A DNA stretch of 62,190 bases from a virus (taxonomy: Duplodnaviria > Caudoviricetes). How positions within the stretch are numbered: position 1 is the first letter of the stretch; the number at the start of each line of letters is the position of its first letter. A program made the translations under genes and the position numbers. Under the pieces are notes generated by a model, which saw only the letters and a list, made by a program, of their open reading frames with translations, was not told where the DNA came from and made no database searches. Below, one piece after another: positions 1-62,190 of the stretch. The DNA is taken from positions 1 to 62,190 of IMG/VR virus record IMGVR_UViG_3300031787_000118; one strand, given 5' to 3'.

Positions 1-212
1 CATTTAGTAAACTCTGTAGTCCATGATTCAATAATAGGATTAAAAGGAACTGTAATTAACACTTTGTGTTTTGCAGTAATTTTTTTAAGTGCATCACATA
101 CAATTTTACTTTTTCCTACTCTTGGTGCAATATGGATTATTCCATTAAAATCAGTACTGATTATGGAATTTGTTGCTTGTTCTTGTACAATTTGCCTACG
201 TGTTAATTGCAT
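1..212 (-). CDS. SF2 (DEAD/DEAH-like) helicase, N-terminal part, runs off window start
   Basis: Own translation from ATG at 212: MQLTRRQIVQEQATNSIISTDFNGIIHIAPRVGKSKIVCDALKK...VLITVPFNPIIESW. It shows a Q-motif-like start, Walker A variant APRVGKS and motif Ia (ITVP). Overlaps the polymerase stop. Confidence 0.75.
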   Translation of the reverse strand, partial: MQLTRRQIVQEQATNSIISTDFNGIIHIAPRVGKSKIVCDALKKITAKHKVLITVPFNPIIESWTTEFTK

Positions 213-2118
213 TTATTACTTTGTTTACTTCGTTAAGGTAATAAGTTAAGTTTATTTTTTCTTTTATTTCTTCAAGATTTACATTTCTTAAATCATTGAG
301 TACTATACATTTCCAACCTGCTTCTATTTCTGATTCCCTCCACTTATCAGGTTTCTTTTCAAGTGGTGGCATTATCTTTATAAGAGAATTTCCATCTTGT
401 TCATTTGCGACAATATACCTTACTGTTTTTTGTAAAAGAATATCTTCAGTTGCTGTTCTAAGTACAAGTTGGTGTTGTTTTTGAATCTTTGCTCTTAAAC
501 AAAAATCCATTATTCCATTTTTTTCAAGATATGAATTAAGAAATTCAATTGGATTTGTACCATAAATAAAATAGTCATTAATAGCTTCTTGTACTACTAA
601 TGCACTATGATTTTCATGTAACTCCAACTCTTTCTTAGTTTTAAAAGCTGCACCTTTTCTTTTTACTTTACCATTTGTATAAACAGCAAGGTAATTAGAT
701 ACATCTTTAATTATCATCTTAGAATAATGTGCAGTTTCAAGAGTAAGAGAAGTTAACTCTTGCCACCATTTTATAATATCTTCAACTATGTACACATTAC
801 TTTTATGTACTCTAATAGTGACACCATCTGTATTAGCTTGTAAAAGTTGAGATATTTCCATAAGTTGTTCAGCTAACATAACTATAAGTAATTGACCATT
901 AATGGTTATACTCATAGTGTACTTAGGGTCATAGAAAACACTAAACTTAGAGTTAGATTTACCATAAGCACCATTAAGTTCTAACTTTATAGAAGTATTG
1001 AGTATTGAACCTTTAGGATATTTACCTCTTTCATAGTATCTATCTTCATAAATATCACAAAATTCTACTCCTAAATGTTCAGGGAATAATTTATTTTTAA
1101 TTGCAAGATTAGGATAAAATGATGAAACATCAATGTCTATAATTTCATGTTCATCATCTATTTCATATACTCCTGGTTCAATACAAGCATGGATTCCTCC
1201 AGTACCAAATACAAACTTTATTCCTTGATGTACAATATTAAGATTCTTTTGTACACCTTTAGTTTTTTGCACTTGATAACATCCATCAATTACTTCTAAT
1301 TCTTCAAATGGTATTTCACTAAATACTTTGTATGTACCTTTAATTACTTTTGATTTAAAATAAGTTAGTAAGTTAGTAAAACATTGGTTTTGAAAAGTAA
1401 TATAAGGAAATACAATTTCTCCAATATTTATTGATTCTCTTGGTGTTTTAAGATTTACTTTATCTCCTAACTTTTCTTTAAGTTGAAATGTAAAAGATTT
1501 TTCACCAAGTTTAGGAGAATCAAATGACATCATATCAAGATTGTACTTAATACTTAATTCTCTTCTAAAGTCCAAAGCTTCTATACTTTTATTGTATAGA
1601 ATTTCTGTGGCTTCAATATCATTCCAACAATAACTTATTACTTCATCCATTCTCTCAACAGGTATTGGTTTACTCCAATCCACATGTAATTCTTGAATGT
1701 TTGGCATTTGAAATGCAAACTCTAAATCTTTGAGTGATGTCCACTTTGCATCATTGTTAAAATGATGAAGCAAGAATAAATCTACATGAAGTACATTTGG
1801 CAAAGCTAATCTTTTTTGAAATCTACTGTAATTTTCATCACTAATTAATTTATCTGAATGATGTTTTAAAGTACTGCATAACATATTAGGTTTTAGTGAT
1901 TTATTTAGTAATAGTTTTTGTATTACTTTACCATCATAGTTTATACAGTTAAATCCATATAGTTCTTTAGGTTCTAATAACCACTCAATAAATTCTTTAG
2001 TTTGTACTTTTCTTTGAGATATTTCAAAACATATTTCTTCTTTTGTATCTATGTTTCTTGCACAAAATAAAAACATGTTTAATAATACTTCAATGTCATA
2101 TATAAATTTTTGCTTCAT
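196..2118 (-). CDS. polB: Family B DNA polymerase with 3'-5' exonuclease
   Basis: Exo motifs YDIE, GFNCINYD, YCWND; polymerase motifs DVSSFYP, KxxLNGAYGK, NTDG. ATG at 2118 (MKQKFIYDIE) preferred over the track start at 2157, which lies inside a terminator hairpin. Confidence 0.93.
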   Translation of the reverse strand: MKQKFIYDIEVLLNMFLFCARNIDTKEEICFEISQRKVQTKEFIEWLLEPKELYGFNCINYDGKVIQKLLLNKSLKPNMLCSTLKHHSDKLISDENYSRFQKRLALPNVLHVDLFLLHHFNNDAKWTSLKDLEFAFQMPNIQELHVDWSKPIPVERMDEVISYCWNDIEATEILYNKSIEALDFRRELSIKYNLDMMSFDSPKLGEKSFTFQLKEKLGDKVNLKTPRESINIGEIVFPYITFQNQCFTNLLTYFKSKVIKGTYKVFSEIPFEELEVIDGCYQVQKTKGVQKNLNIVHQGIKFVFGTGGIHACIEPGVYEIDDEHEIIDIDVSSFYPNLAIKNKLFPEHLGVEFCDIYEDRYYERGKYPKGSILNTSIKLELNGAYGKSNSKFSVFYDPKYTMSITINGQLLIVMLAEQLMEISQLLQANTDGVTIRVHKSNVYIVEDIIKWWQELTSLTLETAHYSKMIIKDVSNYLAVYTNGKVKRKGAAFKTKKELELHENHSALVVQEAINDYFIYGTNPIEFLNSYLEKNGIMDFCLRAKIQKQHQLVLRTATEDILLQKTVRYIVANEQDGNSLIKIMPPLEKKPDKWRESEIEAGWKCIVLNDLRNVNLEEIKEKINLTYYLNEVNKVINAINT

Positions 2119-2135
2119 AAGTTTACAAATGGTTA

Positions 2136-2186
2136 AAAAGAAAAAAAGGAAAACCAAATCATCAGTAAAGATAATTCAGTTTTCCT
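2136..2186 (-). terminator. Long hairpin plus U-tract between the 201-aa gene and the polymerase
   Basis: Minus strand AGGAAAACTGAATTATC-TTTACT-GATGATTTGGTTTTCCT pairs fully only with G-U wobbles on this strand; followed by TTTTTTCTTTTT. Confidence 0.7.
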
Positions 2187-2207
2187 AAAATTTACACACT
2201 TATCATT

Positions 2208-2813
2208 TTACAATCCTTGGTCTGCATAAATGCTTGCACCATTCATTTCTTCAATCAATTCTTGAGAAGCATACATTTCACCATTACCTCTCAAATCAAT
2301 GTCTTCAGTAGCTTCCTTTTTCCAAACATTAACTTTGTATTGGATTCTACCTGAACCATCCAAAATTAACTGTCCAGCATTATCACTGTTGCTACCATAT
2401 CTGATAGCTTGACTGTTTGCAAAACTATCAAGTGTAGTCAAACCACTATTAATTGCTTGTTTCTGATTATCATTCAGAATTGGAGCATTAGATGTGATTT
2501 GTTGAATACATTGATTAGGATGTTTTGCCAACATTTCCTTTACTTTTGCTTCAGTGTAATCACTTGGTACAAGTAACCAAGCAACTCTTGTACTTGTGTT
2601 GCTAAATGATTGCTCTTCAGCACCAAATGTAGAATCATCTACAAGAGCATCCTGCAAATCACTATTGTATTTCTTTCCTGCATAATAACTTGTAGTAGTA
2701 ATAACTTGCTTTACTTCTACAGTTTTTGAACCTTGTTTTTGTTTTTCAGCCTTGTAAAGGCGGCTAAAAGTAACTTTTCCTTTTTTCGTGCTAATTCTTG
2801 TTGCGTTACTCAT
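2208..2813 (-). CDS. Hypothetical replication-module protein (possibly ssDNA-binding)
   Basis: 201-aa ORF next to the polymerase with an acidic C-terminal region; function inferred from context only. Confidence 0.6.
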   Translation of the reverse strand: MSNATRISTKKGKVTFSRLYKAEKQKQGSKTVEVKQVITTTSYYAGKKYNSDLQDALVDDSTFGAEEQSFSNTSTRVAWLLVPSDYTEAKVKEMLAKHPNQCIQQITSNAPILNDNQKQAINSGLTTLDSFANSQAIRYGSNSDNAGQLILDGSGRIQYKVNVWKKEATEDIDLRGNGEMYASQELIEEMNGASIYADQGL

Positions 2814-2865
2814 GGTTGTTTAATTTAAAATGTTTAAAAATGGTATATTAATTTGATTATTTACA

Positions 2866-2894
2866 TAAAAAAAGAGTTGTATTTCTACAACTCT
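2866..2894 (-). terminator. GAAA-loop intrinsic terminator
   Basis: Minus strand AGAGTTGTA-GAAA-TACAACTCT then a T-run. Confidence 0.7.
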
Positions 2895-3033
2895 CTAAAC
2901 CTAAAAACTCTATGAAAAAAACTTATTGTTAAATGAAAAAATAGCTTTGAGTTTCTGTTAACGAGTTACACCCATCATATTATTTCTCAAAGCTATTAAC
3001 TAACTAAAAACCAAAACTATCAAAAATGTATAT

Positions 3034-3122
3034 TGGTACTCCAAGAGGGATTTGAACCCTCACAATCTTTTCAGATTACAGGATTTTAAGTCCTGCGTGT
3101 ATACCTGTTCCACCATTGAAGC
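3034..3122 (-). tRNA. tRNA-Leu(TAA), CCA encoded
   Basis: Minus strand GCTTCAATGGTGGAACAGGTATACACGCAGGAC-TTAAAA-TCCTG...long variable arm...GGGTTCAAATCCCTCTTGGAGTACCA; anticodon TAA. Confidence 0.93.
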
Positions 3123-3290
3123 ATAAGAATTGGGTATATTTCTATACCCAATTAAATTGACAATAAACGTAACCCCACGTTACCCTATGAACTTTTTGTT
3201 TTAATCTTAAATTAAATAATCTCATTACACGCCAAACAGTAATGATTCTTCAGATTTAGCCTTTAAATAATTATTTAATTTTTGTTTTAG

Positions 3291-3363
3291 TATTCCCATC
3301 AGGACTCGAACCTGAAACCTACAACTTAGAAGGTTGTTGCTCTTCCAATTGAGCTATGGAAAC
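3291..3363 (-). tRNA. tRNA-Arg(TCT), CCA not encoded
   Basis: Minus strand GTTTCCATAGCTCAATTGGAAGAGCA-ACAAC-CTTCTAA-GTTGT-AGGTTTCAGGTTCGAGTCCTGATGGGAATA; anticodon TCT. Confidence 0.92.
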
Positions 3364-3421
3364 TGAACCTCTCCACAAATATAATTCTTTTTTTGTTTTT
3401 CATAGAATTATAAGGAAAAAT

Positions 3422-3456
3422 TGTCAAAACTAAGGGGGGGTGTTGAGGGGAAGGAC
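3422..3456 (-). promoter_or_regulatory. 35-bp repeated early-region motif, copy 1 (candidate phage RNAP promoter) upstream of the tRNAs
   Basis: Plus strand TGTCAAAACTAAGGGGGGGTGTTGAGGGGAAGGAC aligns without gaps to four other intergenic copies. Confidence 0.65.
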
Positions 3457-3488
3457 TAATAAAAAATAAACTAAATCCTTTTACAGAT

Positions 3489-3686
3489 TTAGTTTAAATG
3501 AAAAACCATTAAAGATATTTCATTAGTTTTCTTTAATTCTTGTATAACACCACTAACATTTTCAGTTGTACCTATAACCATTGATTTAGGTATATGCTCT
3601 TTAATTACAAGTGCAGATGAATTCTCATTAGCAATTTGTAAAAGAATAAGTATTGGTTCATCAACTTTTATGTCTGTAGTTAACAT
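3489..3686 (-). CDS. Hypothetical protein
   Basis: ORF track 3489-3773; ATG at 3686 (MLTTDIKV) avoids the overlap with the upstream gene. Confidence 0.5.
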   Translation of the reverse strand: MLTTDIKVDEPILILLQIANENSSALVIKEHIPKSMVIGTTENVSGVIQELKKTNEISLMVFHLN

Positions 3687-3702
3687 AGTTATTTGTTTTC
3701 TT

Positions 3703-3963
3703 TTACGTTGTTTGAGGATTATCAGTATTAAACACACAATCGTCATCAGCATTAAGATTAATGTTGTTATCATCTATCCACTTTTTTAATATGCTTTTGT
3801 TATTATACTTTCCAACAAAAATACTAAGAGAAGAGTTTTCTCCTCTTAGTATTATTACATCTTTTTTTGGAGAATTAACAACTAAATCTCCAAACATCTT
3901 TTTCATGCAAGAATCACTTGCCTTATACTTTTCATTCCCCATTTCTTTGTTGTGGTTGTGCAC
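3703..3963 (-). CDS. Hypothetical protein
   Basis: ORF in a tightly packed minus-strand run; start may be 3942. Confidence 0.5.
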   Translation of the reverse strand: MHNHNKEMGNEKYKASDSCMKKMFGDLVVNSPKKDVIILRGENSSLSIFVGKYNNKSILKKWIDDNNINLNADDDCVFNTDNPQTT

Positions 3964-4186
3964 TTAATGTATCATCCATTTTATCAATACTTAAAGATAA
4001 GAATATTCTAAGAATTTTTCTAAAAATATCTAATTCTTTATAAATGATAATTCCATGTAATCCACCAATTGTTAACACACTATCTCCTACATGTAACATT
4101 GGAAGATAAATTGCAGATTCTACAACATTAGAATCATAAGATTCTATGATACTGTCATCAGCTCCATTTATAATTTCTATTTTCAT
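3932..4186 (-). CDS. Hypothetical protein
   Basis: 84-aa ORF with an ATGA overlap with the upstream gene. Confidence 0.55.
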   Translation of the reverse strand: MKIEIINGADDSIIESYDSNVVESAIYLPMLHVGDSVLTIGGLHGIIIYKELDIFRKILRIFLSLSIDKMDDTLSAQPQQRNGE

Positions 4187-4365
4187 TTGAGATTTCTTTT
4201 AATTTTTACAAATGTTGCACCCATAAGTATAGGCCATATTGCAAAATGTAATGGAAAAAGAACTATGAAAGAAACTAATATTTCAAGAAAACTTGGTTTT
4301 TTCCAATCAATTTCACCAATTGTCATTCCAAGTGCAACTAATACTGAAAATAATAAATATGTCAT
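4183..4365 (-). CDS. Small membrane protein (two hydrophobic segments)
   Basis: 60 aa, hydrophobic N-terminal and central segments, basic C-terminus. Confidence 0.6.
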   Translation of the reverse strand: MTYLLFSVLVALGMTIGEIDWKKPSFLEILVSFIVLFPLHFAIWPILMGATFVKIKRNLK

Positions 4366-4367
4366 AA

Positions 4368-4637
4368 TTATGGTTTTTTCAATGATTTAAAATAGTTATT
4401 TACAAATACTGCTTGTTCATTACTTAATTCAACACAAGCATGTATAATTTCTTTGTTTTCTTCAAATTTTCTGAGATTATGATTTTCTAAAAATCTCATT
4501 TGTAATTGGGTATAGCAATATAATAAATTAGCTTTAATTACTGCTTTAGTACATCCCTCAACTGCTCCTGAATCTATAGATTTCTTTATGTTTCCATAAC
4601 ATTCATCTAAGAATTCTTCTATTTCTTGTTTGCTCAT
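4368..4637 (-). CDS. Hypothetical protein
   Basis: 89-aa ORF in operon-like packing. Confidence 0.6.
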   Translation of the reverse strand: MSKQEIEEFLDECYGNIKKSIDSGAVEGCTKAVIKANLLYCYTQLQMRFLENHNLRKFEENKEIIHACVELSNEQAVFVNNYFKSLKKP

Positions 4638-4723
4638 CTTTGTCCTGCTCCAGTCTTAATTTGTGTTTGAGAAGGTGCTTCTTGTCCTGTAGTGGTTTCT
4701 CCACCATTATTCTGAATATTCAT
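4634..4723 (-). CDS. 29-aa microprotein MNIQNNGGETTTGQEAPSQTQIKTGAGQR
   Basis: Fills the gap; its TGA overlaps the ATG of the next gene (ATGA). Below the ORF-track cutoff. Confidence 0.5.
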   Translation of the reverse strand: MNIQNNGGETTTGQEAPSQTQIKTGAGQR

Positions 4724-4735
4724 AGTTGTTTGAAA

Positions 4736-5011
4736 TTAAAAAGTGTTACGAAAAAATGAAATTACTTCAACCCATTTAGATTCTTCTCTTGTTGTAGAAA
4801 TATCATATCCTTGAAAATACACATGATGTTTTCCAAGTATTGTTTCAACTTTCACATTACTCACTAACAAGTTATGTTTAGGTTCAACTTCATCACTCAC
4901 CATTATTTTATTTGTATCTAAATAATAGTCATAATGTATTGTTTTACCTACCCATTCATTGTGTAAAGCTTCTTGAATTAATTGCTCTACATTATATTTC
5001 TTTTTTCCCAT
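4736..5011 (-). CDS. Hypothetical protein
   Basis: 91-aa ORF. Confidence 0.6.
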   Translation of the reverse strand: MGKKKYNVEQLIQEALHNEWVGKTIHYDYYLDTNKIMVSDEVEPKHNLLVSNVKVETILGKHHVYFQGYDISTTREESKWVEVISFFRNTF

Positions 5012-5026
5012 AGTTTTATAAATTGA

Positions 5027-5052
5027 AAAGGGAATGATTTCTCATTCCCTTT
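5027..5052 (-). terminator. GAAA-loop hairpin
   Basis: Minus strand AAAGGGAATGA-GAAA-TCATTCCCTTT. Confidence 0.6.
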
Positions 5053-5063
5053 AATGTTACTAA

Positions 5064-5372
5064 TTAATTCTCTTGGAATTTTATGTCATAACTGTTTCTC
5101 ATTCCTGCATGTACAGGGTATGAGGTTTTGCCTTGTGTTTTGATATGAATGAAACTAAATTGTTTTTTAGCTTCATTAACAATTACTTGTTTCTTGCCTG
5201 CTCTTAGTTTACCAAACACATAATTGTTCAATTTCTTTAGTTGTTTGTTAGCATAGGATTTTTGTTTTCCTTTATTTACATATACAACTAAATCTTCTTG
5301 ATGAAGTAATTTAGCTTCTTCATTTGTTGCTCTGATTACAGCTCCTGTGCTTTTGAATTTGATGTTTTTCAT
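5064..5372 (-). CDS. Basic hypothetical protein
   Basis: 102 aa, Lys-rich. Confidence 0.6.
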   Translation of the reverse strand: MKNIKFKSTGAVIRATNEEAKLLHQEDLVVYVNKGKQKSYANKQLKKLNNYVFGKLRAGKKQVIVNEAKKQFSFIHIKTQGKTSYPVHAGMRNSYDIKFQEN

Positions 5373-5384
5373 GATTTGTTTTAA

Positions 5385-5687
5385 TTAAATAGTTTGTAAT
5401 AATTGTGTTTCTTCTATTTCTGCTGTAATGTCTTCATGAATATGTTCAAATCTCCATTCAGCAAATGAGAGTTCTCTTCTAATACCACCCAATGAAGGAA
5501 TGGTAAATGTAGGATTTCTTATCTCTTCAAGTAAATAAGAAACTACTAATCCATCATTGTCAAATGTTTCTCTAATGGTGTAAGTTTCTCCTTTTACAGG
5601 AAAAGATAATGGCAATCCTTTAGCTTCTCTTGTTAACTCTTCAATTACTTTTGAAAAGTTGTCATTAATACATTTTACTTTATTCAT
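5385..5687 (-). CDS. Hypothetical phage protein
   Basis: 100-aa ORF (VKCIND...GETYTIRE...LEEIRNP...FAEWRF). Confidence 0.65.
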   Translation of the reverse strand: MNKVKCINDNFSKVIEELTREAKGLPLSFPVKGETYTIRETFDNDGLVVSYLLEEIRNPTFTIPSLGGIRRELSFAEWRFEHIHEDITAEIEETQLLQTI

Positions 5688-6139
5688 TTAAACTCATGTG
5701 GTTTAATGTGAAATAATAGTGAGAATGTAACATTAGTATTTGCTTTTTGACTTTTCCATATCCAATCAAGTCCAAAGTTTAAATTAACTTCTAACTTATC
5801 TTTAAATATGTATCTACCTCCAGCAGTTACACCAGTTACAAAACTCTTATGTTTGTAAATGATATTTGACCAATTTACTGTTATCTCTTTGTTAGTGACA
5901 AAGTATTTTTGGTGTACATCAAATACACAATATCCCTTTTGCATTCCTATTCCCAATTTATAAAAATTAGGGAATACTCCAATGTGAGCACGTAGTAATT
6001 TGTAATCAATTCCTACAATAATTGCAGGTTTTGTTTCTTGTTCAACTCCGTAATCAATGCCTAATCCAAAATGAGGATTAACTTGTGCATTGCTAAACTG
6101 AACAATAAAAAGTGCTAATAAAATAATAATGTTTTTCAT
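5684..6139 (-). CDS. Signal-peptide protein, possible small outer-membrane beta-barrel
   Basis: Signal peptide MKNIIILLALFIVQFSNA-Q followed by alternating amphipathic strands (FGLGIDYG, IIVGIDY, LGIGMQ, VTAGGRY, LNFGLDW). Confidence 0.6.
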   Translation of the reverse strand: MKNIIILLALFIVQFSNAQVNPHFGLGIDYGVEQETKPAIIVGIDYKLLRAHIGVFPNFYKLGIGMQKGYCVFDVHQKYFVTNKEITVNWSNIIYKHKSFVTGVTAGGRYIFKDKLEVNLNFGLDWIWKSQKANTNVTFSLLFHIKPHEFK

Positions 6140-6444
6140 GTTAATGGTGGATTTTGTTGATTAAATTCATTGGTTAATTTCAAAATGTTTTGTAAAAGAT
6201 TTACTTGAGGGTCATAAACTGATTTTGCTTGTTCAAAACCATGAGTTTTTCCATGATTAAAATGATATTGTTGATTTGTTAATTCTTGATTTTTAAGAGG
6301 TTCTATAAATCTCAATACCTCTTTTAATGCTGTTTCATAAGTTTCTTGTCTTTTACCTCCAAATCTATTAGAAGTTGACATAAGTCTTTTGACTTCTTTT
6401 TCAATTGCTTCTATGATGCTGTTCATAATGTTAATTATTATCAA
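6136..6444 (-). CDS. Hypothetical protein
   Basis: About 100-aa ORF; start may be the internal MNSIIE. Confidence 0.55.
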   Translation of the reverse strand: MIIINIMNSIIEAIEKEVKRLMSTSNRFGGKRQETYETALKEVLRFIEPLKNQELTNQQYHFNHGKTHGFEQAKSVYDPQVNLLQNILKLTNEFNQQNPPLT

Positions 6445-6449
6445 AATTA

Positions 6450-6479
6450 AAAAATAAAGGGGAATATTTCTACTCCCCT
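6450..6479 (-). terminator. GAAA-loop intrinsic terminator
   Basis: Minus strand AGGGGAGTA-GAAA-TATTCCCCT then TTATTTTTT. Confidence 0.7.
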
Positions 6480-6484
6480 AATGA

Positions 6485-7231
6485 TTATGCTGCAATTTTA
6501 TTTTCTATGTGCCAATTTTCATCAATGATTGTGTTATTAACATAAATACAATCATCAATTTCATTGTATTCTCTTGATTGTCTAAGATAATGATTAAAAT
6601 TGAAAATTCTTTTAGTGTCAATATTGATAGCTACAGGGATTTCACAAAGTTCTTCAAATGCTCCCTTAAACATTTGATTCATTACAGGCCAATTACAATT
6701 TCTATTGTTAACTTGTTTTTTAAACATGTTAAGAAACATCAATTGAAAGAACATAAGTTTTGGCTCACTTTCTTGAAAATAATTTCCTTGTTCGGGAGTT
6801 GTGTAAAAATTGTTTTCTATTTCTTCAAAATACATAATTGTTCTTTGCAAACCTTTGTCAGAAGTTAATAAGAAAGTTTTCTTAGATATTAAAGTCCAAT
6901 CATCAGCATGTAAAAGTTCAAGGTCTTTAAAATCTTCAATACATCTTCTTTCTATTTTATTATCCCAAATAATAAGTAATTCAGGAATAACAAATACTCG
7001 TGCATCTTCATCATAAGTGTGATTAGCACTTTGCATTTTTAAAGTTCTTATTAATTCTTTATAACCTTTAGTTACAAGGTCAATTTGTAATTTTACATCT
7101 TTGTCTTCAGTTTTAATCATAAACATAAGGCAAAGGTATTGTCTAATAAATTCTGAAGCATTTCCAAAAATAGAAAATTGCATTAAGAAATTTAAGATTT
7201 CTTCTGTTGTAATTTTTTGATAGTTTTTCAT
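6485..7231 (-). CDS. Hypothetical protein
   Basis: 248-aa ORF, no recognised motif. Confidence 0.7.
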   Translation of the reverse strand: MKNYQKITTEEILNFLMQFSIFGNASEFIRQYLCLMFMIKTEDKDVKLQIDLVTKGYKELIRTLKMQSANHTYDEDARVFVIPELLIIWDNKIERRCIEDFKDLELLHADDWTLISKKTFLLTSDKGLQRTIMYFEEIENNFYTTPEQGNYFQESEPKLMFFQLMFLNMFKKQVNNRNCNWPVMNQMFKGAFEELCEIPVAINIDTKRIFNFNHYLRQSREYNEIDDCIYVNNTIIDENWHIENKIAA

Positions 7232-7394
7232 GGTTTTTTGAGTTTTATTTAGAGTTATTAAATTAGTTAAAAAACAATGTACGTGCTAAATTGTGGACGT
7301 TAGGCAACTATACACCAGCTGACTAACTATTTCTTTACATTGTTAAACAAATGGTTAGCTGCCAACTTTCAGGGCTGACTACATATAACCATTT

Positions 7395-7709
7395 TTACTT
7401 TTTGTTTTTATAATAATGTTGAACATTTTCTTTTCTTGTTAACCATTCTAAATTTGAACTGTTATTATTGAGTTTATTCCCATCCATATGGTTAACTGTA
7501 TCTTTGTTTTGTAAATTTTCACAAAAAGCTTTAGCTACTAAGATGTGAATTTTTACTTTTTTAACTTTACCTTTAATACTAATGTTACAATATAAATATC
7601 CTCTTTTATTTATATTACATTTTAATATTTTACCTTTTCTGTTTTTAAATCTGCCATAATTAGATATTTCATAATTATTAGATTCTTCAATGTTTTTCCA
7701 CTTTTCCAT
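7395..7709 (-). CDS. NUMOD4 + HNH homing-endonuclease-like protein
   Basis: N-terminal MEKWKNI...YEISNYGR (NUMOD4), then IHILVAKAF...VNHMDGNKLNNNSSNLEWLTRKENVQH (HNH). Confidence 0.88.
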   Translation of the reverse strand: MEKWKNIEESNNYEISNYGRFKNRKGKILKCNINKRGYLYCNISIKGKVKKVKIHILVAKAFCENLQNKDTVNHMDGNKLNNNSSNLEWLTRKENVQHYYKNKK

Positions 7710-7729
7710 ATGATAAATTTATTTTTTTA

Positions 7730-8452
7730 GAACCCTCTCTTACAACTATCCCCAAAGGAAACGATTTCTCTGTCATTGTAAGAGTAGGGTCACGTGATTA
7801 TTTCAATGATTTCGTTCTATCAATATTTCAGATAGTGCAGTACTTTCAACTATACATAATCACTTGCTGAGAACTCATTTGTGTTGTAGGGCTACTTGGC
7901 TTTCCCTCTTACCTATAGATTTTTATTCCTTTCTCAAGAGAACAACACATTCCAACTTTCATTGGACATCTTTAATGAATTTTGCTTACTTAGCTTACAG
8001 TAGAACTTTAATCCACTAACATGTTAAGGAATTACACCTTATTGCTGTAAGCTTACTTCTGTTCATTCAGGAATCAATGTTTAGCCTGTTTGTTTATTTT
8101 AACTTATTGTTTGGTATGCTGAATAACCAAGAACTACGTTTTAATATTACATGATTTTAATAATTTGTATAACAATATCAACTATGTTTCCCTATAGAAA
8201 ACTACAATCAATATTATTAGATGTTTGGACTTTTGTTATTTAGTAAAATAAAGGGAATGTTTTTCATTGACATTCCCTTTAAGTTTGAGCTTAACACTCT
8301 TTAATTTTAGAATTCGAGTTTGCTAATGCTCTGAGATTGTGGATTTACATTTCCAAAGCAATAAGGAAAACACCTTTAGTTTGTTTTATTTCCATAACAT
8401 TATTACACTAATACACCATGTCAAACTAATACGATAACTGTAATAATTTAAT
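7730..8452 (-). ncRNA. Putative structured non-coding RNA cluster
   Basis: No ORF of 60 aa or more. Consecutive closed stems at 7732-7790, 7794-7863, 7880-7948 (pseudoknot potential) and about 7975-8066; lies directly downstream of motif copy 2. Confidence 0.5.
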
Positions 8453-8487
8453 TGTCCAAAATAAGTGGGGGTGGAGAGGGAATGGAT
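8453..8487 (-). promoter_or_regulatory. 35-bp repeated early-region motif, copy 2
   Basis: Plus strand TGTCCAAAATAAGTGGGGGTGGAGAGGGAATGGAT. Confidence 0.65.
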
Positions 8488-8494
8488 GAAAAGA

Positions 8495-8524
8495 AAATAT
8501 AAAAGGATTTCTCCTTTTATATTT
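8495..8524 (-). terminator. GAAA-loop hairpin
   Basis: Minus strand AAATATAAAAGGA-GAAA-TCCTTTTATATTT followed by a T-rich tract. Confidence 0.6.
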
Positions 8525-9026
8525 AACTCATTAAACTATCAAGTAGTTGAATAACTAATTCAATATTATTAATAGATTTAAAATCACCAAGTAATAAATT
8601 TATTTGCTCACCATAGATTTCTACAAATTCTGCAAGTGTGTTAAAATAATGTGGAAGCATTTCCCATTTTAGTATTAAATTGTAGAATGCTGTAACCATT
8701 TCTTCATTGTATTCTATATCCCAAGTAATCATTCCTGTACCTGAATCTATTCTTTGCTCGTGTTTTGTAATAATTTTTGGGCCATATTCATTATATTTAA
8801 AATCCCAACTACCACCTGAAAACACTAATACATTTCTAATCTTAGAATATTCTAAATCTAAATAACATAATTGTTCTGATATTAAATATAAAAGTTCTGT
8901 TGCTTTAGTTACAACATAAGGAGCATAATGTAATCCCTCTGCATTTTTATAAGTAATTAAAAAGTTTTGACATAGCATAAAAATATTTGTTTTATAATGA
9001 ACTAATCTTTTAAAAAATATGTTCAT
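8523..9026 (-). CDS. Hypothetical protein
   Basis: 167-aa ORF. Confidence 0.6.
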   Translation of the reverse strand: MNIFFKRLVHYKTNIFMLCQNFLITYKNAEGLHYAPYVVTKATELLYLISEQLCYLDLEYSKIRNVLVFSGGSWDFKYNEYGPKIITKHEQRIDSGTGMITWDIEYNEEMVTAFYNLILKWEMLPHYFNTLAEFVEIYGEQINLLLGDFKSINNIELVIQLLDSLMS

Positions 9027-9055
9027 TTTTATAAATTAAAAATTGATAAAAATTG

Positions 9056-9164
9056 ACAAATGTCAATATGAAATAATACTTTACTCCCTTCCCTTATATA
9101 TTGGTAAAGGAGAGAGTCCAGAGAGAGGAAACCCCTGTAAAGTTTTTTTCATATTGACATTTGT
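9056..9164. repeat. 109-bp element bounded by a perfect 18-bp inverted repeat
   Basis: ACAAATGTCAATATGAAA (9056-9073) and its exact reverse complement (9147-9164), with a purine/pyrimidine-skewed interior. Confidence 0.8.
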
Positions 9165-9166
9165 GT

Positions 9167-9448
9167 TTAATAATCAAATTCAGTATCAAAAATATCAATT
9201 AAATATTGTTTAAAATCTTCATAAGATTTAAACTCATTCACATTTCCATCCCTTGTTACTGCAATAACTTTAATAAAATCTCCTACACTTGTAGGCCCTG
9301 ATTTTAATTGTTCATGAAATACAGTTACAAGAATATGATGTGGAAAATCTTTAAAACTTAATGCAACTGTATCCATTGCTTCAGTTTTATAAGTTTCATA
9401 AGAACACCATCCAATTTTAGGGAATTTGATTGATAATATATATTGCAT
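9167..9448 (-). CDS. Hypothetical protein
   Basis: 93-aa ORF. Confidence 0.6.
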   Translation of the reverse strand: MQYILSIKFPKIGWCSYETYKTEAMDTVALSFKDFPHHILVTVFHEQLKSGPTSVGDFIKVIAVTRDGNVNEFKSYEDFKQYLIDIFDTEFDY

Positions 9449-9503
9449 AATTTGTTTATATTTAAAAGTTTACAATAAGAGAGCTAATTAAAGCTCTCTT
9501 TTT

Positions 9504-9794
9504 TTAGTTTTCTCCGTAAGCATTATCACAATTAGAACATAACCATTTACAATATGTATTTAGTTCTGTTTTCTCTTCACTTTCACAAAAAGGGCAAGTT
9601 ATATCATTTTCATCAGTAACTATATCCCAACCTACATCTTCATTGTTATCAAGCCATTTTTCAAATGCTTCTTGTATTTGTTCTTCAATGGTGCCGTTGT
9701 CTTCATATAGTTTTACTTCAACTATTTCTTCAGTATAACCTGCATTACACCAAAAATTAACTTTGATAGTTTCAGGCATTTTTTCATTGCTCAT
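9504..9794 (-). CDS. Acidic protein with C-terminal Zn-ribbon
   Basis: CPFC...CSNC motifs; very acidic. Confidence 0.65.
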   Translation of the reverse strand: MSNEKMPETIKVNFWCNAGYTEEIVEVKLYEDNGTIEEQIQEAFEKWLDNNEDVGWDIVTDENDITCPFCESEEKTELNTYCKWLCSNCDNAYGEN

Positions 9795-9806
9795 AATTAT
9801 ATAGTT

Positions 9807-10007
9807 TTATTTGTTCCATTTCTTTTTATATCTTGTAATAAAGTCAATTGGAAACTTAGAACTCCAACCACAAGAACAAGTAAATTGTTCAATTTGTGGA
9901 CTCCAAGTAGTTCTTGGATTTCTATGTTTACAATTGTCATTACCACAATAAGGAGAGTAATTTTCTACTTCCATTAAGTTTTGTCTTACAATTGAATCTT
10001 CACTCAT
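9807..10007 (-). CDS. Small Cys-rich (Zn-finger-like) protein
   Basis: YSPYCGNDNC...FTCSCGW. Confidence 0.65.
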   Translation of the reverse strand: MSEDSIVRQNLMEVENYSPYCGNDNCKHRNPRTTWSPQIEQFTCSCGWSSKFPIDFITRYKKKWNK

Positions 10008-10022
10008 GTTTAAATAAATTTA

Positions 10023-10054
10023 AAAGAATAACTGTATTTCTACAGTTATTCTTT
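10023..10054 (-). terminator. GAAA-loop hairpin
   Basis: Minus strand AAAGAATAACTGTA-GAAA-TACAGTTATTCTTT (14-bp perfect stem). Confidence 0.65.
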
Positions 10055-10060
10055 GGTTTG

Positions 10061-10420
10061 TTATTTGGATATATTTAAAGTTGCATGTGGAAATGCAATG
10101 CAATCAACTAATAGTTTTTGTAACCAAGGAATGAATTGTTCTCTTGTTCCCCAACCATTAGATGCTGAAAATACATTGAATTTTTCAGGATGATTTTGCA
10201 AATTTTGTATTGCTTCAGTTAATGGAGCAATTAAAGCACCTGCTTTTGTATCATAATCCATATCCCATAAAATACCACAACCTGATTCTCTTGCCATATC
10301 TCTAAGGTTATGAGTAATGTTATGTTCAAATATGGTTTCATAAGTTCCTATTTCACAATGTCCACAATTAGGACATTGATGTGTTTGTACAGGCATTGTA
10401 CCATAAATATCTAAACTCAT
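10061..10420 (-). CDS. Conserved-looking hypothetical phage protein
   Basis: MSLDIY...CPNC...NITHNL..MA...LW...NGWG pattern, recalled from other phage early proteins. Confidence 0.7.
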   Translation of the reverse strand: MSLDIYGTMPVQTHQCPNCGHCEIGTYETIFEHNITHNLRDMARESGCGILWDMDYDTKAGALIAPLTEAIQNLQNHPEKFNVFSASNGWGTREQFIPWLQKLLVDCIAFPHATLNISK

Positions 10421-10482
10421 AGCTTTATTATTTAGTTAAATTAAAAAATAAAAGAGAATCCTTGTTAGGGATTCCCTTATGA

Positions 10483-10761
10483 TTAGTTGATAAATTCAAT
10501 TGAGCCATCATCAGTTCTGATAATATATTTTTTAACTCTATGGTAATTGTTTCCTGATATTTGACATCTACCATTTGTAAAAAATCTAAAAGTTTCCCAA
10601 TTACAATCTCCATCTGCATCAGGTTCAGTACTCCATGCACAAGTGAAAGATTCATCTTCTTGTGTTTTAGTAAATTTGTCAAAGTTTTTAGCAAGTTGAG
10701 ATTTAATTTCAACTGCTTTTGCTATTTGTTCTACTGTATAATTTACATTTGTTTGTAGCAT
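10483..10761 (-). CDS. Hypothetical protein
   Basis: 92-aa ORF with an ATG start; preferred over the overlapping frame 10428-10712. Confidence 0.6.
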   Translation of the reverse strand: MLQTNVNYTVEQIAKAVEIKSQLAKNFDKFTKTQEDESFTCAWSTEPDADGDCNWETFRFFTNGRCQISGNNYHRVKKYIIRTDDGSIEFIN

Positions 10762-10818
10762 GTCTTTAGGTTTTAAAAAATAAAGAAAAAAGAGAGAGTT
10801 GTTACACTCTCTCTGAAA

Positions 10819-11181
10819 TTAGTTTACAGTTGTTCCTTTAGGTATGAACACTTTGTATGAAACACTTGCATTGTGATTATTCACAATGAACTGTTTTCCT
10901 TGTGAGATAACAGTATTGTTTTCATTAACTACAGTTGCAATTGGTGTTGCAGTGTTAGCAACTTGTTGAGTAGCTACAGTGCCACCATTAGTGCTAACAT
11001 AGGTTTCAACAATGATTCTGCTACCTTTTGCTTCTACAACTTGTACTTTACCCTCTAACTTGAGGGTAACTGTAGGTGTTGCTACTACAGTTTTGTGAGT
11101 AGCAACAGTATTTTGTGCATAAGTTGACAAATGAAGACAAGTCAACAACATGATTAGGATAAGAGTGAGTACAGCTTTCAT
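10819..11181 (-). CDS. Secreted/periplasmic protein (signal peptide)
   Basis: MKAVLTLILIMLLTCLHLSTYA-Q signal peptide and a Thr/Val-rich beta body; first gene after motif copy 3. Confidence 0.7.
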   Translation of the reverse strand: MKAVLTLILIMLLTCLHLSTYAQNTVATHKTVVATPTVTLKLEGKVQVVEAKGSRIIVETYVSTNGGTVATQQVANTATPIATVVNENNTVISQGKQFIVNNHNASVSYKVFIPKGTTVN

Positions 11182-11211
11182 GATAAGTGAGTATTATAAG
11201 TTTGTAATAAA

Positions 11212-11246
11212 TGTCAAGACTAAGTTGGGGTGGATAGGTAAGGGAT
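11212..11246 (-). promoter_or_regulatory. 35-bp repeated early-region motif, copy 3
   Basis: Plus strand TGTCAAGACTAAGTTGGGGTGGATAGGTAAGGGAT. Confidence 0.65.
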
Positions 11247-11249
11247 AAA

Positions 11250-11610
11250 TAAAAAATAAATAATCAAGCTCCCTTTATTCGATGACTCGGCTGTGGATTT
11301 AAGTGTGTACAGCTTAGTACACTTGATTATTTAAAAAACTATTAACAGAGCATACATTATTTCATTAAGATAAAGTAGAGAATATAGTCTTCCAACTGAC
11401 ATCACTCACAGTAGCAATTTTCTTCTAAACAATTGTGCACCATTGCTTAGTTACTTCTTGTTGTACTGCATCAGTTTTCACAAACTGATTGTATCTTAAT
11501 TAGTATGTTGTTAATAGTTAACAATGCTTTTAAACCAAGTGCATTGTAAATTCGTCTTGTCATAATTATGCGCCTTCTTTCGGAAAGCAGGGTTTTATGA
11601 GTCTACCCTG
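11250..11610 (-). ncRNA. Putative multi-domain structured ncRNA (about 350 nt)
   Basis: ORF-free interval between motif copies 4 and 3. It has a 5' hairpin pair with pseudoknot potential, a multibranch domain 11338-11518 with a GTGA tetraloop, and a closed domain 11260-11330 followed by a T-rich tract. Confidence 0.55.
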
Positions 11611-11643
11611 TCAAAACTTAATGGGAGTGTGAAGGGAATGGAT
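11609..11643 (-). promoter_or_regulatory. 35-bp repeated early-region motif, copy 4
   Basis: Plus strand TGTCAAAACTTAATGGGAGTGTGAAGGGAATGGAT. Confidence 0.65.
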
Positions 11644-11672
11644 TAATAGAAATAAAAAAGTAAAATACTCTT

Positions 11673-11855
11673 TTATTTATCTAATTTAATAAAAGACATC
11701 CAAATGAATATTAGACCAAAAGAAATGCCTAAATACATTTGTATGAAGTCACCTATTTTTTGGTCAACATAAGTTTGTGGTATAAATGCCATGATTATAA
11801 AACTTATACCTACAATGAAAGGTATAAGTTTGAGCATGATGAATGATAGTTTCAT
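11673..11855 (-). CDS. Small two-TM membrane protein
   Basis: 60 aa with two hydrophobic helices. Confidence 0.6.
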   Translation of the reverse strand: MKLSFIMLKLIPFIVGISFIIMAFIPQTYVDQKIGDFIQMYLGISFGLIFIWMSFIKLDK

Positions 11856-11935
11856 AATAGTGTGAAATGTGATAGGTTAAATAAAAAGAAATACTATACC
11901 TTACGGGATATAGTATTTCAATGGTTTGTGATTTG

Positions 11936-12205
11936 TTAGAGTGTGGTTAAGGTTGTGAGTCCTGCACCTTCTGCTACATTGATAAGACATGCAGATTCCA
12001 TAATAGGATTGCCTTTCTTATCAAATTCACTACAGATGAATGAGAGATTACCTTTAACATCAATGTCTTGTTGACATTTGAGTGCGGTATCTTCATCGAC
12101 AATGACAAATAGTTTGTCTGTCTTTGGGTTTTTCACAACTTTAATTTCTGTCACACCAAAGTGTGCTTTGACCTGAGCCACTGAGAAGAATTTTACATCA
12201 GCCAT
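11936..12205 (-). CDS. Small early protein resembling a conserved crAss-like family
   Basis: IKVVKNPKTDKLF motif recalled from crAss-like early proteins; first gene after motif copy 5. Confidence 0.7.
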   Translation of the reverse strand: MADVKFFSVAQVKAHFGVTEIKVVKNPKTDKLFVIVDEDTALKCQQDIDVKGNLSFICSEFDKKGNPIMESACLINVAEGAGLTTLTTL

Positions 12206-12240
12206 GATAGTAGAGTATTAAATGGTTTAAATTAATTTAT

Positions 12241-12275
12241 TGTCAAAACTAAAGGGAAGTGGAAAGGGAAAGGAT
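12241..12275 (-). promoter_or_regulatory. 35-bp repeated early-region motif, copy 5
   Basis: Plus strand TGTCAAAACTAAAGGGAAGTGGAAAGGGAAAGGAT. Confidence 0.65.
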
Positions 12276-12364
12276 ATTTATGTGCCAAGAAAAGAAAACA
12301 TTGGAGCAAAGGTGGGGGTATGAAAATCAAATTAGAAAAGGGTGGGGTTTTATTAGAGGGGAAT

Positions 12365-12493
12365 CACACATTAACTATTTCTACAACTTCTAAAAAATTT
12401 TATAAAAAATCCACACATCAACTATTCACATAACTCCTAAAAATTTTATAAAAAATAAAACACACTATCTCCTAAAATTATTTTCAAAAAAAT
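12365..12493 (+). repeat. Imperfect tandem direct repeats (about 46 bp x2 plus a shorter copy) at the strand switch
   Basis: CACACATTAACTATT...CTAAAAAATTTTATAAAAAAT / CACACATCAACTATT...CTAAAAATTTTATAAAAAAT / CACACTATCTCCTAAAATTATTTTCAAAAAAAT. Confidence 0.7.
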
Positions 12494-12539
12494 CTGAACC
12501 TTTTTTCAGTTTAATTTCTTACTTTGTTATTACTTTTTT

Positions 12540-12547
12540 TATCTTTG
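12540..12547 (+). promoter_or_regulatory. Bacteroidota -7 promoter element (TAnnTTTG)
   Basis: TATCTTTG 14 nt before the first plus-strand ATG. The upstream TTTG at 12523 is closer than usual spacing. Confidence 0.45.
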
Positions 12548-12561
12548 TAAAAATTATAATC

Positions 12562-12924
12562 ATGAAACCATTAAGCAAGAAATTAACACTTGAGCCAAAT
12601 CAGTATTATATTGTGCATTTATCTATTGTTAATGCACTTATCCCTGTTAAACTAACACCTAAAGAGATAGAGGTGTTAGCTTGTTTTATGTCACTTAAAG
12701 GTGACATAGCTAAAGATAGATTTGGAGCTACTGCAAGAAAGTTTGTAAAACAAACTCTTAACTTATCTGATGGTGGATTAGGAAACTATCTTAAAAGTTT
12801 AAAAGAAAAGAAGTTTATCTCTGATGCAAATGAGATACTTTCTGCATTAATGCCAAGTGAAGATAAACAAGAATATTTAATTCAACTAATAAACAAAAAA
12901 GATGGCAAGGAATCCATTAGTTGA
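12562..12924 (+). CDS. Winged-HTH DNA-binding protein
   Basis: LTPKEIEVL...VKQTLNLSDGGLGNYLKSLKEKKFI pattern. Confidence 0.7.
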   Translation: MKPLSKKLTLEPNQYYIVHLSIVNALIPVKLTPKEIEVLACFMSLKGDIAKDRFGATARKFVKQTLNLSDGGLGNYLKSLKEKKFISDANEILSALMPSEDKQEYLIQLINKKDGKESIS

Positions 12925-13261
12925 AAGATACTATAGTAAGGTTAAGGATAAATATCCACAACTAAATGAATCTGAATTTCATGATGCTATTAATTCTACT
13001 TTTAGGTATTTTAAAAAGAAGATGGGAAGTGAAGATTTACCTGATGTTAGATTAAAAGGATTTGGTAGTTTTCAGATATTTGCAAAACCTGTACTTTCAG
13101 GTATAAGAAGATTAGAGGAAAAGATTAGCACTTATAGACATTTTAATCACCCTGTTGAAAATTATGAATGTTTTCAACAATTACAAAACTTAAAAAATTA
13201 TGTTGAAAAGAATCCCTTATTATTTGATGCAGCTTATAAGAGGAGAAAGAAAGTGGATTGA
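12902..13261 (+). CDS. HU/IHF-like DNA-binding protein
   Basis: DVRLKGFGSF motif after two helices. Confidence 0.65.
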   Translation: MARNPLVERYYSKVKDKYPQLNESEFHDAINSTFRYFKKKMGSEDLPDVRLKGFGSFQIFAKPVLSGIRRLEEKISTYRHFNHPVENYECFQQLQNLKNYVEKNPLLFDAAYKRRKKVD

Positions 13262-13553
13262 TGTTTGGTATTTCTTTCAAGGTCATTACAGGGAGAAGTT
13301 GTATTATTCAAGATGGAAGTTCTTAATGAGAAAACATATCAAGGAACAATTTGAAATGAGATTAGAGTTAATGGATAGAGAGTGTTACAACAATGGACAA
13401 TGTAAGATTTGTGGTTGTGATATTCCTGCACTTACCCTTTCTAATAAATCTTGTGAAGGTGAATGTTATCCTGCATTTCATAATAGAAAAGATTGGAAAC
13501 AAATAAGAGAACATTGGGTTGATATTAAAAATGAAATCAATAAAAACAAATAA
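13200..13553 (+). CDS. Cys-rich (Zn-binding) hypothetical protein
   Basis: CYNNGQCKICGC...CEGECYP; start uncertain. Confidence 0.65.
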   Translation: MLKRIPYYLMQLIRGERKWIDVWYFFQGHYREKLYYSRWKFLMRKHIKEQFEMRLELMDRECYNNGQCKICGCDIPALTLSNKSCEGECYPAFHNRKDWKQIREHWVDIKNEINKNK

Positions 13554-13851
13554 TATGTGGAACACAACAACTTATGATTTTGGAGATGCTAAAAAAGGTA
13601 CAGTAGTCATTGCTGAATTTGAGTATCAAGGAGATAAAAAGATTACTGAAATTAAAGCAGGGTGTGGTTGTACTTTAGTAGATTACAAAGAAGGGAGTAA
13701 TGTCATTAAGGCAACTTATGATGTTCCTGCTATTGCATCTCATTTAAAGGATACACAAACTAAGCAACAAATTGTTAAAAATCTAACTATTACTTTTAGT
13801 GATGGCACTACTCAAGTATTGTACATTAAAGGTTTCATTATTAAATCATAA
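13519..13851 (+). CDS. DUF1573-like Ig-fold protein
   Basis: YDFG...FEY...IKAGCGCT signature; start uncertain. Confidence 0.7.
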   Translation: MILKMKSIKTNNMWNTTTYDFGDAKKGTVVIAEFEYQGDKKITEIKAGCGCTLVDYKEGSNVIKATYDVPAIASHLKDTQTKQQIVKNLTITFSDGTTQVLYIKGFIIKS

Positions 13852-13856
13852 TTATC

Positions 13857-14654
13857 ATGTTAAGTAAAAGCTCAAAAGGAGAAAGTGTAATTCAACTACA
13901 AGTAGCACTTAGAGAAGTTGGATTATATAAGGAAACTATAGATGGTTTCTTTGGAGATAAAGTGCAGAAAGCTGTAATGGATTTTCAAAAGATAGCAGGA
14001 TTATCTGTTGATGGAATTGTTGGACAACAAACTTGGAATGCACTTAATAACAAGACAGCAATTCTTTCTAATAGACTTTTGTATTTAATGATTCATTGTA
14101 CTGCATCTCGTGAAGGACAAGAATGGACTGCTGATAATATTAGACAAACTCACATGGGACCATGTCCTGTTCTTGTTAATGGTAAACCAACAGGAGAATG
14201 GATTTACAAAACTAAAAGGTACAAAACTAAAAATGATTTGCCTGATGAGTTAATTGGTGGAGTACATATTAGAAATTTACAAGGTAGAGGTTGGACTAAA
14301 CCAGGTTATCATAAGATGATTCATTTAGATGGTTCTACTTCTATTATTAATCCTGTTAATGAAGATTCAGTTATTGAAAGTTTTGAAGTTACTTTTGGTG
14401 CTTTAGCATTTAATAATAATTGTAGGCATATTGTGTATGTAGGCGGTGCAGAAAAAGTAAATTGGCAAATACCTAAAGATACAAGAACTAAAGGTCAAAT
14501 AGAATCTTTGAAAGAAGAAATACTTTATACTATTGAAATGCATCCTGATATTAAGGTGTTAGGACACAATCAAGTAGCAAATAAAGCTTGCCCTTCTTTT
14601 GATGTTCCAAAGTTTTTAAGAGAAATTGGTGTACCTGAAAAAAATATATTCTAA
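13857..14654 (+). CDS. Endolysin: peptidoglycan-binding domain + N-acetylmuramoyl-L-alanine amidase (Amidase_2)
   Basis: DGFFG...AVMDFQ...GLSVDGIVGQQTW (PG_binding_1); IHCTA, GYH, LGHN and KACPSF Zn-amidase motifs. Confidence 0.9.
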   Translation: MLSKSSKGESVIQLQVALREVGLYKETIDGFFGDKVQKAVMDFQKIAGLSVDGIVGQQTWNALNNKTAILSNRLLYLMIHCTASREGQEWTADNIRQTHMGPCPVLVNGKPTGEWIYKTKRYKTKNDLPDELIGGVHIRNLQGRGWTKPGYHKMIHLDGSTSIINPVNEDSVIESFEVTFGALAFNNNCRHIVYVGGAEKVNWQIPKDTRTKGQIESLKEEILYTIEMHPDIKVLGHNQVANKACPSFDVPKFLREIGVPEKNIF

Positions 14655-14776
14655 TGAGTTCAATAAACAAAGGTAAATCAATGCCTAAAAAATTAACATT
14701 AGATATGTTAAAAGCTTGGCTTACAGATATTTTTACAAAAAAGACTGAATTTTTAAGTAAAACAAATTACAAATGA
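14654..14776 (+). CDS. 40-aa microprotein
   Basis: MSSINKGKSMPKKLTLDMLKAWLTDIFTKKTEFLSKTNYK; coupled by TAATG upstream and ATGA downstream. Confidence 0.45.
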   Translation: MSSINKGKSMPKKLTLDMLKAWLTDIFTKKTEFLSKTNYK

Positions 14777-15303
14777 TTAATTATCTAATATTATCCGCAG
14801 CAATTTCATCTTTTTTAGGTAAAACTTTTACAGAGAAAAGAATACAAAAATTAGAAGTAAGTTCTGTTTGTTTTCCTGAAGGTGAGTATATGTTGTTAGA
14901 AAAGTCATGGAGATTCTTTCAAGGTTACTCTAATTTAAAATGGTATTATAAATTGTTTGGAAAGAAGTGGTTAAAAATACCTGAAGTTAGTTGTGTAAAG
15001 TTAAAAGAAGAATTATCTTTACACGAAGTTCAGAATGTACTTGATGATTGGACTGTTAATTACAACAATGATTGGTTAAGTAAAAACTTAGATGAAGAAT
15101 TAGAGTGTTTGTTTGAAGATATGTATGTACCTAATGGTAGTACAAAGTATGGGGTAGATGGAAGTACACATTCAATATGGTTTGGAGCTGTATCTCAAGA
15201 TAAATACTTTGATGGCACTTTTGAATTTTACATCAGTATAATGAAAGAAAGAATTAAAAATCAAGGATATTGTTGGACTCCTAAACAAGAAGATAATGGT
15301 TGA
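14773..15303 (+). CDS. Hypothetical protein
   Basis: 176-aa ORF. Confidence 0.6.
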   Translation: MINYLILSAAISSFLGKTFTEKRIQKLEVSSVCFPEGEYMLLEKSWRFFQGYSNLKWYYKLFGKKWLKIPEVSCVKLKEELSLHEVQNVLDDWTVNYNNDWLSKNLDEELECLFEDMYVPNGSTKYGVDGSTHSIWFGAVSQDKYFDGTFEFYISIMKERIKNQGYCWTPKQEDNG

Positions 15304-15850
15304 TATATTTGAGTTACATAATTCTTTTGTAAGACCAAAAGTAGAAGTTCTTTTAATATTTCCTTTTAAAGAAATATGGGAAAGAGATACTTCTAAACAT
15401 AAAGAAACTGCTATAAAAGAACTTTCTTATATTTATTTTATTGCTTCTCCTAAAAAATCAAATCCTTATGCAGGATATAAAGATGAAGTGAAAAGTGAGA
15501 ATATTATAAAAGGTTTATGGAAAGATGAAGAGTGGAATCCTGATTTATTTGTGCAAAAAGGAATTGAAGTTTATAGTAAATGGTTACAAGATGCTTCACC
15601 TTCAATGAGATATTACAATGCAGTTAAAGCAGGTATAGAACAAACTATTAACTTTTTTCAAAACATTGACTTTGAAGAAAGGACAGATAAAGGGGCACCA
15701 GTTTATAAGATTAGTGAAGTTATTCCTGCACTTAAATCTGCAAATGAGGTGTTAAAGTCAATGACAGAATTACAAGAAAGAGTTGAGCAAGAGTTATATG
15801 AAAGTTCCAAAACCAAAGCAGGTAAGGAAATAAACCATTTTGAAAAATGA
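15296..15850 (+). CDS. Conserved crAss-like protein upstream of terminase (possible small terminase)
   Basis: WERDTSKHKETAIKELSYIYF pattern and position two genes before TerL; function inferred. Confidence 0.55.
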   Translation: MVDIFELHNSFVRPKVEVLLIFPFKEIWERDTSKHKETAIKELSYIYFIASPKKSNPYAGYKDEVKSENIIKGLWKDEEWNPDLFVQKGIEVYSKWLQDASPSMRYYNAVKAGIEQTINFFQNIDFEERTDKGAPVYKISEVIPALKSANEVLKSMTELQERVEQELYESSKTKAGKEINHFEK

Positions 15851-16287
15851 CAAAAGATAAAACTAAACCATCAATAGGAGATTACTTTGAAAAGAGTACA
15901 ACATCTTCTAAACATCCTGAATCATGTTCTGCTTTTATTTCTAAATTGTTTAAAGCAAAAGAGGATGCCCACATTACTCATATTGAACAAAAGGTAAAGT
16001 CATCTGCAATACATGAAGCTTTAAGTATATTTTATACTTCACTTGATGGGTTGTTAGATACTTTTGCTGAAACTGTTATGGCTGTACATGGTCAATTGAC
16101 ATTGTCTTTTAGTGCTACAGGTATAAGTAATCCATTAGCTTATATGGAAAGTTTATACAATGAAGTAAATAAAGCTAAAACTATGTATAGTGAAACATGG
16201 ATTCTTAATCAAATTGATGAAATGTTACAACTTATTGCACATACTATGTATAGATTAAAATTTGTAACAGCTCAACCAATGCAATAA
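15847..16287 (+). CDS. Ferritin/Dps-like four-helix protein (DUF5856-like)
   Basis: HITH...HEAL..FY..L..LLDTFAE...NQIDEM...TMYRL. Confidence 0.7.
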   Translation: MTKDKTKPSIGDYFEKSTTSSKHPESCSAFISKLFKAKEDAHITHIEQKVKSSAIHEALSIFYTSLDGLLDTFAETVMAVHGQLTLSFSATGISNPLAYMESLYNEVNKAKTMYSETWILNQIDEMLQLIAHTMYRLKFVTAQPMQ

Positions 16288-16288
16288 T

Positions 16289-16378
16289 ATGTTTAAGCTT
16301 ATTAAAAAGTTAATCAAGAAAAGACCTAAAGAACTGAAAACTAAATCAGAAGTTAAAGCTAAAAATAAACATGAGTAA
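16289..16378 (+). CDS. 29-aa basic microprotein
   Basis: MFKLIKKLIKKRPKELKTKSEVKAKNKHE; fills the gap before TerL. Confidence 0.35.
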   Translation: MFKLIKKLIKKRPKELKTKSEVKAKNKHE

Positions 16379-18437
16379 AGTAGGAGCAGTTAGAAATCCC
16401 AATGGTCATTGGATTAATGTTGAAGTTTTCAGAGAAGAAGCAAAGCACTTTGAAAAATATGGATATTATTGTCCTGACCCTTGGGGTTCTCCTTCTTGGC
16501 AAATGTATTGGGAAGAACAACTTAGAAGAACAATTGAAGGATATGAAGTAGGTGGAAGTAAGATAACTGGTGACCATTATTTTTACTTAAACTTCTGTCC
16601 TATGATGAGGGTGGAGAAAGGTGCTGGTGGTAGAAAAGCAAAGAAGCTTAGTGGATTTCCTGACTTTTGGGATGGAGATTATAACTATGAATGGGCAACA
16701 GAAATTGCTTATAATGGAATGATTGAAAAAGATGTGAAAGCATTGAACTTAGAGGTTAAGATAAACCCTATGTATTTAGATGGAGGTAGGCATGTAATTG
16801 CAGGTAAGAGTAGAAGGAAAGGTTATTCATATAAGAATGCAGGTAAGGTAGCTAACAAATACAATAATACAAGAGATTCACTTTCTATTATTGGTGCATT
16901 TGAAAAGAAATATCTTTATCCTGAAGGTACAATGGGTATGGTATCTGATTACCTTAACTTTTTAAATGAACATACAGGTTGGAGAAAGAATAGAGATTAC
17001 ATTGATAAACAAGACCATAGAAAAGCATCATTTAAAGAAGTTATGAATGGTGTTGCAATTGAAAAAGGTTATGGTAGTCAAGTAATGGCTTTAACTTTTA
17101 AAGATAATCCTGATGCTGCTCGTGGTAAAGATGCTGTTTATGTGTTGTTAGAAGAAGCAGGTAAGTTTCCTAATCTTAAAGATTCTTACATGGCTATTGA
17201 ACCTACACTTAAAGCAGGTAAGTTTATAACTGGACAGATTCTTATATTTGGTACAGGTGGTGATATGGAAGGAGGAACAGTAGATTTTGCTGAAATGTTT
17301 TATGACCCTGATACTTATAATTTAATGCCATTTGAAAATGTATGGGATGAGAATGCAGAAAATACTAATTGTGGTTTTTTCCATCCTATATTTTGGAATA
17401 TGGATGGATTTTATGATAAACAAGGTAACTCTATAAAAGATGATGCTATTAAGTATGAGTTAGATGAAAGAGAAAGGATTATAAAGAATTCATCTAATGG
17501 TGTAGGTGTAATTCAAAGAAGAGTACAAGAATATCCTTTAAGCCCAAGTGAAGCTTTCTTAACTGTATCTACTAATGACTTTCCTATTACTGAACTTAGA
17601 AATAGATTGAACTTAGTTGAAAGAGAAAAGTTATATGATAAAAAAGGACAAGCTGTTTTTCTTATAAGAGATGAAACAGGAAAAGTAAAAGCAATTCCTG
17701 ACTTAAAAAGAGAGCTAAATCCTGTATGGCATCAAAAACCTAAGACTCTTGACTTAGCAGGTTCACCTGTAATTTATGAATATCCTATTCCTAATTCTCC
17801 TAAAGGTTTATATAAAATAGGTTATGACCCTTATCAACAAGACCAAGGAACTTCATTAGCAGCAGTTTATGTTTATAAAAGTAATGCAGTATTTTCATAC
17901 ACAAGAGATATAGTAGTTGCATCTTATGTTGGTAGAATGAAAACAGCAGATGATACTAATAGAATTGTAGAAATGTTAGCAGAACTTTATGGTGCTGAAA
18001 TAATGCATGAAAATATGATTAGAGATGTTAAGTCTTATTTTGAAAAAAGAAAGAAACTTCACTTATTAGCTGCTCAACCTGATGCTGTAATATCTAAAAC
18101 TATCAAGAATTCTAAGGTAGCAAGGATATATGGTATTCACATGAATGACATGTTAAAAGATGCAGGTGCAAAATATATAAAACAGTGGTTGCTTAAAGAA
18201 AGAGATGTTGATGAAAATGGAAATAAAATTTTAAATTTAGATACAATCTGTGACCCTGGACTTTTAGAAGAGTTAATATCTTTTAATAGAAAAGGAAACT
18301 TTGACCGAGTAATGGCATTTATGATGGTGATGTTTCAGTTAGAGGAAGATGGGGAAAAGAAATATGACCAAGATACAGGTAAAAGTAAAGCAGCACAAAC
18401 ATTATTAAACTCATTTAAAAATTGGTATAAAAAATGA
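16371..18437 (+). CDS. terL: Terminase large subunit
   Basis: Walker A KSRRKGYS, Walker B LLEEAG, FGTGG coupling motif, nuclease GYDPY and FDRVMA. Confidence 0.95.
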   Translation: MSKVGAVRNPNGHWINVEVFREEAKHFEKYGYYCPDPWGSPSWQMYWEEQLRRTIEGYEVGGSKITGDHYFYLNFCPMMRVEKGAGGRKAKKLSGFPDFWDGDYNYEWATEIAYNGMIEKDVKALNLEVKINPMYLDGGRHVIAGKSRRKGYSYKNAGKVANKYNNTRDSLSIIGAFEKKYLYPEGTMGMVSDYLNFLNEHTGWRKNRDYIDKQDHRKASFKEVMNGVAIEKGYGSQVMALTFKDNPDAARGKDAVYVLLEEAGKFPNLKDSYMAIEPTLKAGKFITGQILIFGTGGDMEGGTVDFAEMFYDPDTYNLMPFENVWDENAENTNCGFFHPIFWNMDGFYDKQGNSIKDDAIKYELDERERIIKNSSNGVGVIQRRVQEYPLSPSEAFLTVSTNDFPITELRNRLNLVEREKLYDKKGQAVFLIRDETGKVKAIPDLKRELNPVWHQKPKTLDLAGSPVIYEYPIPNSPKGLYKIGYDPYQQDQGTSLAAVYVYKSNAVFSYTRDIVVASYVGRMKTADDTNRIVEMLAELYGAEIMHENMIRDVKSYFEKRKKLHLLAAQPDAVISKTIKNSKVARIYGIHMNDMLKDAGAKYIKQWLLKERDVDENGNKILNLDTICDPGLLEELISFNRKGNFDRVMAFMMVMFQLEEDGEKKYDQDTGKSKAAQTLLNSFKNWYKK

Positions 18438-20869
18438 TTGAAAGTACTGATGGTAACTTTAGTGTAGGGATGCCTAAGCACAGAGTTTCAAGAGCATTTA
18501 AGAATGCTCAAAATAAACAATGGTACAAACAGAATCTTGACTTTTTAGATAAAAGGTCATTTTCTCAAGTAGGGTTTAATGGGTTTGATACTTTTGATAC
18601 TAATAGTGTATCAGAGTATAAAAGAATGAAAGTTAATTATGACTTGTTTAACAATATAATTAATATTCGTGACTTTGAATATGTAACAAAACCCTTTGGT
18701 GCTCAAGCAGGTGAGTTACCTGCTAACTTTGTGAATAGAGATATAATTTCTCCTAAGATTAAAATGCTCTTAGGTATGGAAATGAAAAGACCTTTTTCTT
18801 GGAAAGTACTTGCTGTTAATGAAGAAGCTACCACAAGGAGAGAAAAGGAAGAAATGAAAATGATGAAAGATTTTGTCATTAATGAAACATTAGCTCCTAT
18901 TAGAGCAGACTTAGAAAAGAAGAAACAAGCTGAACTTAAAGGTAGAGAATTAACAGAAGAAGAAGCTGCACAAATACAACAGCAAATAGAAGAAGAAATG
19001 AAATCTCTTACTCCTCCTGAAGTAAGAAAGTATATGCAAAGGGAACATCAAGACCCTGCTGAAGCTCTTGCACATCAACTCTTAGAATACTTAGTACAAA
19101 AAGAAGATATATCTACTAAGTTTAATCAAGGATTTAAACACTTATGTATTACTGCAAAAGAAATCTTTTGGGTAGGAATTCTCAATGGAGAACCTGCCCT
19201 TTCTGTAGTTAATCCACTATACTTTGATTATGATAAATCTCCTGACCAAGAATTTATTGAAGATGGAGAATGGGCAGTATGTACATATAGATTATCTCCT
19301 TCACAAGTTGTAAAGTTTTTTGGTGATGAATTGACTGAAACACAAATAGATAAGATATATAGTTTCTACAGTCAAACTATGAGTCATGTGGTAGATGCTA
19401 ATTTTACTTTTAATGTAAATAAAGAAGATGAAGGGTGGACTGTAAGAGTAGTTCATTGCACTTGGAAAGCACTTAGAAAAATAGGATTCCTTTCTTATAC
19501 TGATGAAAAGGGAGAAATTCAAGAAACTATAGTTGATGAAGGTTATACTCTTAACAGAACTCAAGGAGATATTTCTTGTAAATGGGAATGGATTCCTGAA
19601 GTATATGAAGGATATAAAATAGGTACAGATATTTATGTGAAGTTAGGGCCTGTAGCTGGACAAGTTAAAGACTTAGATAATCTTTATGATTGTAAGCTAC
19701 CTTACATTGGTGCAGTAATGGACTCTACTAACTCTCTTCCTACTTCATTTGTAGATAGGATTAAAGGTTATCAGTACTATTATGATATTATCATGTATAG
19801 GTTAGAGTTGTTATTAGCTTCTGATAAAGGTAAACTCTTAATGATGAACATTGGATTGATTCCTGAAAGTGCAGGAATTGATACTGAAAAATGGTTGTAC
19901 TTTTTAGAGTCTTCTAAGATAGGATTTATGAATCCTGCTGAAGAAGGAAGTAAAGGTGATGGTTCTATAACTAATGCAGTTAAAGAAATAGATATGTCTT
20001 TAGCTTCTGATATTCAAAAATATATTAATTTAGCAGAATATATTGAAAGAAGAGCAGGAGTATCTATTGGTATTCCACCTGAAGCTGAAGGACAAATAGG
20101 GCCTAATGCTGCTGTAACAAATACTAAGCAAACTTTAATACAAGCATCTCATGTGTTAGAACCTGTATTTGAATTACACAATCATGTTAAGAAATCTGTA
20201 CTTCAAAGATTAATAGATACTGCTAAAGTTGCATATAAAGAAAATCCTGCAAGAAAACTTTACTACATCTTAGATGATTTTTCAAGGAAACTTTTAGATA
20301 TAGATTTTGATTTACTTGAGAATTCTTCTTATGGATTATTTGTATCTAATGCTACTAAAGCACATGAAGTTAAAGAACTTGTATCTCAATTAGCTCATGC
20401 TGCAATGCAATCACAAAAAATAGATTTAAGTGATGTAATTAAAGTGGTAAGAGCTGAAGGAATTCAAGAAGCTGAAGAAATGCTTGAAACATCTGAAGCT
20501 AAGAAAAGAGAAGAAATGCAAAGAGAACAAATGGCAGGTCTTGAAAAACAAGAGAAAATGCAGCAACAAATGTTAGCTCATGAAAAAGAGAAGATGATGT
20601 TTGATAGAGAAACAGGCTTACTGATGGAAAAAGAAAAAACAAATAGAGAGGTACAAAAACAAACTATTATGTCATTAGGATTCTCTGAAGAAAAAGATGC
20701 AGACAATGATGGTAAGTTAGATGTATTAGAAGTAGCTAAACAAGGCATTGATGCTGATATTAAAATGAGAAAACAAAACTTAAATGAAGAACAGTTTCAG
20801 CATCAAAAAGAAGTAGATAAAGAGAAAATAGCTTTAGAAAAGAAGAAGCTTAATAAAAAAGGTGATTAA
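18434..20869 (+). CDS. Portal protein
   Basis: 811 aa directly after TerL; IISPKIKMLLG, WEWIPEVYEGYKIG, coiled-coil C-terminus; crAss gene order. Confidence 0.88.
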   Translation: MIESTDGNFSVGMPKHRVSRAFKNAQNKQWYKQNLDFLDKRSFSQVGFNGFDTFDTNSVSEYKRMKVNYDLFNNIINIRDFEYVTKPFGAQAGELPANFVNRDIISPKIKMLLGMEMKRPFSWKVLAVNEEATTRREKEEMKMMKDFVINETLAPIRADLEKKKQAELKGRELTEEEAAQIQQQIEEEMKSLTPPEVRKYMQREHQDPAEALAHQLLEYLVQKEDISTKFNQGFKHLCITAKEIFWVGILNGEPALSVVNPLYFDYDKSPDQEFIEDGEWAVCTYRLSPSQVVKFFGDELTETQIDKIYSFYSQTMSHVVDANFTFNVNKEDEGWTVRVVHCTWKALRKIGFLSYTDEKGEIQETIVDEGYTLNRTQGDISCKWEWIPEVYEGYKIGTDIYVKLGPVAGQVKDLDNLYDCKLPYIGAVMDSTNSLPTSFVDRIKGYQYYYDIIMYRLELLLASDKGKLLMMNIGLIPESAGIDTEKWLYFLESSKIGFMNPAEEGSKGDGSITNAVKEIDMSLASDIQKYINLAEYIERRAGVSIGIPPEAEGQIGPNAAVTNTKQTLIQASHVLEPVFELHNHVKKSVLQRLIDTAKVAYKENPARKLYYILDDFSRKLLDIDFDLLENSSYGLFVSNATKAHEVKELVSQLAHAAMQSQKIDLSDVIKVVRAEGIQEAEEMLETSEAKKREEMQREQMAGLEKQEKMQQQMLAHEKEKMMFDRETGLLMEKEKTNREVQKQTIMSLGFSEEKDADNDGKLDVLEVAKQGIDADIKMRKQNLNEEQFQHQKEVDKEKIALEKKKLNKKGD

Positions 20870-20921
20870 GATTATGAAAAAACTTTAAGAATAAAACTTA
20901 AGAAATATTAATTTTCAAACT

Positions 20922-20929
20922 TAAATTTG
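20922..20929 (+). promoter_or_regulatory. Bacteroidota -7 promoter element
   Basis: TAAATTTG 10 nt upstream of the scaffold-gene ATG. Confidence 0.4.
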
Positions 20930-20939
20930 TGTTATCAAC

Positions 20940-22040
20940 ATGGCAAAGGAAAAAGAAGAAACAACATTAGCAGATTTTAATTGGGATAATCCTAATGATT
21001 TTTTTGGAAGTGAAGCAAATCCAACTACTAAAATTGAAACAACTACTAACATTAAAGAAGTAGATGAAGACAATGATGGTGAAGAAGCTGATAAACTTAC
21101 TAATCAAGAAGAAGGAGAACAACCTGATAAAGAACAAGATAAGTTTTCTTTTGATGATGAGGATGAAGTAGAAGGTAAATCAACTACACCTTCATCTCAA
21201 TGGTCAAGTACTTACAAGCTGCTTAAAGACAAAGGAATTATTTCTATTGATGTAGAAGAAGGAGAAGAAATTGATGAGGAGAAACTTGCAGAAATAATTG
21301 AGGAAGAAATCCAAACAGGACTTGATGAAACAATTCAAGAGTTTATGGATGAACTTGATGAAGATGCAAAAGCTTTTCTTAAATTCAAAAAAGAAGGTGG
21401 TGACACCAAACAATTTTTTCAGATTTATGCACAAATGAGTGAAGTGCCTGAACCAGGAAATGATGTTAAATCTCAAAAGAAATTCTTAGAATATTACTAC
21501 AGAGTTGTAGAAGATATGGAGGATGAAGACATTGAAGATAAGATTTCATGGATGGAAGAAACAGGAAAACTTAGTAAATATGCAAATAAATATTATGAAG
21601 AGTTTGAGCAAAATCAAGAAAGTATTAAAGAAGACGCTGTTAAAAAGCAACAAGAAATGCGGATGCGTCAAGAAGAAAATAAAAAACAGTTAATCAAAGA
21701 TTTAAAACATACAATAGATTCTGTTACTGAAATTAAAGATTGGTCAATTACTCAAAAAGATAAAAAAGAGTTACATGGCTATATGACTAAGACTGTTGAA
21801 AAAACAGCAAATGGTCAATATCTTACTAAATTTCAAAGTGACCTTCAGAAAGTTTTTGCTGATAAAGAAAAAATGATTTTGTTAGCAAAAATAATGCATA
21901 ATGATTTTGATGTTAAAGACATTAAAGAAAAAGCAAAGACTGAAGTCATTAAACAAACAAAGCAGAAACTTGAGTCAAACAAACAAGGTTCAGTAAATAA
22001 TAAAGGTTCACGAAATAAAGGTCTGGCTGACTTCTTTTAA
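20940..22040 (+). CDS. Acidic scaffold-like protein
   Basis: Very acidic helical 366-aa protein between portal and capsid genes. Confidence 0.7.
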   Translation: MAKEKEETTLADFNWDNPNDFFGSEANPTTKIETTTNIKEVDEDNDGEEADKLTNQEEGEQPDKEQDKFSFDDEDEVEGKSTTPSSQWSSTYKLLKDKGIISIDVEEGEEIDEEKLAEIIEEEIQTGLDETIQEFMDELDEDAKAFLKFKKEGGDTKQFFQIYAQMSEVPEPGNDVKSQKKFLEYYYRVVEDMEDEDIEDKISWMEETGKLSKYANKYYEEFEQNQESIKEDAVKKQQEMRMRQEENKKQLIKDLKHTIDSVTEIKDWSITQKDKKELHGYMTKTVEKTANGQYLTKFQSDLQKVFADKEKMILLAKIMHNDFDVKDIKEKAKTEVIKQTKQKLESNKQGSVNNKGSRNKGLADFF

Positions 22041-22058
22041 AAAACACTTTTTTTCAAT

Positions 22059-23513
22059 ATGGCACAATTAAATAATAAACTAATTACAAAGCAAATGCCT
22101 TGGCATGCTAATATGACAGAGTTGAATCACTTAGGTGCAGCTCTTATGGCAAAGCCACATGTATTTGAATCTACAATGACTAAGCTGTTTACAGCTAATC
22201 GTTATTCAGATAACCCAATGACTTATCTCTTATCTTCAAGTGCAAAGGAAGAAGAGATTTCAAGTAACAACTGGGAATGGAGTTTGAGAACAGCTTCAAG
22301 TCGTCCTTTGGTGGTGATAGAAAATGTAGAACCTGCTGCTAATACTACTCCTGGTAAATTGAAACAAACTTTCAAGTTAAAGCTTGATGAAAACTGGTTT
22401 GTTCCAGGTGATATTATTCATCCAGGTACAAGTAATAAAAAGCTTCAAGTTCGTATTCAAGAAGAACCTTACAGACATGGTAAAGGTTGGGTTTATGTAG
22501 TACGTTTGATGTCAGATAATGGTTCTGATTTCTTACCTGTCACTTACTTGCAACCTGGTACACAATGGGCTAAACTCTTCTCTCAATATGAGGAAGCTGG
22601 TGAACAATCAGGTTCAACTCAATATTCATTACCTATTACTCTTACTAACAGACTTTCTCGTTTCCGTAAGAAGTATCAAATTACAGGTGATGCACATAAT
22701 CAAGTTCTTGCAGTTAAAGTACCTGACTCACAAGGTAAAATGCATGATTCTTGGATGAAATATGCAGAAGTAGAATACTGGCAACAATGGTATAAGGAAT
22801 TGGAAAGAGGTTACTGGTATTCTCGTAGTACTAACTCAGTTCCTGGTGCTAATGGAAGACCTATTTATTCAGGCCCTGGTATTCAAGAACAACTTGAAGA
22901 TTCTCACATCCATAGATATACACACTTAACTGCAACTCTGATTGAAGAGTATTTGATGGACATTTTCTACTCTCGTGTTAAACCTGGTGGACAACGTAAA
23001 ATCAAAGCATTTACTGGTGAATATGGTATGATTATTTTCCATCGTGCAATCCAAGATTGGATGGAGAAAAAAGGTTTCATTCAAGTTGTTGACCAACTCT
23101 TTATTGATAAGACATCCTCTGCTTATCATGAAAATGGACTTGCAGCAGGTTATCAGTATGTTAAATATCGTATGGCAAATGGTGCAGAGCTTGAGCTTAT
23201 CCATAACCCACTTTATGACGATAGAGAAATTAACTTTGAGATTGACCCTGTAACAGGTTATCCAACTGAATCTATGCGTTTTACTTTCTTAGACTTTAGT
23301 GGTCAAGGTTATGAAAGTAATGTAAAACGTATTAAGAAAAAAGGTGGTATGTCTTTGATTTACACAGCAGGTTTGGTTACACCTTTTGGCCCTGTAAATA
23401 ATAAACTTGCTTCTCACTCAGGTGACTACTATGAGATGCATGTTAAAGACCAATGTGGAATACATCTTGAAGATGTATCTCGTTGTGGTGAACTTATTCT
23501 TGCTCGCGGATAA
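22059..23513 (+). CDS. Major capsid protein
   Basis: 484 aa, position after scaffold, followed by a strong terminator; crAss MCP-like segments (GPGIQEQL, FTGEYG, HNPLYD). Confidence 0.88.
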   Translation: MAQLNNKLITKQMPWHANMTELNHLGAALMAKPHVFESTMTKLFTANRYSDNPMTYLLSSSAKEEEISSNNWEWSLRTASSRPLVVIENVEPAANTTPGKLKQTFKLKLDENWFVPGDIIHPGTSNKKLQVRIQEEPYRHGKGWVYVVRLMSDNGSDFLPVTYLQPGTQWAKLFSQYEEAGEQSGSTQYSLPITLTNRLSRFRKKYQITGDAHNQVLAVKVPDSQGKMHDSWMKYAEVEYWQQWYKELERGYWYSRSTNSVPGANGRPIYSGPGIQEQLEDSHIHRYTHLTATLIEEYLMDIFYSRVKPGGQRKIKAFTGEYGMIIFHRAIQDWMEKKGFIQVVDQLFIDKTSSAYHENGLAAGYQYVKYRMANGAELELIHNPLYDDREINFEIDPVTGYPTESMRFTFLDFSGQGYESNVKRIKKKGGMSLIYTAGLVTPFGPVNNKLASHSGDYYEMHVKDQCGIHLEDVSRCGELILARG

Positions 23514-23530
23514 TTGTGATTTTAGTTTGA

Positions 23531-23566
23531 AAAGGAGGAATTAATCCTTCCTCCTTTTTTTATTTT
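23531..23566 (+). terminator. Intrinsic terminator after MCP
   Basis: AAAGGAGGAA-TTAATCC-TTCCTCCTTT then a T-run. Confidence 0.85.
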
Positions 23567-23587
23567 TATACTTCAAATCTTTTTAAA

Positions 23588-24394
23588 ATGAAAAATCCAA
23601 ATATTGTAGAATTACGTCCTATTGCAAATGTAAAAAAATGGCATGGAAAAGAAGGTAAAGATTCATTTACTCAAGACCATGCAAGTCAAATTCTTTATGA
23701 TTCAAGAACAGGTAAATATGCTACTGGCTTAACTGAACAAGAAGCAAAAGAATATGGTGCTAAATTAGGATTAGACCTAAGTGATATGTTTAATCCCTTA
23801 ACACCTCATCCATTTTGGGGTACTAAAGCTGCTCAATTAAAGTTTCCTAATAAGACACTTATCTTTGACATTACTAAACCAATGGATTTTATTAAAGTTA
23901 AAGCTTATAAAGTTTCTCCATTTGTAGCTAACTCTGAAAAAGAATTACAAGATGGTATGTGGCCTGAAGCTACTCACATTCTATATGATGAAAGTGAACA
24001 CGTAGAAATTGAAGCTCACAAAATGAATAAAAAGTTAGAAGCATATAAACTTGTTGACAAACTTACTAAAGAACAAAAAACTTCAATGATCCAAATTCTT
24101 TTAGATGTTTCAGTAAGAAATCAATCTAATGATTATATTGATGTTAAGTTAGGTGAGTTAATTGAAAGTGACCTTATTAATGATTTTATCAAACTTGCTA
24201 AATCAGATAAAAAAACACTTTTTGTTAAAGGTTTAGTTACTGAAGCTATCTATAAAAATATACTTACAAAAGAAGGTGCAGGTATTTATTATATGGGAGA
24301 TATTCTTGGTCACTCAATTGATGAAGTAGTTGAATACTTTGCTAATCCTCAAAACCAAGAAATTAAAGCAAGAATTCTTGAAAAAATTAATTAG
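23588..24394 (+). CDS. Conserved crAss-like protein following MCP
   Basis: 268 aa; syntenic position. Confidence 0.7.
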   Translation: MKNPNIVELRPIANVKKWHGKEGKDSFTQDHASQILYDSRTGKYATGLTEQEAKEYGAKLGLDLSDMFNPLTPHPFWGTKAAQLKFPNKTLIFDITKPMDFIKVKAYKVSPFVANSEKELQDGMWPEATHILYDESEHVEIEAHKMNKKLEAYKLVDKLTKEQKTSMIQILLDVSVRNQSNDYIDVKLGELIESDLINDFIKLAKSDKKTLFVKGLVTEAIYKNILTKEGAGIYYMGDILGHSIDEVVEYFANPQNQEIKARILEKIN

Positions 24395-24413
24395 TCTAAA
24401 ATAAGCAGTTGTT

Positions 24414-25133
24414 ATGGATATCCGAGGAATGCAGTATGATGTAAAGACTAAACTGAATAAAGTTGATTCTCAACAATACAGGAATTTAAGAGTTCCTGAA
24501 ATTGATTGGGCATTAAATGAAGCTCAAGAAGTTTTTATTAAACTCATTGCAGAACCAAGAAATAAAAATGGATTTGGATTTGAAGTGAATCAGAGGAGTA
24601 TTGATGATATTCGTACTTTGGTAGTGAATGAACTTACTCCTCTTTCTGCTGCTGTTTTTAATACTACTTCTTATGAAGTACTCTTACCAAACAATTATAT
24701 GTTTTTCATTTCAGGTTATGCTTGTATAACTAAAGGAAATTGTGAAAACATTCAATCAAGATTGTTTGTAAAGCAACATGATGACATGCATGAAGAATCT
24801 CCTTTTGATTCAAGCTCCTTTGAATGGAGAGAAATCAATTGTAGATTTTTTGAAAGTGGACTCAGAGTGTTTACTGATGGAACCTTTATTATTGAATCTA
24901 TATGCGAATTTAATTACATTAGGAAACCTGCCTATATCCATAATGCTCAAGATTATGTAGGGGGAACTTACAATTTACCTGATGGTACTGTATTAACAGG
25001 AAGTCAAGATTGTGAATTACCTGAACATACTCATAGAGAAATTGTAGATTTAGCTGTACTTATTCTTACAGGACAAATGCAGATTCCTGATTTTCAAATC
25101 AAACAACAAAAGATTTCTCTTTTGAACAATTAA
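24414..25133 (+). CDS. Tail ring / head-tail adaptor protein
   Basis: EIDWALNEAQ, YIRKP, CELPEHTHREIVDLAV motifs typical of crAss ring proteins. Confidence 0.75.
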   Translation: MDIRGMQYDVKTKLNKVDSQQYRNLRVPEIDWALNEAQEVFIKLIAEPRNKNGFGFEVNQRSIDDIRTLVVNELTPLSAAVFNTTSYEVLLPNNYMFFISGYACITKGNCENIQSRLFVKQHDDMHEESPFDSSSFEWREINCRFFESGLRVFTDGTFIIESICEFNYIRKPAYIHNAQDYVGGTYNLPDGTVLTGSQDCELPEHTHREIVDLAVLILTGQMQIPDFQIKQQKISLLNN

Positions 25134-25147
25134 AAATTTATTAAAAA

Positions 25148-26326
25148 ATGAGTGCAAATAATCCTGTATTTCAAGTCCTTATCCCAACAGGTGACCAAGC
25201 TGTTTTAGCAGCAGGCAGTAGAGTTACAGCTTTAGCTGTTGGACAAATAGGTGTGTTTTCTGCTGAAACAGGTCTTTCTTTAAATGCTGCTGGTGTAGCA
25301 AATGAAAGAGCTATTTTCTTAGCTGTAGGTGTTGATGAAGATGGTGATACTGTAATGGATAGCATTAGAGTTTCAGCAGGTCAAAACATTCAAAGAAAAG
25401 GTGTAACAGATTATACCCTAAGATGTTATAATCCTGAAAGAGCACACATTGTAGATATTACTGATTTTAGTGGTATTCAATGTGAAAGTTCTTACACTTT
25501 CAAAGTAGAGTTTAGAGGTAATACTCAAGCTTATCAAAATTATGGCTTTAACCAATTTGCTAAAACATTCTCTGTAAGAACAGGATGTTGTGGTGCAGGT
25601 TGTGATTGCCCTGATGGAGATTGCAATGAACTTGCTGAATTGTTTGTTAATGCAGTTAATGCTGATACTGATGGCATTGTTAAAGCTGACTATCTTGACT
25701 TCACTACTACTCCAGGTAGCCCTGTTGTTGTAGCTGCTGCTGGAGTTGATGCTTGGATTGTTGCTAACCCAGGCTTATGCTTAGGTGTAAGATTAACAAG
25801 TGTAGCTTCTAAATTGTATGCTTACTGTAATATTCCTTTGCGTTATTACAAAATGCGTCAATTTAAAATGACAGTATCTGTTTTAGAACCATTGAGTTGC
25901 AAAGCAGTTACAGCTACTTTCCAAGAACCTTCTTTTGGTGAAGGTCAAGGTACTGATATTGGATGGTTAGAATATGAAGCAGGTGGATGGAATGGAAAAC
26001 CAGGCCCATACAGAGTAGGTGAACTTGTTGGTACAGCACTTGGAGAATTTGAAAGATTCTCTACTAATGGTGCTATTTACAATCAAGTAAATCTTCATTA
26101 CATGAATGAGGTAGTAGCAGGTTGGGAACAAAACAAATCTAAACTTAACACTATTATTGCTATTCCATGTACTAATGGTGCTAATGTTACTCTTACTGCA
26201 TTGCTCACAATCTTAGATGCCTTTACTGATAACTTTGATGCTTTGGTAGATGATGTAGCATTGTGTACTTGTAATACAGTTGCATTTACATCTGCTGCAA
26301 GTGTAACCACTGATGGTATTGGTTAA
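25148..26326 (+). CDS. Structural protein, probable auxiliary capsid protein
   Basis: 392 aa, followed by its own terminator; syntenic with the crAss auxiliary capsid gene. Confidence 0.6.
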   Translation: MSANNPVFQVLIPTGDQAVLAAGSRVTALAVGQIGVFSAETGLSLNAAGVANERAIFLAVGVDEDGDTVMDSIRVSAGQNIQRKGVTDYTLRCYNPERAHIVDITDFSGIQCESSYTFKVEFRGNTQAYQNYGFNQFAKTFSVRTGCCGAGCDCPDGDCNELAELFVNAVNADTDGIVKADYLDFTTTPGSPVVVAAAGVDAWIVANPGLCLGVRLTSVASKLYAYCNIPLRYYKMRQFKMTVSVLEPLSCKAVTATFQEPSFGEGQGTDIGWLEYEAGGWNGKPGPYRVGELVGTALGEFERFSTNGAIYNQVNLHYMNEVVAGWEQNKSKLNTIIAIPCTNGANVTLTALLTILDAFTDNFDALVDDVALCTCNTVAFTSAASVTTDGIG

Positions 26327-26350
26327 TCAATAAAAATTATTATCCTATAA

Positions 26351-26388
26351 AAAGGGAGGGAATTAACTCTCTCCCTTTTTTTTATTTT
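26351..26388 (+). terminator. Intrinsic terminator
   Basis: AAAGGGAGGG-AATTAACT-CTCTCCCTTT then a T-run. Confidence 0.85.
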
Positions 26389-26412
26389 CTAACTTGATTC
26401 AATTTAAGTGAA

Positions 26413-26925
26413 ATGTCATATCAATTAACAAAAGAAATAAAGCAACAAATTGCTTGCTGCACTAAAGATTTAAGAGATGCAGTTACTTTAATAGAAACTT
26501 CATTAGACCCAACTAATGAAAATGAATTTGTACTAACAAGACCTAATGGTGAACCATTTGAAACTAATGTTGATGGTCAAGCTATTGTAGGTATGTCTGA
26601 TGTACCTAAAGTAAATGATGAGTACTTAACAGGTGAAATGTACAATGGTCTTCCTGTATATGCTTCTCAAATTGAAGTTAACTTAAATGGTGCTTCTCCT
26701 GCAAATCCTTCACTGTTTGTATTTGATACTCTTATTAGTGCTGATTTAATATTTGTAACTTCAGCAGGTGCCCAATATCATTTAGGTAGTCCAAGTGCAG
26801 CATTAGTTGCAATATGTGATGCTTATGCTTTTATTACAAATGCAGGTGCATTAACTGTAGAATGGAGTACAGTACATGCAGCAGGTAATAAATTGAGAAT
26901 GTTTTTACGTTATACTCGTGTTTAA
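26413..26925 (+). CDS. Putative virion/fibre protein
   Basis: 170 aa, beta-rich C-terminal domain ending YTRV. Confidence 0.55.
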   Translation: MSYQLTKEIKQQIACCTKDLRDAVTLIETSLDPTNENEFVLTRPNGEPFETNVDGQAIVGMSDVPKVNDEYLTGEMYNGLPVYASQIEVNLNGASPANPSLFVFDTLISADLIFVTSAGAQYHLGSPSAALVAICDAYAFITNAGALTVEWSTVHAAGNKLRMFLRYTRV

Positions 26926-26942
26926 ATAAAACAAATCACTAA

Positions 26943-27800
26943 ATGATACTATTATCTAAAACAGATGATTGTAAACACATAGCTATAAAGTCAGAGTTAA
27001 TCTCTGACTTTATAGTAAATCCAAGTGACTATTCTAATCTTGAAATAAAAGCAACTTTAAACTGTTGTGATACTGAAGAAATAATTGCATCAATTGATTC
27101 TGAAGAAATTGCCAATGCTCAATGGACATTAGCTTTTCCTACAAATACAAGTGCAGTTATTAAAGAATTGATATTTGGAAATATCTATACTTTACAATCT
27201 TGGAATGTACTTTCAACTACTTATGATGTAGCTGATTATACTTGCAGTACAGGAGATATTACAAACTTATTTCCTATTATTCAAGCATGGTTTACTACTA
27301 ACTTTGCAACTACTATTACTCAAAACTATTCTTTTGATGGTACTAATTGTATTTATTTAGTTGATGACTTACCATTAAACATGGTTCCTATTAAAATGAT
27401 AGTGACTATTAATGGTGTTGATACTGAAATATATTTTCAAAACTATCCAGTTGAAGGAGTATTTTTTACTAATGATGCAATAGTTATTAGTCCTGAATTC
27501 TTTAATTTAACTGAATTTGTTGATGGAGTTTATTCATTTACTGTTACTTTTACAAAAGATAATCAATTGATTTCACAATCAAGTTGTTTCTTCTTTGATT
27601 GTAATACTAAATGTTTAGTTTCTGAAAGATTGGAAGAGTTAAAGAATTGTAATAAGTCAGCAACTAATCTTTTTTTACTTCACTACACTTTAACAGAGGG
27701 TTCTAATTGTGGATGTAATTGTGATAAATTATGTGAAATATTTAAAAAACTTTGTAGTGAGTTAGGAGGAAGTAATTCATGCTCTAATTGTGGATGTTAA
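26943..27800 (+). CDS. Cys-rich structural protein (tail hub-like)
   Basis: DGVYSFTV motif; C-terminal CGCNC...CSNCGC. Confidence 0.55.
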   Translation: MILLSKTDDCKHIAIKSELISDFIVNPSDYSNLEIKATLNCCDTEEIIASIDSEEIANAQWTLAFPTNTSAVIKELIFGNIYTLQSWNVLSTTYDVADYTCSTGDITNLFPIIQAWFTTNFATTITQNYSFDGTNCIYLVDDLPLNMVPIKMIVTINGVDTEIYFQNYPVEGVFFTNDAIVISPEFFNLTEFVDGVYSFTVTFTKDNQLISQSSCFFFDCNTKCLVSERLEELKNCNKSATNLFLLHYTLTEGSNCGCNCDKLCEIFKKLCSELGGSNSCSNCGC

Positions 27801-29250
27801 TATGAAATGGAATTGTAACATAGTTAAGTTAATGTATGAAAGAGTACTCCGAAGAAAATTTGGATTACTCTGCATTGATGATACTTCAAATAAAGAATTT
27901 GTAGATTCTTACATTAATAGGTTAGATTGTACAGATATAAACTTACAATGTGTTGATTCACAACCTTGTCCAAATTTACCTGTAACAACAGATTGTACAC
28001 TTGATGTAAACATTACTTACACTATTGATGCTACAGGATTAATCTATACATTTACTGCAACACCTATAAATGGAACTGCTCCTTTTGTTTATGATTGGAG
28101 TTATATATTAATTCATTGGATTTTTATATCTCAAACAGGTAACACTATTCAATTAAAGCCTGCTATCTATGGTTCACTTATAAGTACAGGTGTAGGAATT
28201 ACTCTTACAGATAGTGTTGGTTGTGAAATTAAAAAATCAATTCCTGTTGAATATGAAAAAGATTCATTAAAAATGGAAATTGGCTATGTTTGTGATATAG
28301 ATAACAATGGAATTGTATGTGTAACAGCTACTGGTGGTGCACCTCCTTATACTGTAGTAGGTACACCTGGTGGAGTAATATTAACTGATGGTGGAAGTAT
28401 ATGTGTTGTATTACCTAATGGTTCTAACTATGGAGCATTTGTAACTGATTCAGTTGGTAATACTACTATTGCAACTTTAGGTTTAATAGCTTGTCCATTT
28501 GATTGTAACACAATTACACTTTTAGATAATGCTTCTGTAGTTTGTTTGACTAATGAATTTGGCAATACAGGTCAAGCTACTTTAACTGTAACTCCTTCAG
28601 GTGGAACTGCACCATATATAATTACAGGTACTATAAATGGAATTCCAGGATTTGTAAATGGTCAAGTAGTTAATAATGGAGATGTAATCATAGTTGAAAT
28701 TACAGATGATAATGCTTGCAGTATAAGTAATGAATACACAATTGTTTGTCCTCCTTATATTCCTGAGCCTACAGAATTTACTTGTGATGATATTGCAGCA
28801 GGTTTAAATGTTGAGGTATTTACTTACAGCATTGTAGCAAGTCCATTAGGATTTCCTTTATTTGGACATCAAGTAGATTATAATATTTCATGGAGTGTAA
28901 CTAACTTAGGAACATTTGGGTTAACATCTGCTAATATATCTAATGTACAATATGAAATTTCAAATACTTCTGCTAATGTTTATGGTCAATTTTCATTACC
29001 TTCTTTATTAGGTTGTAATCCTTGTATTGCAAATGTGCCTTATTTTTCTAACCCAGGATTTAGAGCTTATATTAATTCTGTTTGTGGAGATAACAAGTAT
29101 TTAAACTTAACAATTAAGTTAACTTTCACAATTGTAAATGGTGAAGAAATATGTACAATATGTTTTGAAAAAGACATAGAAAGACTTTATATTTGTGGAC
29201 AAGTACCTTCTACTCCTTCAGGAACAGGTATGGATAATATTGAATGTTAA
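27790..29250 (+). CDS. Structural protein with SprB/PKD-like Ig repeats
   Basis: Three GTAPF/GGAPPY/GGTAPY...TDxxGC-type repeats. Confidence 0.7.
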   Translation: MDVNMKWNCNIVKLMYERVLRRKFGLLCIDDTSNKEFVDSYINRLDCTDINLQCVDSQPCPNLPVTTDCTLDVNITYTIDATGLIYTFTATPINGTAPFVYDWSYILIHWIFISQTGNTIQLKPAIYGSLISTGVGITLTDSVGCEIKKSIPVEYEKDSLKMEIGYVCDIDNNGIVCVTATGGAPPYTVVGTPGGVILTDGGSICVVLPNGSNYGAFVTDSVGNTTIATLGLIACPFDCNTITLLDNASVVCLTNEFGNTGQATLTVTPSGGTAPYIITGTINGIPGFVNGQVVNNGDVIIVEITDDNACSISNEYTIVCPPYIPEPTEFTCDDIAAGLNVEVFTYSIVASPLGFPLFGHQVDYNISWSVTNLGTFGLTSANISNVQYEISNTSANVYGQFSLPSLLGCNPCIANVPYFSNPGFRAYINSVCGDNKYLNLTIKLTFTIVNGEEICTICFEKDIERLYICGQVPSTPSGTGMDNIEC

Positions 29251-29267
29251 ATTAAACCAATAGAATT

Positions 29268-29636
29268 ATGACTATAGACCCTATTCTTGCAAAGTTAGTA
29301 GCTTGGGCTTTAGGTTTCTTGTTTACTACATTAGTTGCTGTATTAGTATGGTTGGCTAAATCAGTTATGGGAAAAATAGACACCATAGTGAAAAATCAAG
29401 AAGCTGATGCAGTTGAAAGAACTGGAATGAAGAAAGACATTGATTCAATCAAAACAGATATGAATACTGTTAAAGCTGAAATCAAAGATATTTCTGACAT
29501 TAAACAAAAGCTTGTAAAGATTGAAGTTAATGAAAGTTATATACTTGAAGATGTTACAATACTTAAACACTCTCAAGGTGATGTTCACAAAAAAATAACT
29601 GAACTAAATGAAAGGTTAATTAAAATTGAAAGATAA
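29268..29636 (+). CDS. Single-TM coiled-coil protein (holin/lysis accessory-like)
   Basis: N-terminal TM helix followed by a heptad coiled coil. Confidence 0.6.
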   Translation: MTIDPILAKLVAWALGFLFTTLVAVLVWLAKSVMGKIDTIVKNQEADAVERTGMKKDIDSIKTDMNTVKAEIKDISDIKQKLVKIEVNESYILEDVTILKHSQGDVHKKITELNERLIKIER

Positions 29637-29862
29637 TATGGAAAAGTTTTTAGAGTTAATTAAAAAATATCAAAGACCTGTAAGAACAGTTTTTTGGACA
29701 TTACTAATTTCAATTACTTACTTAATGTGTTTATTTACAAGTAAACCTTGTAATGATGGATTTGTAACAGAATCTATTTTAATTATGATGTTTATGGATA
29801 TGGGGATTTATACTATAAGTAGAACATTTGAAAAAACTAAAAAAATAGAAGACAATGCGTGA
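29626..29862 (+). CDS. Putative holin
   Basis: 78 aa, two TM segments, C-terminal SRTFEK and two nearby start Met residues. Confidence 0.55.
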   Translation: MKDNMEKFLELIKKYQRPVRTVFWTLLISITYLMCLFTSKPCNDGFVTESILIMMFMDMGIYTISRTFEKTKKIEDNA

Positions 29863-30196
29863 TACTTTAGAAAAAATAAATAGAGCATTGCAATGTGCTT
29901 GTGAAAGAAATGATACAGTAATTGCAGCTTTAAGTGGTTTAGCCACTGAAGCTACTTTACAAGCTATTGAAACAGGTCAAGATGATTTAATTACTTTATT
30001 AGAAAAAGCTAATTGGACAAGTGTTTCAGGTAATTCAATTGAGTATGCTTATTATTCAGGAGTAGCCGCAGGTAATCCAAGTGGTAACACCTCAAATGTA
30101 GAAACTGCTACTTATAAAACAGGTGTAAGTACAATCTTCACTCAAACCTTTGCATATAATGCAGCAGATTTAGTAATCTCTATAACAACCACATAA
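29855..30196 (+). CDS. Putative tail-fibre-associated protein
   Basis: 113 aa; C-terminal TQTFAYNAADLVISIT beta pattern. Confidence 0.55.
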   Translation: MRDTLEKINRALQCACERNDTVIAALSGLATEATLQAIETGQDDLITLLEKANWTSVSGNSIEYAYYSGVAAGNPSGNTSNVETATYKTGVSTIFTQTFAYNAADLVISITTT

Positions 30197-30200
30197 TGAA

Positions 30201-30791
30201 ATGGCATATAGAATTAATCCTTTTACAACAAAACTTGATGATATAGGAAATGCAGGAACTGTATCTGATGCATTGTACTACAATAAAAATATATTTCAAA
30301 ACATGACTGCTGTAATGGCAGGAGCTGGTACAACTGTATCTTTAGGTGGTAATGACCTTGTCTATTATGGCATCTTTATAAGAGAAAGAATAACTGTAAT
30401 TGATGCACGTATTACTATGTCATCGGGAACAGGAGATGCAGCATTTGCCATGTATGAAGCAACATCAAGTGGGGCAATAGGTGACAAGATTTTTAATTCA
30501 GCAAAAGCTACAGCAGGTGTAAACGTTTCTAATATTTATACCTTCCCTTCGCCACAAGTATTTGAAAGGGGAATGTATTATTTTGCAGTAAATCAAAGCG
30601 GAACTTGTACTTATTATGCAGCAGCAGCAGCTCAAACATTTCCTGCTTTTGGTGGGCTTGCAAATTCCGCGGGTCAAAGAAACGCAGGTACAGCAGTTGT
30701 TGCTTATAATACAACTTTACCAACTTCACCGCCTGCACTTTCACTGTTGTCAGTTTCTGTTCCTATTCTTTACTTCAACTTACAGCCATAA
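30201..30791 (+). CDS. Putative tail fibre/receptor-binding protein
   Basis: MAYRINPFTTKLD N-terminal anchor-like motif; Gly/Ala/Thr-rich body. Confidence 0.6.
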   Translation: MAYRINPFTTKLDDIGNAGTVSDALYYNKNIFQNMTAVMAGAGTTVSLGGNDLVYYGIFIRERITVIDARITMSSGTGDAAFAMYEATSSGAIGDKIFNSAKATAGVNVSNIYTFPSPQVFERGMYYFAVNQSGTCTYYAAAAAQTFPAFGGLANSAGQRNAGTAVVAYNTTLPTSPPALSLLSVSVPILYFNLQP

Positions 30792-30792
30792 T

Positions 30793-31191
30793 ATGAAAAC
30801 ATTTCAAGTACGAAAAGATAATTTTGAGCAGGTGTTAAAGTTTGAAAACTTGCAAGCAGCAGAAGCATTTTGGATAAATTATCAACCTTGTGTCATCACT
30901 GAGATAACACCTTATATAAGAACTACTCAAGAAAAAGTTGCAGATGATTTAGTATTTGGTAATCAGTTATACTTTGAATTCTTAGTAGATAATGAAACTA
31001 CTCCTGCTACTGCACAAGAAGTAATAGGTATGTTTGTAAAGTTTGGTGATGCTAAGAATGCTTTACTAGCTGGAGCTATTGTACAAGCAAGGTACATCGT
31101 TTCTTTATTAACTGTAGATACTCTATTCAATCAAGAACGTAAGGATAAATACCTTGCTATGATGGATACTTACCTATCTCAATACGTATAA
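30793..31191 (+). CDS. Hypothetical protein (fibre chaperone-like)
   Basis: ATG at 30793 (MKTFQVRKD) follows the previous stop; the track extension to 30616 overlaps the upstream gene. Confidence 0.6.
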   Translation: MKTFQVRKDNFEQVLKFENLQAAEAFWINYQPCVITEITPYIRTTQEKVADDLVFGNQLYFEFLVDNETTPATAQEVIGMFVKFGDAKNALLAGAIVQARYIVSLLTVDTLFNQERKDKYLAMMDTYLSQYV

Positions 31192-31193
31192 CA

Positions 31194-32393
31194 ATGAATC
31201 ATACTTATATCTTTAATCCTTTATTAGCCCTTGGGTTACAAAAAATAACTTCGTCTGTATCAGGCAATGTTGTAGAGATATCATCTTTAGCAGACTTTCC
31301 TGTTGCAGATGTTAATGATGAAATTCATTTACCAGCAGGTGCTTATTGGATTAAAGCGCATGTGAATTTAGCAGATAAAAGGTTGGTATGTGATGGCATT
31401 GTTACAATTTTTGGAAGTTCTTCAGAATCTTCATCACTTACAACTACTAATAGTAGTGCGATGATAGAAACTTCTTACACAATGCCGCTCATGAACATAT
31501 CTTTAACTGCCCCTATAGCAGTACAAATAACAGGAAGTAGTTTAGATGCTTATGACTTTACAGCAGTAAATTTCATTAATTGCCCTGTTTCCGCAATAGT
31601 AAACGGTTGTAGTAATTTTATATTCAATAATGGAGCAGCACTTAATTCTGGCGAATTATTGTTTGAAGGTTCTTGTGGAACTATTGCATTTAATAATACT
31701 TTATTTATAACGGCTAACTCGGCAACTTCTATTAAGATTAGTGATACTTGTACTATTACAAGAAGGTTTAGAGTAATTTATTCTTCTTTTGTAACTTTAG
31801 CTGGAAGCACTTCTTTAAACGTATCAGCTTTAGCAATAATTACTCCTGAAACGTACATATTAGATACTGTTAATTTTTCAGGGGGCGGAAGTTATATTGT
31901 AGGAGTTACTACTAGTAGTAATAAGTCTTTGTTTACGGCGTGTAAAGGCATAAATAATACAGCTGTTAATGGACAACTGTACATGCAAAATAACGCAGTA
32001 GCAACTCCTATTGGAGTTATAAACACTTGGTATAAAGTATTAGGAACTACATCTGCTTCGAGTGATAATAATAAATACTTACATAATAATAATAGATTGA
32101 CAAATGACGCAGCAGTTTTAAGGAGTTATTTGATATCTTGCACTTTAGCATTTACAAGTGGTAACAATAATGTTTGTAAGTTTGGATTTTATGATAGTGC
32201 ATTAGGTACGATTAGAACTCCTTCAATAAATACTACTACTGCTAATGGTGCAGGACGAGCTGAAAATATTACTTTAACGTGCGTAGTAAAGCATGCCCAA
32301 GGTGATTTTTTAGAAGTGCATTGCTTGAACACAAGCTCAACTACTGCTATTACAGTCACTGATATGAATTTTGTAATAACTGAAATAAACTAA
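31194..32393 (+). CDS. Tail spike/fibre protein with beta-helix-like region
   Basis: N-terminal YIFNPL anchor-like motif, Asn/Thr/Ser-rich beta repeats, C1q/TNF-like C-terminus (GDFLEV). Confidence 0.65.
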   Translation: MNHTYIFNPLLALGLQKITSSVSGNVVEISSLADFPVADVNDEIHLPAGAYWIKAHVNLADKRLVCDGIVTIFGSSSESSSLTTTNSSAMIETSYTMPLMNISLTAPIAVQITGSSLDAYDFTAVNFINCPVSAIVNGCSNFIFNNGAALNSGELLFEGSCGTIAFNNTLFITANSATSIKISDTCTITRRFRVIYSSFVTLAGSTSLNVSALAIITPETYILDTVNFSGGGSYIVGVTTSSNKSLFTACKGINNTAVNGQLYMQNNAVATPIGVINTWYKVLGTTSASSDNNKYLHNNNRLTNDAAVLRSYLISCTLAFTSGNNNVCKFGFYDSALGTIRTPSINTTTANGAGRAENITLTCVVKHAQGDFLEVHCLNTSSTTAITVTDMNFVITEIN

Positions 32394-32788
32394 TGGGAAT
32401 AGTACTCTTTATAGTCGCCGTATTTCTCGGCGGAATTCTATCATGTTTTGGTTTTATATACGGCATACTCAAAGCCGTATTAGGATATTGCAATACCATA
32501 TTGTTACTTTGTGCAATAGGTATAGACCGAATGGGTAATGTGATATGTGCAGATATGTTCAATGATATGCTTATCAAGCATACTCCTGATGTCCATAAAT
32601 TTGGTAACATGAATGAAACTGTTAGTAGAGTGTTAGGTATAAATAAAAAAACTAATACACTAACTAAGTTTGGTAGAGGAATTGCAAACATTTTAAATTG
32701 GATTCATCCTAATCATGTAGAGCTTGCTTCAAAAGAATATTGGAAAGAAGAATTAATTATATCAGATTTTAACGATAATAATAACTAA
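32393..32788 (+). CDS. Membrane-associated phage protein
   Basis: Hydrophobic N-terminus then IDRMGNV...FGNMNETVSRVLG...HPNH. Confidence 0.65.
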   Translation: MGIVLFIVAVFLGGILSCFGFIYGILKAVLGYCNTILLLCAIGIDRMGNVICADMFNDMLIKHTPDVHKFGNMNETVSRVLGINKKTNTLTKFGRGIANILNWIHPNHVELASKEYWKEELIISDFNDNNN

Positions 32789-32847
32789 TTATAATTTGTC
32801 ATAAATTTTTAAGATATTTGTTACATTATTAACAAATATCTTTTTTT

Positions 32848-33564
32848 ATGACTACCAAATCCAATGTCCAATTATTATTATCTACCAACTTTAATGACTT
32901 AGTATTTCAAGAACAAGAGCATATATACAAAGTAAATAATAAAGCATTACCTTCTGTTTCTGCACTTGTTAAAAAACATTCACAACCATTTGATGAAATG
33001 TTTTGGGCTGATATAGTTGCTAAAAAACAAAAAGTAAAAGTTCAAGAAGTGTTAGATAAGTGGGAAGTTAAAAGAGTAGTTGCAGCTAACAATGGTACTA
33101 AAGTACACACTTATGCTGAAAACTGGTGGGAAGATAATATATTAGAACCTACTTGTGAACAAGAAAAAGCTATAAGGTTATTTTTAGAATGGTGTATTAA
33201 AGATGGTCAATATAGTTTATTAAGTACTGAACTTCAAATGTATTCAAAAGAATTTTGGTATGCAGGTACTTGTGATTTATTGTTATGGAATAATAAGTTA
33301 GAATGTGTAGAACTATTTGATTATAAGACTAATGAAGATTTAGATAAACAGTTTGATTATTTATTATCTCCTTTTAATTATACTCCAAGTACACCATTTA
33401 ATAAATATCAACTTCAACTTTCTTACTATCAAATAATGTTAGAGGAAATTGGAATTCCTGTAGCTAACAGATATGTTGTTTGGGTAAAACCTACAGGTAC
33501 TTATGAATTAAGAAGTTGTCATAATTTTACAGAAGAATTAAAACAATATTTACATGAAAATTAG
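32848..33564 (+). CDS. PD-(D/E)XK nuclease (lambda-exo/Cas4-like fold)
   Basis: PSVS, GTKVH, E, AGTCD, DYKT and YQLQLSYY motifs. Confidence 0.85.
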   Translation: MTTKSNVQLLLSTNFNDLVFQEQEHIYKVNNKALPSVSALVKKHSQPFDEMFWADIVAKKQKVKVQEVLDKWEVKRVVAANNGTKVHTYAENWWEDNILEPTCEQEKAIRLFLEWCIKDGQYSLLSTELQMYSKEFWYAGTCDLLLWNNKLECVELFDYKTNEDLDKQFDYLLSPFNYTPSTPFNKYQLQLSYYQIMLEEIGIPVANRYVVWVKPTGTYELRSCHNFTEELKQYLHEN

Positions 33565-34243
33565 TGAAGCAATACAAAGAATTCAATCTTTATATTCTTT
33601 AGGAGTTCAATCTGATGATAGTAGATTGAAAAGCAGACACGTATATAATAAGATGAAAACAGTCAGGGGAAGATTGTTATATGAAAAAGCAAATAAAAAA
33701 CAATACATTGCTAACAGTAATTATCAGATTCTCAATTGTGTAGAACTTATAAAAGCTGAAGTACATGAATGTCCTTGTATTCCTCCTTTGGGTTGTTGTA
33801 TCTACAAAACAAAACATCCATTACCTGCTCCTTTATCTTCTTTCAATAGACATCTTATTAAAAGTGTAACATCATTAGATGGTAATATAAGATACTCTGA
33901 AATAAGTTGGGAAGATAAGAAGTATAAACAATATGATAAATACACATCAGCTAAACCTGATTATATCTTAACAGGTAATCATCTATTAGTTACAGGTAAA
34001 AATGATGTTGAAGTAATAAGAGTTGAGTTATTATTAGAAGACCCATTAGAAGGATATAACAATCCATCTTACTGTAATCCTGAAAATGATTGCATTTCTA
34101 ATTATGAAAGAGAATTTCATTTAGATAACTCTATGTTTGATGCATTAGTAGAGTTAACAGTTCAAGAGTTAATTCAACTATTTAGACCAAGAGAGGATTC
34201 ATCTAACAACACTAAAGATACTCCTGAACAAGAAACTAAATAA
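33554..34243 (+). CDS. Tail ring protein
   Basis: SDDSRL N-terminus and LLEDP; syntenic with crAss ring genes. Confidence 0.65.
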   Translation: MKISEAIQRIQSLYSLGVQSDDSRLKSRHVYNKMKTVRGRLLYEKANKKQYIANSNYQILNCVELIKAEVHECPCIPPLGCCIYKTKHPLPAPLSSFNRHLIKSVTSLDGNIRYSEISWEDKKYKQYDKYTSAKPDYILTGNHLLVTGKNDVEVIRVELLLEDPLEGYNNPSYCNPENDCISNYEREFHLDNSMFDALVELTVQELIQLFRPREDSSNNTKDTPEQETK

Positions 34244-34249
34244 TAAACC

Positions 34250-34777
34250 ATGAGCAAGGGTAAAAAATTAGAAACATTCAATACAAGTTTTAAGAACTAC
34301 AAAGACAATCAAGGTAAACTTACTAAGGTAGAATACCTTAATTTAATGAATGGATTTGCAGAGTTTTTAATGGATTGTATATTAGAAGGTGAAACAGTTC
34401 ATCTTCCTGAAAAATTAGGAGCTATTCAAATTGTAGGAAGAAAACTACAAAGTAAAGTAACTGATAAAGGTATTGAAGGATTAACAGTAAATTGGGGAGC
34501 TACTAAAAAACTATGGAAAGAATGTGAATCTTGTAAAGAGAAAGAACAAAAAGTTTATCATTTTAATGAGCATAGTGATGGATTAAGATACAGATTCTTT
34601 TGGTCAAGAAATACAATGATTTTAGCAAATAAAGTTTACTACACTTATTTACCAAATAGAAAAAGTAAACATAAGTTGTTTAAGAAAATAGTAGAAGAAC
34701 AAAAAGAATATTTAATAGTTGAAGGTAAATATGCTCCTCGTATTAAATTTCAATCAAAAAATAAAATAACAAAATGA
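34250..34777 (+). CDS. HU/IHF-like protein of the crAss tail module
   Basis: ILEGETVHLPEKLGAIQI...VNWGATKKLW...FNEHSDG. Confidence 0.7.
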   Translation: MSKGKKLETFNTSFKNYKDNQGKLTKVEYLNLMNGFAEFLMDCILEGETVHLPEKLGAIQIVGRKLQSKVTDKGIEGLTVNWGATKKLWKECESCKEKEQKVYHFNEHSDGLRYRFFWSRNTMILANKVYYTYLPNRKSKHKLFKKIVEEQKEYLIVEGKYAPRIKFQSKNKITK

Positions 34778-35760
34778 GTAATGAAGTTACACCTTATGTT
34801 TCAGTAAACAAAATCTTAGCTAAACTTAGAAGAGATTTAGGTTCTACTCAAGAAATAAATGAATCTGATGCTATAGAATGGGCAGCAGAAGCACTTCAAG
34901 CTATTGGTGCAATTACCTTATATGAAGAAGCAGTTGCATTAATTGAAGTTGAAAATCATCAAGCATATTTACCTAATGGATTACATGCTATTGTACAAAT
35001 TGCAAATAACTTATGTTGGGATGATGTAAAAAAATGTGGTCTTTGTCCTTCAGATATTATAAGTATTGTAGAAGAATCTGAAAGTGATGTTCCTATTCCT
35101 GTTGCACTTGATTGTAATGGACAACCTATAAATGCTTATGAGTTAGCTTACTATAGACCTTTCTTTGATTTAAGAGATGAAACAGGTTACTTTACATCTT
35201 CTTATCTTTTTAATAATTGTTTTTCAGTTGTCAGGTTAGCAAATCATAGTTTCTTTAACTCTTTAGTTTGTAAGTTTGATGAACAAGAAAAACTATACAA
35301 TGAAGCTTCAGGATTTTCTGAATATACAATTGTGAATGGAGATACTTTAAGATTGTCATTTGAAAGAGGACAAATAGTACTATCTTATGTAAGACAACAA
35401 GTAGATGAAGATGGTTATCCAATGATACCTGATCATTACTCTTACACTACTGCAATAACTAAATACATTATCATGAAGATGATGGAAAGAGAGTTTTATG
35501 CAGGTAGAGATGGAACAGTTACTAAGTTACAAAAAGCAGAACAAGATTGGCATTATTACTGTAAACAATCTCGTAATAGAGCAATGATGCCTAAAGGTGT
35601 AGATGCTTGGCAAAATATTCTCGAACAAAGACAGTATCTTTTACCAAGAATAAACAGATACTATGGTTTCTTTGGTAAAATGTCAAGACCTGAATCACGT
35701 AAATTTAATGATTCTGATAATAGAAATTACTTTAGAGGAAGTTTTAACAGATACTTATAA
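34774..35760 (+). CDS. Tail ring (tubular) protein
   Basis: IEWAAEAL...DEDGYPMIPD...W..YCKQ; directly before the muzzle gene. Confidence 0.75.
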   Translation: MSNEVTPYVSVNKILAKLRRDLGSTQEINESDAIEWAAEALQAIGAITLYEEAVALIEVENHQAYLPNGLHAIVQIANNLCWDDVKKCGLCPSDIISIVEESESDVPIPVALDCNGQPINAYELAYYRPFFDLRDETGYFTSSYLFNNCFSVVRLANHSFFNSLVCKFDEQEKLYNEASGFSEYTIVNGDTLRLSFERGQIVLSYVRQQVDEDGYPMIPDHYSYTTAITKYIIMKMMEREFYAGRDGTVTKLQKAEQDWHYYCKQSRNRAMMPKGVDAWQNILEQRQYLLPRINRYYGFFGKMSRPESRKFNDSDNRNYFRGSFNRYL

Positions 35761-38700
35761 TGGAAAAAAATGTAAATAGACCTCATAAGGGTATGATGCA
35801 GGATATTAATCCTGTTGACCAACCTAAAGAAACATACAGATATGCATTAAATGCTGTCAATGAAAGTAGTGATGGTAATAAAACTATATTACATAATGAA
35901 AAAGCAAATGAAGATTGTTGGTCATTAACTACTGGTTATTACCCAATAGGTAAAGTGTATACTCAAAACAATGAAGTAGTTATCTTTTCTACTAATGGCA
36001 CTAATAGTGAAATAGGTGTAGTTAAAGATTGTAACTATACTACTATAATTAACTCTGAATGTTTAGGATTTGATATTAAGTTTCAAATTGATGCAACATA
36101 CAGAGTTAGAAGAGGATGTGAAACTGTTATATATTTTACAGATAACTATAATCCTGTAAGACAAGTTAACTTAAACAAACTTGAAAACTATTATAGTGAT
36201 GCTTATATAACTTATTTGTCATCAGGTGACATTAACCCATTTGTAGGTGAAAAATGGAATTGTGATTTATTTGCACTTATTCCACCTTATTCTATTCCTT
36301 GTTTTAGTGATGCACAAATAATTACTGGTGGTCAATTAAATGCAGGTTCTTATAACTTTGCAATTCAATATTTAGATGAAGGATTTAATCCTACTCCTTG
36401 GATAATTACATCTCATCCTGTAAACATATATCATGATGATGTTAATGCACCATTTAATAATATAGATGGTTCATCTCAATTAGAAGCTGATGGATTAGGT
36501 GGTGTAGCTAACTCTACTAACAAAGCTATCAAGTTAGAACTTTCTAATTTAGATGATTCATTTACTTATTATAGAATTGCAGTAATTCAAGCTACAGGAT
36601 TTACAAGTAATGTAACTAAAACTGTAGTATCTTCAGAGATTCCAATTACTCAAGATATCTTTATTTATAATGGAGATTTGAATGGTTATACTGAAATATC
36701 TTCACAAGAAATCAAACCTGGAAGAATTGACTTAGAGTATGTTGCACATTTAGAACAATTAGAAAATAGACTTATACTTTTAAACACTAAAGGTAAACAA
36801 GTAAACTTCTGCTCATTTCAAAAGTTTGCATCTAAAATTCATTCTCGTTATGTAGTTAAAGAAGTAGATGCTACTGATATTGATGCTGTTGGTAATCCTA
36901 AAAATCCATTAACTCCATTTGAGTGTATGGGATTTATGGGTGGAGAAGTATATGCTCTTGGAATTGTTTATGTATTTAAAGATGGATTTGAATCTCCTGT
37001 TTATCATATACCTGGTCCATCTGCAAATCAAAGATGGAACTGGACTACAGAACTTTGTGAAGTAGTAGCAGATACTACACCTGTAACTCCTTGGAATTCA
37101 GATATAGAACACTTAGTACCTGCAAGTGATGCAGCAGCTTATAATGCACTTCCACCTGAAGATAAAATACCTAAATGGAGAGTGTATGAAACTGCTATAA
37201 ATGTAAGTGCTACTGAAGGACAAATGGCATATTGGAAATGTTCTAACTCTGTATATGAAGTAAAAGAAAGTTGTGATGGTGAAGATTATTGGGGTCAAGA
37301 TGTTTGTGGAAATGATTTAGTAAATACTTCAATTAGACATCATAGATTTCCTTCAAGAACTTTAGAACCTCATGTAGATAATGATGCTTCAGTACAATCT
37401 TATTATAAGTTAGAAGTAACTGTATCTTTAAAAGATGGACAAGTATGGCCTATAGGTATTCCAAGTATTGATTTAGATATTGACTATGATTATAATGGTG
37501 TACCTCAAACTACTTTTACAAAAACATTTGTTGAAGCTGATTTTGCATCAGGTTCTATTACATTTGTGGTAGATATTCAACCAGGTAATTCTCCTGCTAT
37601 TTTTACCAATGTTGTATTTAGTGGAACATTAGTTACAACATATCCTCTTGTATTTGATATAACTTATACTACTTTATTTGCTTATTCTAACTTTGTTGAT
37701 AATTCAGTAATAAGATTATTAGGTGTTAAGTTTAGTAATGTAGATTACCCTCATCCTGATATTGTAGGTCATTATTTTGTAAGAGCAGAAAGAGATTCTT
37801 TTAATAGAACTATTCTTGATTCAGGTATTGCAGGTAGAGCAAGAAGTAAAAGTACAAATGCATTTGATTATATTACTTTTTCATACTTTACAAATAACAA
37901 TAATGATGCAGAACATCATTATCTTTTTAATCCTAAGTTTCTTTACAATAAAGAAATATTAGTTCCTGATTATTTAAAAGTAGAATCAGAGTTTGATTTT
38001 AAAAATAAAGATTTAGGAAGTGAAAGATATGATGCTGTTGGTACATTTATCATAGATGTAGATACTCTTATAGAACATAGAATACAAAACTATGATGGAC
38101 TTGTATTAACTAATGGAGATAAGAATCATTCTAAAGAAAGAATGTTATCTTCTGATGCTCTGTCTTATGATGATAATTATGAACCTGGAAATAGACAATA
38201 TAATTTATCTCATTCTAATAGAGCACAAATGATTAAATTAGGAAGTTCTTTACCTAAAAATGGTGATGATATTCCTTATGTAACTCTTAGAGTAGATAGA
38301 GATGTGCATTGTAATCTTGATGCAATTAAGTATTATAAGATGCATAACTGTATATTTGAAGGAGATGAAAGAGCTGAAATATTTGGAGGTGATGTAGTCA
38401 TTACACCATTCATGTTAAACAATACGTTAATGAGAGAATTATTTAATTCTCCATTAGCAAGTGTGTTAAGTGCATTACTCATAGTTGGTGCTGCTGTTGC
38501 TACTATATTAACTGCTGGTGCAGCTTCTCCTTTAATTGTAGGAGCTGGTGCTGCATTAGGTGCTACTATATCTGCTACTGCTGCAACAACTGCTGTAGTA
38601 ATTACTGCTATAGTAGCTGCTGCAATTGGAGTAACTGCAACTGCTGTAAGTGCTTTATTCAAAGCTTATGCAGAAACAGATTTAGATGAATTAGCAGAAG

Positions 38701-40511
38701 ACTCTGAATTAGATGCACTTAATACTTCAGCTACATCTTTCCTTGCTTATGCTAATGAATCATTAGTAGGTCTTTATGTAGAATCTGAAATTAATACCTC
38801 TTTAAGACAAGTAGAAAATCATGGATGTGGTAATTACTATAATGGCACCTACTACATTAATGATTATTTCAGAGATAGAATAATGTACTATGACCAAGAT
38901 GAAGAAAAATGGTTACAAAAAGGAATAGTATGTCCTGAAATTTATCATTTCAACAAAGACTTTATGAGAATGGAAAAGGAAAAAGTATATTTTCCTTTAG
39001 CTAAATCTTATGATTGTTGTTCTGATTGTTTAGAAAGTTTTCCTTCAAGAGTTTATTATTCAGAACAATCTTTTCAAGAAGAATTAAGTGATAACTACAG
39101 AACTATTCTTCCTAATAACTACAGAGATATAGAAGCTGAACATGGAGAAATAACAGGAGTTGTAAGAAAACATAATAACTTATTTGTATTTTCTAAAGAA
39201 TGTTTATGGCATTTGCCTCAAAATGTACAACAAGGAGTTGTAAATGAAATAGTTACATTTATTGGAACAGGAGATTATTTTGCAATTCCTCCAAGAAAAG
39301 TATTAGATTCTGATATGGGTAGTGCAGGTACTTTGCACAAATGGAGTATTGTAAAATGTCCATTAGGAGTATTTTATGTTTCAGAAATAGAAAAATCTAT
39401 ATACCTTATTAGTGGAGCTGAAGGTGGAATTCAAAAAGTTTCATCTGAAGGAATGGATAATTGGTTTACTGAATATTGCAAGTTGTATCTTAACTTACAG
39501 TTTTATGATTTAACAGGTTATGAATTTCCTAATTTAAATAATCCTAATAATCCTGATGGTATAGGTTATCATTCTATTTATGACCCAAGACATAAAAGAG
39601 TATTGTTTACTAAAAGAGATTACTTACTTAAATCTCAATATGTAAATAACTTTTCAATAGTTTCAATTGTAGGTGGGGTACCTGAAACACCTCTTACAAC
39701 AGGTGCTGTATTTTATGATGATGTAGCTTATAAGTTTGCTGTAGCTACAGGAGCAGCTACATTTACTTATATATCTTTTGATTCTTCTTACTTTGAGAAT
39801 AAATCATTTACAATTAGTTATTCTTTAATTTCTCAATCTTGGGTTTCATTTCATTCTTATATTCCTTTGTTTTATTATAGTGACCAAAATACATTTTACT
39901 CTTCACTAAGTAATAAGATATGGAAACATAACATTAATGGATTGTATCAAAAGTTTTATGGAACATTATACTCACACATTATTGAAACAGTATCTGTATC
40001 TAATCCAATGATTACAAGATTGTGGGAAGATATACAATTACAAACTGTTGCAAGAAAATATAATAGTGCTTCAGATGAATATTTTGACCAATTAAATACA
40101 ACATTTAATTACATTACTCTGTATAATAGTAGACAAGTAAGTGGTGAGTTACAAATGATTGTTAAAAACTTACAAGCTAATCCTCAAAATTATTTCCTTA
40201 ACCAAACAGTAAACAGTAACAGTTCTATAGTTATAGATAGAAAAGAAAGAAATTGGCACATCAATGATTTTAGAGATATGAGAATTAATTATACAATTCC
40301 TATGTTTACTAAAGACTGGACTTCTGTTGGAGCATCTTACCCAATTGATAAAGTAGTTAATCCTACTGTAATTGATATAAATAAAGATTGGTCTGAACAA
40401 GAGTCTTTCAGAGATAAATATTTAATTATAAGATTAAGGTTTGCTAATTTTGAAGATATAGAATTAAGTACTAACTTTGTTATTGAAACTGAACAACAAT
40501 CTTTTAGATAA
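35760..40511 (+). CDS. Muzzle / tail stabilization protein
   Basis: 1583 aa; KGMMQD...YRYALN N-terminus, FTDNYNP, GEVYALGIVY, WVSFHSYIP, C-terminal RDKY. Confidence 0.8.
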   Translation: MEKNVNRPHKGMMQDINPVDQPKETYRYALNAVNESSDGNKTILHNEKANEDCWSLTTGYYPIGKVYTQNNEVVIFSTNGTNSEIGVVKDCNYTTIINSECLGFDIKFQIDATYRVRRGCETVIYFTDNYNPVRQVNLNKLENYYSDAYITYLSSGDINPFVGEKWNCDLFALIPPYSIPCFSDAQIITGGQLNAGSYNFAIQYLDEGFNPTPWIITSHPVNIYHDDVNAPFNNIDGSSQLEADGLGGVANSTNKAIKLELSNLDDSFTYYRIAVIQATGFTSNVTKTVVSSEIPITQDIFIYNGDLNGYTEISSQEIKPGRIDLEYVAHLEQLENRLILLNTKGKQVNFCSFQKFASKIHSRYVVKEVDATDIDAVGNPKNPLTPFECMGFMGGEVYALGIVYVFKDGFESPVYHIPGPSANQRWNWTTELCEVVADTTPVTPWNSDIEHLVPASDAAAYNALPPEDKIPKWRVYETAINVSATEGQMAYWKCSNSVYEVKESCDGEDYWGQDVCGNDLVNTSIRHHRFPSRTLEPHVDNDASVQSYYKLEVTVSLKDGQVWPIGIPSIDLDIDYDYNGVPQTTFTKTFVEADFASGSITFVVDIQPGNSPAIFTNVVFSGTLVTTYPLVFDITYTTLFAYSNFVDNSVIRLLGVKFSNVDYPHPDIVGHYFVRAERDSFNRTILDSGIAGRARSKSTNAFDYITFSYFTNNNNDAEHHYLFNPKFLYNKEILVPDYLKVESEFDFKNKDLGSERYDAVGTFIIDVDTLIEHRIQNYDGLVLTNGDKNHSKERMLSSDALSYDDNYEPGNRQYNLSHSNRAQMIKLGSSLPKNGDDIPYVTLRVDRDVHCNLDAIKYYKMHNCIFEGDERAEIFGGDVVITPFMLNNTLMRELFNSPLASVLSALLIVGAAVATILTAGAASPLIVGAGAALGATISATAATTAVVITAIVAAAIGVTATAVSALFKAYAETDLDELAEDSELDALNTSATSFLAYANESLVGLYVESEINTSLRQVENHGCGNYYNGTYYINDYFRDRIMYYDQDEEKWLQKGIVCPEIYHFNKDFMRMEKEKVYFPLAKSYDCCSDCLESFPSRVYYSEQSFQEELSDNYRTILPNNYRDIEAEHGEITGVVRKHNNLFVFSKECLWHLPQNVQQGVVNEIVTFIGTGDYFAIPPRKVLDSDMGSAGTLHKWSIVKCPLGVFYVSEIEKSIYLISGAEGGIQKVSSEGMDNWFTEYCKLYLNLQFYDLTGYEFPNLNNPNNPDGIGYHSIYDPRHKRVLFTKRDYLLKSQYVNNFSIVSIVGGVPETPLTTGAVFYDDVAYKFAVATGAATFTYISFDSSYFENKSFTISYSLISQSWVSFHSYIPLFYYSDQNTFYSSLSNKIWKHNINGLYQKFYGTLYSHIIETVSVSNPMITRLWEDIQLQTVARKYNSASDEYFDQLNTTFNYITLYNSRQVSGELQMIVKNLQANPQNYFLNQTVNSNSSIVIDRKERNWHINDFRDMRINYTIPMFTKDWTSVGASYPIDKVVNPTVIDINKDWSEQESFRDKYLIIRLRFANFEDIELSTNFVIETEQQSFR

Positions 40512-43111
40512 TGAAAAAGAAAACTAAAAATACACCAGGTTTGCCTACTTCTGTAATTAAAAATGAAACACTTAGAAGACAAAAAGAAAGACAAGATAGA
40601 AGAAGTCTTGATTTGGTAAGGAATACTTTTAAACCACGTTTATCTATTGAGGAACAATTTCAAAATCGACAAGATGAATATTTGATTAAACTCATGGGCA
40701 TAACCGATGAACAGTATCTAAATAAGGAAACTCCTTGGGATGATAAACAGAAGGAAAGAGCTGCCAAATATGATTATGTCAAGGAAGGAATGTATAATAG
40801 TATTGCAAATGACAAACGTGATGAGATATTAGATTTTAAAGGTGCTGCTTATCCTAAAGCTCCTACAGATGGTCAAACTATTATTGATAGGTATGAAATG
40901 GCTAAGAGTCATGGGATGTTAAAAGGTAAGAATCCTGAAACTTATGCAATGCCTGCTAATGAACGTAGAAAATCTGAAAATGCCCTTGCATCTTATGCAT
41001 TAGATGAACACATTTACAACCAACAAAAATCAGCATTTGGAAATCAAACATTTGAAGAGTTTTGGAATCAAAAAGGTAAAGATGCTATCAGTGTTATAAG
41101 TGATAATTTAAACAATGTAACTGAAATGAAAAAAAATAAATATCAAAAAATGGGAATGGGTGGGCAAGTATTTGATGTTGCTTCTGATTTATTAATAGGA
41201 GGAACTATGAATGCTGTTACTAATATGTTTAGAGATATTCAAAATCCTGAACATGAAAGTAGATTAACTACTAAAAATACAGGATTTGTAATGGCTAATG
41301 GTGGGCAAGTTCCTGTAGAAGTTGAAGGTGGTGAAACATTTCATTCTCCTAATGGACAAATGGGAGAATTTCAAGGGCCTAAACATGAAGCTGGAGGAAT
41401 ACCCACAGAACTACCTCAAGGCACTAAAGTATTTTCTGATAGACTTAAACTTGAAGGTAAAACAATGGCTGAAAGAAAAAAGAACAGAGAAAATAAAGTT
41501 AACAGATTAACTAAATTATTAGAAGCTAATTCTTCTGATGCATTAATTAAAAACAGTTTAAAAAGAACTCAAGCAATTAATGGTCTTGAAGAACAACAAG
41601 ACATGGATATTCAAGAAGGAGTTAACTTTTTACAAGGCAATCTTGAAAGTGTTAAGATGGCATTGGGTGGTTATGTTTCAGGTTTACCTAAGTTAGCTAA
41701 TGGTACACCTCCACAAGGAGTTGGTGATGGGGATATTTATAATCCTACATCTACACATCCTAATATTTACTATCGTAATAGTGGAGATAGTTGGTACACT
41801 TATGATGCAAAAAATCCAAAAGATGATTGGAAAATTGTTGACCCAAAACATTCAGCAATACCTCAATTAAATTCATGGAAAGGAAAACAAGATAAAATGT
41901 ATTTCCAATCTAATCCTGAATTTATGAAAGAGTTTGAAGGAATGACTACTGCACCATTGGGTGAAATTCCAGTTAATAACTTTATGCCAAATTTAGGAAC
42001 TAACATTCTTACTAATCCTGAACAACAGTTAAGTAATAAAATTCCTAACAATACAGGATTTCCTACTAAAAGAGCTTATAGTGTAACAGACCCAAATGCT
42101 GTAACTACTTTAAATCCTAATGAAAGGTTTGAAGGTACAGAAATGGTAGATGGTAAGATGATGCCTATCATAGGACAAAAAGGTGTTGCTAACTTATCAC
42201 CAATGCCAGGTATTAAAACTATAGGTAATGACCCATTTGATACACAAAACATTCAAGATATGGCATCAATGGGTGAATCACTTACTACACCAAATGAAGG
42301 AAGTTCATCTAACAAGTTAAAAGATTTAATTAAAAAACTTCAAGGTAGTTTAGGTGGTCAAGGACAAGGAGAAGATGGAGAGTTACCACTTACAAGAGGA
42401 GATGCTATGGGATTAGCAGGTAATTTTCAAGGTAAGTTTGGACCATTAGCAACTACACTTTTAAATAAGATGCAAACACCTGCAAATGTTAACATGTTTA
42501 AAGAGTATGGTACTGAAGGTTTAAGAGCTATGCAAGAAGCACAAGCACTTGCTTCTATAAATAGAGATAAGCAATTAGGAGATATTCAGTTAGCTGAAAA
42601 TACTTCAAGAAGTAGAAATAGAAATACTGCAAGAGGTGTTAATACTATGAGAAGTTTAGATATTGCAGCAGACATGGGAGCTACAGAAGCACAAGGAAAT
42701 GCTTATAATCAGTATGCTCAACAAATGATGCAACTCTTAGGACAAAAAGGACAAATGGAAAACCAACAGGATTCTATGGTTATGCAAGGAGAGCAACAAA
42801 GAGATTTAGCTGATAGACAAGATGTTGATAACTTCTATACTAACTTATCTCAAAATGTTGCTAACATGTCTGAGTTTACTCAAAAGACAGGTAGAGATTT
42901 GAATCAATCACAATACAATAAAGATGTAATGAGTATGATGCAATATCTTTCTAAGTATGGGGTAGCACCTGTTTATAAAAATGGTAAACTTGTATTAGAA
43001 CATAAAGGAAACAAAGTTTGGACAGAAGAAGAAAAGAAAGCTAAAAAAGCAGAAGCTAAAAATAAAGCAACTATTGAAGCAAATAATTCAGGAACAACTT
43101 ATACAGAATAA
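40511..43111 (+). CDS. Internal virion cargo (ejection) protein
   Basis: VEVEGGE...GPKHEAGG...VFSDRL motif, MxxGG repeats, Gln-rich coiled coil; follows the muzzle gene. Confidence 0.75.
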   Translation: MKKKTKNTPGLPTSVIKNETLRRQKERQDRRSLDLVRNTFKPRLSIEEQFQNRQDEYLIKLMGITDEQYLNKETPWDDKQKERAAKYDYVKEGMYNSIANDKRDEILDFKGAAYPKAPTDGQTIIDRYEMAKSHGMLKGKNPETYAMPANERRKSENALASYALDEHIYNQQKSAFGNQTFEEFWNQKGKDAISVISDNLNNVTEMKKNKYQKMGMGGQVFDVASDLLIGGTMNAVTNMFRDIQNPEHESRLTTKNTGFVMANGGQVPVEVEGGETFHSPNGQMGEFQGPKHEAGGIPTELPQGTKVFSDRLKLEGKTMAERKKNRENKVNRLTKLLEANSSDALIKNSLKRTQAINGLEEQQDMDIQEGVNFLQGNLESVKMALGGYVSGLPKLANGTPPQGVGDGDIYNPTSTHPNIYYRNSGDSWYTYDAKNPKDDWKIVDPKHSAIPQLNSWKGKQDKMYFQSNPEFMKEFEGMTTAPLGEIPVNNFMPNLGTNILTNPEQQLSNKIPNNTGFPTKRAYSVTDPNAVTTLNPNERFEGTEMVDGKMMPIIGQKGVANLSPMPGIKTIGNDPFDTQNIQDMASMGESLTTPNEGSSSNKLKDLIKKLQGSLGGQGQGEDGELPLTRGDAMGLAGNFQGKFGPLATTLLNKMQTPANVNMFKEYGTEGLRAMQEAQALASINRDKQLGDIQLAENTSRSRNRNTARGVNTMRSLDIAADMGATEAQGNAYNQYAQQMMQLLGQKGQMENQQDSMVMQGEQQRDLADRQDVDNFYTNLSQNVANMSEFTQKTGRDLNQSQYNKDVMSMMQYLSKYGVAPVYKNGKLVLEHKGNKVWTEEEKKAKKAEAKNKATIEANNSGTTYTE

Positions 43112-43113
43112 TC

Positions 43114-45480
43114 ATGGGAAGATTTTATAAAACAGCAACACCAAATAAAATAGATTTTATGTATCAGGTTCCTGAAAACATGATGCTAAAAGCTATTGAT
43201 GCTACAGACCAAAGAATTGCAGGTGATGAAGCAGCTATCTATGATTTATATGGAAAGCTGCAAGCTTCTGCATTAGAAAAAGATAAAGGAAGAAGAGATG
43301 AATTACTTAAAGGATATGAATCTAAGATAGATGAATTATCTCAAAAGTTTTATGAGAATCCTTTACTTTATTCTAACAACAAAGGAGTTACAAGACAGTT
43401 AGCTAAAGAGATTCATGAAGATTGGACAAGAGGAGAAATCTCTAATATAACTGGTAACTACAATGCAAGAACTGAATACATCAAAAGGTATCAGGAAGAA
43501 GTAACTAAAGGAAATGTAAAAGCTGCTGACTTTAACAATGCTTTAAGGTATTTTGATTCTCAATTTGGTGGTACTAATTATGATAAAGAAAAAGGTAAAG
43601 GTAACATTTATGGAACTGAAGACCTTGTTGCAAGAGTATCTGTAGAAGATATTGCTGAAAAAAGAGGAAAAGATTATGTATCTGATTTAGTAAAAACTTG
43701 GGGTGCACATACAGATGGACAATATATTTATAAGTCAGTAGATTCAAAAGAAACTATTCCTTATGAACATATTTTACAAGGAGTTTATAATTCTTTAACA
43801 AATGATAAAGATGTACAAGATTATTATAACCAACAAGTTAAGTTTGGTGTAATGACTCCTGAAGAAGTACAAGCAAGTTTACAAGTTGCTGCTGAAAGAG
43901 TTGCACAAAAATATGATAAAAATCATATTGAAAAAGGACAAACAGATATTAATGCTAATCCTTATGGTTTACAAAAACAAAAACATGAACTTGATAAGGA
44001 TATGCATGCTTGGAAAGATACTTATGAAAATCTTAAACTTATGCCTTCAGATAGAAATAATGAACAAGCAGGTTATGATGTTAGTATTGGTACATCAGTT
44101 CAAGAGATTGAAGGTAAGTTAAAAGATTTTGATTACAAAGCTAAAGAACCTTTAAATAGTTTAAAGTTAAACTTGTATAGTGCTTTAGATGGTAAGAATC
44201 TTAGTCCTGCTGAAAAAACAAAAATGAAGCAACAGATTGATGCTGCTTATGATGCTGCTAATTCAGGTAACTTTAATGCTCTTAATGAAGTAAGTGGACA
44301 ATTAGGTTATGGGGCAAAAGACCCTAAATCAGGTAAATGGGTAGGAACAGGTGTGTCAGAAGCTGAAAGTATTTATAGAAATTATTCTAATGCAGCTAAA
44401 AATGAAAAAACATTATTAGATGCTTTGAAGAAAACAGCAGAGGAAGATGCCAATATTGAAATTGGAAAACAAATAAATGCTTACAAAGAACAGTTAGTAA
44501 AACAAGGATATAAATTAGACAACCCTGATGGTACACCAAGTAGATGGTTCCAAGACCAAGTTGATAGAAGAAGAGCAGAACTTGAAAAGAACAAACCAAA
44601 TATGGTTACTCAAAAAGTTAACTCAACTTTAGCTGACCCTACATTCCAAAAATCTTATGAATCTGTTTACAGTACAGCAGGTAATTACTATGATATTCCT
44701 GAAGTTCATAAAAAGGTATTCAATGATTATATGCAGAACTTACCTAAGAACATGATGGATTTCATTGCAAGGAATGGTAATAGTAAAGTTATTAGAGGTG
44801 AAGTTAAGAAAGGAGATAAGATGGAAGCAACATCATTAGACCAATTGATTAGAGATGGATTTATTACTCATGAACAAATTGAAGAATTGAGTACTAACCC
44901 TGATGGTAAAATTACAGTAGCTTCACGTAGTGGAGGTAAACCTATTACATATAAAATTGGTGGAACAAGAGTAGTTCCTCAAGACTTACCTGGTGGTTTA
45001 GGAAGGAATGCAAAACAATTAACAATTGAAGTAGATGACCCTAATAGGAAAATTCCTCAAACAATTACTTTGTATGTTCCTGAAAATGACTTACCTTCGC
45101 CTGATGCAATTCAAGAAGTTTATAGAAGTCAAGAAGTTAATACTATTGCAGATGAAATGGAATTGTTTGCAAACATTAAATTTGGTAATGCTGTAGGTAA
45201 AAACAAAATTAGTGTAGAAGATGCAAACTACATCTCTCCTTATTCTGACAATGTTACTTATAATCGTTTTATGGTTTCAAGTGATGGTGTAAAAGGTTTA
45301 TGGACATTTCAAAGTGGTGGTAAAACAGTTAAGGTGTATGGTGATGCAGGTAAAGAAATGTATAAACAATCTTTAAGAGCTGCTGGTTTAGGTGATGCTT
45401 ATAACCCTGAAAAGATGAATGAATTAACTGGTGTTAAAACAAGTACATCAGGTAGTGAAAGTACTACAAGAGTAAGATAG
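43114..45480 (+). CDS. Internal virion cargo protein
   Basis: 788 aa between the cargo gene and the giant RNAP gene. Confidence 0.7.
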   Translation: MGRFYKTATPNKIDFMYQVPENMMLKAIDATDQRIAGDEAAIYDLYGKLQASALEKDKGRRDELLKGYESKIDELSQKFYENPLLYSNNKGVTRQLAKEIHEDWTRGEISNITGNYNARTEYIKRYQEEVTKGNVKAADFNNALRYFDSQFGGTNYDKEKGKGNIYGTEDLVARVSVEDIAEKRGKDYVSDLVKTWGAHTDGQYIYKSVDSKETIPYEHILQGVYNSLTNDKDVQDYYNQQVKFGVMTPEEVQASLQVAAERVAQKYDKNHIEKGQTDINANPYGLQKQKHELDKDMHAWKDTYENLKLMPSDRNNEQAGYDVSIGTSVQEIEGKLKDFDYKAKEPLNSLKLNLYSALDGKNLSPAEKTKMKQQIDAAYDAANSGNFNALNEVSGQLGYGAKDPKSGKWVGTGVSEAESIYRNYSNAAKNEKTLLDALKKTAEEDANIEIGKQINAYKEQLVKQGYKLDNPDGTPSRWFQDQVDRRRAELEKNKPNMVTQKVNSTLADPTFQKSYESVYSTAGNYYDIPEVHKKVFNDYMQNLPKNMMDFIARNGNSKVIRGEVKKGDKMEATSLDQLIRDGFITHEQIEELSTNPDGKITVASRSGGKPITYKIGGTRVVPQDLPGGLGRNAKQLTIEVDDPNRKIPQTITLYVPENDLPSPDAIQEVYRSQEVNTIADEMELFANIKFGNAVGKNKISVEDANYISPYSDNVTYNRFMVSSDGVKGLWTFQSGGKTVKVYGDAGKEMYKQSLRAAGLGDAYNPEKMNELTGVKTSTSGSESTTRVR

Positions 45481-45521
45481 AATAAAATAAACTTAAATAT
45501 TTAACTTTAAAAAGTTTAACA

Positions 45522-48500
45522 ATGAATCCTGATAACGGCGAACTTGCAAATCAAAATACCAATCCTATTACCTCTCCTTCACAAGAACCATTAACTATAA
45601 ATGTTAATGGTAAAGAAGTTGTTATTAATCCAAACCAAGTAGCTACTGGTATTGTAGAAAATGGAGTATCTAAATCTAAGATGGCAGATGTATCTTGGAG
45701 TACTGGTAGTAAATCTAATGACCAAATTCAATCTGAACTTAAAGGATATGAAGCAAAGTTTGAAAGAGAAAATAAGATAGCAGAAGCTGATGGTGTTTTA
45801 GAAACAGCAGGTAAGTTTACTGAATCATTTTTAACATCAATGGCAGCAGGTATGTGGGATATTGCAAGTGCATTTGATGTGGGAGATTGGAGATTACCTG
45901 AAATGTATGGTGCTGGAACTGCTATGAATTCTGTATTCAAAGCAGTTGACAATACTATTGGTGATGGTGAAAAAGAAGTAGGTAACTGGTTTTCAAGAAG
46001 AGCTGCACTTATCAGAGAAGAGAGTGCTATCAATGATAAGATGAATACAGGTAACTCTTATGTTGATTATGGGTTAGGTATGGTTGCAAATGTAGGTGGT
46101 TCTATTGCAGGTATGGGTGGAGCATTGAAAATGTTAGGTATGGGAATGCATGCTTTAAGAGCAGGTAAAACATTAAATACTATTACAGGTACTGTAGCTG
46201 CTACTTATGGTACTGCATTTTCAATTGCTGAAGGAGTTAAAGATGAAGTTTATCAAAGAACACTTCATGACCTTGCTCCTGATTTAAAATCACTAGAACA
46301 AAATACTCATGGAGAAACTTATAATAAAGCTCTTGATGAAGGTAAGTCAGCAGAAGAAGCAGAGTATTTAGCAAGACAAGCAGTTAAAACTGTAAGGGAT
46401 GAGTATGCAAAATCAAATCCTTTACTTCATGAAGCTGCTATGAGTAGTGCAATGAAAGGTGCTGATGCTGCTATTAAATTTTCTACTATTGGTTTCTTAC
46501 TCAACATGGGTCAAGCTACTCAATTTATTAAAGGACACTATGCTTCAAGAAAAGTATTAGAAAGTGCATCTACATTTTCTACTAAAGAAATATTAAAAGA
46601 AGCAGGTCAAGAAGCTATTGAAGAAGGTATTGTAGAAGGAATAGCTGAAGACTATGGTGTTAACTATGGAATGAAAGGAGAGTATGGAGTTAATGATGCT
46701 CTTAAAAAGATTTGGAGTTTAGAAACTCTTGAGTCTATGGTTATTGGTGGACTTGCAGGTGGAGGTATGGCAGCATTAGCACAATACTCTAACAAGAATA
46801 TTAAAGGTGAAGATGGATTAACACATGCTGAAAGATATCAAAAACAACAAGGTTATATTAAAAAGTGGAATGAGATTGGTGCAACTGTTGGGCAACCTGA
46901 CATGATTGACCAATTAACTACTCTTAATAAAAACTCTCTTGAACTTACAGAAATTGTTAAAGAACAAAAGAAATTAGTAGCTCAAGGAAAAGAAGAAGAA
47001 GCAAAAGCATTAGGTTCTAAGATACTTTCAGTACAAGCATCTCAAGCATTTGCATCAGGCACAACTGCATCACTTATAGAAAACTATGAGAAGATTGCAA
47101 GAGATAGTAGTTTTAAACCTGAAGTAAGACAAAGAGCACAAGAAGCTTTAGTTCAAATTAAAGACATGGAAAAGGTTTATAACAAATCTTTATCTTATTC
47201 TAATGGCTCTGATATTTATTCTAACAGAGTTAATGATTATTCTTTGTCTAAAGCTGAACAAGAACTTAAAAATAAAATTATTGAAAAGAAACTTGAAGCA
47301 AATACTGCAATTGAATCTTCATTGAGAAGTGGAGAAACAAGTTTAAAAGTTAAAGATACTTTAAAGGTAGTTGATGAATACAATCAAAGAGTTGTAGATG
47401 AAGAGGTAGATAGAGATTTGAGTTATAACTTAGATACTTTGTTTGAAAATCCTTATACAAATCAAACTGAAGCTGATGCTTACAGTTCATTTAAAGACTA
47501 TGCTTCTAAAAACATTCAAGCTGTAAGAGAACTATTAGATTTACAAGGTCAACTTAAAACTATTCAACAACATAAAGACGAAAACAATAAAACATATAAT
47601 AAGATAACTTCTAAGCAATTTCAAAGAAGTTTAAAATTCCAAGATTCATTAACTCGTGATATCAGGTCTAATAAAGAAACTATGGATTCTTTTAAAGGTA
47701 CTGATAAGTTTATGCCTTATCTTGATAACATACTTAAAAAGTATAAAGGTAAAATTGATGATTCCACTTTGGAATACATCAAGGATAGGTATGAGTTAGA
47801 AAATGAAGTTACTAAGGAAGCATCTAAAAAAGCACAAACTGAAGCTGTTAGTAAAGCATTAGGTAAGAAGGGGGAAGAGAATAAACAAGTTGCACCTACT
47901 ACTAAGACTGATGATAAACAAACTGTAGAAACTATTGCAACTAAAGTTAATTCAGGAATTGAATTGAGTAAAGATGAAAAAGAATTCTATACTCAATTCC
48001 CAACTCAAATTGATGATAGACTCAAACAATTAAAAACAAGTACTGAAGGGGAAGGTTCTCAATCAGGTACTATGCAAACTAATGAAGATTTAGAAGTTGA
48101 TGGTCAAGACACTCTCAACCCTGAAAGACAATTAGTAGCTACAAAGCTCAACAATATTACAAGTATTGTTGAGGATAGTTTGTTTGAGGAAGAAGCAGAA
48201 ACAGTAGAAACTTTAAGTCCTGCACTTACAAGTAAAGTAGATAAAATTAAATCTGACCCTTCATTTATACAAGATGGAGTATATAAAACATCTGCACTTA
48301 AAAGATTCTTAGGTAAAGATTTTGATACTGTAATGGATTCATTAATGAAAACAGGTACAGTAGAATTTGATGGTACTAATTATGTAGTTGCAGGTAAACA
48401 AACTGCTAAAGTTACACCTAATAACAATGATATTCAAATAGCTAAAATTGAAAGTAGAAGATTAGAAGAATTAAATGCTACTAAAAAAATAGGAGAAGAT

Positions 48501-51500
48501 AATCTTAAAGAAGGTAGAAAACTTACTAAAAAAATAGTTGAATCATTAAAACAAAGGTACCCTGTAACTTCTGCAAAAGGTATTATAATTAGAATTTTAG
48601 AAAAATTAATTGATTTTAACAAATACTCTACAATTGTAGATTCTAAATATATTAATGGTCAAGGAGCAAGTGGTCAAGCTACATGGTTTGGTATGATGAT
48701 TTCTCAAGAAACTCTTGATGGAATTTTAGAAGGTAAGGAACATGAAGTTCACACCTTTATACATGAATTCATACATGGTTTCACTACATCTAAAATATCA
48801 GATTATAATATTGAAAAGCTTGGTTTAATACCTGGTTTTAAATCTAAACTTACAAGTAAAGAAAAAAATGCAATAGAGCAACTTCAAAGAATATTTGAAA
48901 AAGTTAAAAGAGATAATCCTAATCTTAAAGAATATGGATTTACTAATTTAGATGAATTTATTGCAGAAGCATTTAGTAATGAAAGTTTCCAATACACTTT
49001 AAAAAATACAAAATCAGAAGGTAAAAAATCTAATTTATTTGTAGAATTTATAAATGCTATTGGTGATATATTATTTGAACAATTAGAAAGATGGGCTAAA
49101 AGACAAAATAAAGAAATTCCAAATAGAGAAACTATTACAGGAATTTTAGAAGATGTATTAGCTTGGACAGAAGAATTGATTGACCAAAATAATAAACTTG
49201 CTTACATTGGAACTGCTGAAGAAATCAATGCAAAATATGATGCAGAAATAAAAGCATTAGGAAATACTAATCAAAGTACTAAACCCACCACAAAACCAAA
49301 TACAGGATTAAGTGGATTAGCAATATCTATTATTAACTCCCCAAGTTTTCAAGAAACACTTGAAGATAGATATGAGTTAAGAGTAAATTTAGATGATGAT
49401 GCTTTTAGTGATGCAGATGGTAATTTGAATTCAGCAGGTCAAGCACAAGAAGCAGGTTTCAATGAGATTAAAGAAGCAATTGATAAAGGAGAAATTACAG
49501 GTATCAAAGCTATTAGAAGAGGTAACTCTTCTATCATTACTTATGTTAAAACTAATGTTCCTGTAAGTTATGACCCTGATGAAATCTCTTATGAACCTGA
49601 TGAAATTAAAAAAGATTTAAGTGCTGAAGTTAAAGAACAAGTAAGAGAACAAGTTGAATCTTATGTAATTTCATTAGAAGGTGATTTAGGTAGAACTCCT
49701 ACATTTGAAGAGTTTATCAAAGACTATATTAAAAATGGAGGTAGAACAAATACTGATAAGTTATTTAATGTACTTATAAAAGGTTGGGAATTAAATAATT
49801 ATCCTAAATCTGATTACTCTTCTATTTATAATAAATTATTTAAGGATAGAAAACAAATGGCTAATTCATTATTAGAATTAGCTGAACAAGTTATTACACC
49901 TCAAACCAAAGAAGAAATATCTGAACAAATAAAAGAAGAAGCTAAGACTCCAACTCAAGAAAAGAAAGTAATAGCTATTAGTCCTGAAGGTAAAGTTAGA
50001 TATGAACATTTAACTATGACTTCTGAAGATACAAGACCTAAGTTAGGTTACTCTTCAAGAAAAGCTGCTCCTGTATTTTATACTGAACAAGATGGAGATA
50101 TGCAAGTTATTCAAACTGATTTTGAATATACAGAAGAAGGTTTGAGTGAAAGTGATTTGGTTAAAAGTTTAAAACTTCTTAACCCTGATAAATATTTGCC
50201 AGGTGAAGAACTTGAAGTTGTAATTCCAACAGGAGCTACACTAATGAATATGACTATTCCTGTATATAATGATGAAGGAATAAGGGCAGGTGAAACTACA
50301 TTTGGTGAATGGTTAAAAGGAAAGTTGTTAGAAAATCCTGACTTTGAAAGTACTCAAGAATATGAGGATAGAGTACCAATGTTAGTTAAAGATAATGAAG
50401 GTGATTATGTTGCTTATGTACATGAACCTGAATGGTATCATCCTTTAAAGTTTAGAGGTGATGTAAGAGAAGCACAACATAATGCAAGAGTTATTAGAAA
50501 GATGGCAATGAAAGCCAACAAAGAAGGTAACTCTGCTAAATTGAAAATTACTTCTAATCAAGGAGGTATGTTTCAACCTATGATTATTCCTAATACTCAA
50601 CCTTGGGTTAAGTTAAAAGATGCTAATCCACAAGCTAAATCAGGTATTGTTAAAAACAATGAAATACTTATAGATGGAAAACCATTTAAAGGTATTCTTG
50701 TAAATGAAAAAGATTTTTTAACAAATACAAATAACAAACCTGTAGATGTTAGAAGATGGGGAACTGATGAAAATGGTAATCCTACTTATAGAGCATTTCA
50801 ATCTACTATGCAACCTATTGAAAATGAACAAGTTGAAACTGTTTATCAAGCAGTATTAACTTATCTTTTTAATAAATCTTATAGTAAAGAACCTATTGCA
50901 TTAGAATATAAGAAAGTAAAAGATATAGTACAAAATACATTAGGTGCTAACTTTAATCTTGGTGACTATACAAATCTTGATAACTTTTTGAAACTATTCA
51001 TAATGGTTTCAAATAAGAAAATGGATTCAAATTTGACTGAAGCTCAAATTGCAGGAGTAATGAAAGCTGACCCTTATGTAGGAAAAGGATTACCTTATAT
51101 TTTTACTTATCAAGGAGGAAATGTAGTATTTGGTGTAGGTGGAGAAGCTACTGCATATAAAATAGCTCCTTCAGATTTGAAAAATGGAATAAGTGGACAA
51201 GTTCAATCTAAGTTAGATGAATTAAAAAGAATACTTCCAATGTTTAATCAAAACATTGGAATGATAGGTGGTGCAACTTATAATGGGAAAGTATTACATA
51301 TTGACAATAAAGGTAATGTAAATACTGTTAGTCCTACTTACTCTAAATACATTGGTGATAAATACTACACTAATGTAATGTCACATAATATTGGTACTGA
51401 TGACAAACCTAACTATGTTACAAGAATTCAACCTTCTATTTATTTTGAACCTACAGGTGAATTAAGTAGAAAGAAAGAAGCTGTAATTGCAAGTAAAGAA

Positions 51501-54500
51501 GAAGTAACTGAAACTAAAAAACAACAAGTAACTAATACTGTTGAAGTGTTAGAAAATGTTGAATTAGAAGAAGTTGTAACTAAGTTAGAAGAGAAAGATT
51601 GGAAGTTTGCAGGAGATACATTAGAAGAAAAAGTAGAAGACTTAAAAGAATTGTTATCTACTCAAAATCAAGAAGCTGTTGAAATTGTAGAAACTATAAA
51701 GCAGGATGATGACTATCATAGAACTATCAAGAAAGCATATAACCAAGTAAAATGGGTAGATGAATATTTTGATAACTCTGATGATTTATCTTATGAACCT
51801 GTAGAAATTCAAACAGAAGAAGTTAAGGAAATGACTAAGGATTTATTTAAAATCCCTGGATTATCTCCTAACCACCAATCACAACTTGTTGATTTTGTTT
51901 TCAATAGTGCATCACAAGAATTTTCATTTGACTATGAAGAAGCTGTTGATAAAGATAAACTTAAATCAGGTGTTACTAAAAAGTTATTTGCAAGTTTAGA
52001 TGCAAATCTTCAAAACTTAAATTCTACTTTAGAGGAATTAAGAAAGTTAGAAAGTAATAATGTAGTTGATTCTCTTATTAAGAAATATGAAACTGCTATT
52101 GATAAGATTAATTTAGTTAAAGATAACTCTGATATTATTGCAGAAGAAGGTTTAAATAAACTATTCAAATATGCAAACATCAAAGTAACTGAAATTAAAA
52201 ATGAAGAAGGTGATGTAGTACAAGTAGTTGAAGAAGGAACAGATTCTAATACTGATAATGAAAAAGAAACTAATGAAGATGAAAACTCTGCATTATCATT
52301 TGATGAAGTATCTACAGAAAGAGAAGATAACTATTCTCAAACATCTTTAGAAAAGAATCCTAAGAATAGTGTAACTAAAGAACTTAGATTGTTTATGTCT
52401 GCTGTTGAAGACATAAACCCTAAAACCCAACTCCCAAATACAGGAGTTATGGGAGTGCCCCTCTATGTAGGATTTGATTCAGTTTATGATACTGTACAAA
52501 GTTTCTTAGCTGATTCTCCTTCTGACTTTAATACAATGGTTGGTATTTTAGAATTACATAAAGATTCTCATGCTTGGATGCCTACATTAATTGAAAGGTT
52601 AAAGAATGCAGATAATCAAGTTAAGAAACAGTTTGTACTTACAATGGGTACCCATGCTCTTAAAATGGAATTCTTAATGTACTCTTTCAATACTAAAGAT
52701 GGTACATATTCTTTGAAAGTAATGGACACTAACAGTTCTGCTATTACTAAGAAGATTGAACAAATGTGGAAAAATAACTTACTCTCTTCCTCTATTGTAA
52801 CAATGGAAGATGGTCAGTATGTTACTAATGTTGAAGTAGCTAAAGAACTTTATAACCAATATAACTCTTGGGTAGAATCTCCTGAAAAACTAAAAAGTAA
52901 ATATAACAGCCTTTTACCTTTATTTAAAGGTAAGGTTAAGAAAGGTGAAACCACTACAATAACTTTCAGTGAACATTCTGCAATAGATAAGAAGTATGTT
53001 GCTACAGGAATATTAAAAGACATTGAGGGTGGTAGGTTAATAACTATTAACCAAGAAGAATATGTTATCTCTAAATCAGGTGATAACCAAATAACTATTA
53101 AACCATTTGAAAGAAGTGTAGTAGGTAAAGCTATTTCTAAATACCAATCTCTTACACCTGAAGAACAAGCTTCTGCAATTGAAGAAGTACAAGTTTGGTT
53201 TAATAACTTTGGAATTGAATTAGCTGATAATGCTATTGACCACATATTTAGAAATGGATTATATACTAACAATGGTGCATTGAGTGTTAGTCAATTCTTT
53301 GAAGAAAGTAGTGCAACAAGTTCTCCTATGGGAATCTTAGCATCATGGTTAAATGGTGTAGTTTCAGGTAACATTGGTACAGATATATTTGATGAAAATA
53401 ATGAAAAGAATAATCCTTTAAGAGATTATTCAATTGAAAAAACATTAACTAAACATCAAAGTAAATATACTAAAGCAATTGTAACTAATTCATTTAGAGA
53501 TGGTAAGAAATCTATATTTGGATTTACTGCTACTAAATTTATTACTGATAGATTCCAAGATTTAAAAACTAATGAAGAACTTCGAGGACAGTTAGGTTCT
53601 TTATCATTCTCTAAACATTCTATGTGGTTAGAGTTTATGGGTACTGAACTCTTAAATAAGTTTAACTTATCACATCTTGGATTAACTGCAATTGCAGAGT
53701 TTGGTAAAAAGAATTATAAGGATAATAGTATCACAAGTTTAAGTGATGCAGACCATGAACTTATTAAGATAGGTATGTTTCAAGATGTAAAACAAGGAGC
53801 TACATCTAAAACTTATGGTAGTATGAATATTGGTTTAAGAGTTGCAAAGTTCTTATTCCCTACAATGTCTGATAAAACTACAATGACTGTAGTTCAAACT
53901 CCTGTAATTGATTTAACTGAAACAAGATTGTACTTAGATAATGCAGAAACATTACAAGAACCTGTACTTAATATTGTATTTCAACAAACTGTATTACCTG
54001 AAATTGAAAGGATTATTAACTTTAAAAATAATGTAAAGAAAACTAATATCAAAAGTTATGATGATGGTGCTAAGATGTTAAGCTTTATGCCATTCTTAAA
54101 TGACTTAGAAATTAAATTGAATGAACAAGTAACAGTTTCCTTGAGAGATTTACTCTTAATGGAAGAAACAACTGTTGAAGATATTTTATCACAAAAGGTT
54201 AGAAATCAAATCATGGGTGAAATTCAAAACTATTTGAATAAACTTATGAATGATAAAGTAGAAGTATGGAAAAACAATGGATATATAGTTGAGGAAGAAG
54301 GAGTTAAGAAGATTAAATTTATGGATGGAAAGTATCTATCTAAAATTGAAACTGATAACTTTGATGAAAAAATGAAAATAGCTGCTTATGATTTTGTAGT
54401 AAACAATGTTATAAGTAATGCTAATGCTTTTATGACTATCATTGGTGACCCTGCATTATATTATAAATCTAATACTTCTAAAGATTTTATAGCTCAAAGT

Positions 54501-57500
54501 GAAGAAACTTTTATCAATGTTGGTAAGAGGTTAGCTGCTATGATAGCACCTGGTTCTAAAATAGCAGATTCACAAAATGAACAATACTTACAAGTGTTCT
54601 TAAAAGATAAAGTATCTTTATCTGAAAACATTGATTTCTTATGTAAGCTTTTAGATGGTAAAGCATTTGACACAAATGAATACAACAGAGTAATGTCATT
54701 ACCTGAAAAGGGTGAATCTGAATTACAATCTAAGAAACTACAAGTAGAAAAGAAAAGACAAATAGATGCATTTTATAATCAATATCCTAACTCAAATGGT
54801 TACTTTGACATAGAAGGAACTGATGCTCAAGAATATACTACTTGGCAAGAACACTTACACATTTTAGAACAAATGGGTAGAGTAAGTGATAATGCTGCTT
54901 CTATTACTCCTGATGAAATAAGAGAAGCTAAAGAAATGTTTGCAAGTGGAATCAGTATTGATAACATGAGTTCTGCACAAAAAGAAGTGTTGAAGAAAGT
55001 ACTTCAACCTATTAAACCTGTATATACAGGACAGATATATGATGCTGACCAAGATGTTATGAGAATGATGTACATTAAAAGTTCATCATTCCCTCTTATT
55101 CCACAATTAACTGAAGGGTTAGAAATCAATAAGTTAAGAGTTGGATTAGAGAAAATGCAAGAAACTACTGGTAAAAAAGTAAGAGCATCTTATCAAACTG
55201 CAAATAAAGTTGGAGCATTAACTACTCCTCTAAGTCTTTTTAATGCTGATGGTAGTATTAAAGAAATTACAGAAGATAACCTTAAAGCTTCAACACTTAC
55301 TCTTAATAGAAAAGATTTTAAAATTCAGTTAGATGTACCTTTTAAATCTCTTAAAAGAAATGAAGACACTGTTACTTTAGGTACTCAGTTAACTAAACTT
55401 CTTTTTGGTAATGGTATCATGGATGAAGTTGGATTCATGTTAGATGGTAAACCACTTTCAGGTAAAGCACTTGAAAAAGAATATACTGATACATTTATTC
55501 AATTAGCTAATCTTAAAAAGAAAAAACTATATAATGAATTAGGAATTGATGAGTTAACAGGAGAACCTATTGACTTACAAAAAACTGCAATTAAACTTCA
55601 AAAGCTACTCAAGGATGAAGCTATAAGTAAAGGTTACTCTAAGCAAGATATTGAAGCTTTAGAGTTAGAACCTGTATATAGTGGTGGTAAACTGATAGAT
55701 ATTAAATTTAAAATGCCTTTGTGGGTATCTGCAAATGCTAACAGATTTGAATCTTTACTCAATGCTATTGTTACTAACAGACTTGTTAAGATGAAGTTTC
55801 CTGGTAATTCTTATGTAGTTGGTTCAGAAGAAGGATTTAGATTTCAAGATAACTTAGAAGGAGTAGATAAAAATAAAATTGTATGGACTAATAAATGGAC
55901 AGGTAAATTACAAGCAGCTAAATATGATGCTAAAGGTAATTTAATGTACACTCAAGTATTGGCACCATCTAAGTTTAGAGATGCAAAAGGTAAGTTAATT
56001 GACTTACTTGCTAAGGATAAAGATGGTACATATAAATATGTAACTCAAACAGGTAAAGGATTTATCATAAAGAATGATAAGTTCTCTGAAGAGTTATTGT
56101 CTATAACTTCTTTTAGGATTCCAACATCAGGTCACGTATCTGCATCTCAAATTGAGATTGTAGGTTTCTTACCTCAAGAAGTTGGTGACTTGATGATTGT
56201 ACCAAGAAACTTAACTAAACAAAAAGGTCTTGACTTTGACATTGATAAAGAAAACACTTATCAATTATGGCACATTGAAACTGAAAATGGATTTAGACCT
56301 CTTCAGGAAGGTGATGATGTACCTAACATTAAAGAGAAACTATTACAAAATAAACTTGTAAACATTCATAAGTCTGTTTTATCTAATCCTTCCACTAATG
56401 TTCAAAAGAAAATCAATGGTATTCTTTCTATTAAATTTGCTCAAGACCAATCAGAAATGATTAATGAATGGGTTGAAGGAAATAAAGATAAAAAGTATTT
56501 TACTCCACTTAGTGATGAATACCAAAAATCTAAAATGTTTTTGGGAGCAAGTGGTAAAGTAGGTACAGGTGCATATTCTTTAGATGTAACTTCACATTCA
56601 TTATTTGAACAAGCTAAAGCTAAAGGTACTCCTTTAAGATTGATTGATGAAAATACTTTCATTATGAGTTTTGGAGATAAGTACAAATCAACAGGAGAAT
56701 TGGGAGAATCTAAAACTATTGATGGTGATAGAAAAATAGCTGAAGTATTAGCTGAAAGACAAAACATTGCAGTAGATAATGAGAAAGAACAAGTAATGGG
56801 TAAAGTTAATCTTAATGGTTTAACTTTAGATGTAGATAAGGTATTGTGCATGTTAGGATTTGATAAAGGAGAAGATGGTAATTCTATTCCTTTCCTGTTC
56901 TTATCTCAACCTATTCTTAAAGATTATGTTGCTGAAATGTCTAATGCTTCTGCTAACATTGCAGAATTTTCAAAAGATAAAGAATCTAAAGTTATTCAAA
57001 AACTATTAGAAAAATATGGAGTAGAAGATTTTGAAATGGGATTAGAAACTGATAAAGAGTTTGGTGAAATGATGACCAATATTAAAATGGCATCTGAAAT
57101 TCAAAACAAACCTGATGGAATGTTTCAAGCTGCAATACTTAATAGATTTTTGTTATTAAAGAAATATGGTGCAGAGATTAGAGGTGTACAATCTACAATC
57201 AATATTGACTCAGCAGGTTTAGGTAAATCTGTTGCAGAGAATGCTGAAAAGATGAATACTGTATCTCGTTTATTTAGTAATACAACTATTGAAAATGCAG
57301 GAGCATTATTAGGTCAATCAGTAAGTGAAGAAGATATTACTGCATCTGAAAGACAAGAACTTATCTCTAAAGGTTATGTTCCTTTTATGGGTTTGTTAGT
57401 TAAACCTACAACCATTAACGGTATCTTTACCATTAATGCCTTAACTACTGCTGATAAGTTATGGACTAAACATTTCCCTTATCAAACAAGTGTTATGAAT

Positions 57501-60500
57501 ACCTTGTTTAGTGAGATTATGCCATTGATTTCTAATTCAGAATCTTCTGATGCTAAGAAAGCAGAGAAAAGACAAATTGTAATGAAAGAAGTTAAGAAGT
57601 ATCTTAATACTGTCATGGCTTCTAAAACTATATTTGAAAATACATCTGCACAAGAAGAAAGAAAAAGACTGTTTATTGATAATGATGCTACTAACCATCA
57701 ATCTTTAGCTACTTATCTTAGAGATGCTATTAAACTTCCTGTACTTAATAACAATAAACTGTTACAAAGATTTGAATTTGAAGTAAATAAAGATGGTAAA
57801 CCATCTATCATTAAGTATAACAATGCAGCAGGGGCTTCATTTGATGAAGATTACCTTAATAATGCACTTCTTGAATTAATGGAAAGAAATGTACCTATTT
57901 CATCTTTTAATGGTGAAATATATACAACAAGAAAATTAGCTCAAGACCTTATCACTTATTCTCTGTTAGAGGGTGGAGTACAAGAAGCAATTCAGTTTGC
58001 TAAATTTATTCCTTTAAGATACTTAGATAAGTTAGGGTTTACAACTGCAATGTCTTCTGTAGATTTTAATACTGCAAACAGAACATTTGGTATTAACTTA
58101 TCAGATAAGAAAGAACCTTGGGATGTAAGTACATTTACTATTCAGTTTGCACAAAACAATCCAAGAACTCTTCCTAAATTAGAAAACATTACAAATAAGA
58201 AACCTGAAGAATTAGTGAAGATGGATACATTTAATTTAAGTGCAATCTCTGATGCTCCAGGTGCTAACTTCTTTTCATTAAGACATGATGGTAAATTCCA
58301 TTTATGGCAAAGAGTTGCTAATGATACCTACATCAAAATACCTGTTGTTGGTACTCATGGTATGTCTGAATACAATAATGAAAGAGGAGCAGTTGAAACT
58401 GTTATTAAACCATTAGTTGAAAAAGATAAATCTAAAAAAGGAAATGAACCTAAAGGTGAAACTAAGTTTATAAAACAACAATTGTTTGGAATTGAAGTAG
58501 AACCTACAATGACTGTTTTAAACAATATCATTAAGGATTCAAGTACACCTAATGATGTTAAAGTAATAATGGAAAAGTTATTAGGTGACTTTGACCAAAC
58601 TGTAAAGATTGTAGTAAAAGAAATAAAAGGTAGAGGAGCTTATGATTCTAATACAAATACTATCTTTATTCATCCTGAATATTTAGCTACTGCTTCTAAA
58701 GAAGAATTATCTCGTACTGTTTTAAAAGAAATGGTTCACTCTATTACAGATAAAGAGTTACTTAAATATGCAGATAGAGATGGTAACTTAATTATTGAAG
58801 ATGCACCTAAACACATTGTAGCTTTAACTCAATTGTTTAAAAGAACTAAGGAAATACTTGGTGAAGATAGAATCAATGAAGTAAAGGAAAAGTTCAAAAG
58901 AGATAAAGGATTAGAACCTATTGAAAAAAGAGTAATTTATGGTGGTACAAACTTGTTAGAATTTGTTGAGATGATTATGACTCAACCTGAATTCCAACAA
59001 GAAATGGCTAAACATAAAATGGCTAATGGTAAATCATTACTTGATAAATTTATTGAGTTTGTTTCTAATTTATTAACTGTATTAAATGTACCTTCTGATA
59101 GTATTACATCTGAAGCATTGAATAACATTTTTAACATGATTCAAAAACCTGTTGAAAGTAAAGTTGAATCAACATCAAATTTCAAATTTGCTCAGTTTAG
59201 TGAATTTGAAACAACAGCAGAATTCACAGGTGAACAATATGCAGATGATATGGCATCTCCAGGTGATGTAGTTATTTATAAAAATCAAGAATATTTAGTA
59301 TTAGGATTGTCAGATAATGGAGGTTTAAGACTTATGGATTTTGATGGAAATAAGTTTTCAGGCACACCTCAACCTGATAAAATTGATAAACTTGTAGCAA
59401 TGTTTGACACTATAAAGTTTGAAAATACTGATTATATTGTACTTGATAAAGATAACATTGTATCTACTGCTACAGGTAAAAAAGTATTTACTTCTAATGA
59501 TAACTCTACTGTCACAAGAAAAAGAAAATTGTTAGAACTATTTAATGAAGAAGTTGGATTTTACCCAAGTGTTGAAACTCAAGAATCTAAAACATCTAAT
59601 GCTTTTAAATCATTTACAAAAGATTTATTCTTAGAACTTGATGCAAAAATAAATGAAGATTATGGAAGTGTAAGAGTTACAACTCCAAACATTGCTAAGT
59701 TTCAACAATATCCTTTAATTCAAAAATACTTTAATGCAGGATATGATGTAAGTGTAGATGAATATAACTTCATACAACAAAATACTGAAGAGTTTAATAC
59801 TTTACTTCAAGAGTTAGGTGTATCTGATGTAGTTGAATTAACTGATAAGTTAAAAGATATGAAAGTAGAATCATCAACTCCAACAGTAGAAATTAAACAA
59901 GAAACTAATGTAGAAGAAAAATTAATTGAAAAAGTAGAATCATTAGAAGGTATGAAAAAGTATGAATTATTCCCTGGAGTATTTGCTAATAAAGAACAAA
60001 CAGAAGCAATTGATAAATTAGATGAATTTGTTAAATCTCCTAAATCAGGTTCATTTGTTTTAATTGGTAGAGGTGGTACAGGTAAAACTACTATTGTTAA
60101 AAAGGTTTTAGAAATGAATCCTAATGCAAGAATAGTTGGTGGTACTATGGGTCACAATGCAAAACAAATATTGCAAGAATCTTTAGGTAATAAAGCTAAG
60201 GCATACACAACTGCATCATTAACTGGTAAAAGAGAAGATTTTCAAAATCCTGGTAAGTATATTCAAGATAAGAACTTTGACCCTAACAAATCTCCATTAA
60301 AATATGCTGATGTATTTATCTTAGATGAAACTTCAATGATTGATGAAACAATGATGAAAGAACTTTATGATATTGCAGGAGTTAATACTAAATTTATTTT
60401 CATGGGAGATAATGTACAATTACCACCTATAAGAGAAAAAGGTTCTAAGTTTGAAGGTCAAGATTCTCCTACATTTAAAGAAGGTAAAGGTAACAACTTT

Positions 60501-62190
60501 GCTAAACTTACTCAAAGAATGCGTCAAGGTGAAGATTCTCCTATAGTTGGATTGAGTGATATTATAGCTACAAATGTAGAAAGTGAAAATGTAGAAAGAA
60601 GAGTTATTAAGAATAGAAAAACTAATTTCAATCCTTCCACTAATAAAGGTGTAATCTTTACTACTGAAAAAGATATGTTGTCTGAACTTGAAAAAGATAT
60701 TAAGTCTGATGTTTATAATACTAAAGCTGTAGTATTCACTAATGCTAAACGTGACCAAGTAACAAAAACTATTAGGCAAATGTTATGGGGTAAAGCTGCT
60801 GAAAATGAGTACAATGTAGGTGAAGTTATCATGTCTGTTGATAATAAAAAGATTGGTGGATTAAACCCTGCTGAAATCTTCAATGGAGAATTTTACATTG
60901 TTACAAATGTAGTTACTAAAAATAATGCTTTAAGAATTGAAACATTTAATAATGGTAGAATAGAATCTGAAAACATTGCAGGTTATGTATTAACAGTTCA
61001 AAAGAAAGATGGAACAAAAATGAATATAACTGTTCCTTCAACTTCTGAAAAAGAAAGAATTGCTAAATTACAAAATACATTAGCTAATGCTGCTAAATCA
61101 GGATTAGCTCCTTGGCAATATTTTTGGAATAATAAAGAAGCTATTATTGCTGTTGAATATGGTTATGCTATTACATCACATAAATCTCAAGGTTCTACTT
61201 TTAATAACACTTATGTTTTTGAAGATGATATTTTAGGAGTTACTGCTGCATCTAATAAAACTGTAAATCAATCTTTGTATGTAGCTTTAACAAGACCAAG
61301 AAACAAAGCTGTAATTATTTCAAGGGAAAATGAAAATAATGACATACCTGAAATTACAGGTGATGAAGAAATCTTATTATCATTAGAGCCTAATGAAGTA
61401 ACTCTTGCATTAAAAGAAAAAATTAATAAGTTATTTAAAGAAAATCCTTCCTTATCAAAAATTGGTTCTGTTGAGCAATACAGTAATTATTTGAATACTA
61501 TTTTTCCTAACAGTAAAGTAAAAGATATTTTATATCATGGTACTCCTGATGGAAGATTTGAATCTTTTGACATATCATTTGCAGGTAAAGCAACAGTAAA
61601 TGTAACTAAAGGAATTTACTTAACTGATAGTAAAAAAACTGCTGATTTTTATGCAGAAGGGCACATTGATTTTAGTGAATTTGAATCTCGTGAAGAATAT
61701 GAAGAAGTGAAAACTGCTAAAACATTTTCAATGATAATAAATGCTGAAAATCTTAAATTTGTAAATGACCCTCAAGCACAACAAAAACAAGGAAATGCAA
61801 TTTTAAGAACTGAAGAAAAATTATCAGACATTGGGTATGTATCTAATATTCCTGATTTAGCTCATCAATATATTGTTTTTGACCCTGAACAAATTCACAT
61901 TTTAGGAGAAAATAAAGATATTGAACAATTTAAAAATTATGTAAATTCCCAATTATCTTATGAACCTAATGAAATAGTTTCTCCAACAGTTGAATCTAAA
62001 GCAGGATTTAGAAATACAGATGGTAGTAGAAAAAGATATTTAAAAGAAGAAATGGCTTTTAACAAAGCTAAAGAGTACAATAAGAAAAATACTGAATACA
62101 AAGCATCTGTAATTAAAGTAATGGGTGAAAAAGGAGATTCAAGAGTTTATTATGCTGTTAGTTTACAAGTTAGACCATTAGCATCTGCAA
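45522..62190 (+). CDS. Giant virion RNA polymerase polyprotein (over 5,500 aa, 3'-truncated): zincin, RNAP, degenerate zincin, SF1 helicase, ART-like domain
   Basis: ATG at 45522. The same frame holds at every point checked up to the window end, and the track lists no plus-strand fragment here, consistent with no stop. Motifs: HEFIH 48762-48776; FRIPTSGH about 56112; GLDFDIDK 56226-56249; KEMVH 58725-58739; GRGGTGKT 60066-60089; YHGT 61533-61544. Confidence 0.92.
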   Translation, partial: MNPDNGELANQNTNPITSPSQEPLTINVNGKEVVINPNQVATGIVENGVSKSKMADVSWSTGSKSNDQIQSELKGYEAKFERENKIAEADGVLETAGKFTESFLTSMAAGMWDIASAFDVGDWRLPEMYGAGTAMNSVFKAVDNTIGDGEKEVGNWFSRRAALIREESAINDKMNTGNSYVDYGLGMVANVGGSIAGMGGALKMLGMGMHALRAGKTLNTITGTVAATYGTAFSIAEGVKDEVYQRTLHDLAPDLKSLEQNTHGETYNKALDEGKSAEEAEYLARQAVKTVRDEYAKSNPLLHEAAMSSAMKGADAAIKFSTIGFLLNMGQATQFIKGHYASRKVLESASTFSTKEILKEAGQEAIEEGIVEGIAEDYGVNYGMKGEYGVNDALKKIWSLETLESMVIGGLAGGGMAALAQYSNKNIKGEDGLTHAERYQKQQGYIKKWNEIGATVGQPDMIDQLTTLNKNSLELTEIVKEQKKLVAQGKEEEAKALGSKILSVQASQAFASGTTASLIENYEKIARDSSFKPEVRQRAQEALVQIKDMEKVYNKSLSYSNGSDIYSNRVNDYSLSKAEQELKNKIIEKKLEANTAIESSLRSGETSLKVKDTLKVVDEYNQRVVDEEVDRDLSYNLDTLFENPYTNQTEADAYSSFKDYASKNIQAVRELLDLQGQLKTIQQHKDENNKTYNKITSKQFQRSLKFQDSLTRDIRSNKETMDSFKGTDKFMPYLDNILKKYKGKIDDSTLEYIKDRYELENEVTKEASKKAQTEAVSKALGKKGEENKQVAPTTKTDDKQTVETIATKVNSGIELSKDEKEFYTQFPTQIDDRLKQLKTSTEGEGSQSGTMQTNEDLEVDGQDTLNPERQLVATKLNNITSIVEDSLFEEEAETVETLSPALTSKVDKIKSDPSFIQDGVYKTSALKRFLGKDFDTVMDSLMKTGTVEFDGTNYVVAGKQTAKVTPNNNDIQIAKIESRRLEELNATKKIGEDNLKEGRKLTKKIVESLKQRYPVTSAKGIIIRILEKLIDFNKYSTIVDSKYINGQGASGQATWFGMMISQETLDGILEGKEHEVHTFIHEFIHGFTTSKISDYNIEKLGLIPGFKSKLTSKEKNAIEQLQRIFEKVKRDNPNLKEYGFTNLDEFIAEAFSNESFQYTLKNTKSEGKKSNLFVEFINAIGDILFEQLERWAKRQNKEIPNRETITGILEDVLAWTEELIDQNNKLAYIGTAEEINAKYDAEIKALGNTNQSTKPTTKPNTGLSGLAISIINSPSFQETLEDRYELRVNLDDDAFSDADGNLNSAGQAQEAGFNEIKEAIDKGEITGIKAIRRGNSSIITYVKTNVPVSYDPDEISYEPDEIKKDLSAEVKEQVREQVESYVISLEGDLGRTPTFEEFIKDYIKNGGRTNTDKLFNVLIKGWELNNYPKSDYSSIYNKLFKDRKQMANSLLELAEQVITPQTKEEISEQIKEEAKTPTQEKKVIAISPEGKVRYEHLTMTSEDTRPKLGYSSRKAAPVFYTEQDGDMQVIQTDFEYTEEGLSESDLVKSLKLLNPDKYLPGEELEVVIPTGATLMNMTIPVYNDEGIRAGETTFGEWLKGKLLENPDFESTQEYEDRVPMLVKDNEGDYVAYVHEPEWYHPLKFRGDVREAQHNARVIRKMAMKANKEGNSAKLKITSNQGGMFQPMIIPNTQPWVKLKDANPQAKSGIVKNNEILIDGKPFKGILVNEKDFLTNTNNKPVDVRRWGTDENGNPTYRAFQSTMQPIENEQVETVYQAVLTYLFNKSYSKEPIALEYKKVKDIVQNTLGANFNLGDYTNLDNFLKLFIMVSNKKMDSNLTEAQIAGVMKADPYVGKGLPYIFTYQGGNVVFGVGGEATAYKIAPSDLKNGISGQVQSKLDELKRILPMFNQNIGMIGGATYNGKVLHIDNKGNVNTVSPTYSKYIGDKYYTNVMSHNIGTDDKPNYVTRIQPSIYFEPTGELSRKKEAVIASKEEVTETKKQQVTNTVEVLENVELEEVVTKLEEKDWKFAGDTLEEKVEDLKELLSTQNQEAVEIVETIKQDDDYHRTIKKAYNQVKWVDEYFDNSDDLSYEPVEIQTEEVKEMTKDLFKIPGLSPNHQSQLVDFVFNSASQEFSFDYEEAVDKDKLKSGVTKKLFASLDANLQNLNSTLEELRKLESNNVVDSLIKKYETAIDKINLVKDNSDIIAEEGLNKLFKYANIKVTEIKNEEGDVVQVVEEGTDSNTDNEKETNEDENSALSFDEVSTEREDNYSQTSLEKNPKNSVTKELRLFMSAVEDINPKTQLPNTGVMGVPLYVGFDSVYDTVQSFLADSPSDFNTMVGILELHKDSHAWMPTLIERLKNADNQVKKQFVLTMGTHALKMEFLMYSFNTKDGTYSLKVMDTNSSAITKKIEQMWKNNLLSSSIVTMEDGQYVTNVEVAKELYNQYNSWVESPEKLKSKYNSLLPLFKGKVKKGETTTITFSEHSAIDKKYVATGILKDIEGGRLITINQEEYVISKSGDNQITIKPFERSVVGKAISKYQSLTPEEQASAIEEVQVWFNNFGIELADNAIDHIFRNGLYTNNGALSVSQFFEESSATSSPMGILASWLNGVVSGNIGTDIFDENNEKNNPLRDYSIEKTLTKHQSKYTKAIVTNSFRDGKKSIFGFTATKFITDRFQDLKTNEELRGQLGSLSFSKHSMWLEFMGTELLNKFNLSHLGLTAIAEFGKKNYKDNSITSLSDADHELIKIGMFQDVKQGATSKTYGSMNIGLRVAKFLFPTMSDKTTMTVVQTPVIDLTETRLYLDNAETLQEPVLNIVFQQTVLPEIERIINFKNNVKKTNIKSYDDGAKMLSFMPFLNDLEIKLNEQVTVSLRDLLLMEETTVEDILSQKVRNQIMGEIQNYLNKLMNDKVEVWKNNGYIVEEEGVKKIKFMDGKYLSKIETDNFDEKMKIAAYDFVVNNVISNANAFMTIIGDPALYYKSNTSKDFIAQSEETFINVGKRLAAMIAPGSKIADSQNEQYLQVFLKDKVSLSENIDFLCKLLDGKAFDTNEYNRVMSLPEKGESELQSKKLQVEKKRQIDAFYNQYPNSNGYFDIEGTDAQEYTTWQEHLHILEQMGRVSDNAASITPDEIREAKEMFASGISIDNMSSAQKEVLKKVLQPIKPVYTGQIYDADQDVMRMMYIKSSSFPLIPQLTEGLEINKLRVGLEKMQETTGKKVRASYQTANKVGALTTPLSLFNADGSIKEITEDNLKASTLTLNRKDFKIQLDVPFKSLKRNEDTVTLGTQLTKLLFGNGIMDEVGFMLDGKPLSGKALEKEYTDTFIQLANLKKKKLYNELGIDELTGEPIDLQKTAIKLQKLLKDEAISKGYSKQDIEALELEPVYSGGKLIDIKFKMPLWVSANANRFESLLNAIVTNRLVKMKFPGNSYVVGSEEGFRFQDNLEGVDKNKIVWTNKWTGKLQAAKYDAKGNLMYTQVLAPSKFRDAKGKLIDLLAKDKDGTYKYVTQTGKGFIIKNDKFSEELLSITSFRIPTSGHVSASQIEIVGFLPQEVGDLMIVPRNLTKQKGLDFDIDKENTYQLWHIETENGFRPLQEGDDVPNIKEKLLQNKLVNIHKSVLSNPSTNVQKKINGILSIKFAQDQSEMINEWVEGNKDKKYFTPLSDEYQKSKMFLGASGKVGTGAYSLDVTSHSLFEQAKAKGTPLRLIDENTFIMSFGDKYKSTGELGESKTIDGDRKIAEVLAERQNIAVDNEKEQVMGKVNLNGLTLDVDKVLCMLGFDKGEDGNSIPFLFLSQPILKDYVAEMSNASANIAEFSKDKESKVIQKLLEKYGVEDFEMGLETDKEFGEMMTNIKMASEIQNKPDGMFQAAILNRFLLLKKYGAEIRGVQSTINIDSAGLGKSVAENAEKMNTVSRLFSNTTIENAGALLGQSVSEEDITASERQELISKGYVPFMGLLVKPTTINGIFTINALTTADKLWTKHFPYQTSVMNTLFSEIMPLISNSESSDAKKAEKRQIVMKEVKKYLNTVMASKTIFENTSAQEERKRLFIDNDATNHQSLATYLRDAIKLPVLNNNKLLQRFEFEVNKDGKPSIIKYNNAAGASFDEDYLNNALLELMERNVPISSFNGEIYTTRKLAQDLITYSLLEGGVQEAIQFAKFIPLRYLDKLGFTTAMSSVDFNTANRTFGINLSDKKEPWDVSTFTIQFAQNNPRTLPKLENITNKKPEELVKMDTFNLSAISDAPGANFFSLRHDGKFHLWQRVANDTYIKIPVVGTHGMSEYNNERGAVETVIKPLVEKDKSKKGNEPKGETKFIKQQLFGIEVEPTMTVLNNIIKDSSTPNDVKVIMEKLLGDFDQTVKIVVKEIKGRGAYDSNTNTIFIHPEYLATASKEELSRTVLKEMVHSITDKELLKYADRDGNLIIEDAPKHIVALTQLFKRTKEILGEDRINEVKEKFKRDKGLEPIEKRVIYGGTNLLEFVEMIMTQPEFQQEMAKHKMANGKSLLDKFIEFVSNLLTVLNVPSDSITSEALNNIFNMIQKPVESKVESTSNFKFAQFSEFETTAEFTGEQYADDMASPGDVVIYKNQEYLVLGLSDNGGLRLMDFDGNKFSGTPQPDKIDKLVAMFDTIKFENTDYIVLDKDNIVSTATGKKVFTSNDNSTVTRKRKLLELFNEEVGFYPSVETQESKTSNAFKSFTKDLFLELDAKINEDYGSVRVTTPNIAKFQQYPLIQKYFNAGYDVSVDEYNFIQQNTEEFNTLLQELGVSDVVELTDKLKDMKVESSTPTVEIKQETNVEEKLIEKVESLEGMKKYELFPGVFANKEQTEAIDKLDEFVKSPKSGSFVLIGRGGTGKTTIVKKVLEMNPNARIVGGTMGHNAKQILQESLGNKAKAYTTASLTGKREDFQNPGKYIQDKNFDPNKSPLKYADVFILDETSMIDETMMKELYDIAGVNTKFIFMGDNVQLPPIREKGSKFEGQDSPTFKEGKGNNFAKLTQRMRQGEDSPIVGLSDIIATNVESENVERRVIKNRKTNFNPSTNKGVIFTTEKDMLSELEKDIKSDVYNTKAVVFTNAKRDQVTKTIRQMLWGKAAENEYNVGEVIMSVDNKKIGGLNPAEIFNGEFYIVTNVVTKNNALRIETFNNGRIESENIAGYVLTVQKKDGTKMNITVPSTSEKERIAKLQNTLANAAKSGLAPWQYFWNNKEAIIAVEYGYAITSHKSQGSTFNNTYVFEDDILGVTAASNKTVNQSLYVALTRPRNKAVIISRENENNDIPEITGDEEILLSLEPNEVTLALKEKINKLFKENPSLSKIGSVEQYSNYLNTIFPNSKVKDILYHGTPDGRFESFDISFAGKATVNVTKGIYLTDSKKTADFYAEGHIDFSEFESREEYEEVKTAKTFSMIINAENLKFVNDPQAQQKQGNAILRTEEKLSDIGYVSNIPDLAHQYIVFDPEQIHILGENKDIEQFKNYVNSQLSYEPNEIVSPTVESKAGFRNTDGSRKRYLKEEMAFNKAKEYNKKNTEYKASVIKVMGEKGDSRVYYAVSLQVRPLASA

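What the first reader, a model, noticed from the sequence alone, without database searches (positions are those of the whole stretch)
3422..12275. Five ungapped copies of a 35-bp motif: candidate promoter for the crAss-like virion RNA polymerase
Seen: copies at 3422, 8453, 11212, 11609 and 12241 align without gaps (approximate plus-strand consensus TGTCAAAACTAARKGGRRGTGKDDAGGGAAWGGAT). All are intergenic, in the same orientation, at the head of minus-strand units, and I saw none in the late arm. The motif is G-rich in an AT-rich genome and unlike the Bacteroidota TAnnTTTG promoter. Known: crAss-like phages inject a virion RNAP that transcribes early genes, and to my knowledge its promoter consensus is poorly defined. 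Inference: this motif is the recognition site for the RNAP encoded at 45522 onward.
Basis: partly seen in the sequence, partly recalled or inferred. Interest (0 to 1): 0.85.

Follow-up and report, generated by a model that had tools for sequence, protein, structure and literature searches.

The report
Early promoter motif, flavobacterial crAss-like phage
Five copies of a 35-base signal head the first leftward transcription units of an uncultured freshwater crAss-like phage, and relatives carry their own versions at the same place; it is very probably a phage-specific promoter, but sequence cannot show whether the injected phage polymerase or the host polymerase reads it.

Summary
There are exactly five ungapped copies (3422, 8453, 11212, 11609, 12241), all intergenic and on one strand, with nothing similar elsewhere in the 62-kb record.

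On the transcribed minus strand the motif reads ATCCwTTCCCT..CAC..CCC..TTAGTTTTGACA. It heads a tRNA pair, two ORF-free regions that give abundant RNAs, and two small-ORF units.

In 4 of 4 freshwater metatranscriptomes, perfect-match RNA contigs begin 8-11 nt below copy 11609 and exclude the motif.

Relatives (terminase 51-85% identical, including cultured Flavobacterium phage FpV4) carry 4-6 copies of their own version, on the same strand at the head of the same arm. The shared core is ACCCyCACTwAT.

So it is a promoter (about 0.9). In favour of the virion polymerase (DFDID domain in the giant ORF):
- very high information content;
- concerted change between lineages;
- no -33 TTG in 0 of 63 sites.

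It is exact in 2 of 5 copies here and 12 of 63 clade-wide.

This scan has noted the same kind of signal in at least 12 other crAss-like genomes.

The parts
3422..3456 (-). motif copy 1. It heads tRNA-Arg (58 nt downstream), tRNA-Leu, a phrog_16309 protein and the DNA polymerase.
8453..8487 (-). motif copy 2. It heads a 740-nt ORF-free stretch (7709-8452) that holds ncRNA-1, followed by ORFs 7709 down to 3489.
11212..11246 (-). motif copy 3. The ATG of ORF 10819-11181 lies 30 nt downstream.
11609..11643 (-). motif copy 4. It heads ncRNA-2; RNA contigs begin 8-11 nt downstream.
12241..12275 (-). motif copy 5, in the divergent region. The ATG of ORF 11936-12205 lies 35 nt downstream.
3467..3496 (-). 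hairpin followed by a T-run, just upstream of copy 1 (terminator-like, -12.9 kcal/mol, z -3.7)
8491..8529 (-). hairpin followed by a T-run, just upstream of copy 2 (-13.9 kcal/mol, z -3.95)
11647..11683 (-). hairpin followed by a T-run, just upstream of copy 4 (-9.9 kcal/mol, z -3.1)
11273..11601 (-). ncRNA-2, about 330 nt. Perfect-match RNA contigs cover it in 4 of 4 metatranscriptome runs. The strand is inferred from context.
7733..8234 (-). ncRNA-1. The core 7733-8079 is covered in 4 of 4 runs; 8052-8234 is covered in 1 run. It is homologous to the early long non-coding RNA of phi14:2.
3290..3363 (-). tRNA-Arg(TCT)
3034..3122 (-). tRNA-Leu(TAA)
45522..62189 (+). giant ORF, more than 5,555 aa and open at the record end. 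Homologue of FpV4 gp32, annotated 'virion structural protein'.
54819..57521 (+). crAss-type two-barrel RNA polymerase region of the giant ORF (residues 3100-4000). The catalytic DFDID motif is at residue 3571.
12540..12547 (+). host-type -7 box TATCTTTG, 15 nt before the ATG of the first plus-arm gene. It serves as a contrast to the motif.

Best explanation
The 35-nt element is a phage-specific promoter. It starts the five transcription units at the head of the replicative/early arm.

Read 5'->3' on the transcribed minus strand it has three parts at fixed spacing:
- an upstream TCC-type block (ATCCwTTCCC);
- a C-rich core (CAC..CCC; clade-wide ACCCyCAC);
- a T/A box (TTAGTTTTGACA) with a conserved G.

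RNA begins a few bases below the element.

The most likely reader is the RNA polymerase domain of the giant virion protein (ORF from 45522), injected with the DNA, possibly with a co-injected specificity factor. Each phage lineage keeps its 4-6 copies uniform and changes them together, as expected if the recognising protein is phage-encoded.

Shown: the copies; their place, strand and conservation; the RNA boundary at one copy; the polymerase domain.

Inferred: that the element is a promoter (about 0.9), and that the virion enzyme rather than the host enzyme reads it (about 0.5).
For: 1. Anatomy. All 5 copies are intergenic and on one strand, at the heads of units. Three of the 5 directly follow a strong hairpin plus T-run.

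2. RNA. In 4 of 4 freshwater metatranscriptome runs from 4 studies, perfect-match contigs of ncRNA-2 end at 11598-11601. That is 8-11 nt below the last base of copy 4, there is no loose end, and the motif is not in the RNA.

3. Conservation.
- The strand-neutral regex CCC[CT]CA[CT]T[AT]A gives 36 minus-strand and 1 plus-strand hits in 1.01 Mb (80 related loci, the window and a piece of FpV4). Thirty-five of the 36 lie 3.6-8.9 kb upstream of the terminase.
- 57 of 64 unique sites are intergenic, although 79% of these loci is coding.
- The complete relative G001 has 4 copies within 5.3 kb and none elsewhere in 85 kb. G002 has 6 within 3.4 kb. FpV4 has 5, all within about 5 kb of the divergent point.

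4. Concerted change. The unit motif-ncRNA-2-motif is orthologous in the window and in L022. There the 3' box is identical, but the 5' half is GTTCTTC-N4-TTAACT in every copy.

5. Not host-like upstream. No TTG lies 18-22 nt before the box in 0 of 63 sites. The four mapped host-type promoters of phi14:2 all read TTG-N20-TAnnTTTG. In FpV4, all 5 copies are 2-3 mismatches away from TAnnTTTG.

6. The enzyme exists. DFDID is present, and the profile hit to 6VR4 has E 2.7e-24. In phi14:2 the whole replicative arm is early and is transcribed by the rifampicin-resistant virion enzyme (preprint 10.1101/2020.03.07.982082, passages and section 4).
Against: - The 3' box is a fair Bacteroidota -7 box. TAnnTTTG is exact in 2 of 5 window copies and 12 of 63 clade sites, and within one mismatch in 29 of 63, against 3.7% of random positions.
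- With the box at -12 to -5, as in F. psychrophilum (PMC9723704, passages), the predicted start for copy 4 is 11607. That is only 6-9 nt above the RNA contig edges, so the RNA data fit the host enzyme equally well.
- The phi14:2 authors found no common motif upstream of early transcripts. My PWM finds only two weak copies in phi14:2.
- The polymerase core is equally diverged (61-62%) in G001, which keeps the C-run, and in G002, which lost it. The motif type therefore does not track the enzyme in this small sample.
- Only one of the five copies has an RNA edge next to it. For copy 2 the edges lie 219-374 nt downstream.
- Contigs give neither strand nor exact ends.
- Ten other terminator-like hairpins on the minus strand are not followed by a motif.
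Confidence: 0.5

Rival explanations
1. Host RNA polymerase promoter. The host primary sigma factor binds the TAnnTTTG-like box. The C-rich upstream half either is tolerated or is bound by a phage protein (injected or early) that replaces -33 recognition, as MotA/AsiA do at T4 middle promoters (recalled).
For: - The box is exact in 2 of 5 copies here and within one mismatch in 29 of 63 clade sites, against 3.7% background.
- Its position fits the RNA edge at copy 4, given the box at -12 to -5.
- One mapped host-type promoter of phi14:2 (P108) carries the very same box, TAGTTTTG.
- Leaders of 31-38 nt from the conserved G to the ATG are ordinary for flavobacteria.
Against: - No -33 TTG in 0 of 63 sites.
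- FpV4, grown on F. psychrophilum, has 0 of 5 copies within one mismatch of the box.
- 52-57 bits over 35 nt is far more than a sigma-A site needs.
- The upstream half changes in concert between close lineages, which host recognition does not explain.
- None of the six sigma-factor motifs reported for F. psychrophilum is described as C-rich (PMC9723704, passages).
Confidence: 0.3
2. Dual-use promoter. The virion polymerase reads the C-rich core early, and the host enzyme uses the overlapping -7 box later. This would keep the tRNAs and ncRNAs expressed throughout infection.
For: - Both signals are present in the window's copies.
- The early non-coding RNAs of phi14:2, one of them homologous to ncRNA-1, do not decline later in infection, unlike other early transcripts.
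Against: This is pure inference. Lineages without the -7 box (FpV4, L039) also head ORF-free regions with the motif.
Confidence: 0.1
3. Not a promoter. Alternatives are an RNA processing site, a C-rich Rho-loading tract behind leaky terminators, an operator for a phage regulator, or a recombination boundary of mobile cassettes of PeSL type.
For: - Three of 5 copies sit right after a hairpin plus T-run.
- The transcribed sense is C-rich and G-poor.
- An RNA 5' edge just below the motif would also fit a cleavage site.
Against: - Copy 5 lies in the divergent region, with no upstream unit on its strand.
- The motif is absent from the RNA contigs in 4 of 4 runs.
- Fixed spacing of 31-38 nt to start codons across the clade and a conserved T/A box fit initiation better than cleavage or Rho loading.
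Confidence: 0.08

Closest known systems
Pre-early promoters of Thermus phage P23-45, read by its virion two-barrel RNA polymerase gp96 (10.1101/2022.12.01.518664; passages read)
   Same: A conserved motif in front of the first-expressed genes of a phage that carries a two-barrel RNA polymerase fused into a giant virion protein. Relatives with the fused enzyme keep the motif.
   Different: The P23-45 motif is AT-rich and was tied to the enzyme by ONT-cappable-seq and ChIP-seq. Here the motif is C-rich, overlaps a host-like box, and has no enzyme assignment.
Early promoters of coliphage N4, read by the injected virion RNA polymerase (recalled; named in earlier scan notes)
   Same: A few promoter copies at the entering end of the genome, read by an injected enzyme before any phage protein is made.
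   Different: N4 promoters are small hairpins in single-stranded DNA. None of the 5 copies here folds better than shuffled sequence. The N4 enzyme also belongs to a different polymerase family (recalled).
Bacteroidota sigma-A promoter: -33 TTG and -7 TAnnTTTG at -12 to -5 (PMC9723704, passages). The phi14:2 middle promoters belong to this type.
   Same: The 3' box of the motif matches TAnnTTTG exactly in 2 of 5 copies, and it sits at the right distance from the RNA edge.
   Different: There is no -33 TTG (0 of 63 sites). A 20-nt conserved C-rich upstream half takes its place. The motif lies on the early arm rather than the structural arm. The box is lost in FpV4 and other lineages.
PeSL (promoter-early stem-loop) cassettes of T4-type phages (PMC2839356; abstract read)
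   Same: A repeated composite of stem-loop terminator and early promoter between small non-essential genes.
   Different: PeSL promoters are sigma-70-like and are read by the host. Here TTGACA cannot be a -35 box, because RNA starts 8-11 nt after it. Shuffling was not tested.
Promoters of T7/T3-class single-subunit RNA polymerases (recalled)
   Same: A long, highly conserved, lineage-specific motif. The clade core looks strikingly like the T3-type core.
   Different: No PF00940 polymerase gene in 0 of 5 records searched (a weak negative, since the control rang nowhere).

Membership tests
Bacteroidota sigma-A promoter | -7 box TAnnTTTG at about -12 to -5 | tested here: inconclusive
   Exact in 2 of 5 window copies. 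Clade-wide: 12 of 63 exact, 17 with 1 mismatch, 34 with 2-3 mismatches. FpV4: 0 of 5 within 1 mismatch. The RNA edge at copy 4 lies 6-9 nt below the predicted start.
Bacteroidota sigma-A promoter | -33 TTG about 20 nt upstream of the box | tested here: not met
   0 of 63 sites have TTG with an 18-22 nt spacer. All four phi14:2 middle promoters have TTG-N20.
Bacteroidota sigma-A promoter | rifampicin-sensitive initiation by host holoenzyme | not testable with these tools
   Needs infection or in vitro transcription.
N4-type virion-polymerase early promoter | short hairpin formed by the promoter strand | tested here: not met
   DNA folds of the 5 copies with flanks give 0 to -3.4 kcal/mol and z-scores of -0.91 to +0.95.
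Promoter of a virion two-barrel RNA polymerase (P23-45 gp96 type) | the phage encodes a two-barrel polymerase in a virion protein | tested here: met
   DFDID at residue 3571. Profile hit to 6VR4 at E 2.7e-24. The FpV4 homologue is annotated as a virion structural protein.
Promoter of a virion two-barrel RNA polymerase (P23-45 gp96 type) | motif at a fixed offset upstream of the earliest transcription starts, bound by that enzyme | not testable with these tools
   The only data are contig edges 8-11 nt below one copy. There is no timing, no primary 5' end and no binding data.
T7/T3-class promoter | single-subunit RNA polymerase gene (PF00940) in the phage | tested here: not met
   0 of 5 records: window, FpV4, G001, G003, G006. 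The control genomes also gave no hit, so the search itself is unproven.
PeSL cassette | sigma-70-like -35/-10 promoter joined to a terminator stem-loop | tested here: not met
   A stem-loop is adjacent in 3 of 5 copies. TTGACA as a -35 box is excluded at copy 4 by the RNA edge. There is no consistent -10 at 16-18 nt.

The most novel reading that the evidence does not exclude
This tripartite signal (TCC block, ACCCyCAC core, T/A box ending in a conserved G) is the long-sought promoter of the crAss-type injected RNA polymerase in a large flavobacterial and freshwater clade. Its upstream half co-evolves with a phage-encoded specificity determinant. Its 3' box mimics the host -7 box, so the same sites can pass from the injected enzyme to the host enzyme. 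Because cultured phage FpV4 carries five copies, this can be tested at the bench directly.
Probability: 0.4. Interest if true: 0.8.

Novelty: new variant of a known kind. Interest (0 to 1): 0.6.

Why it matters
Every crAss-like phage injects a giant RNA polymerase. The only experimental study found no promoter motif for it. My four literature searches found no later description in the held library; supplements are closed and might hold more.

This finding offers a defined, conserved candidate that also occurs in a cultured phage-host pair, FpV4 and F. psychrophilum. That turns the question into a simple experiment: map 5' ends with and without rifampicin, and transcribe wild-type and mutant templates in vitro.

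The finding also shows what the signal drives. Besides genes, it heads tRNAs and two stable RNAs that are the only parts of this 9.6-kb early-arm stretch seen in four environmental transcriptomes.

The overlap with the host -7 box is a caution for all similar calls in this scan.

Tried and rejected
- Megablast of 1-12600 against named phages: no match.
- Exact scan of viral contigs with the window's full-length pattern: 3 single hits. Two scored only 14.7-16.4 bits and the third scored under 10, so I judged them chance.
- Two pattern searches returned nothing because I mis-spaced the pattern. One search was replaced by the PWM scan. One search was corrected.
- TTGACA as a sigma-70 -35 box: rejected, because RNA begins 8-11 nt after it and Bacteroidota hosts do not use it.
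- Hairpin promoter: rejected.
- T7-like polymerase: none found.
- Motif type tracking the polymerase: polymerase-core identity is 61% in G001 and 62% in G002, although their motif cores differ. No signal.
- phi14:2 as a model: only two weak copies, facing each other in its divergent region.
- 'Every terminator is followed by a motif': false. Ten other minus-strand hairpins are not.
- RNA contigs at copy 2 begin 219 nt (1 run) or about 374-392 nt (4 runs) below the motif, with a hairpin plus T-run in between. This says nothing about that copy.
- Parts of the stretch without RNA contigs are not evidence of silence.
- Rfam at E<=1 on both ORF-free regions: nothing.
- Pfam on ten early ORFs: only an HNH endonuclease, and no sigma factor among them. 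The rest of the window was not searched for sigma factors.
- Look-ups of earlier scan notes by place and by sequence: nothing.


Full report
WHAT THE WINDOW IS

The 62,190 bases are a whole IMG/VR record, estimated 66% complete. It is a crAss-like phage: it has a muzzle protein (PF25731) and crAss-type terminase, portal and major head protein. Its nearest named relatives are Flavobacterium psychrophilum phages of the FpV4 group, with terminase 51% identical.

The layout mirrors phi14:2 and FpV4.
- A minus-strand arm (1-12205) holds the DNA polymerase (196-2157), two tRNAs and about 25 small ORFs.
- A divergent region spans 12206-12561.
- A plus-strand arm holds terminase, portal, capsid and tail genes and a giant ORF (45522 to the record end, more than 5,555 aa).

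That giant ORF contains GLDFDIDKEN at residue 3571, next to the catalytic DFDID of phi14:2 gp66. A profile of residues 3100-4000 built with four relatives hits PDB 6VR4 at E 2.7e-24 over gp66 residues 1007-1800. The phage therefore encodes the crAss-type polymerase inside a virion-type giant protein.

THE OBSERVATION

All five copies are present as described. They score 52.6-57.4 bits with their own PWM, and 35.7-47.6 bits when each is left out of the model. Nothing else on either strand exceeds 8 bits, and 20 shuffled windows reached at most 11.3. Two near-identical contigs (L004, L005) continue the genome 7.6-10 kb past the DNA polymerase and hold no copy.

ANATOMY ON THE TRANSCRIBED STRAND

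Read on the minus strand, the copies are ATCCwTTCCCT..CAC..CCC..TTAGTTTTGACA. Downstream of each lies:
- tRNA-Arg at 58 nt, then tRNA-Leu and the replication genes (copy 3422);
- a 740-nt ORF-free stretch (copy 8453);
- an ATG at 30 nt (copy 11212);
- a 360-nt ORF-poor stretch (copy 11609);
- an ATG at 35 nt (copy 12241).

Three copies directly follow a strong AT-rich hairpin plus T-run (z -3.1 to -3.95). Copy 11212 follows a T-run only, and copy 12241 has no upstream unit. The element itself forms no hairpin. Ten further terminator-like hairpins on this strand are not followed by a motif, so the arm is not a clean array of cassettes.

RNA EVIDENCE

Four freshwater metatranscriptome runs from four studies each hold 5-7% of the words of 3000-12600. 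When laid, their perfect-match contigs cover only two places, apart from short imperfect pieces such as tRNA-like matches.
- 11273-11601. The upper edges fall at 11598, 11599, 11601 and 11601, with no loose end. That is 8-11 nt below the last base of copy 11609, and the motif is never inside the RNA.
- 7733-8079 in all four runs, plus 8052-8234 in one run. This lies inside the ORF-free stretch below copy 8453, but starts 219-392 nt below that copy, with a hairpin plus T-run in between.

Even coverage would be expected from contaminating DNA, so these are stable RNAs. Contigs cannot give the strand or exact ends. I therefore treat the edge at copy 11609 as a hint that RNA starts just below the motif, and the data at copy 8453 as uninformative.

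RELATIVES

A terminase alignment brought in 80 viral contig loci, 54-85% identical, each with up to 10 kb upstream.

The strand-neutral regex CCC[CT]CA[CT]T[AT]A occurs 36 times on the minus strand and once on the plus strand in 1.01 Mb. Thirty-five of the 36 lie 3.6-8.9 kb upstream of the terminase. Some are duplicates from near-identical contigs, leaving 33 unique seeds. An iterated 24-nt PWM gives 104 minus and 5 plus hits; that count is circular for the PWM but not for the regex.

Among 63-64 unique strong sites:
- the logo is tcAA.ACCCtCACT.ATTtttG, with a weaker TCC-type block about 10 nt upstream;
- 57 of 64 are intergenic, although 79% of the loci is coding;
- the distance from the conserved G to the next ATG clusters at 31-38 nt.

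Complete genomes confine the signal to the head of the arm:
- G001: 4 copies in 5.3 kb of 85 kb;
- G002: 6 copies in 3.4 kb of 85 kb;
- FpV4: 5 copies within about 5 kb of the divergent point in 88 kb.

Two of the FpV4 copies head long ORF-free regions. phi14:2 has only two weak copies, facing each other in its divergent region. This agrees with its authors' statement that early transcripts share no upstream motif.

CONCERTED CHANGE

ncRNA-2 is conserved in L020, L022, L026 and L036 (E 4e-41). In L022, as in the window, it lies between two motif copies. There the 3' box TTAGTTTTGACA is unchanged, but every copy has GTTCTTC-N4-TTAACT in place of the window's C-rich half. L010 has yet another version. 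So copies are uniform within a genome and differ between genomes at orthologous sites. This argues for a phage-encoded reader. The polymerase core, however, is equally distant in G001 and G002 (61% and 62%), so I could not link motif type to the enzyme.

WHICH ENZYME READS IT

For the virion polymerase:
- the position on the arm that is early and rifampicin-resistant in phi14:2;
- the large information content;
- the concerted change between lineages;
- the absence of a -33 TTG (0 of 63 sites), whereas the four mapped host-type promoters of phi14:2 all read TTG-N20-TAnnTTTG;
- the loss of the -7-like box in FpV4, where all 5 copies are 2-3 mismatches away;
- host-type boxes of another kind before plus-arm genes (12540, 20922).

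For the host enzyme:
- the 3' box is TAnnTTTG exactly in 2 of 5 copies here and 12 of 63 clade-wide, and within one mismatch in 29 of 63, against 3.7% of random positions;
- with the box at -12 to -5 (PMC9723704, passages), the predicted start at copy 11609 is 11607, only 6-9 nt above the contig edges.

I put promoter function at about 0.9.

COMPARISON AND NOVELTY

The nearest described systems are:
- the pre-early promoters of P23-45 gp96;
- the N4 early promoters (recalled);
- the Bacteroidota sigma-A promoter;
- PeSL cassettes.

The element fails defining features of the last three (see the membership table), and it cannot be tested for the first. No paper in the held library describes a promoter for the crAss-type virion polymerase (searches; FpV4 search). 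This scan has already reported the same kind of signal in at least 12 other crAss-like genomes, so this case is one more member of that series.

This window adds four things: RNA boundaries from environmental transcriptomes, the presence of the signal in a cultured phage, the finding that it drives tRNAs and stable non-coding RNAs, and the overlap with the host -7 box.

Noticed in passing
window 7733-8234 (minus); 26-mer at 7862-7887: ncRNA-1 is homologous to the highly expressed early non-coding RNA of phi14:2 (g004-g005 junction; nhmmer E 3.4e-8). An invariant 26-mer from it occurs exactly in 65 viral contigs of 12-373 kb, far beyond crAss-like phages. RNAalifold on 21 of them gives 21 pairs, 8 with compensatory changes. 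There is no Rfam match at E<=1. It looks like a widespread, undescribed structured phage RNA.
   Followed up: partly
window 11273-11601 (minus): ncRNA-2 is about 330 nt and is present in 4 of 4 metatranscriptome runs. It is conserved in L020, L022, L026 and L036, with one visible compensatory change in a hairpin (CAGTTT..AAACTG against CAGCTT..AAGCTG). There is no Rfam match. Its 30-codon ORF is not conserved in L022.
   Followed up: partly
L006 4031-4500 (phi14:2): ARAGORN calls a tmRNA (tag GSSVQKLAMVA) in the g005-g006 intergenic region. This is the second 'long non-coding RNA' that the phi14:2 paper left unexplained.
   Followed up: partly
window 12365-12490: A 47-nt direct repeat in two copies, plus a partial third, lies in the divergent region between the two arms. 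It could be iterons or regulator sites. G-rich blocks at about 12310-12365 resemble partial copies of the motif's C-rich core on the other strand.
   Followed up: no
window 3376-3383 (minus): A second, host-type -7 box (TATATTTG) lies 13 nt before the 5' end of tRNA-Arg, between motif copy 1 and the tRNA. These may be tandem promoters.
   Followed up: no
window 7395-7709 (minus): An HNH homing endonuclease (NUMOD4 plus HNH_3) is encoded immediately downstream of ncRNA-1.
   Followed up: no
L007 about 47913-48025 (phi14:2 record 97913-98025): Two motif-like copies face each other in the phi14:2 divergent region. One points to the g110 arm (15.4 bits) and one to the g111 early arm (10.3 bits).
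   Followed up: partly
window 45522-62189: The polymerase domain lies at residues about 3100-4000 of a single ORF of more than 5,555 codons. The relatives' frames are 4,207-6,563 aa, so the enzyme is fused with other ejection-protein-sized parts.
   Followed up: partly

What the first reader, a model, noticed from the sequence alone, without database searches (positions are those of the whole stretch)
7730..8452. Second ORF-free tract: string of closed stem domains including a pseudoknotted junction
Seen: about 720 nt without a 60-aa ORF after motif copy 2, built of back-to-back domains. These are AGCTTACAGCAA/CTACTGTAAGCT (7992-8053), TGTGTTGT/ACAACACA (7880-7948), GTGATTAT/ATAATCAC (7794-7863) and ACCCTACTCTTACAA/TTGTAAGAGAGGGT (7732-7790). 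In the 7880-7948 domain the inner loop TTGAGAA is complementary to TTCTCAG just 3' of the stem, a loop-to-3'-tail pseudoknot similar to the 5' domain of the 11.6-kb RNA. The 10-mer TAAATCCACA (minus strand) occurs both here (8338-8347) and in the other tract (11292-11301). Inference: a modular array of small structured RNAs.
Basis: partly seen in the sequence, partly recalled or inferred. Interest (0 to 1): 0.7.

Follow-up and report, generated by a model that had tools for sequence, protein, structure and literature searches.

The report
Widespread structured phage RNA, unnamed
The gene-free stretch encodes a roughly 360-base folded RNA that is abundant in nature, is shared by well over a hundred phages, matches a mystery RNA seen in one cultured crAss-like phage, and has no known function.

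Summary
The window is a crAss-like (Crassvirales) phage contig. It is not private to this phage. Three independent short anchors found it in about 160 viral contigs and in only 2 contigs from cellular species genomes. A covariance model places the phi14:2 "g004-g005 long non-coding RNA" in the same family (105.5 bits); that RNA was reported as highly abundant and of unknown function. Covariation is strong: on a sample chosen independently of the core, 97% of cells pair, 19 of 24 pairs change on both sides, and 0 of 500 shuffles reach the observed score. The pseudoknot has two compensatory double changes. In three freshwater metatranscriptomes, the only perfectly matching RNA contigs in 9.8 kb are this RNA and the other ORF-free tract. 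No Rfam family matches. In other phages the gene sits in tRNA/tmRNA clusters on the same strand, and HNH homing-endonuclease genes invade or abut it. The upstream third of the tract (8088-8452) is a lineage-specific leader behind a repeated promoter motif. Function is unknown. My best guess is a stable trans-acting RNA or RNP that acts on host translation or RNA surveillance. "An array of separate small RNAs" is only partly right.

The parts
8453..8487 (-). Promoter-type motif copy ('motif copy 2'): C-rich block followed by TTATTTTGGACA
   Evidence: One of 4 copies found as direct repeats. A fifth copy at 3420-3458 lies just upstream of tRNA-Arg (E 1e-4; tRNA). Aligned. Copies 11212 and 12241 sit directly upstream of ORF starts. 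The promoter function and the start site are inferred, not mapped.
8243..8452 (-). Lineage-specific leader; may be a separate ~200-nt small RNA ending in a terminator-like hairpin (stem-loop 8251-8279, then AUUUUA)
   Evidence: Hairpin z -4.8. 8300-8446 is unstructured (z +0.3). A ~55-nt block (8319-8378) is conserved in L175 and L060/L061 only. The X7 RNA run has depth in bin 8359-8685, but that piece is not listed.
8088..8242 (-). Spacer with a long hairpin (8160-8215); not conserved elsewhere
   Evidence: Hairpin z -3.7. No blastn match in 243 loci. Covered by one RNA contig at lower depth (X7 8052-8234, depth 4 against 13.7).
7727..8087 (-). The structured RNA: a member of the phage RNA family that includes the phi14:2 g004-g005 lncRNA
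   Evidence: R1 model hits: window 7852-7996, 112 bits; phi14:2 3084-3219, 105.5 bits. Family consensus and boundaries. RNA contigs with 0 mismatches: 7733-8079, 7778-8078 and 7793-8079 in three runs.
8074..8087 (-). S1: 5' boundary motif AGGCUAAACAUUGA (family AGGYUAAACAUUGA), predicted single-stranded
   Evidence: UAAACAUUGA is invariant in 24 of 24 full-length members. Conservation starts abruptly at AGGY in 90 distinct loci, with no conserved upstream signal. No recurrent complement nearby. RNA contigs of 3 runs end at 8078/8079, inside this motif.
7970..8071 (-).
   Evidence: V1 is absent in minimal members such as L071, L072, L076, L090 and L113. Hd compensations were read (GUAAA/UUUAC to GAUGA/UCAUC, GAUAGU/ACUAUC, GUGAAC/GUUCAC; window GAAU/AUUC) and were not formally counted. 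Window hairpin z -2.1.
7951..7966 (-). Ha: GNRA-tetraloop hairpin (UCCAAU-GAAA-GUUGGA)
   Evidence: 6 of 6 pairs change on both sides in A2 and in A3. Loops are GUAA, GAAA, GUGA or GAGA.
7880..7949 (-). Hb closing stem (7943-7949 with 7880-7886), enclosing hairpin Hc (7939-7942/7926-7929, loop CUUGAGAAA 7930-7938) and variable hairpin Hv
   Evidence: Hb: 7 of 7 pairs compensated, 99.3% paired. Hc: 4 of 4 pairs compensated (on members found without using the core).
7867..7873 (-). 3' strand of the pseudoknot (UUCUCAG), pairing with loop UUGAGAA at 7931-7937
   Evidence: 96.9% of cells paired. 2 pairs show a double change (L195 U-A to C-G; L200 G-C to A-U). 2 pairs show wobble-type changes only. 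3 pairs depart only by unpaired cells, at the A-U end. The pseudoknot was not part of the model.
7794..7863 (-). He stem (GUGAUUAU/AUAAUCAC) plus variable domain V3
   Evidence: The family stem GUAGUUA/UAACUAC is 88.6% paired in 49 sequences, with 24 double-change cells against 5.3 +/- 2.4 in shuffles (0 of 1000). The domain is absent in 9 members where CAGC abuts UUGACCC.
7727..7790 (-). Hf terminal hairpin with a sequence-conserved base (ACCCUACUCUUA.../...UAAGAGAGGGU), then UCUAAA
   Evidence: The base is invariant in 24 of 24. z -3.4. The 17-mer anchor from this base found 93 stretches.
7395..7709 (-). Free-standing HNH homing-endonuclease gene abutting the RNA gene
   Evidence: NUMOD4 (E 3e-11) plus HNH_3 (E 7e-9). 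Homologs lie within 4.5 kb of the RNA in 5 of 115 loci, the window included. In L166 and L179 such an ORF replaces part of the RNA gene.

Best explanation
Window 8087-7727 (minus strand) is the gene for one stable, highly expressed, structured non-coding RNA of about 360 nt. It belongs to a widespread, phage-borne RNA family that has no name and is not in Rfam. The phi14:2 'g004-g005 long non-coding RNA' is a member of this family.

Shown: the architecture runs as follows. An invariant single-stranded 5' motif (AGGYUAAACAUUGA). An optional domain V1 closed by stem Hd. A GNRA hairpin Ha. A three-way junction closed by Hb, which holds hairpin Hc and a variable hairpin. A pseudoknot between the Hc loop and the strand 3' of Hb. 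An optional domain closed by He. A terminal hairpin Hf with a sequence-conserved base. Conserved core plus freely varying peripheral hairpins is the pattern of an RNA that works through its fold.

Inferred: the RNA is made from a promoter about 360 nt upstream (motif copy at 8453-8487) and is trimmed out of a longer transcript at its conserved boundary motifs. It acts in trans as a protein-bound RNA, either a decoy or a scaffold, on the host's translation or RNA-surveillance machinery. The basis for that is its habitual place inside phage tRNA/tmRNA gene clusters. I hold this last mechanistic step at only about 35-40%. The identity and structure I hold at above 90%. The HNH gene next to it is a homing endonuclease that uses the conserved RNA gene as a landing site, not a functional partner.
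For: Family:
- An exact 22-mer from the core is in 93 viral contigs and in 2 contigs from 185,579 species genomes.
- Two other anchors (Ha, Hf) gave 43 and 93 stretches, with 19 and about 58 new loci.
- Model R1 hits 70 of those 77 new loci at E <= 1e-3, 64 of them at 50 bits or more.

Structure:
- A2 (70 sequences): 93% of cells paired against 39-48% with partners slid; 134 double-change cells against 40 +/- 5 in shuffles.
- A3 (70 distinct sequences, sampled independently of the core): 97% paired; 19 of 24 pairs changed on both sides; 203 double-change cells against 45 +/- 5; 0 of 500 shuffles reach it.
- He: 0 of 1000 shuffles reach the observed value.
- RNAalifold on 24 full-length members recovers Ha, Hb, He and Hf.

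Strand:
- All tRNA and tmRNA genes within 2.5 kb are co-oriented with the RNA (tmRNA in 14 of 93 loci, tRNA in 20 of 93).
- GNRA loops appear only on this strand.

Expression:
- Three metatranscriptomes from three studies hold perfectly matching contigs over 7733-8079, 7778-8078 and 7793-8079, and none over the flanking protein genes.
- Two more abundant RNA contigs (depths 16.9 and 112.8) share the conserved blocks but have different variable domains.

phi14:2:
- R1 scores 105.5 bits at 3084-3219 (+).
- The preprint reports that region as transcribed rightward, above most genes, from the earliest time point and without later decline (passages read).

Not coding:
- No ORF under three genetic codes.
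- tblastx best E 0.1.

Boundaries:
- Conservation starts sharply at AGGY with no shared upstream signal in 90 loci.

Single copy:
- One R1 hit in each of 4 complete genomes.
Against: - No direct evidence of function. The trans-acting decoy/scaffold idea rests only on genomic context and on analogy.
- This window has no tmRNA, and its tRNAs are 4.4 kb away.
- Only 14 of 93 loci have a tmRNA and 20 of 93 have tRNAs within 2.5 kb, so the association is partial.
- Contigs cannot show strand, ends or abundance, and DNA carry-over in RNA libraries is possible. Against carry-over, the neighbouring genes are absent.
- The common contig end at 8078/8079 may be an assembly-graph branch rather than an RNA end: X7 has an overlapping contig that runs on to 8234.
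- The pseudoknot's two outer A-U pairs are broken in L177/L180, L183 and L193, and L171 has a different tail.
- A 'mini' form keeps UUCUCAG without the partner loop, so that strand may also have another role.
- Alignment A3 was fitted to the model for Ha, Hb and Hc, which biases pair counts towards the structure (not for the pseudoknot).
- Related sequences can exceed shuffles without any structure.
- The most frequent neighbouring protein (phrog_15656, 30 of 115 loci) is absent from the window and has no recognisable fold.
- crAss001 has no convincing copy.
Confidence: 0.8

Rival explanations
1. An array of separate small RNAs. The tract is transcribed as a precursor and cut into several independent hairpin-sized RNAs, each acting alone.
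For: The domains are modular: V1, Hv and V3 vary in length or are absent. RNA contigs of two runs start at 7778 and 7793 rather than 7733. The upstream leader may be a separate small RNA with its own terminator-like hairpin and a small conserved block. A 'mini' form carrying only the 3' module exists in some loci.
Against: The domains keep a fixed order between fixed boundary motifs in about 160 contigs. The pseudoknot and Hb tie distant segments together. One RNA contig spans all four domains. The variable domains are the least conserved parts, which is the opposite of what independent functional small RNAs would show.
Confidence: 0.08
2. A ribozyme. The conserved pseudoknotted core catalyses RNA cleavage, either of itself at the conserved 5' and 3' boundary motifs (both contain YUAAA), or of neighbouring tRNA or tmRNA precursors.
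For: There is a sharp conserved 5' edge with 8 conserved bases upstream of where the RNA contigs of 3 runs stop. Core nucleotides are invariant in a pseudoknot/three-way-junction fold. The RNA sits directly upstream of tmRNA in 14 of 93 loci. There is no shared promoter, so the ends must be made by processing.
Against: No match to any self-cleaving ribozyme family in Rfam. The contig end may be an assembly artefact. Host RNases could make the ends. Most loci have no tRNA or tmRNA nearby.
Confidence: 0.1
3. A cis-acting leader or regulatory element (riboswitch-like, or a processing or stability element) for the gene downstream: here the HNH gene, elsewhere tmRNA, tRNAs or small ORFs.
For: It lies immediately upstream of a co-oriented gene in most loci, and directly upstream of tmRNA in some. 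The terminal hairpin Hf ends 18 nt before the HNH start codon.
Against: The downstream genes are unrelated to each other across loci. The HNH gene is a mobile late-comer, present in 5 of 115 loci. In metatranscriptomes the RNA is present while the downstream HNH gene is not. In phi14:2 it accumulates independently of early mRNAs.
Confidence: 0.05
4. Not an RNA gene: a decayed protein gene, a run of ordinary terminators, or a DNA-level site (origin, packaging or recombination site, or homing-endonuclease target).
For: The motif copy at 8453 has, where other copies have a gene start, an ATG followed by a stop after 3 codons. HNH genes home to the locus. Inverted repeats score equally on both strands in single-sequence folding.
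Against: Compensatory changes including G-U pairs, strand-specific GNRA loops and length-variable hairpins. No translated similarity. Present as RNA in three runs while the flanking genes are not. Only Hf and the 8251-8279 hairpin look at all like terminators.
Confidence: 0.02

Closest known systems
phi14:2 'g004-g005 junction' long non-coding RNA (Drobysheva et al., bioRxiv 10.1101/2020.03.07.982082; passages read)
   Same: Homologous. Model R1 scores 105.5 bits at phi14:2 3084-3219 on the reported (rightward) strand. Both are in crAss-like phages, in the early/replication-side small-gene region. Both are abundant as RNA.
   Different: The paper reports only a transcribed intergenic region and states that the function remains to be determined. 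In the passages I read there is no structure, family, boundaries or distribution. The window's copy has a different V1, Hv and V3, is followed by an HNH gene rather than g005 plus tmRNA, and the two phages' flanking genes are unrelated.
GOLLD and ROOL RNAs (large ornate phage/prophage RNAs; characteristics recalled, not from a call)
   Same: Large structured RNAs of unknown function carried by phages, often beside tRNA genes; GOLLD was first seen in lake metagenomes (recalled). The family here is likewise phage-borne, sits in tRNA/tmRNA clusters and was found in freshwater data.
   Different: No Rfam match to either family at E <= 5 in the window or E <= 1 in 21 family loci. This RNA is much smaller (about 200-630 nt, typically 300-370). 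No evidence of multimeric assembly.
Phage T4 stable 'species 1' and 'species 2' RNAs of the tRNA cluster (recalled, not from a call)
   Same: Stable small RNAs of unknown function, encoded within a phage tRNA gene cluster and processed from a common transcript (recalled).
   Different: No sequence relationship was tested. Those RNAs are about 120-140 nt and are confined to T4-like phages (recalled). This family spans crAss-like and jumbo phage genomes of 256-373 kb.
tmRNA
   Same: Similar size, pseudoknotted, phage-encoded, and often the immediate downstream neighbour.
   Different: No tRNA-like ends and no tag reading frame. Neither ARAGORN nor the Rfam tmRNA model hits it, while both hit the true tmRNAs next door.
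crAss-like 'extended tripartite' middle promoter (same preprint)
   Same: The window's repeated motif has an upstream block plus elements resembling -35 and -10, precedes genes and a tRNA in the sense direction, and recurs 5 times. The paper notes its motif upstream of tRNA genes in 12 of 14 phages.
   Different: I could not compare sequences, because the paper's logo is a figure and the supplements are closed. RNA contigs of the other tract begin only 8-11 nt after TTGACA, which suggests a start site closer than a classical -35/-10 reading would give.

Membership tests
Unnamed phage RNA family defined here (phi14:2 g004-g005 lncRNA type) | Core sequence and structure: GNRA hairpin Ha, closing stem Hb, hairpin Hc with loop CUUGAGAAA, and 3' strand AAAUGAGUUCUCAGC | tested here: met
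   R1 hit at window 7852-7996 (minus), 112.4 bits, full length 1-143. The window sequence was in the seed alignment, so this holds by construction; independent members score 50-121 bits.
Unnamed phage RNA family defined here (phi14:2 g004-g005 lncRNA type) | Boundary motifs: 5' AGGYUAAACAUUGA and a 3' terminal hairpin on the base ACCCUACUCUUA/UAAGA..GAGGGU followed by YCUAA | tested here: met
   Window has AGGCUAAACAUUGA (8087-8074) and ACCCUACUCUUACAA...UUGUAAGAGAGGGUUCUAAA (7790-7725). The window has U where most members have G before CUAA.
Unnamed phage RNA family defined here (phi14:2 g004-g005 lncRNA type) | Accumulates as an abundant RNA | tested here: met
   Perfectly matching contigs in 3 metatranscriptomes from 3 studies; flanking genes not recovered. 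Strand and exact ends are not shown by contigs.
tmRNA (RF00023) | tRNA-like domain formed by the 5' and 3' ends, plus a tag-peptide reading frame | tested here: not met
   No ARAGORN tmRNA in the window. No Rfam tmRNA hit at E <= 5 in 7300-12600.
Group I intron with a homing-endonuclease ORF | Catalytic core (P3-P9) recognisable by RF00028, and flanking exons of one interrupted gene | tested here: not met
   No Intron_gpI hit at E <= 5. The upstream ORF 8523-9026 ends in a stop followed by a hairpin. The flanking ORFs have no family. The split family loci have no Intron_gpI hit at the RNA either.
GOLLD / ROOL large phage RNAs | Match to the Rfam covariance model | tested here: not met
   No hit in the window or in 21 family loci.
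HNH-associated guide-type RNAs (HEARO/omega RNA of IscB) | Rfam HEARO match, and an adjacent IscB-type protein (RuvC plus HNH, about 400-500 aa) | tested here: not met
   No Rfam hit. The neighbour is a 104-aa NUMOD4 + HNH_3 homing endonuclease and is present in only 5 of 115 loci.
Intrinsic terminators / decayed gene remnants | GC-rich hairpin plus U-run at gene ends, or residual translated similarity to proteins | tested here: not met
   The terminator scan finds none inside 7710-8452. tblastx against 68 loci gives a best E of 0.1.
crAss-like tripartite middle promoter (for the motif at 8453-8487) | Upstream block plus -35-like and -10-like elements, sense orientation upstream of genes and tRNAs, and a mapped start site | tested here: inconclusive
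   Architecture and placement fit. There is no start-site mapping.

The most novel reading that the evidence does not exclude
This is a new class of functional phage RNA on a par with tmRNA, 6S, GOLLD or ROOL. It would be a compact pseudoknotted ribozyme or RNP core, carried by many unrelated Bacteroidota-type phages (crAss-like and jumbo), made from the first minutes of infection. It would act directly on the host's translation or ribosome-rescue machinery, or disarm an RNA-targeting defence. Its invariant single-stranded 5' motif UAAACAUUGA would be the recognition element. Its gene would be important enough to phages that homing endonucleases use it as a safe landing site, as they do rRNA and tRNA genes.
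Probability: 0.25. Interest if true: 0.9.

Novelty: new variant of a known kind. Interest (0 to 1): 0.72.

Why it matters
Large, strongly conserved structured RNAs with unknown function are rare, and they have repeatedly led to new biology (tmRNA, 6S, riboswitches, OLE, ROOL/GOLLD). Three things matter here.

- **It gives an unexplained published observation an identity.** One of the two abundant 'long non-coding RNAs' of the crAss-like model phage phi14:2 now has a defined secondary structure with a pseudoknot, sharp boundaries and about 160 relatives. The other phi14:2 RNA region holds a tmRNA.
- **It is not a crAss peculiarity.** The RNA occurs as a single copy in complete 256-373-kb jumbo phage genomes that lack crAss markers, and almost never in cellular genomes.
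- **The question becomes testable.** phi14:2 and its non-pathogenic marine host are culturable, and the covariation data say which pairs to break and restore.

It also supplies a seed alignment for a new Rfam-type family. That would stop these loci from being annotated with spurious small ORFs; several such ORFs were removed from the phi14:2 RefSeq record exactly here.

Tried and rejected
- **Rfam:** gathering threshold on the whole window, and E-value mode on 7300-12600. Nothing in the tract.
- **GenBank phages, distant blastn of 7300-9100:** only HNH matches.
- **Relatives through flanking proteins:** the 167-aa ORF found none. The DNA polymerase found 2 contigs that break inside the gene and extend away from the tract. 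The large terminase gave 66 loci, none with a homolog of 7727-8452 by blastn or tblastx; only the promoter-motif end matched weakly.
- **Earlier notes of this scan:** none exist for this genome.
- **Group I intron idea for the split RNA genes:** no Intron_gpI hit at those places.
- **Protein-partner idea:** the commonest neighbour (phrog_15656, which is phi14:2 g004; 30 of 115 loci) has no Pfam domain. It has no homolog in the window beyond one E = 0.01 tblastn hit inside the giant ORF. Its AlphaFold model (pLDDT 71.3, pTM 0.51) has no PDB match better than E = 0.48. The window's 248-aa and 167-aa ORFs are unrelated to it.
- **Complement of the invariant 5' motif:** no recurrent partner within reach.
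- **Shared upstream promoter:** none.
- **crAss001:** one 28.6-bit hit inside the tail-fibre gene Gp25, taken as a false positive.
- **p-crAssphage accession recalled from memory:** not in the collection.
- **Leader element scan:** 14 stretches, of which only the 2 already known are homologous.
- **Parts of 2800-12600 without RNA-contig cover:** a hole in contigs proves nothing, so I use them only as contrast.
- **Not used:** the metagenome-contig scan, complex prediction, the protein-atlas search, the search for homologous proteins and the search of protein representatives.
Full report
**What the window is.** It is an IMG/VR virus record of 62,190 bases, estimated 66% complete, with about 29% G+C. 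It is a crAss-like phage (order Crassvirales).
- It encodes a crAss muzzle protein (PF25731, E 8e-43).
- It has crAss-type large terminase, portal and major head protein (PHROGs, E 1e-169 to 1e-190).
- It has a DNA polymerase at 196-2157 on the minus strand.
- An open frame of more than 5,556 aa runs off the right end.
- The finding lies in the leftward-transcribed block of small genes between the polymerase and the divergent structural module.

**Check of the observation.**
- Between the HNH gene (7395-7709, minus; NUMOD4 + HNH_3) and a 167-aa ORF (8523-9026, minus) there is no ORF of 60 aa or more. That holds under table 11, TAG=Q and table 4.
- Single-sequence folding gives only modest support. 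The whole tract scores z -2.7 on the minus strand and -2.3 on the plus strand.
- Of the four domains, only the terminal hairpin (z -3.4) and, weakly, the 7992-8053 hairpin (z -2.1) beat shuffles. The 7880-7948 and 7794-7863 domains do not.
- The shared 10-mer is near chance: 2 observed against 0.33 expected, and 5 of 100 shuffles reach 2.
- On this sequence alone the stems would therefore be unconvincing. The case rests on expression and comparison.

**Expression.**
- Twenty public runs hold part of 7300-9100, and 7 of them are RNA libraries.
- I laid three freshwater metatranscriptomes from three studies (X7, X9, X11) and one DNA run (X5) on 2800-12600.
- The RNA runs gave perfectly matching contigs at 7733-8079 (X7), 7778-8078 (X9) and 7793-8079 (X11). 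X7 also gave 8052-8234 at lower depth.
- The other ORF-free tract was covered too (11273-11601, all three runs).
- Apart from short tRNA-like or chance pieces of 18-38 nt, nothing was recovered over the protein genes in 3127-7704, 8686-10320 and 11629-12600. The DNA run covers 28 of 30 bins.
- Contigs cannot show strand, ends or level, and a hole proves nothing. But this pattern is the opposite of what DNA carry-over would give.
- Two further RNA contigs (depths 16.9 and 112.8) matched only 7861-7888 + 7927-7954 and 7779-7800 + 7863-7889, with different sequence of different length in between. That was the first sign of homologous RNAs with swapped hairpins.

**A family.**
- The 22-mer at 7866-7887 occurs exactly in 93 viral contigs of 4.4-373 kb. 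It occurs in only 2 contigs of one-genome-per-species for 185,579 species, and both are MAG contigs.
- Around it, homology covers 7854-7951 in all 93 and extends further in some.
- An alignment of 77 loci with full flanks showed a conserved element in RNA sense (the window's minus strand). It runs from AGGYUAAACAUUGA to GACCCUACUCUUA...UAAGAAAGAGGGUGCUAA, which corresponds to window 8087-7727.
- Two other anchors, chosen outside the core, found more members. The GNRA-hairpin region gave 43 stretches, 19 of them new. The base of the terminal hairpin gave 93 stretches, about 58 of them new.
- A covariance model of the core (R1: 143 positions, 17 pairs) hits 70 of these 77 new loci at E <= 1e-3, and 64 of them at 50 bits or more.
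- Rfam has no family for it. Across 21 family loci searched in E-value mode, only tRNA, tmRNA and (elsewhere in one locus) group I introns were found.

**Strand.**
- With loci oriented as the window's minus strand, every tRNA and tmRNA gene that ARAGORN finds within 2.5 kb is co-oriented. That is tmRNA in 14 of 93 loci, usually 20-300 nt downstream, and tRNAs in 20 of 93.
- The hairpin next to the core carries GUAA, GAAA, GUGA or GAGA loops only on this strand.

**Structure.**
- On alignment A2 (70 sequences found through the 22-mer), the GNRA hairpin Ha and the small hairpin Hc covary strongly. All 10 of their pairs change on both sides, with 134 double-change cells against 40 +/- 5 in shuffles. 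Pairing falls from 93% to 39-48% when partners are slid.
- Hb and the pseudoknot were invariant in A2, but their 3' strands had been fixed by the search pattern, so that test was uninformative for them.
- On alignment A3 (78 matches, 70 distinct, from loci found without using the core):
  - 97% of cells pair, against 31-57% with partners slid.
  - 19 of 24 pairs change on both sides.
  - 203 double-change cells against 45 +/- 5 in shuffles, and 0 of 500 shuffles reach it.
  - Hb has 7 of 7 pairs compensated, for example AUAUAUUA/UAAUAUAA, ACAUGCAG/CUGCAUGA and AGCUAUUG/CAAUAGCA.
- The pseudoknot was not in the model, so it is not biased by it:
  - It is 96.9% paired.
  - It has two independent double changes: L195 U-A to C-G, and L200 G-C to A-U.
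  - Several wobble-compatible single changes occur.
  - Its two outer A-U pairs are broken in a few sequences.
Across 49 sequences it is 88.6% paired, with 24 double-change cells against 5.3 +/- 2.4 (0 of 1000 shuffles).
- RNAalifold on 24 full-length members independently recovers Ha, Hb, He and Hf. The same alignment shows compensations in the stem that closes V1; I read these by eye and did not count them.
- Caveats: A3 is fitted to the model for Ha, Hb and Hc, and related sequences can beat shuffles without any structure.

**Anatomy in the window (minus strand).**

| Element | Coordinates |
|---|---|
| S1, 5' boundary motif | 8087-8074 |
| Hd + V1 | about 8071-7970 (apical stem 8053-8045 / 8000-7992) |
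| Ha, GNRA hairpin | 7966-7951 |
| Hb | 7949-7943 with 7886-7880 |
| Hc | 7942-7926, loop CUUGAGAAA |
| Pseudoknot | 7937-7931 with 7873-7867 |
| He + V3 | 7863-7794 |
| Hf | 7790-7732 |
| UCUAAA | 3' of Hf |

- Three domains (V1, Hv, V3) vary freely or are missing in relatives. Family length runs from about 200 to 630 nt.
- Conservation begins abruptly at AGGY, and nothing is conserved at a fixed distance upstream in 90 distinct loci. So the family has no shared promoter and is probably cut out of different transcripts.
- The RNA contigs of three runs end at 8078/8079, inside S1. That is a weak hint of a processing site, but it could be an assembly-graph branch, because X7 has an overlapping contig that runs on upstream.

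**Link to a cultured phage.**
- The only GenBank phage with a sequence match is Cellulophaga phage phi14:2, at 3176-3213. R1 scores 105.5 bits at 3084-3219 (+).
- This is the gene-free stretch after g004.
- In the passages of the preprint that I read, two long intergenic regions (the g004-g005 and g005-g006 junctions) were reported as follows:
[quoted passage not shown] - They did not decline later.
- The second region holds a tmRNA at 4031-4500 (ARAGORN; Rfam 46 bits against a gathering score of 47).
- Full-text searches and passages of a Crassvirales review and of a survey of viral structured RNAs turned up no later description.
- The peer-reviewed version is not held and supplements are closed, so I cannot exclude that more is in print.

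**Distribution.**
- One copy each was found in four complete genomes, including jumbo phages of 256, 271 and 373 kb.
- Five large records (178-373 kb) lack the crAss muzzle protein (0 of 5), so the RNA is not confined to Crassvirales.
- The gut model phage crAss001 has only a 28.6-bit hit inside a tail-fibre gene, which I take as a false positive.

**The HNH gene.**
- Homologs of the window's HNH protein lie within 4.5 kb of the RNA in 5 of 115 loci, the window included.
- In L166 and L179 such an ORF has replaced the 3' part of the RNA gene.
- A GIY-YIG endonuclease family is also among the recurrent neighbours (6 loci).
- This is the behaviour of homing endonucleases that target a conserved gene, not of a partner protein.

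**The rest of the tract.**
- 8453-8487 is one of five copies of a motif: a C-rich block followed by TTAGTTTTGACA-like sequence.
- Two copies sit directly upstream of ORF starts, one lies upstream of tRNA-Arg, and two lie upstream of the two expressed ORF-free tracts. I read it as a promoter.
- The other tract's RNA contigs begin 8-11 nt after its TTGACA. The start site may therefore lie closer than a -35/-10 reading implies. This is inference.
- 8452-8243 is a lineage-specific leader that ends in a terminator-like hairpin (z -4.8). It holds a block of about 55 nt shared with only two other phage lineages.
- 8242-8088 is an unconserved spacer with one long hairpin.

**How it most likely works.**
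- Shown: this is a conserved, compact, pseudoknotted fold with invariant junction, loop and 5' single-stranded nucleotides. It tolerates large peripheral insertions, it is abundant and persistent as RNA, and it occurs as a single copy per phage genome.
- Inferred: it is a trans-acting RNA that works through its fold, most probably bound to a protein, on host translation or RNA surveillance. The reason is its habitual company of tRNA and tmRNA genes. I hold this at about 35-40%.
- Rivals:
  - A ribozyme that makes its own ends or processes neighbouring RNAs: about 10%.
  - Separate small RNAs: about 8%.
  - A cis-acting leader: about 5%.
  - Not an RNA gene at all: about 2%.
- The remainder is 'a trans-acting RNA with some other target'.

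**Verdict.** Its interpretation is partly right: structured, modular, pseudoknotted and transcribed, but one RNA rather than an array. The RNA is a new member of a family whose only previously noticed member was an unexplained transcript. The family, its structure and its breadth appear to be undescribed.

Noticed in passing
window 11273-11601 (minus): The other ORF-free tract is a second expressed non-coding RNA. It has perfectly matching RNA contigs in all three metatranscriptomes. It is 93.5% identical over 184 nt (11334-11516) in four relatives whose terminase is only about 81% identical at protein level. It folds with z -3.9. It has no Rfam or ARAGORN hit and is not a member of the R1 family.
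   Followed up: partly
window 3420-3458, 8453-8487, 11212-11246, 11609-11643, 12241-12275 (minus): There are five copies of a promoter-type motif: a C-rich block followed by TTAGTTTTGACA-like sequence. They precede tRNA-Arg, both expressed RNA tracts and two small ORFs. RNA contigs start 8-11 nt after the TTGACA of the 11609 copy, which suggests a start site closer than a -35/-10 reading would give.
   Followed up: partly
L185 (phi14:2 NC_021806) 4031-4500 (+): The second 'long non-coding RNA' region of phi14:2 (the g005-g006 junction) holds a tmRNA gene with tag GSSVQKLAMVA (ARAGORN; Rfam 46 bits, E 4.5e-16). It is not among the features listed for this stretch of the record.
   Followed up: yes
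L166 3638-4391; L179 around 4997-5023; L203, L225, L186, L232, L209, L229: Some phages carry a split RNA gene. A strong core hit lacks its 3' module, then comes an insert, then a weak 'mini' hit with a GNRA hairpin and a restored AGUUCUCAGCAAGUAGUUA with its stems. In L166 and L179 the insert is an HNH ORF starting MENWK. Rfam sees no group I intron there.
   Followed up: partly
A pattern scan found no further true members: of 14 stretches, only the 2 already known are homologous.
   Followed up: partly
30 of 115 RNA-family loci, e.g. L086 4809-5708, L130 1056-1763 (= phi14:2 g004): A co-oriented protein of 210-300 aa (phrog_15656, function unknown) is the commonest neighbour of the RNA. It has no Pfam domain and no PDB fold match. 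It is absent from this window.
   Followed up: partly
window 45522-62189 (+): An open reading frame of more than 5,556 aa runs off the end of the contig, with no Pfam hit in its first 3,993 aa. By position, after the muzzle protein, it may be the giant virion protein of crAss-like phages; this was not tested.
   Followed up: no
L232 8614-10120 (minus): Two group I introns score above the Rfam gathering threshold (69 and 51.6 bits), with a third weak hit, in one family locus about 3 kb from its copy of the RNA.
   Followed up: no

Follow-up and report, generated by a model that had tools for sequence, protein, structure and literature searches.

Evidence for a highly structured non-coding RNA gene in an uncultured freshwater crAss-like phage

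Introduction

What does a phage make from a stretch of its genome in which no gene can be recognized? In the genome considered here, a gap of 491 nt separates a 60-aa membrane-protein ORF (11673-11855) from a 120-aa ORF (10819-11181). An initial annotation, made from the DNA letters alone, proposed that this gap holds a stand-alone, ORF-free transcription unit for a novel structured phage RNA of ~350 nt, with a multibranched domain (c) and a terminal domain (d), and suggested an Rfam scan and a search for covarying homologs as checks. Few known phages are as abundant as the crAss-like phages, whose small-gene arms contain a good deal of unexplained non-coding DNA; the one cultured model is phi14:2.

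According to a preprint on phi14:2 (Drobysheva et al., bioRxiv 10.1101/2020.03.07.982082), two long intergenic regions are transcribed above most genes, with functions that “remain to be determined”; abundant early lncRNAs are placed at the g004-g005 and g005-g006 junctions; and no common motif is reported upstream of the early transcripts. A literature search, with preprint supplements outside its scope, found no description of the RNA discussed here and no follow-up of those of phi14:2. We conclude that the gap very probably contains a genuine, independently transcribed, non-coding, and highly structured phage RNA gene.

Results

The Phage and the Position of the RNA Unit

The window, by which we mean the whole stretch of DNA analyzed, is a 62,190-bp IMG/VR virus record with a CheckV completeness of ~66%. 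It is arranged like the genome of a crAss-like phage. Small genes and two tRNAs form a leftward arm below ~12.4 kb; endolysin, large terminase, and structural genes are found in a rightward arm, whose last ORF exceeds 5,556 aa. By PHROG search the large terminase belongs to phrog_6681 (E 1.9e-169); it is 51% identical to those of the Flavobacterium psychrophilum phages FpV4 and Fpv3, and its 159 matching records extend to crAss-like Bacteroides and Cellulophaga phages. The DNA runs in which positions 9500-13500 are present carry the labels of freshwater or “fungus” metagenomes. The source of the RNA is an uncultured freshwater crAss-like phage.

The RNA unit is 0.7-1.2 kb from the point where the two gene arms diverge, at which the cumulative GC skew also turns. 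The small-gene arm contains 13 terminator-like hairpins, as compared to 1.7 expected. Coordinates for the unit and its parts are collected in Table 1.

Table 1. The RNA unit, its promoter, and the contigs that match it, in positions of the window.
Feature	Position	Strand	Description or basis
Promoter motif, copy 4 of 5	11603..11657	minus	C-rich block, then TAAGTTTTGACA; repeat family D1
Leader, ~80 nt	11521..11600	minus	Two local hairpins; fold; unrelated leaders in relatives
Leader hairpin GCTTTC-CGAAA-GAAGGC	11572-11588	minus	MFE fold
Leader hairpin ACAATGC...GCATTGT	11521-11547	minus	MFE fold
30-aa ORF	11471..11563	minus	Longest in the gap; judged not a gene
Conserved core, 183 nt	11337..11519	minus	Clamp and four-way junction with three arms
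P1 of clamp	11509-11519 with 11337-11347	minus	Core fold
Clamp bulge	between P1 and P2	minus	Bulged A opposite CUC
P2, CAUAC/GUAUG	11503-11507 with 11351-11355	minus	Followed by internal loop
P3	11492-11500 with 11364-11372	minus	Followed by four-way junction
P4 hairpin	11470..11489	minus	GNRA tetraloop cap; 6 of 8 stem pairs covary
P5 long arm	11409..11469	minus	Purine-rich internal loops; apical loop with GUGCAC
GUGCAC in P5 apical loop	11435-11440	minus	Self-complementary; invariant
P6 hairpin	11378..11407	minus	Irregular; least conserved arm; fold
U-tract	11327-11336	minus	Right after P1
Domain (d), long-range stem	11257-11333	minus	Closed by AAUAAUCA/UGAUUAUU; MFE fold
T-tract	11250-11256	minus	After domain (d)
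Minimum transcript extent	11273..11601	minus	RNA-library contig span; strand from promoter, T-tract, and G-U pairs
RNA run X11, contig	11273-11598		
RNA run X12, contigs	11273-11453 and 11435-11599		
RNA run X14, contig	11293-11601		
RNA run X17, contigs	11288-11448 and 11451-11601		

A Repeated Promoter Motif and a Predicted Start Site

The motif directly upstream of the unit belongs to a repeat family, D1, whose five copies are all on the minus strand (at 3416, 8447, 11206, 11603, and 12235) and, when aligned, read aTCCnTTCCCTnnnCACnCCCnnTTAGTTTTGACA. Copy 3, the next promoter, starts at 11260. The 3′ part of D1 fits the Flavobacteria sigma-A −7 box, perfectly in copies 1 and 5 and with one mismatch in copy 4, where the box-like part, AAGTTTTG, is at 11612-11619; TTGACA is therefore not a −35 box here. 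In F. psychrophilum the box, TAnnTTTG, is placed at −12 to −5 (PMC9723704), and from this spacing rule and the copy 4 box, transcription is predicted to start at ~11607. Since the promoter has a −7 box of the host sigma-A type, the RNA could be transcribed by the host polymerase just as well as by the virion polymerase; the early timing suggested in the initial annotation is not supported.

For two of the five copies, an ORF starts 30-35 nt downstream; for the other three, no ORF of at least 35 aa starts within 200 nt, and these precede non-coding units: a tRNA-Arg/tRNA-Leu pair, the folded RNA (11250-11610), and an ORF-free stretch of 740 nt.

Metatranscriptome Contigs Confined to the Unit

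One run search listed 19 runs, four of which are marked as RNA; these are freshwater metatranscriptomes from four studies, possibly belonging to one campaign. Each of them contains 0.06-0.07 of the sampled words of the 4-kb stretch 9500-13500, as against 0.97-1.00 for DNA runs X1-X4. Within this stretch the four RNA runs yield six contigs, at least one from each run. All are whole records, with no mismatches and no loose ends, and all are confined to 11273-11601 (Table 1). Their 5′ limits (11598-11601) are 6-9 nt past the start site predicted from the −7 box rule, and their 3′ limits (11273-11293) are inside domain (d), ~20-40 nt short of the T-tract.

Contigs such as these show neither strand, true ends, level, nor timing; depth is low in this case (2.8-6.7), and some DNA could be present in the RNA libraries. 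Their common stops at positions where the DNA continues give a weak hint that these are real transcript ends. The remaining ~3.7 kb of 9500-13500 yielded no contig from the four RNA runs, which is not evidence that the flanks are silent. Two of the contigs (X11 and X14) run unbroken through the whole unit, so most of the RNA molecules are probably uncut.

The Predicted Fold

The minus strand of 11250-11612 has an MFE of −86.9 kcal/mol, compared to −68.7 ± 5.2 for 100 dinucleotide shuffles (z −3.50), none of which folds as well. The plus strand folds nearly as well (z −3.17). For the 190-nt core, corresponding to domain (c), z is −4.40; because its centroid is identical to its MFE structure, with an MFE frequency of 0.10, the core fold can be considered well defined. 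Its helices are exactly those that had been listed in the initial annotation: the domain is closed by ACTATTAACA/TGTTAATAGT and contains TTAAGATA/TATCTTAA, ATCAGTTT-GTGA-AAACTGAT, and CTAAGCAAT/ATTGTTTAG. The two leader hairpins and, in domain (d), the stem that closes it and the T-tract, also named there, are all found in the MFE fold. A further hairpin, CAGGGT...ACCCTG (11588-11610), and a pseudoknot with its loop had been placed at the start of the RNA, but are probably outside it, because the 5′ arm (11605-11610) is at or before the predicted start at 11607 and the contigs begin at 11598-11601; nor does any relative conserve them.

Within the core, P1, P2, and P3 stack into a helix of ~25 bp with internal loops. 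The GUGCAC loop is predicted to be unpaired with a probability of 0.93-0.94, and the duplex between two such loops has a predicted energy of −10.7 kcal/mol; the conserved exposed segments (this loop and GAAAUAAU) are predicted to be single-stranded with probabilities of 0.81-0.99. The region after the core, 11250-11336, is a probable terminator.

Four Versions of the RNA in Related Phages

Loci for comparison were obtained with the terminase, which as a query gave 66; the 89-aa and 120-aa neighboring proteins, used as anchors, gave no related loci in viral contigs. By blastn of the gap against the 66 loci, the only conserved piece is 11334-11516, which is 93.5% identical over 184 nt in four of them and matches at both ends in two more. 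In a comparison of the window with one of these relatives, L026, there are six other HSPs of at least 60 nt, all of them coding (including the terminase) and 68.3-80.6% identical, so that nothing in the first 20 kb is better conserved than the RNA core; no other sequence aligns between ~2.9 and 12.3 kb, a variable arm of some 9 kb. Conservation in relatives is limited to domain (c); unrelated sequence takes the place of the leader and of domain (d). L026 has a different leader before the core and, after it, a clean stem and T-run terminator followed by the next promoter; L038 has a core identical to that of L026, yet a different downstream flank.

Pattern scans and a covariance model (R1) together reveal four versions of the RNA on 11 contigs: the window type (one contig); the L026 type (five viral contigs with identical cores); the L032 type (three viral contigs and one metagenome contig); and an 82-nt miniature (L022). 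The scans covered linker gaps of 10-40, 41-71, 72-102, and ~115-155 in viral contigs, 115-145 only in metagenome contigs, and 118-148 only in genome contigs. In all versions the RNA is among the first units of the leftward arm, and in the records searched the core is present as one copy per genome; the suggestion that it might form an RNA array is thus not borne out. A single pattern found no copy in the genomes of 185,579 species, that is, none in a host genome.

Of the 67 sources searched with R1, eight match at E ≤ 0.01. There is no match in four more distant phage records (G003-G006) searched whole, three of which are 98-100% complete. The same is true of the whole phi14:2 (NC_021806) and FpV4 records, and of their early regions with filters off; the best match under these conditions in the first 9 kb of phi14:2 has 12.8 bits and E 0.12. 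The family is narrow, comprising 11 contigs from one freshwater clade, and because it is absent from most relatives, the RNA is dispensable for such phages.

Several further pattern matches were rejected as chance. L077-L083 (seven loci with three distinct sequences), L095, and L096 lack a closing helix; L096 scores 17.8 bits with R1 but is inside a 310-aa ORF on the other strand. L099 has no closing helix by eye, and its 3′ motif consists of the leader and first 6 nt of a tRNA-like sequence. For L077, L078, L080, L095, L097, L098, and L099, there is no R1 match at E ≤ 1.

A Shared Architecture With Compensatory Changes

Apart from a few loop nucleotides, only the ends, AACAACAUACUA and GAAAUAAUGUAUGCUCUGUUAAU, are common to the L032 and window types. 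Independent MFE folds of the window/L026 and L032 types produce the same architecture: P1 (10-11 bp), a bulged A opposite CUC, P2, an internal loop, P3, and a four-way junction from which a GNRA-capped hairpin, a long arm whose internal loops are rich in purines, and a third hairpin extend. For the three distinct large sequences, RNAalifold predicts 55 pairs, 18 of them with compensatory changes on both sides, which is the kind of covariation the initial annotation had looked to homologs for; three large sequences and one miniature are too few for formal covariation statistics (R-scape). In this consensus 95.1% of cells are paired, vs. 33-46% after a shift of the 3′ partners by 1-3 columns, and the six slid controls of this kind have between zero and three compensatory pairs. 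None of 500 shuffles reaches any of the observed measures, with the caveat that related rows inflate such tests and can beat shuffles without any structure; more weight should be given to the slid controls and the independent folds. About ten G-U cells in the three-sequence consensus would be C-A on the plus strand, and for this reason the minus strand is favored, as had been supposed.

The ~13 differences between the window and L026 cores, in a by-eye reading of the alignment, break no pair: they include three double compensatory pairs, one change from U-A to G-U, two wobble-compatible single changes, and three or four changes in linkers. No variation is seen among the large versions in P2, in the bulge, in the 3′ linker, or in the inner 6 bp of P1. 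The outer pairs of P1 vary yet stay complementary, 4 of its 11 pairs being compensatory. The P4 tetraloop is GUGA in the window and L026 types and GUAA in the L032 type, and so GNRA in all three. The apical loop of P5 reads (G)GUGCACA in all three, above a 9-bp stem that differs in sequence between the window/L026 and L032 types.

The L022 miniature keeps P1 (12 bp, of different sequence), P2 (with a 1-nt insertion), the AAAUAAU linker, and GCUCUG; its interior is only a 5-bp hairpin, and the GUGCAC arm is absent. R1 finds it with 24.3 bits, at E 0.009 in 707 kb and E 0.0002 in a small search.

No Known Family and No Conserved Reading Frame

With Rfam 15 (4227 models) at gathering scores, only the two tRNAs are detected in the whole window. 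At E ≤ 10, six matches of 15-19 bits are found in 11000-11900, none overlapping 11250-11610, and the region of the L032 homolog gave a single chance match; in 50,697 phage records, blastn with 11150-11700 as the query found no match. The RNA family is new to Rfam, and this together with the covariation upholds the proposal of a novel structured phage RNA. ARAGORN, with introns allowed or not, does not recognize the RNA stretch as a tRNA. A miniature inverted-repeat transposon was also considered and rejected: there is one copy per record, and the outer closing pairs change but stay complementary.

The 30-aa ORF is the longest in the gap. It has no homologous ORF in the other three versions and no PHROG match. 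When ORFs of at least 12 aa are listed for the four versions, none is common to all, and the longest of each (30, 47, 27, and 13 aa) are unrelated. The window and L026 versions have a few frames of 12-18 aa in common, inside the 93%-identical core, and a tiny frame that begins within the 3′ strand of P2 was rejected because the extra nucleotide of L022 (its 1-nt insertion) throws it out of register. With a promoter motif upstream and RNA contigs across it, the unit can be described as stand-alone and ORF-free, much as first proposed.

Discussion

The case is a compact one: the unit has a promoter and probable ends, its fold is supported by covariation, and there is environmental evidence for the RNA. 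For the function of the RNA, natural “deletion variants” (the 82-nt clamp-only form and two different interiors) point to the part that matters. The explanation that we think best as a whole, and to which we would give a little under an even chance, is that of a structured RNA gene whose product binds a protein through its clamp, serving as a scaffold or decoy. The first part of this is very probable: transcription starts near 11607 at a promoter of the family that also precedes the phage tRNA genes, and ends at the T-tract near 11250, for a transcript of ~330-350 nt, and the 183-nt core folds into a long closing clamp (P1, bulge, P2, internal loop, and P3) and a four-way junction with three arms. 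The invariant clamp would then be the functional handle: a host or phage protein may recognize the asymmetric bulge and loop that flank P2, an invariant helix of 5 bp, and the abundant RNA would titrate or reposition the protein bound there. The interior arms would be exchangeable cargo. In the large versions, purine-flanked self-complementary GUGCAC loops could kiss to form an RNA dimer and so double the binding platform; since the miniature lacks the GUGCAC arm, dimerization would not be essential to the family. With its own promoter and terminator, the cassette could move as a unit within the hypervariable small-gene arm. The scaffold or decoy reading is suggested by the invariant clamp, the exchangeable interior, the single copy, the strong-looking promoter shared with the tRNAs, and the accumulation of the RNA; taken on its own, a mechanism in which a protein reads the clamp is more tentative than the explanation as a whole. 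No RNA-binding protein gene, Ro-type or other, was found among the 21 small-arm ORFs scanned against Pfam.

Several other functions could account for parts of the evidence. The RNA might assemble by itself, like the phage-associated ornate RNAs, with the palindromic loop and GNRA contacts generating dimers or oligomers and no protein recognition. In each of the three large versions the self-complementary loop is indeed kept unchanged on top of a replaced stem, GNRA caps and purine-rich internal loops are present, and the L032 version directly precedes a tRNA-like gene, as befits comparison with the phage and prophage RNAs GOLLD and ROOL, which multimerize and sit near tRNAs. The miniature, however, has no such loop, and the RNA is some 3-4 times smaller than GOLLD or ROOL and without an Rfam match; we regard assembly by RNA alone as unlikely. 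Slightly less probable again is a trans-acting regulator that base pairs with host or phage transcripts through the GUGCAC loop and GAAAUAAU to control their translation or stability. Like phage small RNAs, it has a promoter and a terminator of its own, and the conserved segments it would use are those predicted to be single-stranded, but they are only 6-8 nt long; GTGCAC is not avoided in the window (four sites vs. 3.8 expected), with none noticed at a gene start; and a covarying 183-nt four-way junction far exceeds the needs of a seed-pairing RNA.

About as improbable as base pairing is a module for stability or processing, either an RNase III-type site or an exonuclease-blocking clamp, or else a stable by-product with no function. 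Phage RNase III sites resemble a stacked helix with internal loops such as P1-P2-P3, the arm is dense in terminator-like hairpins, and other “clamped” modules are found in the arms of relatives. Against this, the unit has no coding message to stabilize or release, and conservation of the core above the level of the terminase gene, with invariant loops, points to a function of the RNA itself. A ribozyme or self-processing RNA of a new class would be in keeping with the compact multi-helix junction, the invariant internal-loop nucleotides beside P2, and a GNRA loop that could dock, but no known family matches even at E ≤ 10 in the 900-nt search, the X11 and X14 contigs are uninterrupted, and neither a substrate nor flanking genes that might be processed are obvious for a unit that stands alone; we consider it quite improbable. 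Least probable of all is a passively transcribed DNA-level element (an origin, a protein-binding inverted repeat, or a miniature transposon) or a small-protein mRNA. Conserved terminal inverted sequences around a swapped interior, and the proximity to the arm divergence point and GC-skew turn, might suggest the former, and the 30-aa ORF the latter. The compensatory pairs in P1 are unlike transposon flanks, however; the G-U cells fit only a minus-strand RNA; and there is one copy per genome and no conserved ORF.

A broader form of the scaffold or decoy reading can also be put forward, as a speculation with little more than an outside chance: that these are the first members of a new class of phage “clamped cargo” RNAs, self-assembling anti-host decoys with an invariant handle and a swappable interior that tunes valency. 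The handle may be meant for a host factor, for example a defense or RNA-surveillance protein of Flavobacteriia. If so, the same logic may explain many of the folded RNAs in crAss-like small-gene arms. A 183-nt construct makes the role of such phage RNAs directly testable in vitro, with no need for the host to be identified.

Among known systems, the phi29-type pRNAs (~120-170 nt) join their 5′ and 3′ ends in a long helix that has functional bulges, possess a multi-way junction and loops for RNA-RNA contacts, and keep their structure with little sequence conservation. The likeness to the window RNA is in the long, bulged, end-closing helix, the multi-way junction, and the precedence of structure over sequence. 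The window phage, in contrast, packages with a large terminase (phrog_6681) rather than a pRNA-dependent motor, its RNA has no Rfam match, and in place of two mutually complementary loops there is a single palindromic one. GOLLD and ROOL are phage-borne RNAs of ~600-800 nt, often beside tRNA genes, that form multimers by RNA-RNA contacts; both are in Rfam, and neither matches here at gathering scores or at E ≤ 10. The dimerization-initiation hairpins of retroviruses have kissing loops with a six-base self-complementary sequence, and the P5 loop resembles them in its purine-flanked six-base palindrome, apical loop of 7-8 nt, and stable stem; the parallel is one of motif logic and not of homology, and dimerization of the phage RNA is a prediction. 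In Y RNA a conserved, bulged end helix is the protein handle and the distal module is variable, and the window RNA is like Y RNA and the 6S decoys in being a stable RNA with its ends paired in a conserved bulged helix and a variable distal part. 6S RNA, of which a Flavobacteria form is in Rfam, is a rod with a central bubble, whereas the window RNA has a four-way junction and matches no Rfam family.

The nearest precedent, without homology, is the set of abundant early intergenic RNAs of phi14:2. Here too a crAss-like phage, with a host of Flavobacteriia type, has an ORF-free intergenic stretch in its small-gene arm that is present as RNA. The two differ in sequence and structure, R1 being negative in NC_021806; in size, the phi14:2 gap being ~1.7 kb as compared to 0.35 kb for the window RNA; and in promoter, a repeated motif preceding the window RNA but none in common being reported for the phi14:2 early transcripts in the preprint (bioRxiv 10.1101/2020.03.07.982082). 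In its organization the unit also resembles a “moron,” an independent cassette exchanged as a unit with its own promoter and terminator: the promoter motif is upstream, and a T-tract follows the RNA in the window, as a clean stem and T-run does in L026.

Promoters and cassette layout of the small-gene arm

The members of the promoter family in the window share one layout, in which a -7 box of the Flavobacteria type comes after a C-rich block. This upstream block is unlike a normal -33 element, and may require a phage factor. Non-coding units lie downstream of three of the five copies: the tRNA-Arg/tRNA-Leu pair, the structured, ORF-free main RNA, and an ORF-free stretch of 740 nt. Terminator-like hairpins are very dense between positions 7000 and 12600 (13, vs. 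1.7 +/- 1.3 in shuffled sequences), and almost every small gene there looks like its own cassette. The 89-aa protein at the head of the arm belongs to the phrog_15744 family, and has two paralogues in the related contig L026, which carries a version of the main RNA. One of these is directly after the RNA cassette, a position that indicates cassette shuffling within the arm.

Features of the small-gene arm in the window and in related loci
Feature	Location	Strand	Remarks
Promoter family (5-copy repeat), copy 1	window 3416-3470	-	
Promoter family, copy 2	window 8447-8501	-	
Promoter family, copy 3	window 11206-11260	-	
Promoter family, copy 4	window 11603-11657	-	
Promoter family, copy 5	window 12235-12289	-	
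HNH/NUMOD4 homing-endonuclease gene	window 7395-7709		directly after ORF-free 7710-8446; Pfam E 3e-11 and 7e-9
109-nt element	window 9056-9164	-	perfect closing helix of at least 10 bp; MFE -41.7 kcal/mol, very stable
Paralogues of 89-aa protein	L026 5541-5813 and 7068-7349		similarity by eye, from translations
213-nt long-range clamped element	L043 2890-3102; L013 1310-1522		MFE -71.5 and -66.4 kcal/mol; T-tract after
120-nt long-range clamped element	L010 4710-4829; L012 755-874		T-tract after
tRNA-like gene	L032 4673-4893	-	directly 3' of L032-type RNA
Second tRNA-like gene	L032 1227-1307		anticodon tta; 8-nt insertion

Other candidate RNAs in the window

The stretch of ~740 nt after promoter copy 2 (7710-8446, minus strand) lacks minus-strand ORFs of at least 40 aa, contains terminator-like hairpins, and folds with a z-score of -2.32; an Rfam scan at gathering scores gave no match to it. 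The stretch may form a second unit of non-coding RNA or, alternatively, represent an intron-like remnant. The 109-nt element is in a gap (9027-9503) with a fold z-score of -5.21, which may also contain a small ORF.

Structured elements in related loci

In relatives without the main RNA, the same arm carries the 213-nt and 120-nt elements, each closed by a long-range clamp. The two 213-nt clamps differ by one G-U change.

In L032, a relative with its own version of the main RNA, the adjoining tRNA-like gene has good acceptor, D, and T arms, a long variable arm, and an anticodon loop interrupted by a 128-nt insertion. It was detected only by ARAGORN with introns allowed; Rfam found neither a tRNA nor a group I intron there. 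The anticodon of the second tRNA-like gene in this record would read UAA.

Follow-up and report, generated by a model that had tools for sequence, protein, structure and literature searches.

What does a phage gain by encoding a polymerase, several peptidase-like modules, a helicase and an ADP-ribosyltransferase module in one giant gene, and does such a gene exist at all? The question is raised by the 62,190-base stretch of DNA analysed here (the window), which is a whole viral contig with a CheckV completeness of 66%. A preliminary description, made from the sequence before any database search, had proposed that one frame running off its end encodes a single injected polyprotein: Gly/Ala-rich hydrophobic N-terminal segments, a zincin (HEFIH...DEFIAEAF), an RNA polymerase core (TDAQEY, RIPTSG, DFDID), a second zincin-like domain, SF1 helicase motifs and an ADP-ribosyltransferase (ART)-like domain, together forming a delivered toolkit for transcription, DNA handling and host takeover. 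The sequence comparisons reported below indicate that the product is probably a fused crassvirus virion cargo block: one late chain of 5,832 aa that would be packed in the capsid and ejected with the DNA into a Bacteroidota host.

The gene occupies positions 45522-62189 of the plus strand as a single stop-free frame of 5,556 codons, with an ATG start and an open 3' end, as obtained from an ORF listing that admits open ends and from translation. The frame thus traverses all the named domains and is still open at the end of the window, as had been claimed. Its absence from the default ORF list, also remarked upon in the preliminary description, is real and arises because such lists drop frames that run off their source; the gene is truncated at the contig end because the window is the entire viral contig. 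A 5,832-aa protein, P0002, is identical to the window protein over 5,556/5,556 residues and then continues for 276 more. A 99.98% identical copy, also of 5,832 aa, is found on an 88,451-base contig (P0124). The identical and near-identical copies on other contigs mean that the giant frame is not an assembly accident. The possibility that separate genes have been fused by assembly error or by a recoded stop, for which no supporting evidence was found, is negligible in view of these copies, of frames of 5,148-6,241 aa in related loci and of the lack of a stop of any kind across the 5,556 codons at about 30% G+C.

The giant gene closes the crassvirus structural module, in which the gene order is terminase, portal, capsid, muzzle, two cysteine-free genes and then the giant gene. 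Muzzle and cargo genes likewise precede the polymerase gene in crAss001, FpV4 and phi14:2, and the order from muzzle to giant gene is that of crAss001 gp44-gp47. The 866- and 788-aa products immediately upstream contain no cysteine and are cargo-like by position only. In crAss001, gp47, gp49 and gp50 have been found in virions by mass spectrometry (PMC10172136). From N- to C-terminus, the proposed order of modules is an N-terminal region, the Z1 slot, block II, the gp66-type polymerase, a degenerate zincin, a Dda-type helicase, the ART, a third zincin and a cysteine-containing peptide. The features in the window are:

35760..45480, plus strand: context, comprising the muzzle protein gene (35760-40511; Pfam crAss_MUZ, 7.9e-43) and two genes of 866 and 788 aa (PHROGs, cysteine counts)
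45522..62189, plus strand: giant ORF, first 5,556 of 5,832 codons, 3' end cut by the contig end (stop-free; identity to P0002)
45699..48041, plus strand: block I (aa ~60-840), an N-terminal region containing Gly/Ala-rich amphipathic segments and conserved in the profile of 13 full-length homologues
48519..49271, plus strand: Z1, intact zincin-like module in a variable slot (aa ~840-1340; HEFIH and EF..E motifs, profile and fold matches)
49587..49604, plus strand: junction peptide A, SYEPDE (aa 1356-1361; strict motif in 10/13 homologues, [E/Q]-P in 13/13)
49659..51788, plus strand: block II (aa 1380-2089), conserved, colinear with FpV4 gp32 aa 1119-1683
51789..51806, plus strand: junction peptide B, SYEPVE (aa 2090-2095; strict in 12/13; about where phi14:2 gp66 would begin)
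51819..58421, plus strand: gp66-type virion RNA polymerase region (BLASTP to phi14:2 gp66, phrog_16227, FpV4 gp32)
58509..59201, plus strand: Z2, degenerate zincin-like module adjoining the polymerase and conserved there (hhalign, alignment A2 against A3)
59769..61361, plus strand: Dda/RecD-like SF1 helicase (aa ~4750-5280; Pfam, phrog_325, T4 Dda 3upu)
61380..61397, plus strand: junction peptide C, SLEPNE (aa 5287-5292), between helicase and ART (motif scan)
61527..61901, plus strand: ART-PolyVal ADP-ribosyltransferase domain (aa 5336-5460; Pfam PF18760, triad, fold model)
61956..61973, plus strand: junction peptide D, SYEPNE (aa 5479-5484; strict in 10/13 at the aligned seam)
61974..62189, plus strand: start of the last module (continuation of P0002 beyond the window)

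By homology, the polymerase is a virion RNA polymerase of the phi14:2 gp66 type. Its BLAST-aligned core (aa 2626-3842, nt 53397-57047) pairs with gp66 aa 499-1684, and the homology rests on pairwise BLASTP (E 2.6e-28) and phmmer (E 5.3e-17), both against 7 sequences; a further, weak phmmer stretch pairs P0002 2275-2425 with gp66 224-377. The region matches phrog_16227 (E 4.6e-239) and is 37.8% identical to FpV4 gp32. The motifs TDAQEY (aa 3100), RIPTSG (aa 3532) and DFDID (aa 3571-3575, nt 56232-56246) are each aligned to their gp66 counterpart. The last fits the DFDxD form in which the fourth residue is Ile or Val, and D3571, F3572, D3573 and D3575 are invariant in the 13 homologues. A phmmer search of aa 1801-4800 against all PDB sequences returned nothing, gp66 included. 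The GenBank record of phi14:2 gp66 states that the protein was found in virions by MS/MS, and gp66 is reported to transcribe early genes and to prefer single-stranded DNA (Drobysheva et al., bioRxiv 10.1101/2020.03.07.982082). In the literature available, virion presence and rifampicin-resistant early transcription are known only for phi14:2 and crAss001. The window polymerase would likewise transcribe early genes after delivery.

P0002 carries three zincin copies, two within the window and a third past its end. On profile evidence, these modules are related to peptidases of the anthrax lethal factor type, to podophage ejection proteins and to the N4 virion RNA polymerase. Z1 contains HEFIH at aa 1081 and DEFIAEAF at aa 1144, with an EF..E motif at aa 1145-1149, and has 155 homologues in the representative library. 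In their alignment (A2), HExxH and EF are kept, E1145 is invariant and E1149 is present in at least 90%. The A2 profile matches the PhiM1 ejection protein gp48 (1.9e-12), another internal virion protein (2.9e-12), N4 virion RNA polymerase (about 2e-6, residues 2153-2268) and lethal factor (3.8e-6). Structural comparison of Z1 by VIA gives Z 10.5 with 8vb2_A (rmsd 3.1 Å over 152 residues) and Z 5.3 for the next row. The zincin beta-sheet is not seen in the Z1 model (pLDDT 76.8) because its confident part is all-helical, and Foldseek of this model against the PDB gave no match (best E 0.22). Pfam zincin families appeared at sub-threshold level only (E 0.019-0.27). Among 25 Z1 homologues, 19 were without any Pfam family and the rest matched LPD39 (3), ART-PolyVal (1) or, sub-threshold, SprT-like, DUF6782 and KaiA.

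Z2 is homologous to Z1 (hhalign of A2 against A3, probability 98.9%, E 2.8e-17), but one zinc ligand is missing: its motifs are KEMVH (aa 4402) and LEFVEM (aa 4479), and Lys replaces the first zinc-binding His of HExxH. The word KExxHSIT occurs in 9 of the 13 aligned full-length homologues. The position of the first His is Lys in the window and in loci L004, L005 and L008, and His in the more distant L011. Z3, which lies in P0002 beyond the window, shows HEILH (aa 5668) and DEFIVG (aa 5713), and the homologous module of L004 matches A2 by hhalign (97.8%, E 1.1e-12).

The helicase exceeds its Pfam cut-offs for AAA_30 (63.2 vs 27 bits), AAA_19 (51.2 vs 25.1) and UvrD_C_2 (29.9 vs 27.4), matches PIF1 as well, and is close to the Dda-like helicases of phrog_325 (2.5e-70) and to T4 Dda 3upu (2.3e-13). 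Its SF1 motifs are intact. Walker A (GRGGTGKT at aa 4849), DExx (DETSM at aa 4935), GDxxQLPP, QG and ALTR motifs are present, the sites beyond the first two lying at aa 4962, 5218 and 5253. The Dda-type SH3 insertion scores 18 bits for SH3_14 against a cut-off of 25. Three relatives of 92%, 100% and 100% completeness have no PF13604 match besides the fused copy; the count covers these three, the window phage's own genome being 66% complete. FpV4, which is without the fusion, has two separate PF13604 matches. The helicase could unwind the DNA as it enters the cell and so supply the polymerase with templates of the single-stranded kind that its homologue prefers.

The ART domain scores 33.7 bits for ART-PolyVal (PF18760) against a gathering cut-off of 31.2 (E 7.2e-8) and possesses an H-Y-E triad (H5339, Y5366, E5456). 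In an alignment of 33 sequences, H5339 is invariant, E5456-Q5457 is present in at least 90% and the Tyr of GxYF is part of the consensus; the Glu is replaced and the Gln kept in 2 of 6 giant-protein copies. There are 57 small homologues, many of them precomputed as PF18760. An AF2 model (pLDDT 86.3) was compared by Foldseek, and all the listed rows are PARP or tankyrase ART domains, with weak scores (E 1.4e-3 to 6.8e-3, TM about 0.4). The domain would modify a host target.

Block I has no Pfam family and gave only unnamed viral hypothetical clusters in the protein atlas, where block II had no usable match. Pfam on aa 1-3800 gave no match better than 0.06, and phmmer of aa 1-2000 against PDB sequences gave no match. 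The Gly/Ala-rich segments announced for the N-terminal region are present (aa ~95-135, 180-235 and 400-420), but their hydrophobicity is just moderate, with a single 19-residue window (402-420) at a Kyte-Doolittle value of at least 1.2. All five domain calls of the preliminary description, from the first zincin to the ART-like domain, were borne out with independent tools. Its toolkit reading also gains support from the position in a crassvirus cargo block, the gp66-homologous polymerase and a zincin family shared with podophage ejection proteins and N4 virion RNA polymerase. As in polyvalent proteins, one giant product of the late virion gene set combines several unrelated enzyme domains and includes a zincin hub. 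We infer packaging, injection, cleavage and the module activities of the giant protein from these comparisons.

A short peptide, S-x-[E/Q]-P-x-E, sits at the module seams. It is observed four times in P0002 against 0.136 expected, and four or more occurrences were found in 0 of 2,000 shuffles; there is no occurrence in the other 27 window ORFs (11,036 aa). The giant gene of L004 is split directly after this motif. It is proposed that the chain is cut, or otherwise handled, at these seams. A general head protease is not favoured as the cutter in view of the absence of the motif from the other 27 ORFs. A zincin in this role is not supported across the clade either: all 13 aligned homologues keep at least one seam motif and any HExxH is present in the giant protein of just five. 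Moreover, Z2, the only zincin module that is kept universally, carries Lys in place of the first His in each close relative of the window in which it was aligned. The junction peptide could be a docking or packaging tag instead.

A second recurrent feature lies at the C-terminus. The conserved C-terminal peptide of P0002 ends Cys-Asn (beyond the window), and the 5,832 residues of the protein include only 3 Cys, of which one is residue 5831. Cys occurs within the last five residues in 115 of 120 giants, for an overall Cys frequency of 0.22%. Genes downstream of the giant genes of relatives start M-[A/G/S]-C; the window's own C-terminus and next gene lie outside it. The terminal-Cys rule also holds in crAss001 and in a Carjivirus. 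An origin as a by-product of overlapping gene junctions is ruled out, as crAss001 gp47 and gp50 obey the rule on opposite strands. The terminal Cys would tie the chain to the next cargo protein. No literature on terminal cysteines in crassvirus cargo proteins was found, and the sole direct precedent seen is the solved tail-to-head disulfide of A4, from Cys1715 of gp27 to Cys5 of gp26 (PMC12002296); by analogy, the crassvirus bond is putative.

These observations bear on how the chain is handled. It is a distinct, if lesser, possibility that the chain stays uncut, working either as a single multi-domain protein or while tethered to the proteins next to it, with the seam peptides acting as flexible linkers or as packaging or docking tags. 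N4 virion RNA polymerase, which bears a homologous zincin, enters the particle without being processed (Iyer et al. 2017, PMC5512222), and 8 of the 13 homologues have seam motifs with no HExxH in the giant protein. Moreover, split proteins retain the motif close to their ends, and the gene boundary does not take its place: in P0009-P0011 and P0014, for example, it lies at aa 68-69 and recurs about 16-21 residues before the C-terminus. Nevertheless, cleavage of fused forms was expected by Drobysheva et al. (bioRxiv 10.1101/2020.03.07.982082), the motif is confined to module seams, and protease modules adjoin seams in relatives, P0003 having an inserted HExxH module just before seam B. It is somewhat more doubtful that the substrates of the zincins, during ejection, are peptidoglycan peptides or proteins of the host envelope rather than the polyprotein. 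This would fit the presence of the same family in the T7-gp16-like, tetrameric PhiM1 ejection protein and in another internal virion protein, the metallopeptidase domain of the A4 ejection protein gp28 (PMC12002296), and peptidoglycan digestion as an alternative role offered by Drobysheva et al. However, the words metallo, peptidase and protease have 0 occurrences in the PhiM1 paper, and envelope and polyprotein roles are not mutually exclusive.

Delivery itself might be restricted to part of the chain. If the helicase, ART and C-terminal modules were released in the producing cell, or the helicase served in replication, fusion would ensure co-expression only. The status of the fused copy as the only Dda-like (PF13604) helicase of the three complete or near-complete relatives is compatible with this, as is the stand-alone SF1 helicase, 26% identical, in the replication module of crAssphage. 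Such a division of labour is nonetheless quite improbable. A late position in the structural operon is wrong for a replication helicase, and ART-PolyVal and this zincin family characteristically occur in polyvalent proteins that are delivered (Iyer et al. 2017). In addition, the C-terminal peptide and Cys are conserved beyond the add-on modules, which speaks for handling of the entire chain as a single unit of cargo. Delivery of the complete fused cargo block is the reading retained here.

Among known phages, those of the crAss-like group are some of the most abundant. The giant gene offers several handles on the activation and template supply of their packaged polymerase: a helicase covalently joined to the polymerase, seam peptides as candidate cleavage sites, a protease family represented within one chain by both intact and degenerate copies, and an H-Y-E ADP-ribosyltransferase. 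It is tempting to combine these into a self-sufficient transcription starter, in which the only Dda-type helicase melts the entering duplex for the polymerase, the zincin cuts at the lineage-private S-x-[E/Q]-P-x-E and the last Cys tethers the next cargo, so that everything exits as one thread. This scheme is speculative and unlikely to hold as a whole; if true, it would explain how a polymerase type that prefers ssDNA starts on double-stranded phage DNA.

The concept of a zincin-bearing fused polyprotein has been published before (Drobysheva et al., bioRxiv 10.1101/2020.03.07.982082, and, for N4-type RNA polymerases, Iyer et al. 2017), the former describing a 'single huge polyprotein' in other crAss-like phages. 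The window gene is a richer variant of this gene type and leaves the basic picture unchanged. New for the lineage are the seam peptide, the swappable module slots, the fused helicase as the only Dda-like one in three relatives and the C-terminal Cys. No literature on helicase or ART add-ons to crAss polymerases was found, and published domain drawings may show some. The same slots in relatives contain NADAR, AlkB-like, SLOG, LPD23 and DUF7831 modules. Among 119 listed giants matching the helicase region, 115 have a DFDxD-type motif and 112 a BLASTP match to the RNA polymerase region. Megablast of 52000-62190 against GenBank phages gave no match, and a related-locus search with the helicase-ART part gave four pattern matches, none of them a relative. 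Tblastn with this part and with the helicase region of P0147 found stand-alone helicases only (at most 29% identity), and therefore no fused relative among 50,697 GenBank phage records.

The closest cultured relative is gp32 of the Flavobacterium phage FpV4 (Fipvunavirus), a 4,287-aa 'virion structural protein' that is colinear with window aa 1389-4574 at 25-38% identity and shares phrog_16227. FpV4 gp32 stops where the helicase part of the window protein starts. The next gene, gp33, is unrelated to the window C-terminal part, and the PF13604 matches of FpV4 are separate and elsewhere in its genome. The g067-g066-g065 block of phi14:2 likewise ends the structural operon and shows the terminal-cysteine pattern. 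Its polymerase is homologous, with aligned DFDID, RIPTSG-like and TDAQ motifs, and its gp65 is a zincin protein which Z1-Z3 each match weakly at aa 173-390 (E 6e-5 to 2e-3, 7 sequences); the window protein has no detectable similarity to gp67. Whereas phi14:2 employs three genes, the window has one chain with three zincins (one degenerate), a Dda-type helicase and ART-PolyVal.

Further afield, PhiM1 gp48 (PDB 8VB2, T7 gp16-like), which Z1 resembles in profile and fold, and A4 gp27/gp26 (PMC12002296) are ejectosome channel proteins without polymerase, helicase or ART. The polyvalent proteins of Iyer et al. (2017), which include N4-like virion RNA polymerases fused to zincin and ART domains, are likewise giant and virion-associated, with a zincin hub, ART and other enzymes. 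The zincin link that they draw between N4 virion RNA polymerase and lethal factor is the one given here by the Z1 profile; the term crAss has 0 occurrences in the available text of that paper (PMC5512222). The N4 polymerase is T7-like, whereas that of the window is, by homology, of the two-barrel crAss type. The 'polyvalent protein' design of N4-type polymerases extends, with swappable slots, to this unrelated class of polymerase.

A single plus-strand frame occupies positions 45522-62189: by ORF listing and translation it runs from an ATG through 5,556 codons with zero stops and remains open at the window end. The preliminary description had read it as one injected polyprotein combining RNA polymerase, protease, helicase and ADP-ribosyltransferase (ART)-like domains. 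The observation is real and this reading essentially right, and the motifs it quoted all lie where it placed them. The truncation reflects assembly and not biology, since the window is the whole viral contig of 62,190 bases (completeness rated 66%) and the frame runs off its end. Its absence from the ORF track, also remarked on earlier, is explained by the default omission from ORF lists of frames running off their source. A database homologue, P0002, is identical over 5,556/5,556 residues and extends to 5,832 aa, and a 99.98% identical copy of 5,832 aa (P0124) is carried by an 88,451-base contig.

The DNA is AT-rich, with 27-35% G+C, and near position 10000 its GC skew and its coding strand both change over, from minus-strand replication genes, which include the DNA polymerase, to a plus-strand late operon ordered terminase, portal, major head protein, several crass-type PHROGs, muzzle protein (Pfam crAss_MUZ, 7.9e-43), genes for 866-aa and 788-aa proteins, and giant gene. 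An exonuclease-like gene (32848-33564; phrog_298, 2.9e-27) lies inside the structural operon, flanked by tail-region genes. The closest cultured phages are those of Flavobacterium psychrophilum (FpV4 group), which align to 96% of a 2,100-aa query with about 33% identity.

Genes of the window
196-2157, minus strand: DNA polymerase, replication genes
40511-43111, plus strand: 866-aa protein, after the muzzle gene; no cysteine
43114-45480, plus strand: 788-aa protein, before the giant gene; no cysteine

Alignment of 13 full-length homologues (42-48% identity), with conservation read per 60-residue bin, reveals an alternation of conserved blocks and variable slots, with junction peptides (seams A-D) and three zincin-like modules (Z1-Z3).

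Layout of the giant protein (aa)
~60-840: conserved block I
~840-1340: slot of low conservation, occupied by zincin Z1
1356: seam A
1380-2089: conserved block II
2090: seam B
2100-4560: best-conserved block, with polymerase and Z2
4560-4690: short segment, variable
4690-5280: helicase
5287: seam C
5280-5810: second slot, occupied by ART, seam D (5479) and zincin Z3
final ~18: C-terminal peptide, conserved

The proposed RNA polymerase core is supported by homology to the virion RNA polymerase of phi14:2, gp66, whose residues 499-1684 are matched with E 2.6e-28 (pairwise BLASTP, 7 sequences) and whose motifs align with those of the giant protein (TDAQEY/TDAQAW, RIPTSG/RIPNQG and DFDID/DFDID, giant protein first). 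A phmmer search of PDB sequences with the polymerase region did not return gp66. The family phrog_16227, 'virion structural protein', spans aa ~1305-4575, its central third with E 4.6e-239.

Z1 (aa 1001-1250) has 155 relatives at E <=0.001 in a representative library of 1.84 billion proteins. In an alignment of Z1 with 26 of the 150 listed matches, picked for shortness (A2), HExxH and an EF..E helix are kept across the family. No Pfam model covers Z1, and 19/25 scanned homologues carry no family; LPD39 occurs in 3/25 and ART-PolyVal in 1/25, both polyvalent-protein domains. The profile of A2 supports the first zincin-like domain:

Matches of the A2 profile among PDB sequences
PhiM1 tetrameric ejection protein gp48: 1.9e-12
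second internal virion protein: 2.9e-12
'gp10' chain: 2.4e-8
N4 virion RNAP, residues 2153-2268: ~2e-6
anthrax lethal factor: 3.8e-6

The link between N4 virion RNAP and lethal factor was reported earlier by Iyer et al. 2017 (PMC5512222). The AF2 model of Z1 (pLDDT 76.8) has no Foldseek match; compared with PhiM1 gp48 (8vb2_A) in the VIA wide search it gives Z 10.5, with 152 residues at rmsd 3.1 A and the next row at 5.3, and the PhiM1 paper does not call the region a peptidase. Of the second zincin-like domain, family membership stands (Z2 against A2: hhalign 98.9%, E 2.8e-17), but not an intact zinc site: its first histidine is replaced by lysine in the window and at related loci L004, L005 and L008, while the more distant L011 keeps HEIIH. 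Z3, outside the window, has a HEILH motif; hhalign pairs its homologue at L004 with A2 at 97.8%. One homologue, P0003, carries an insertion of ~150 residues at aa ~1800-1970, directly ahead of seam B, that contains a separate HExxH (HEKAH).

The SF1 helicase was likewise recognised correctly: the region exceeds Pfam cut-offs for AAA_30, AAA_19, UvrD_C_2 and PIF1, matches the Dda-like helicases of phrog_325 (2.5e-70) and T4 Dda (3upu, 2.3e-13), and contains the expected motifs. The ART-like assignment also holds, with PF18760 at 33.7 bits (cut-off 31.2) and 57 small relatives; an alignment with 31 of these and one locus copy shows an invariant His, with Glu-Gln kept in at least 90%. The best Foldseek rows for its model (pLDDT 86.3) are only PARP/tankyrase ART domains, all weaker than E 0.001.

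P0002 contains the seam peptide S-x-[E/Q]-P-x-E 4 times, where 0.136 occurrences are expected; 0/2,000 shuffles reach 4, and the peptide is absent from the other 27 window ORFs (11,036 aa). Its strict form is present at seams A, B and D in 10/13, 12/13 and 10/13 aligned homologues. It is private to the clade: the 120 listed proteins hold 52 (10.1 expected), and 100 have none. At L004 the giant gene stops 13 residues past a seam motif, and the next gene encodes a Z3-like module together with the conserved C-terminal peptide. The split right after the motif is seen at L004:18240-18330 and L008:16740-16840, where the giant ORF closes with ...TNECGI and the one after it opens with M-S-C, continuing with a Z3-like or ART-like module and the conserved C-terminal peptide, which ends K-C-D. 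Self-cutting at the seams by a canonical zincin is disfavoured, because within the giant protein any HExxH is found in only 5/13 aligned homologues.

P0002 has 3 cysteines in 5,832 aa, one at 5831; for the giant gene this residue and the next gene lie past the contig end. A cysteine falls within the last five residues in 115/120 listed giants (43/48 distinct tails), against an overall frequency of 0.22%, and many giants have just one or two, located at the ends. At L004, L005, L008 and L011, and in phi14:2 and FpV4, the genes that lie downstream of the giant one begin with M-[A/G/S]-C. The rule also holds in a Carjivirus and in crAss001, where gp47, although on the other strand, has its single cysteine at 2339 of 2,341, gp50 has cysteines at 5 and 2404, and gp49 a single one at 5. 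In the window, the muzzle protein has 22 cysteines, whereas the 866-aa and 788-aa proteins have none. Disulfides are reported to be common in the crAss001 virion (PMC10172136), and a tail-to-head disulfide between ejection proteins has been solved in cyanopodophage A4 (PMC12002296). Packaging, cutting and tethering of the giant protein, and every enzyme activity, are what we infer.

Among 1,051 candidates of 3,055-9,723 aa scored on aa 4700-5556, 177 matched and 120 were listed. In the 119 listed matches other than P0002, a DFDxD-type motif is present in 115 and the polymerase region is matched by BLASTP in 112; the whole ART is covered in only 5 of the listed matches. Other members carry alternative modules (NADAR, AlkB-like, SLOG, LPD23, DUF7831, DUF6782), sometimes placed elsewhere. 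Homologues P0064-P0121, on ~100-kb contigs, form a large tight group of polymerase-helicase giants (5,650-6,350 aa) with DUF7831, NADAR and PF08902; they have 17-24 cysteines, yet their C-terminus is still ...DDCNK. Searches among GenBank phages found neither their genome type nor any fused relative.

The fused helicase is the sole PF13604 match in three relatives (92%, 100% and 100% complete), in contrast to FpV4, which has two separate, unfused matches, and crAssphage LMMB, whose SF1 helicase (26% identical) stands alone. In the FpV4 record (78721-82143) a Dda-like helicase matches that of the window in two same-strand pieces ~1.2 kb apart; this may be one gene that an inserted element has interrupted. 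FpV4 gp32, of 4,287 aa, aligns colinearly to residues 1389-4574 of the giant protein and ends there, and the following gene is unrelated to the C-terminal part. Gene order agrees with the window in phi14:2, FpV4 and crAss001 (gp44 muzzle, gp45, gp46, gp47), where cargo proteins gp45 and gp46 hold the places of the 866-aa and 788-aa genes. The virion protein gp66 is reported to transcribe early genes and to work well with single-stranded or denatured DNA but poorly with duplex DNA; in some phages it and its neighbours are described as fused to give one very large polyprotein that is probably cleaved (bioRxiv 10.1101/2020.03.07.982082). The giant gene belongs to a kind already in print, that of fused crAss virion-polymerase polyproteins and of polyvalent proteins, and is distinguished by its rich set of added modules and its own seam peptide.
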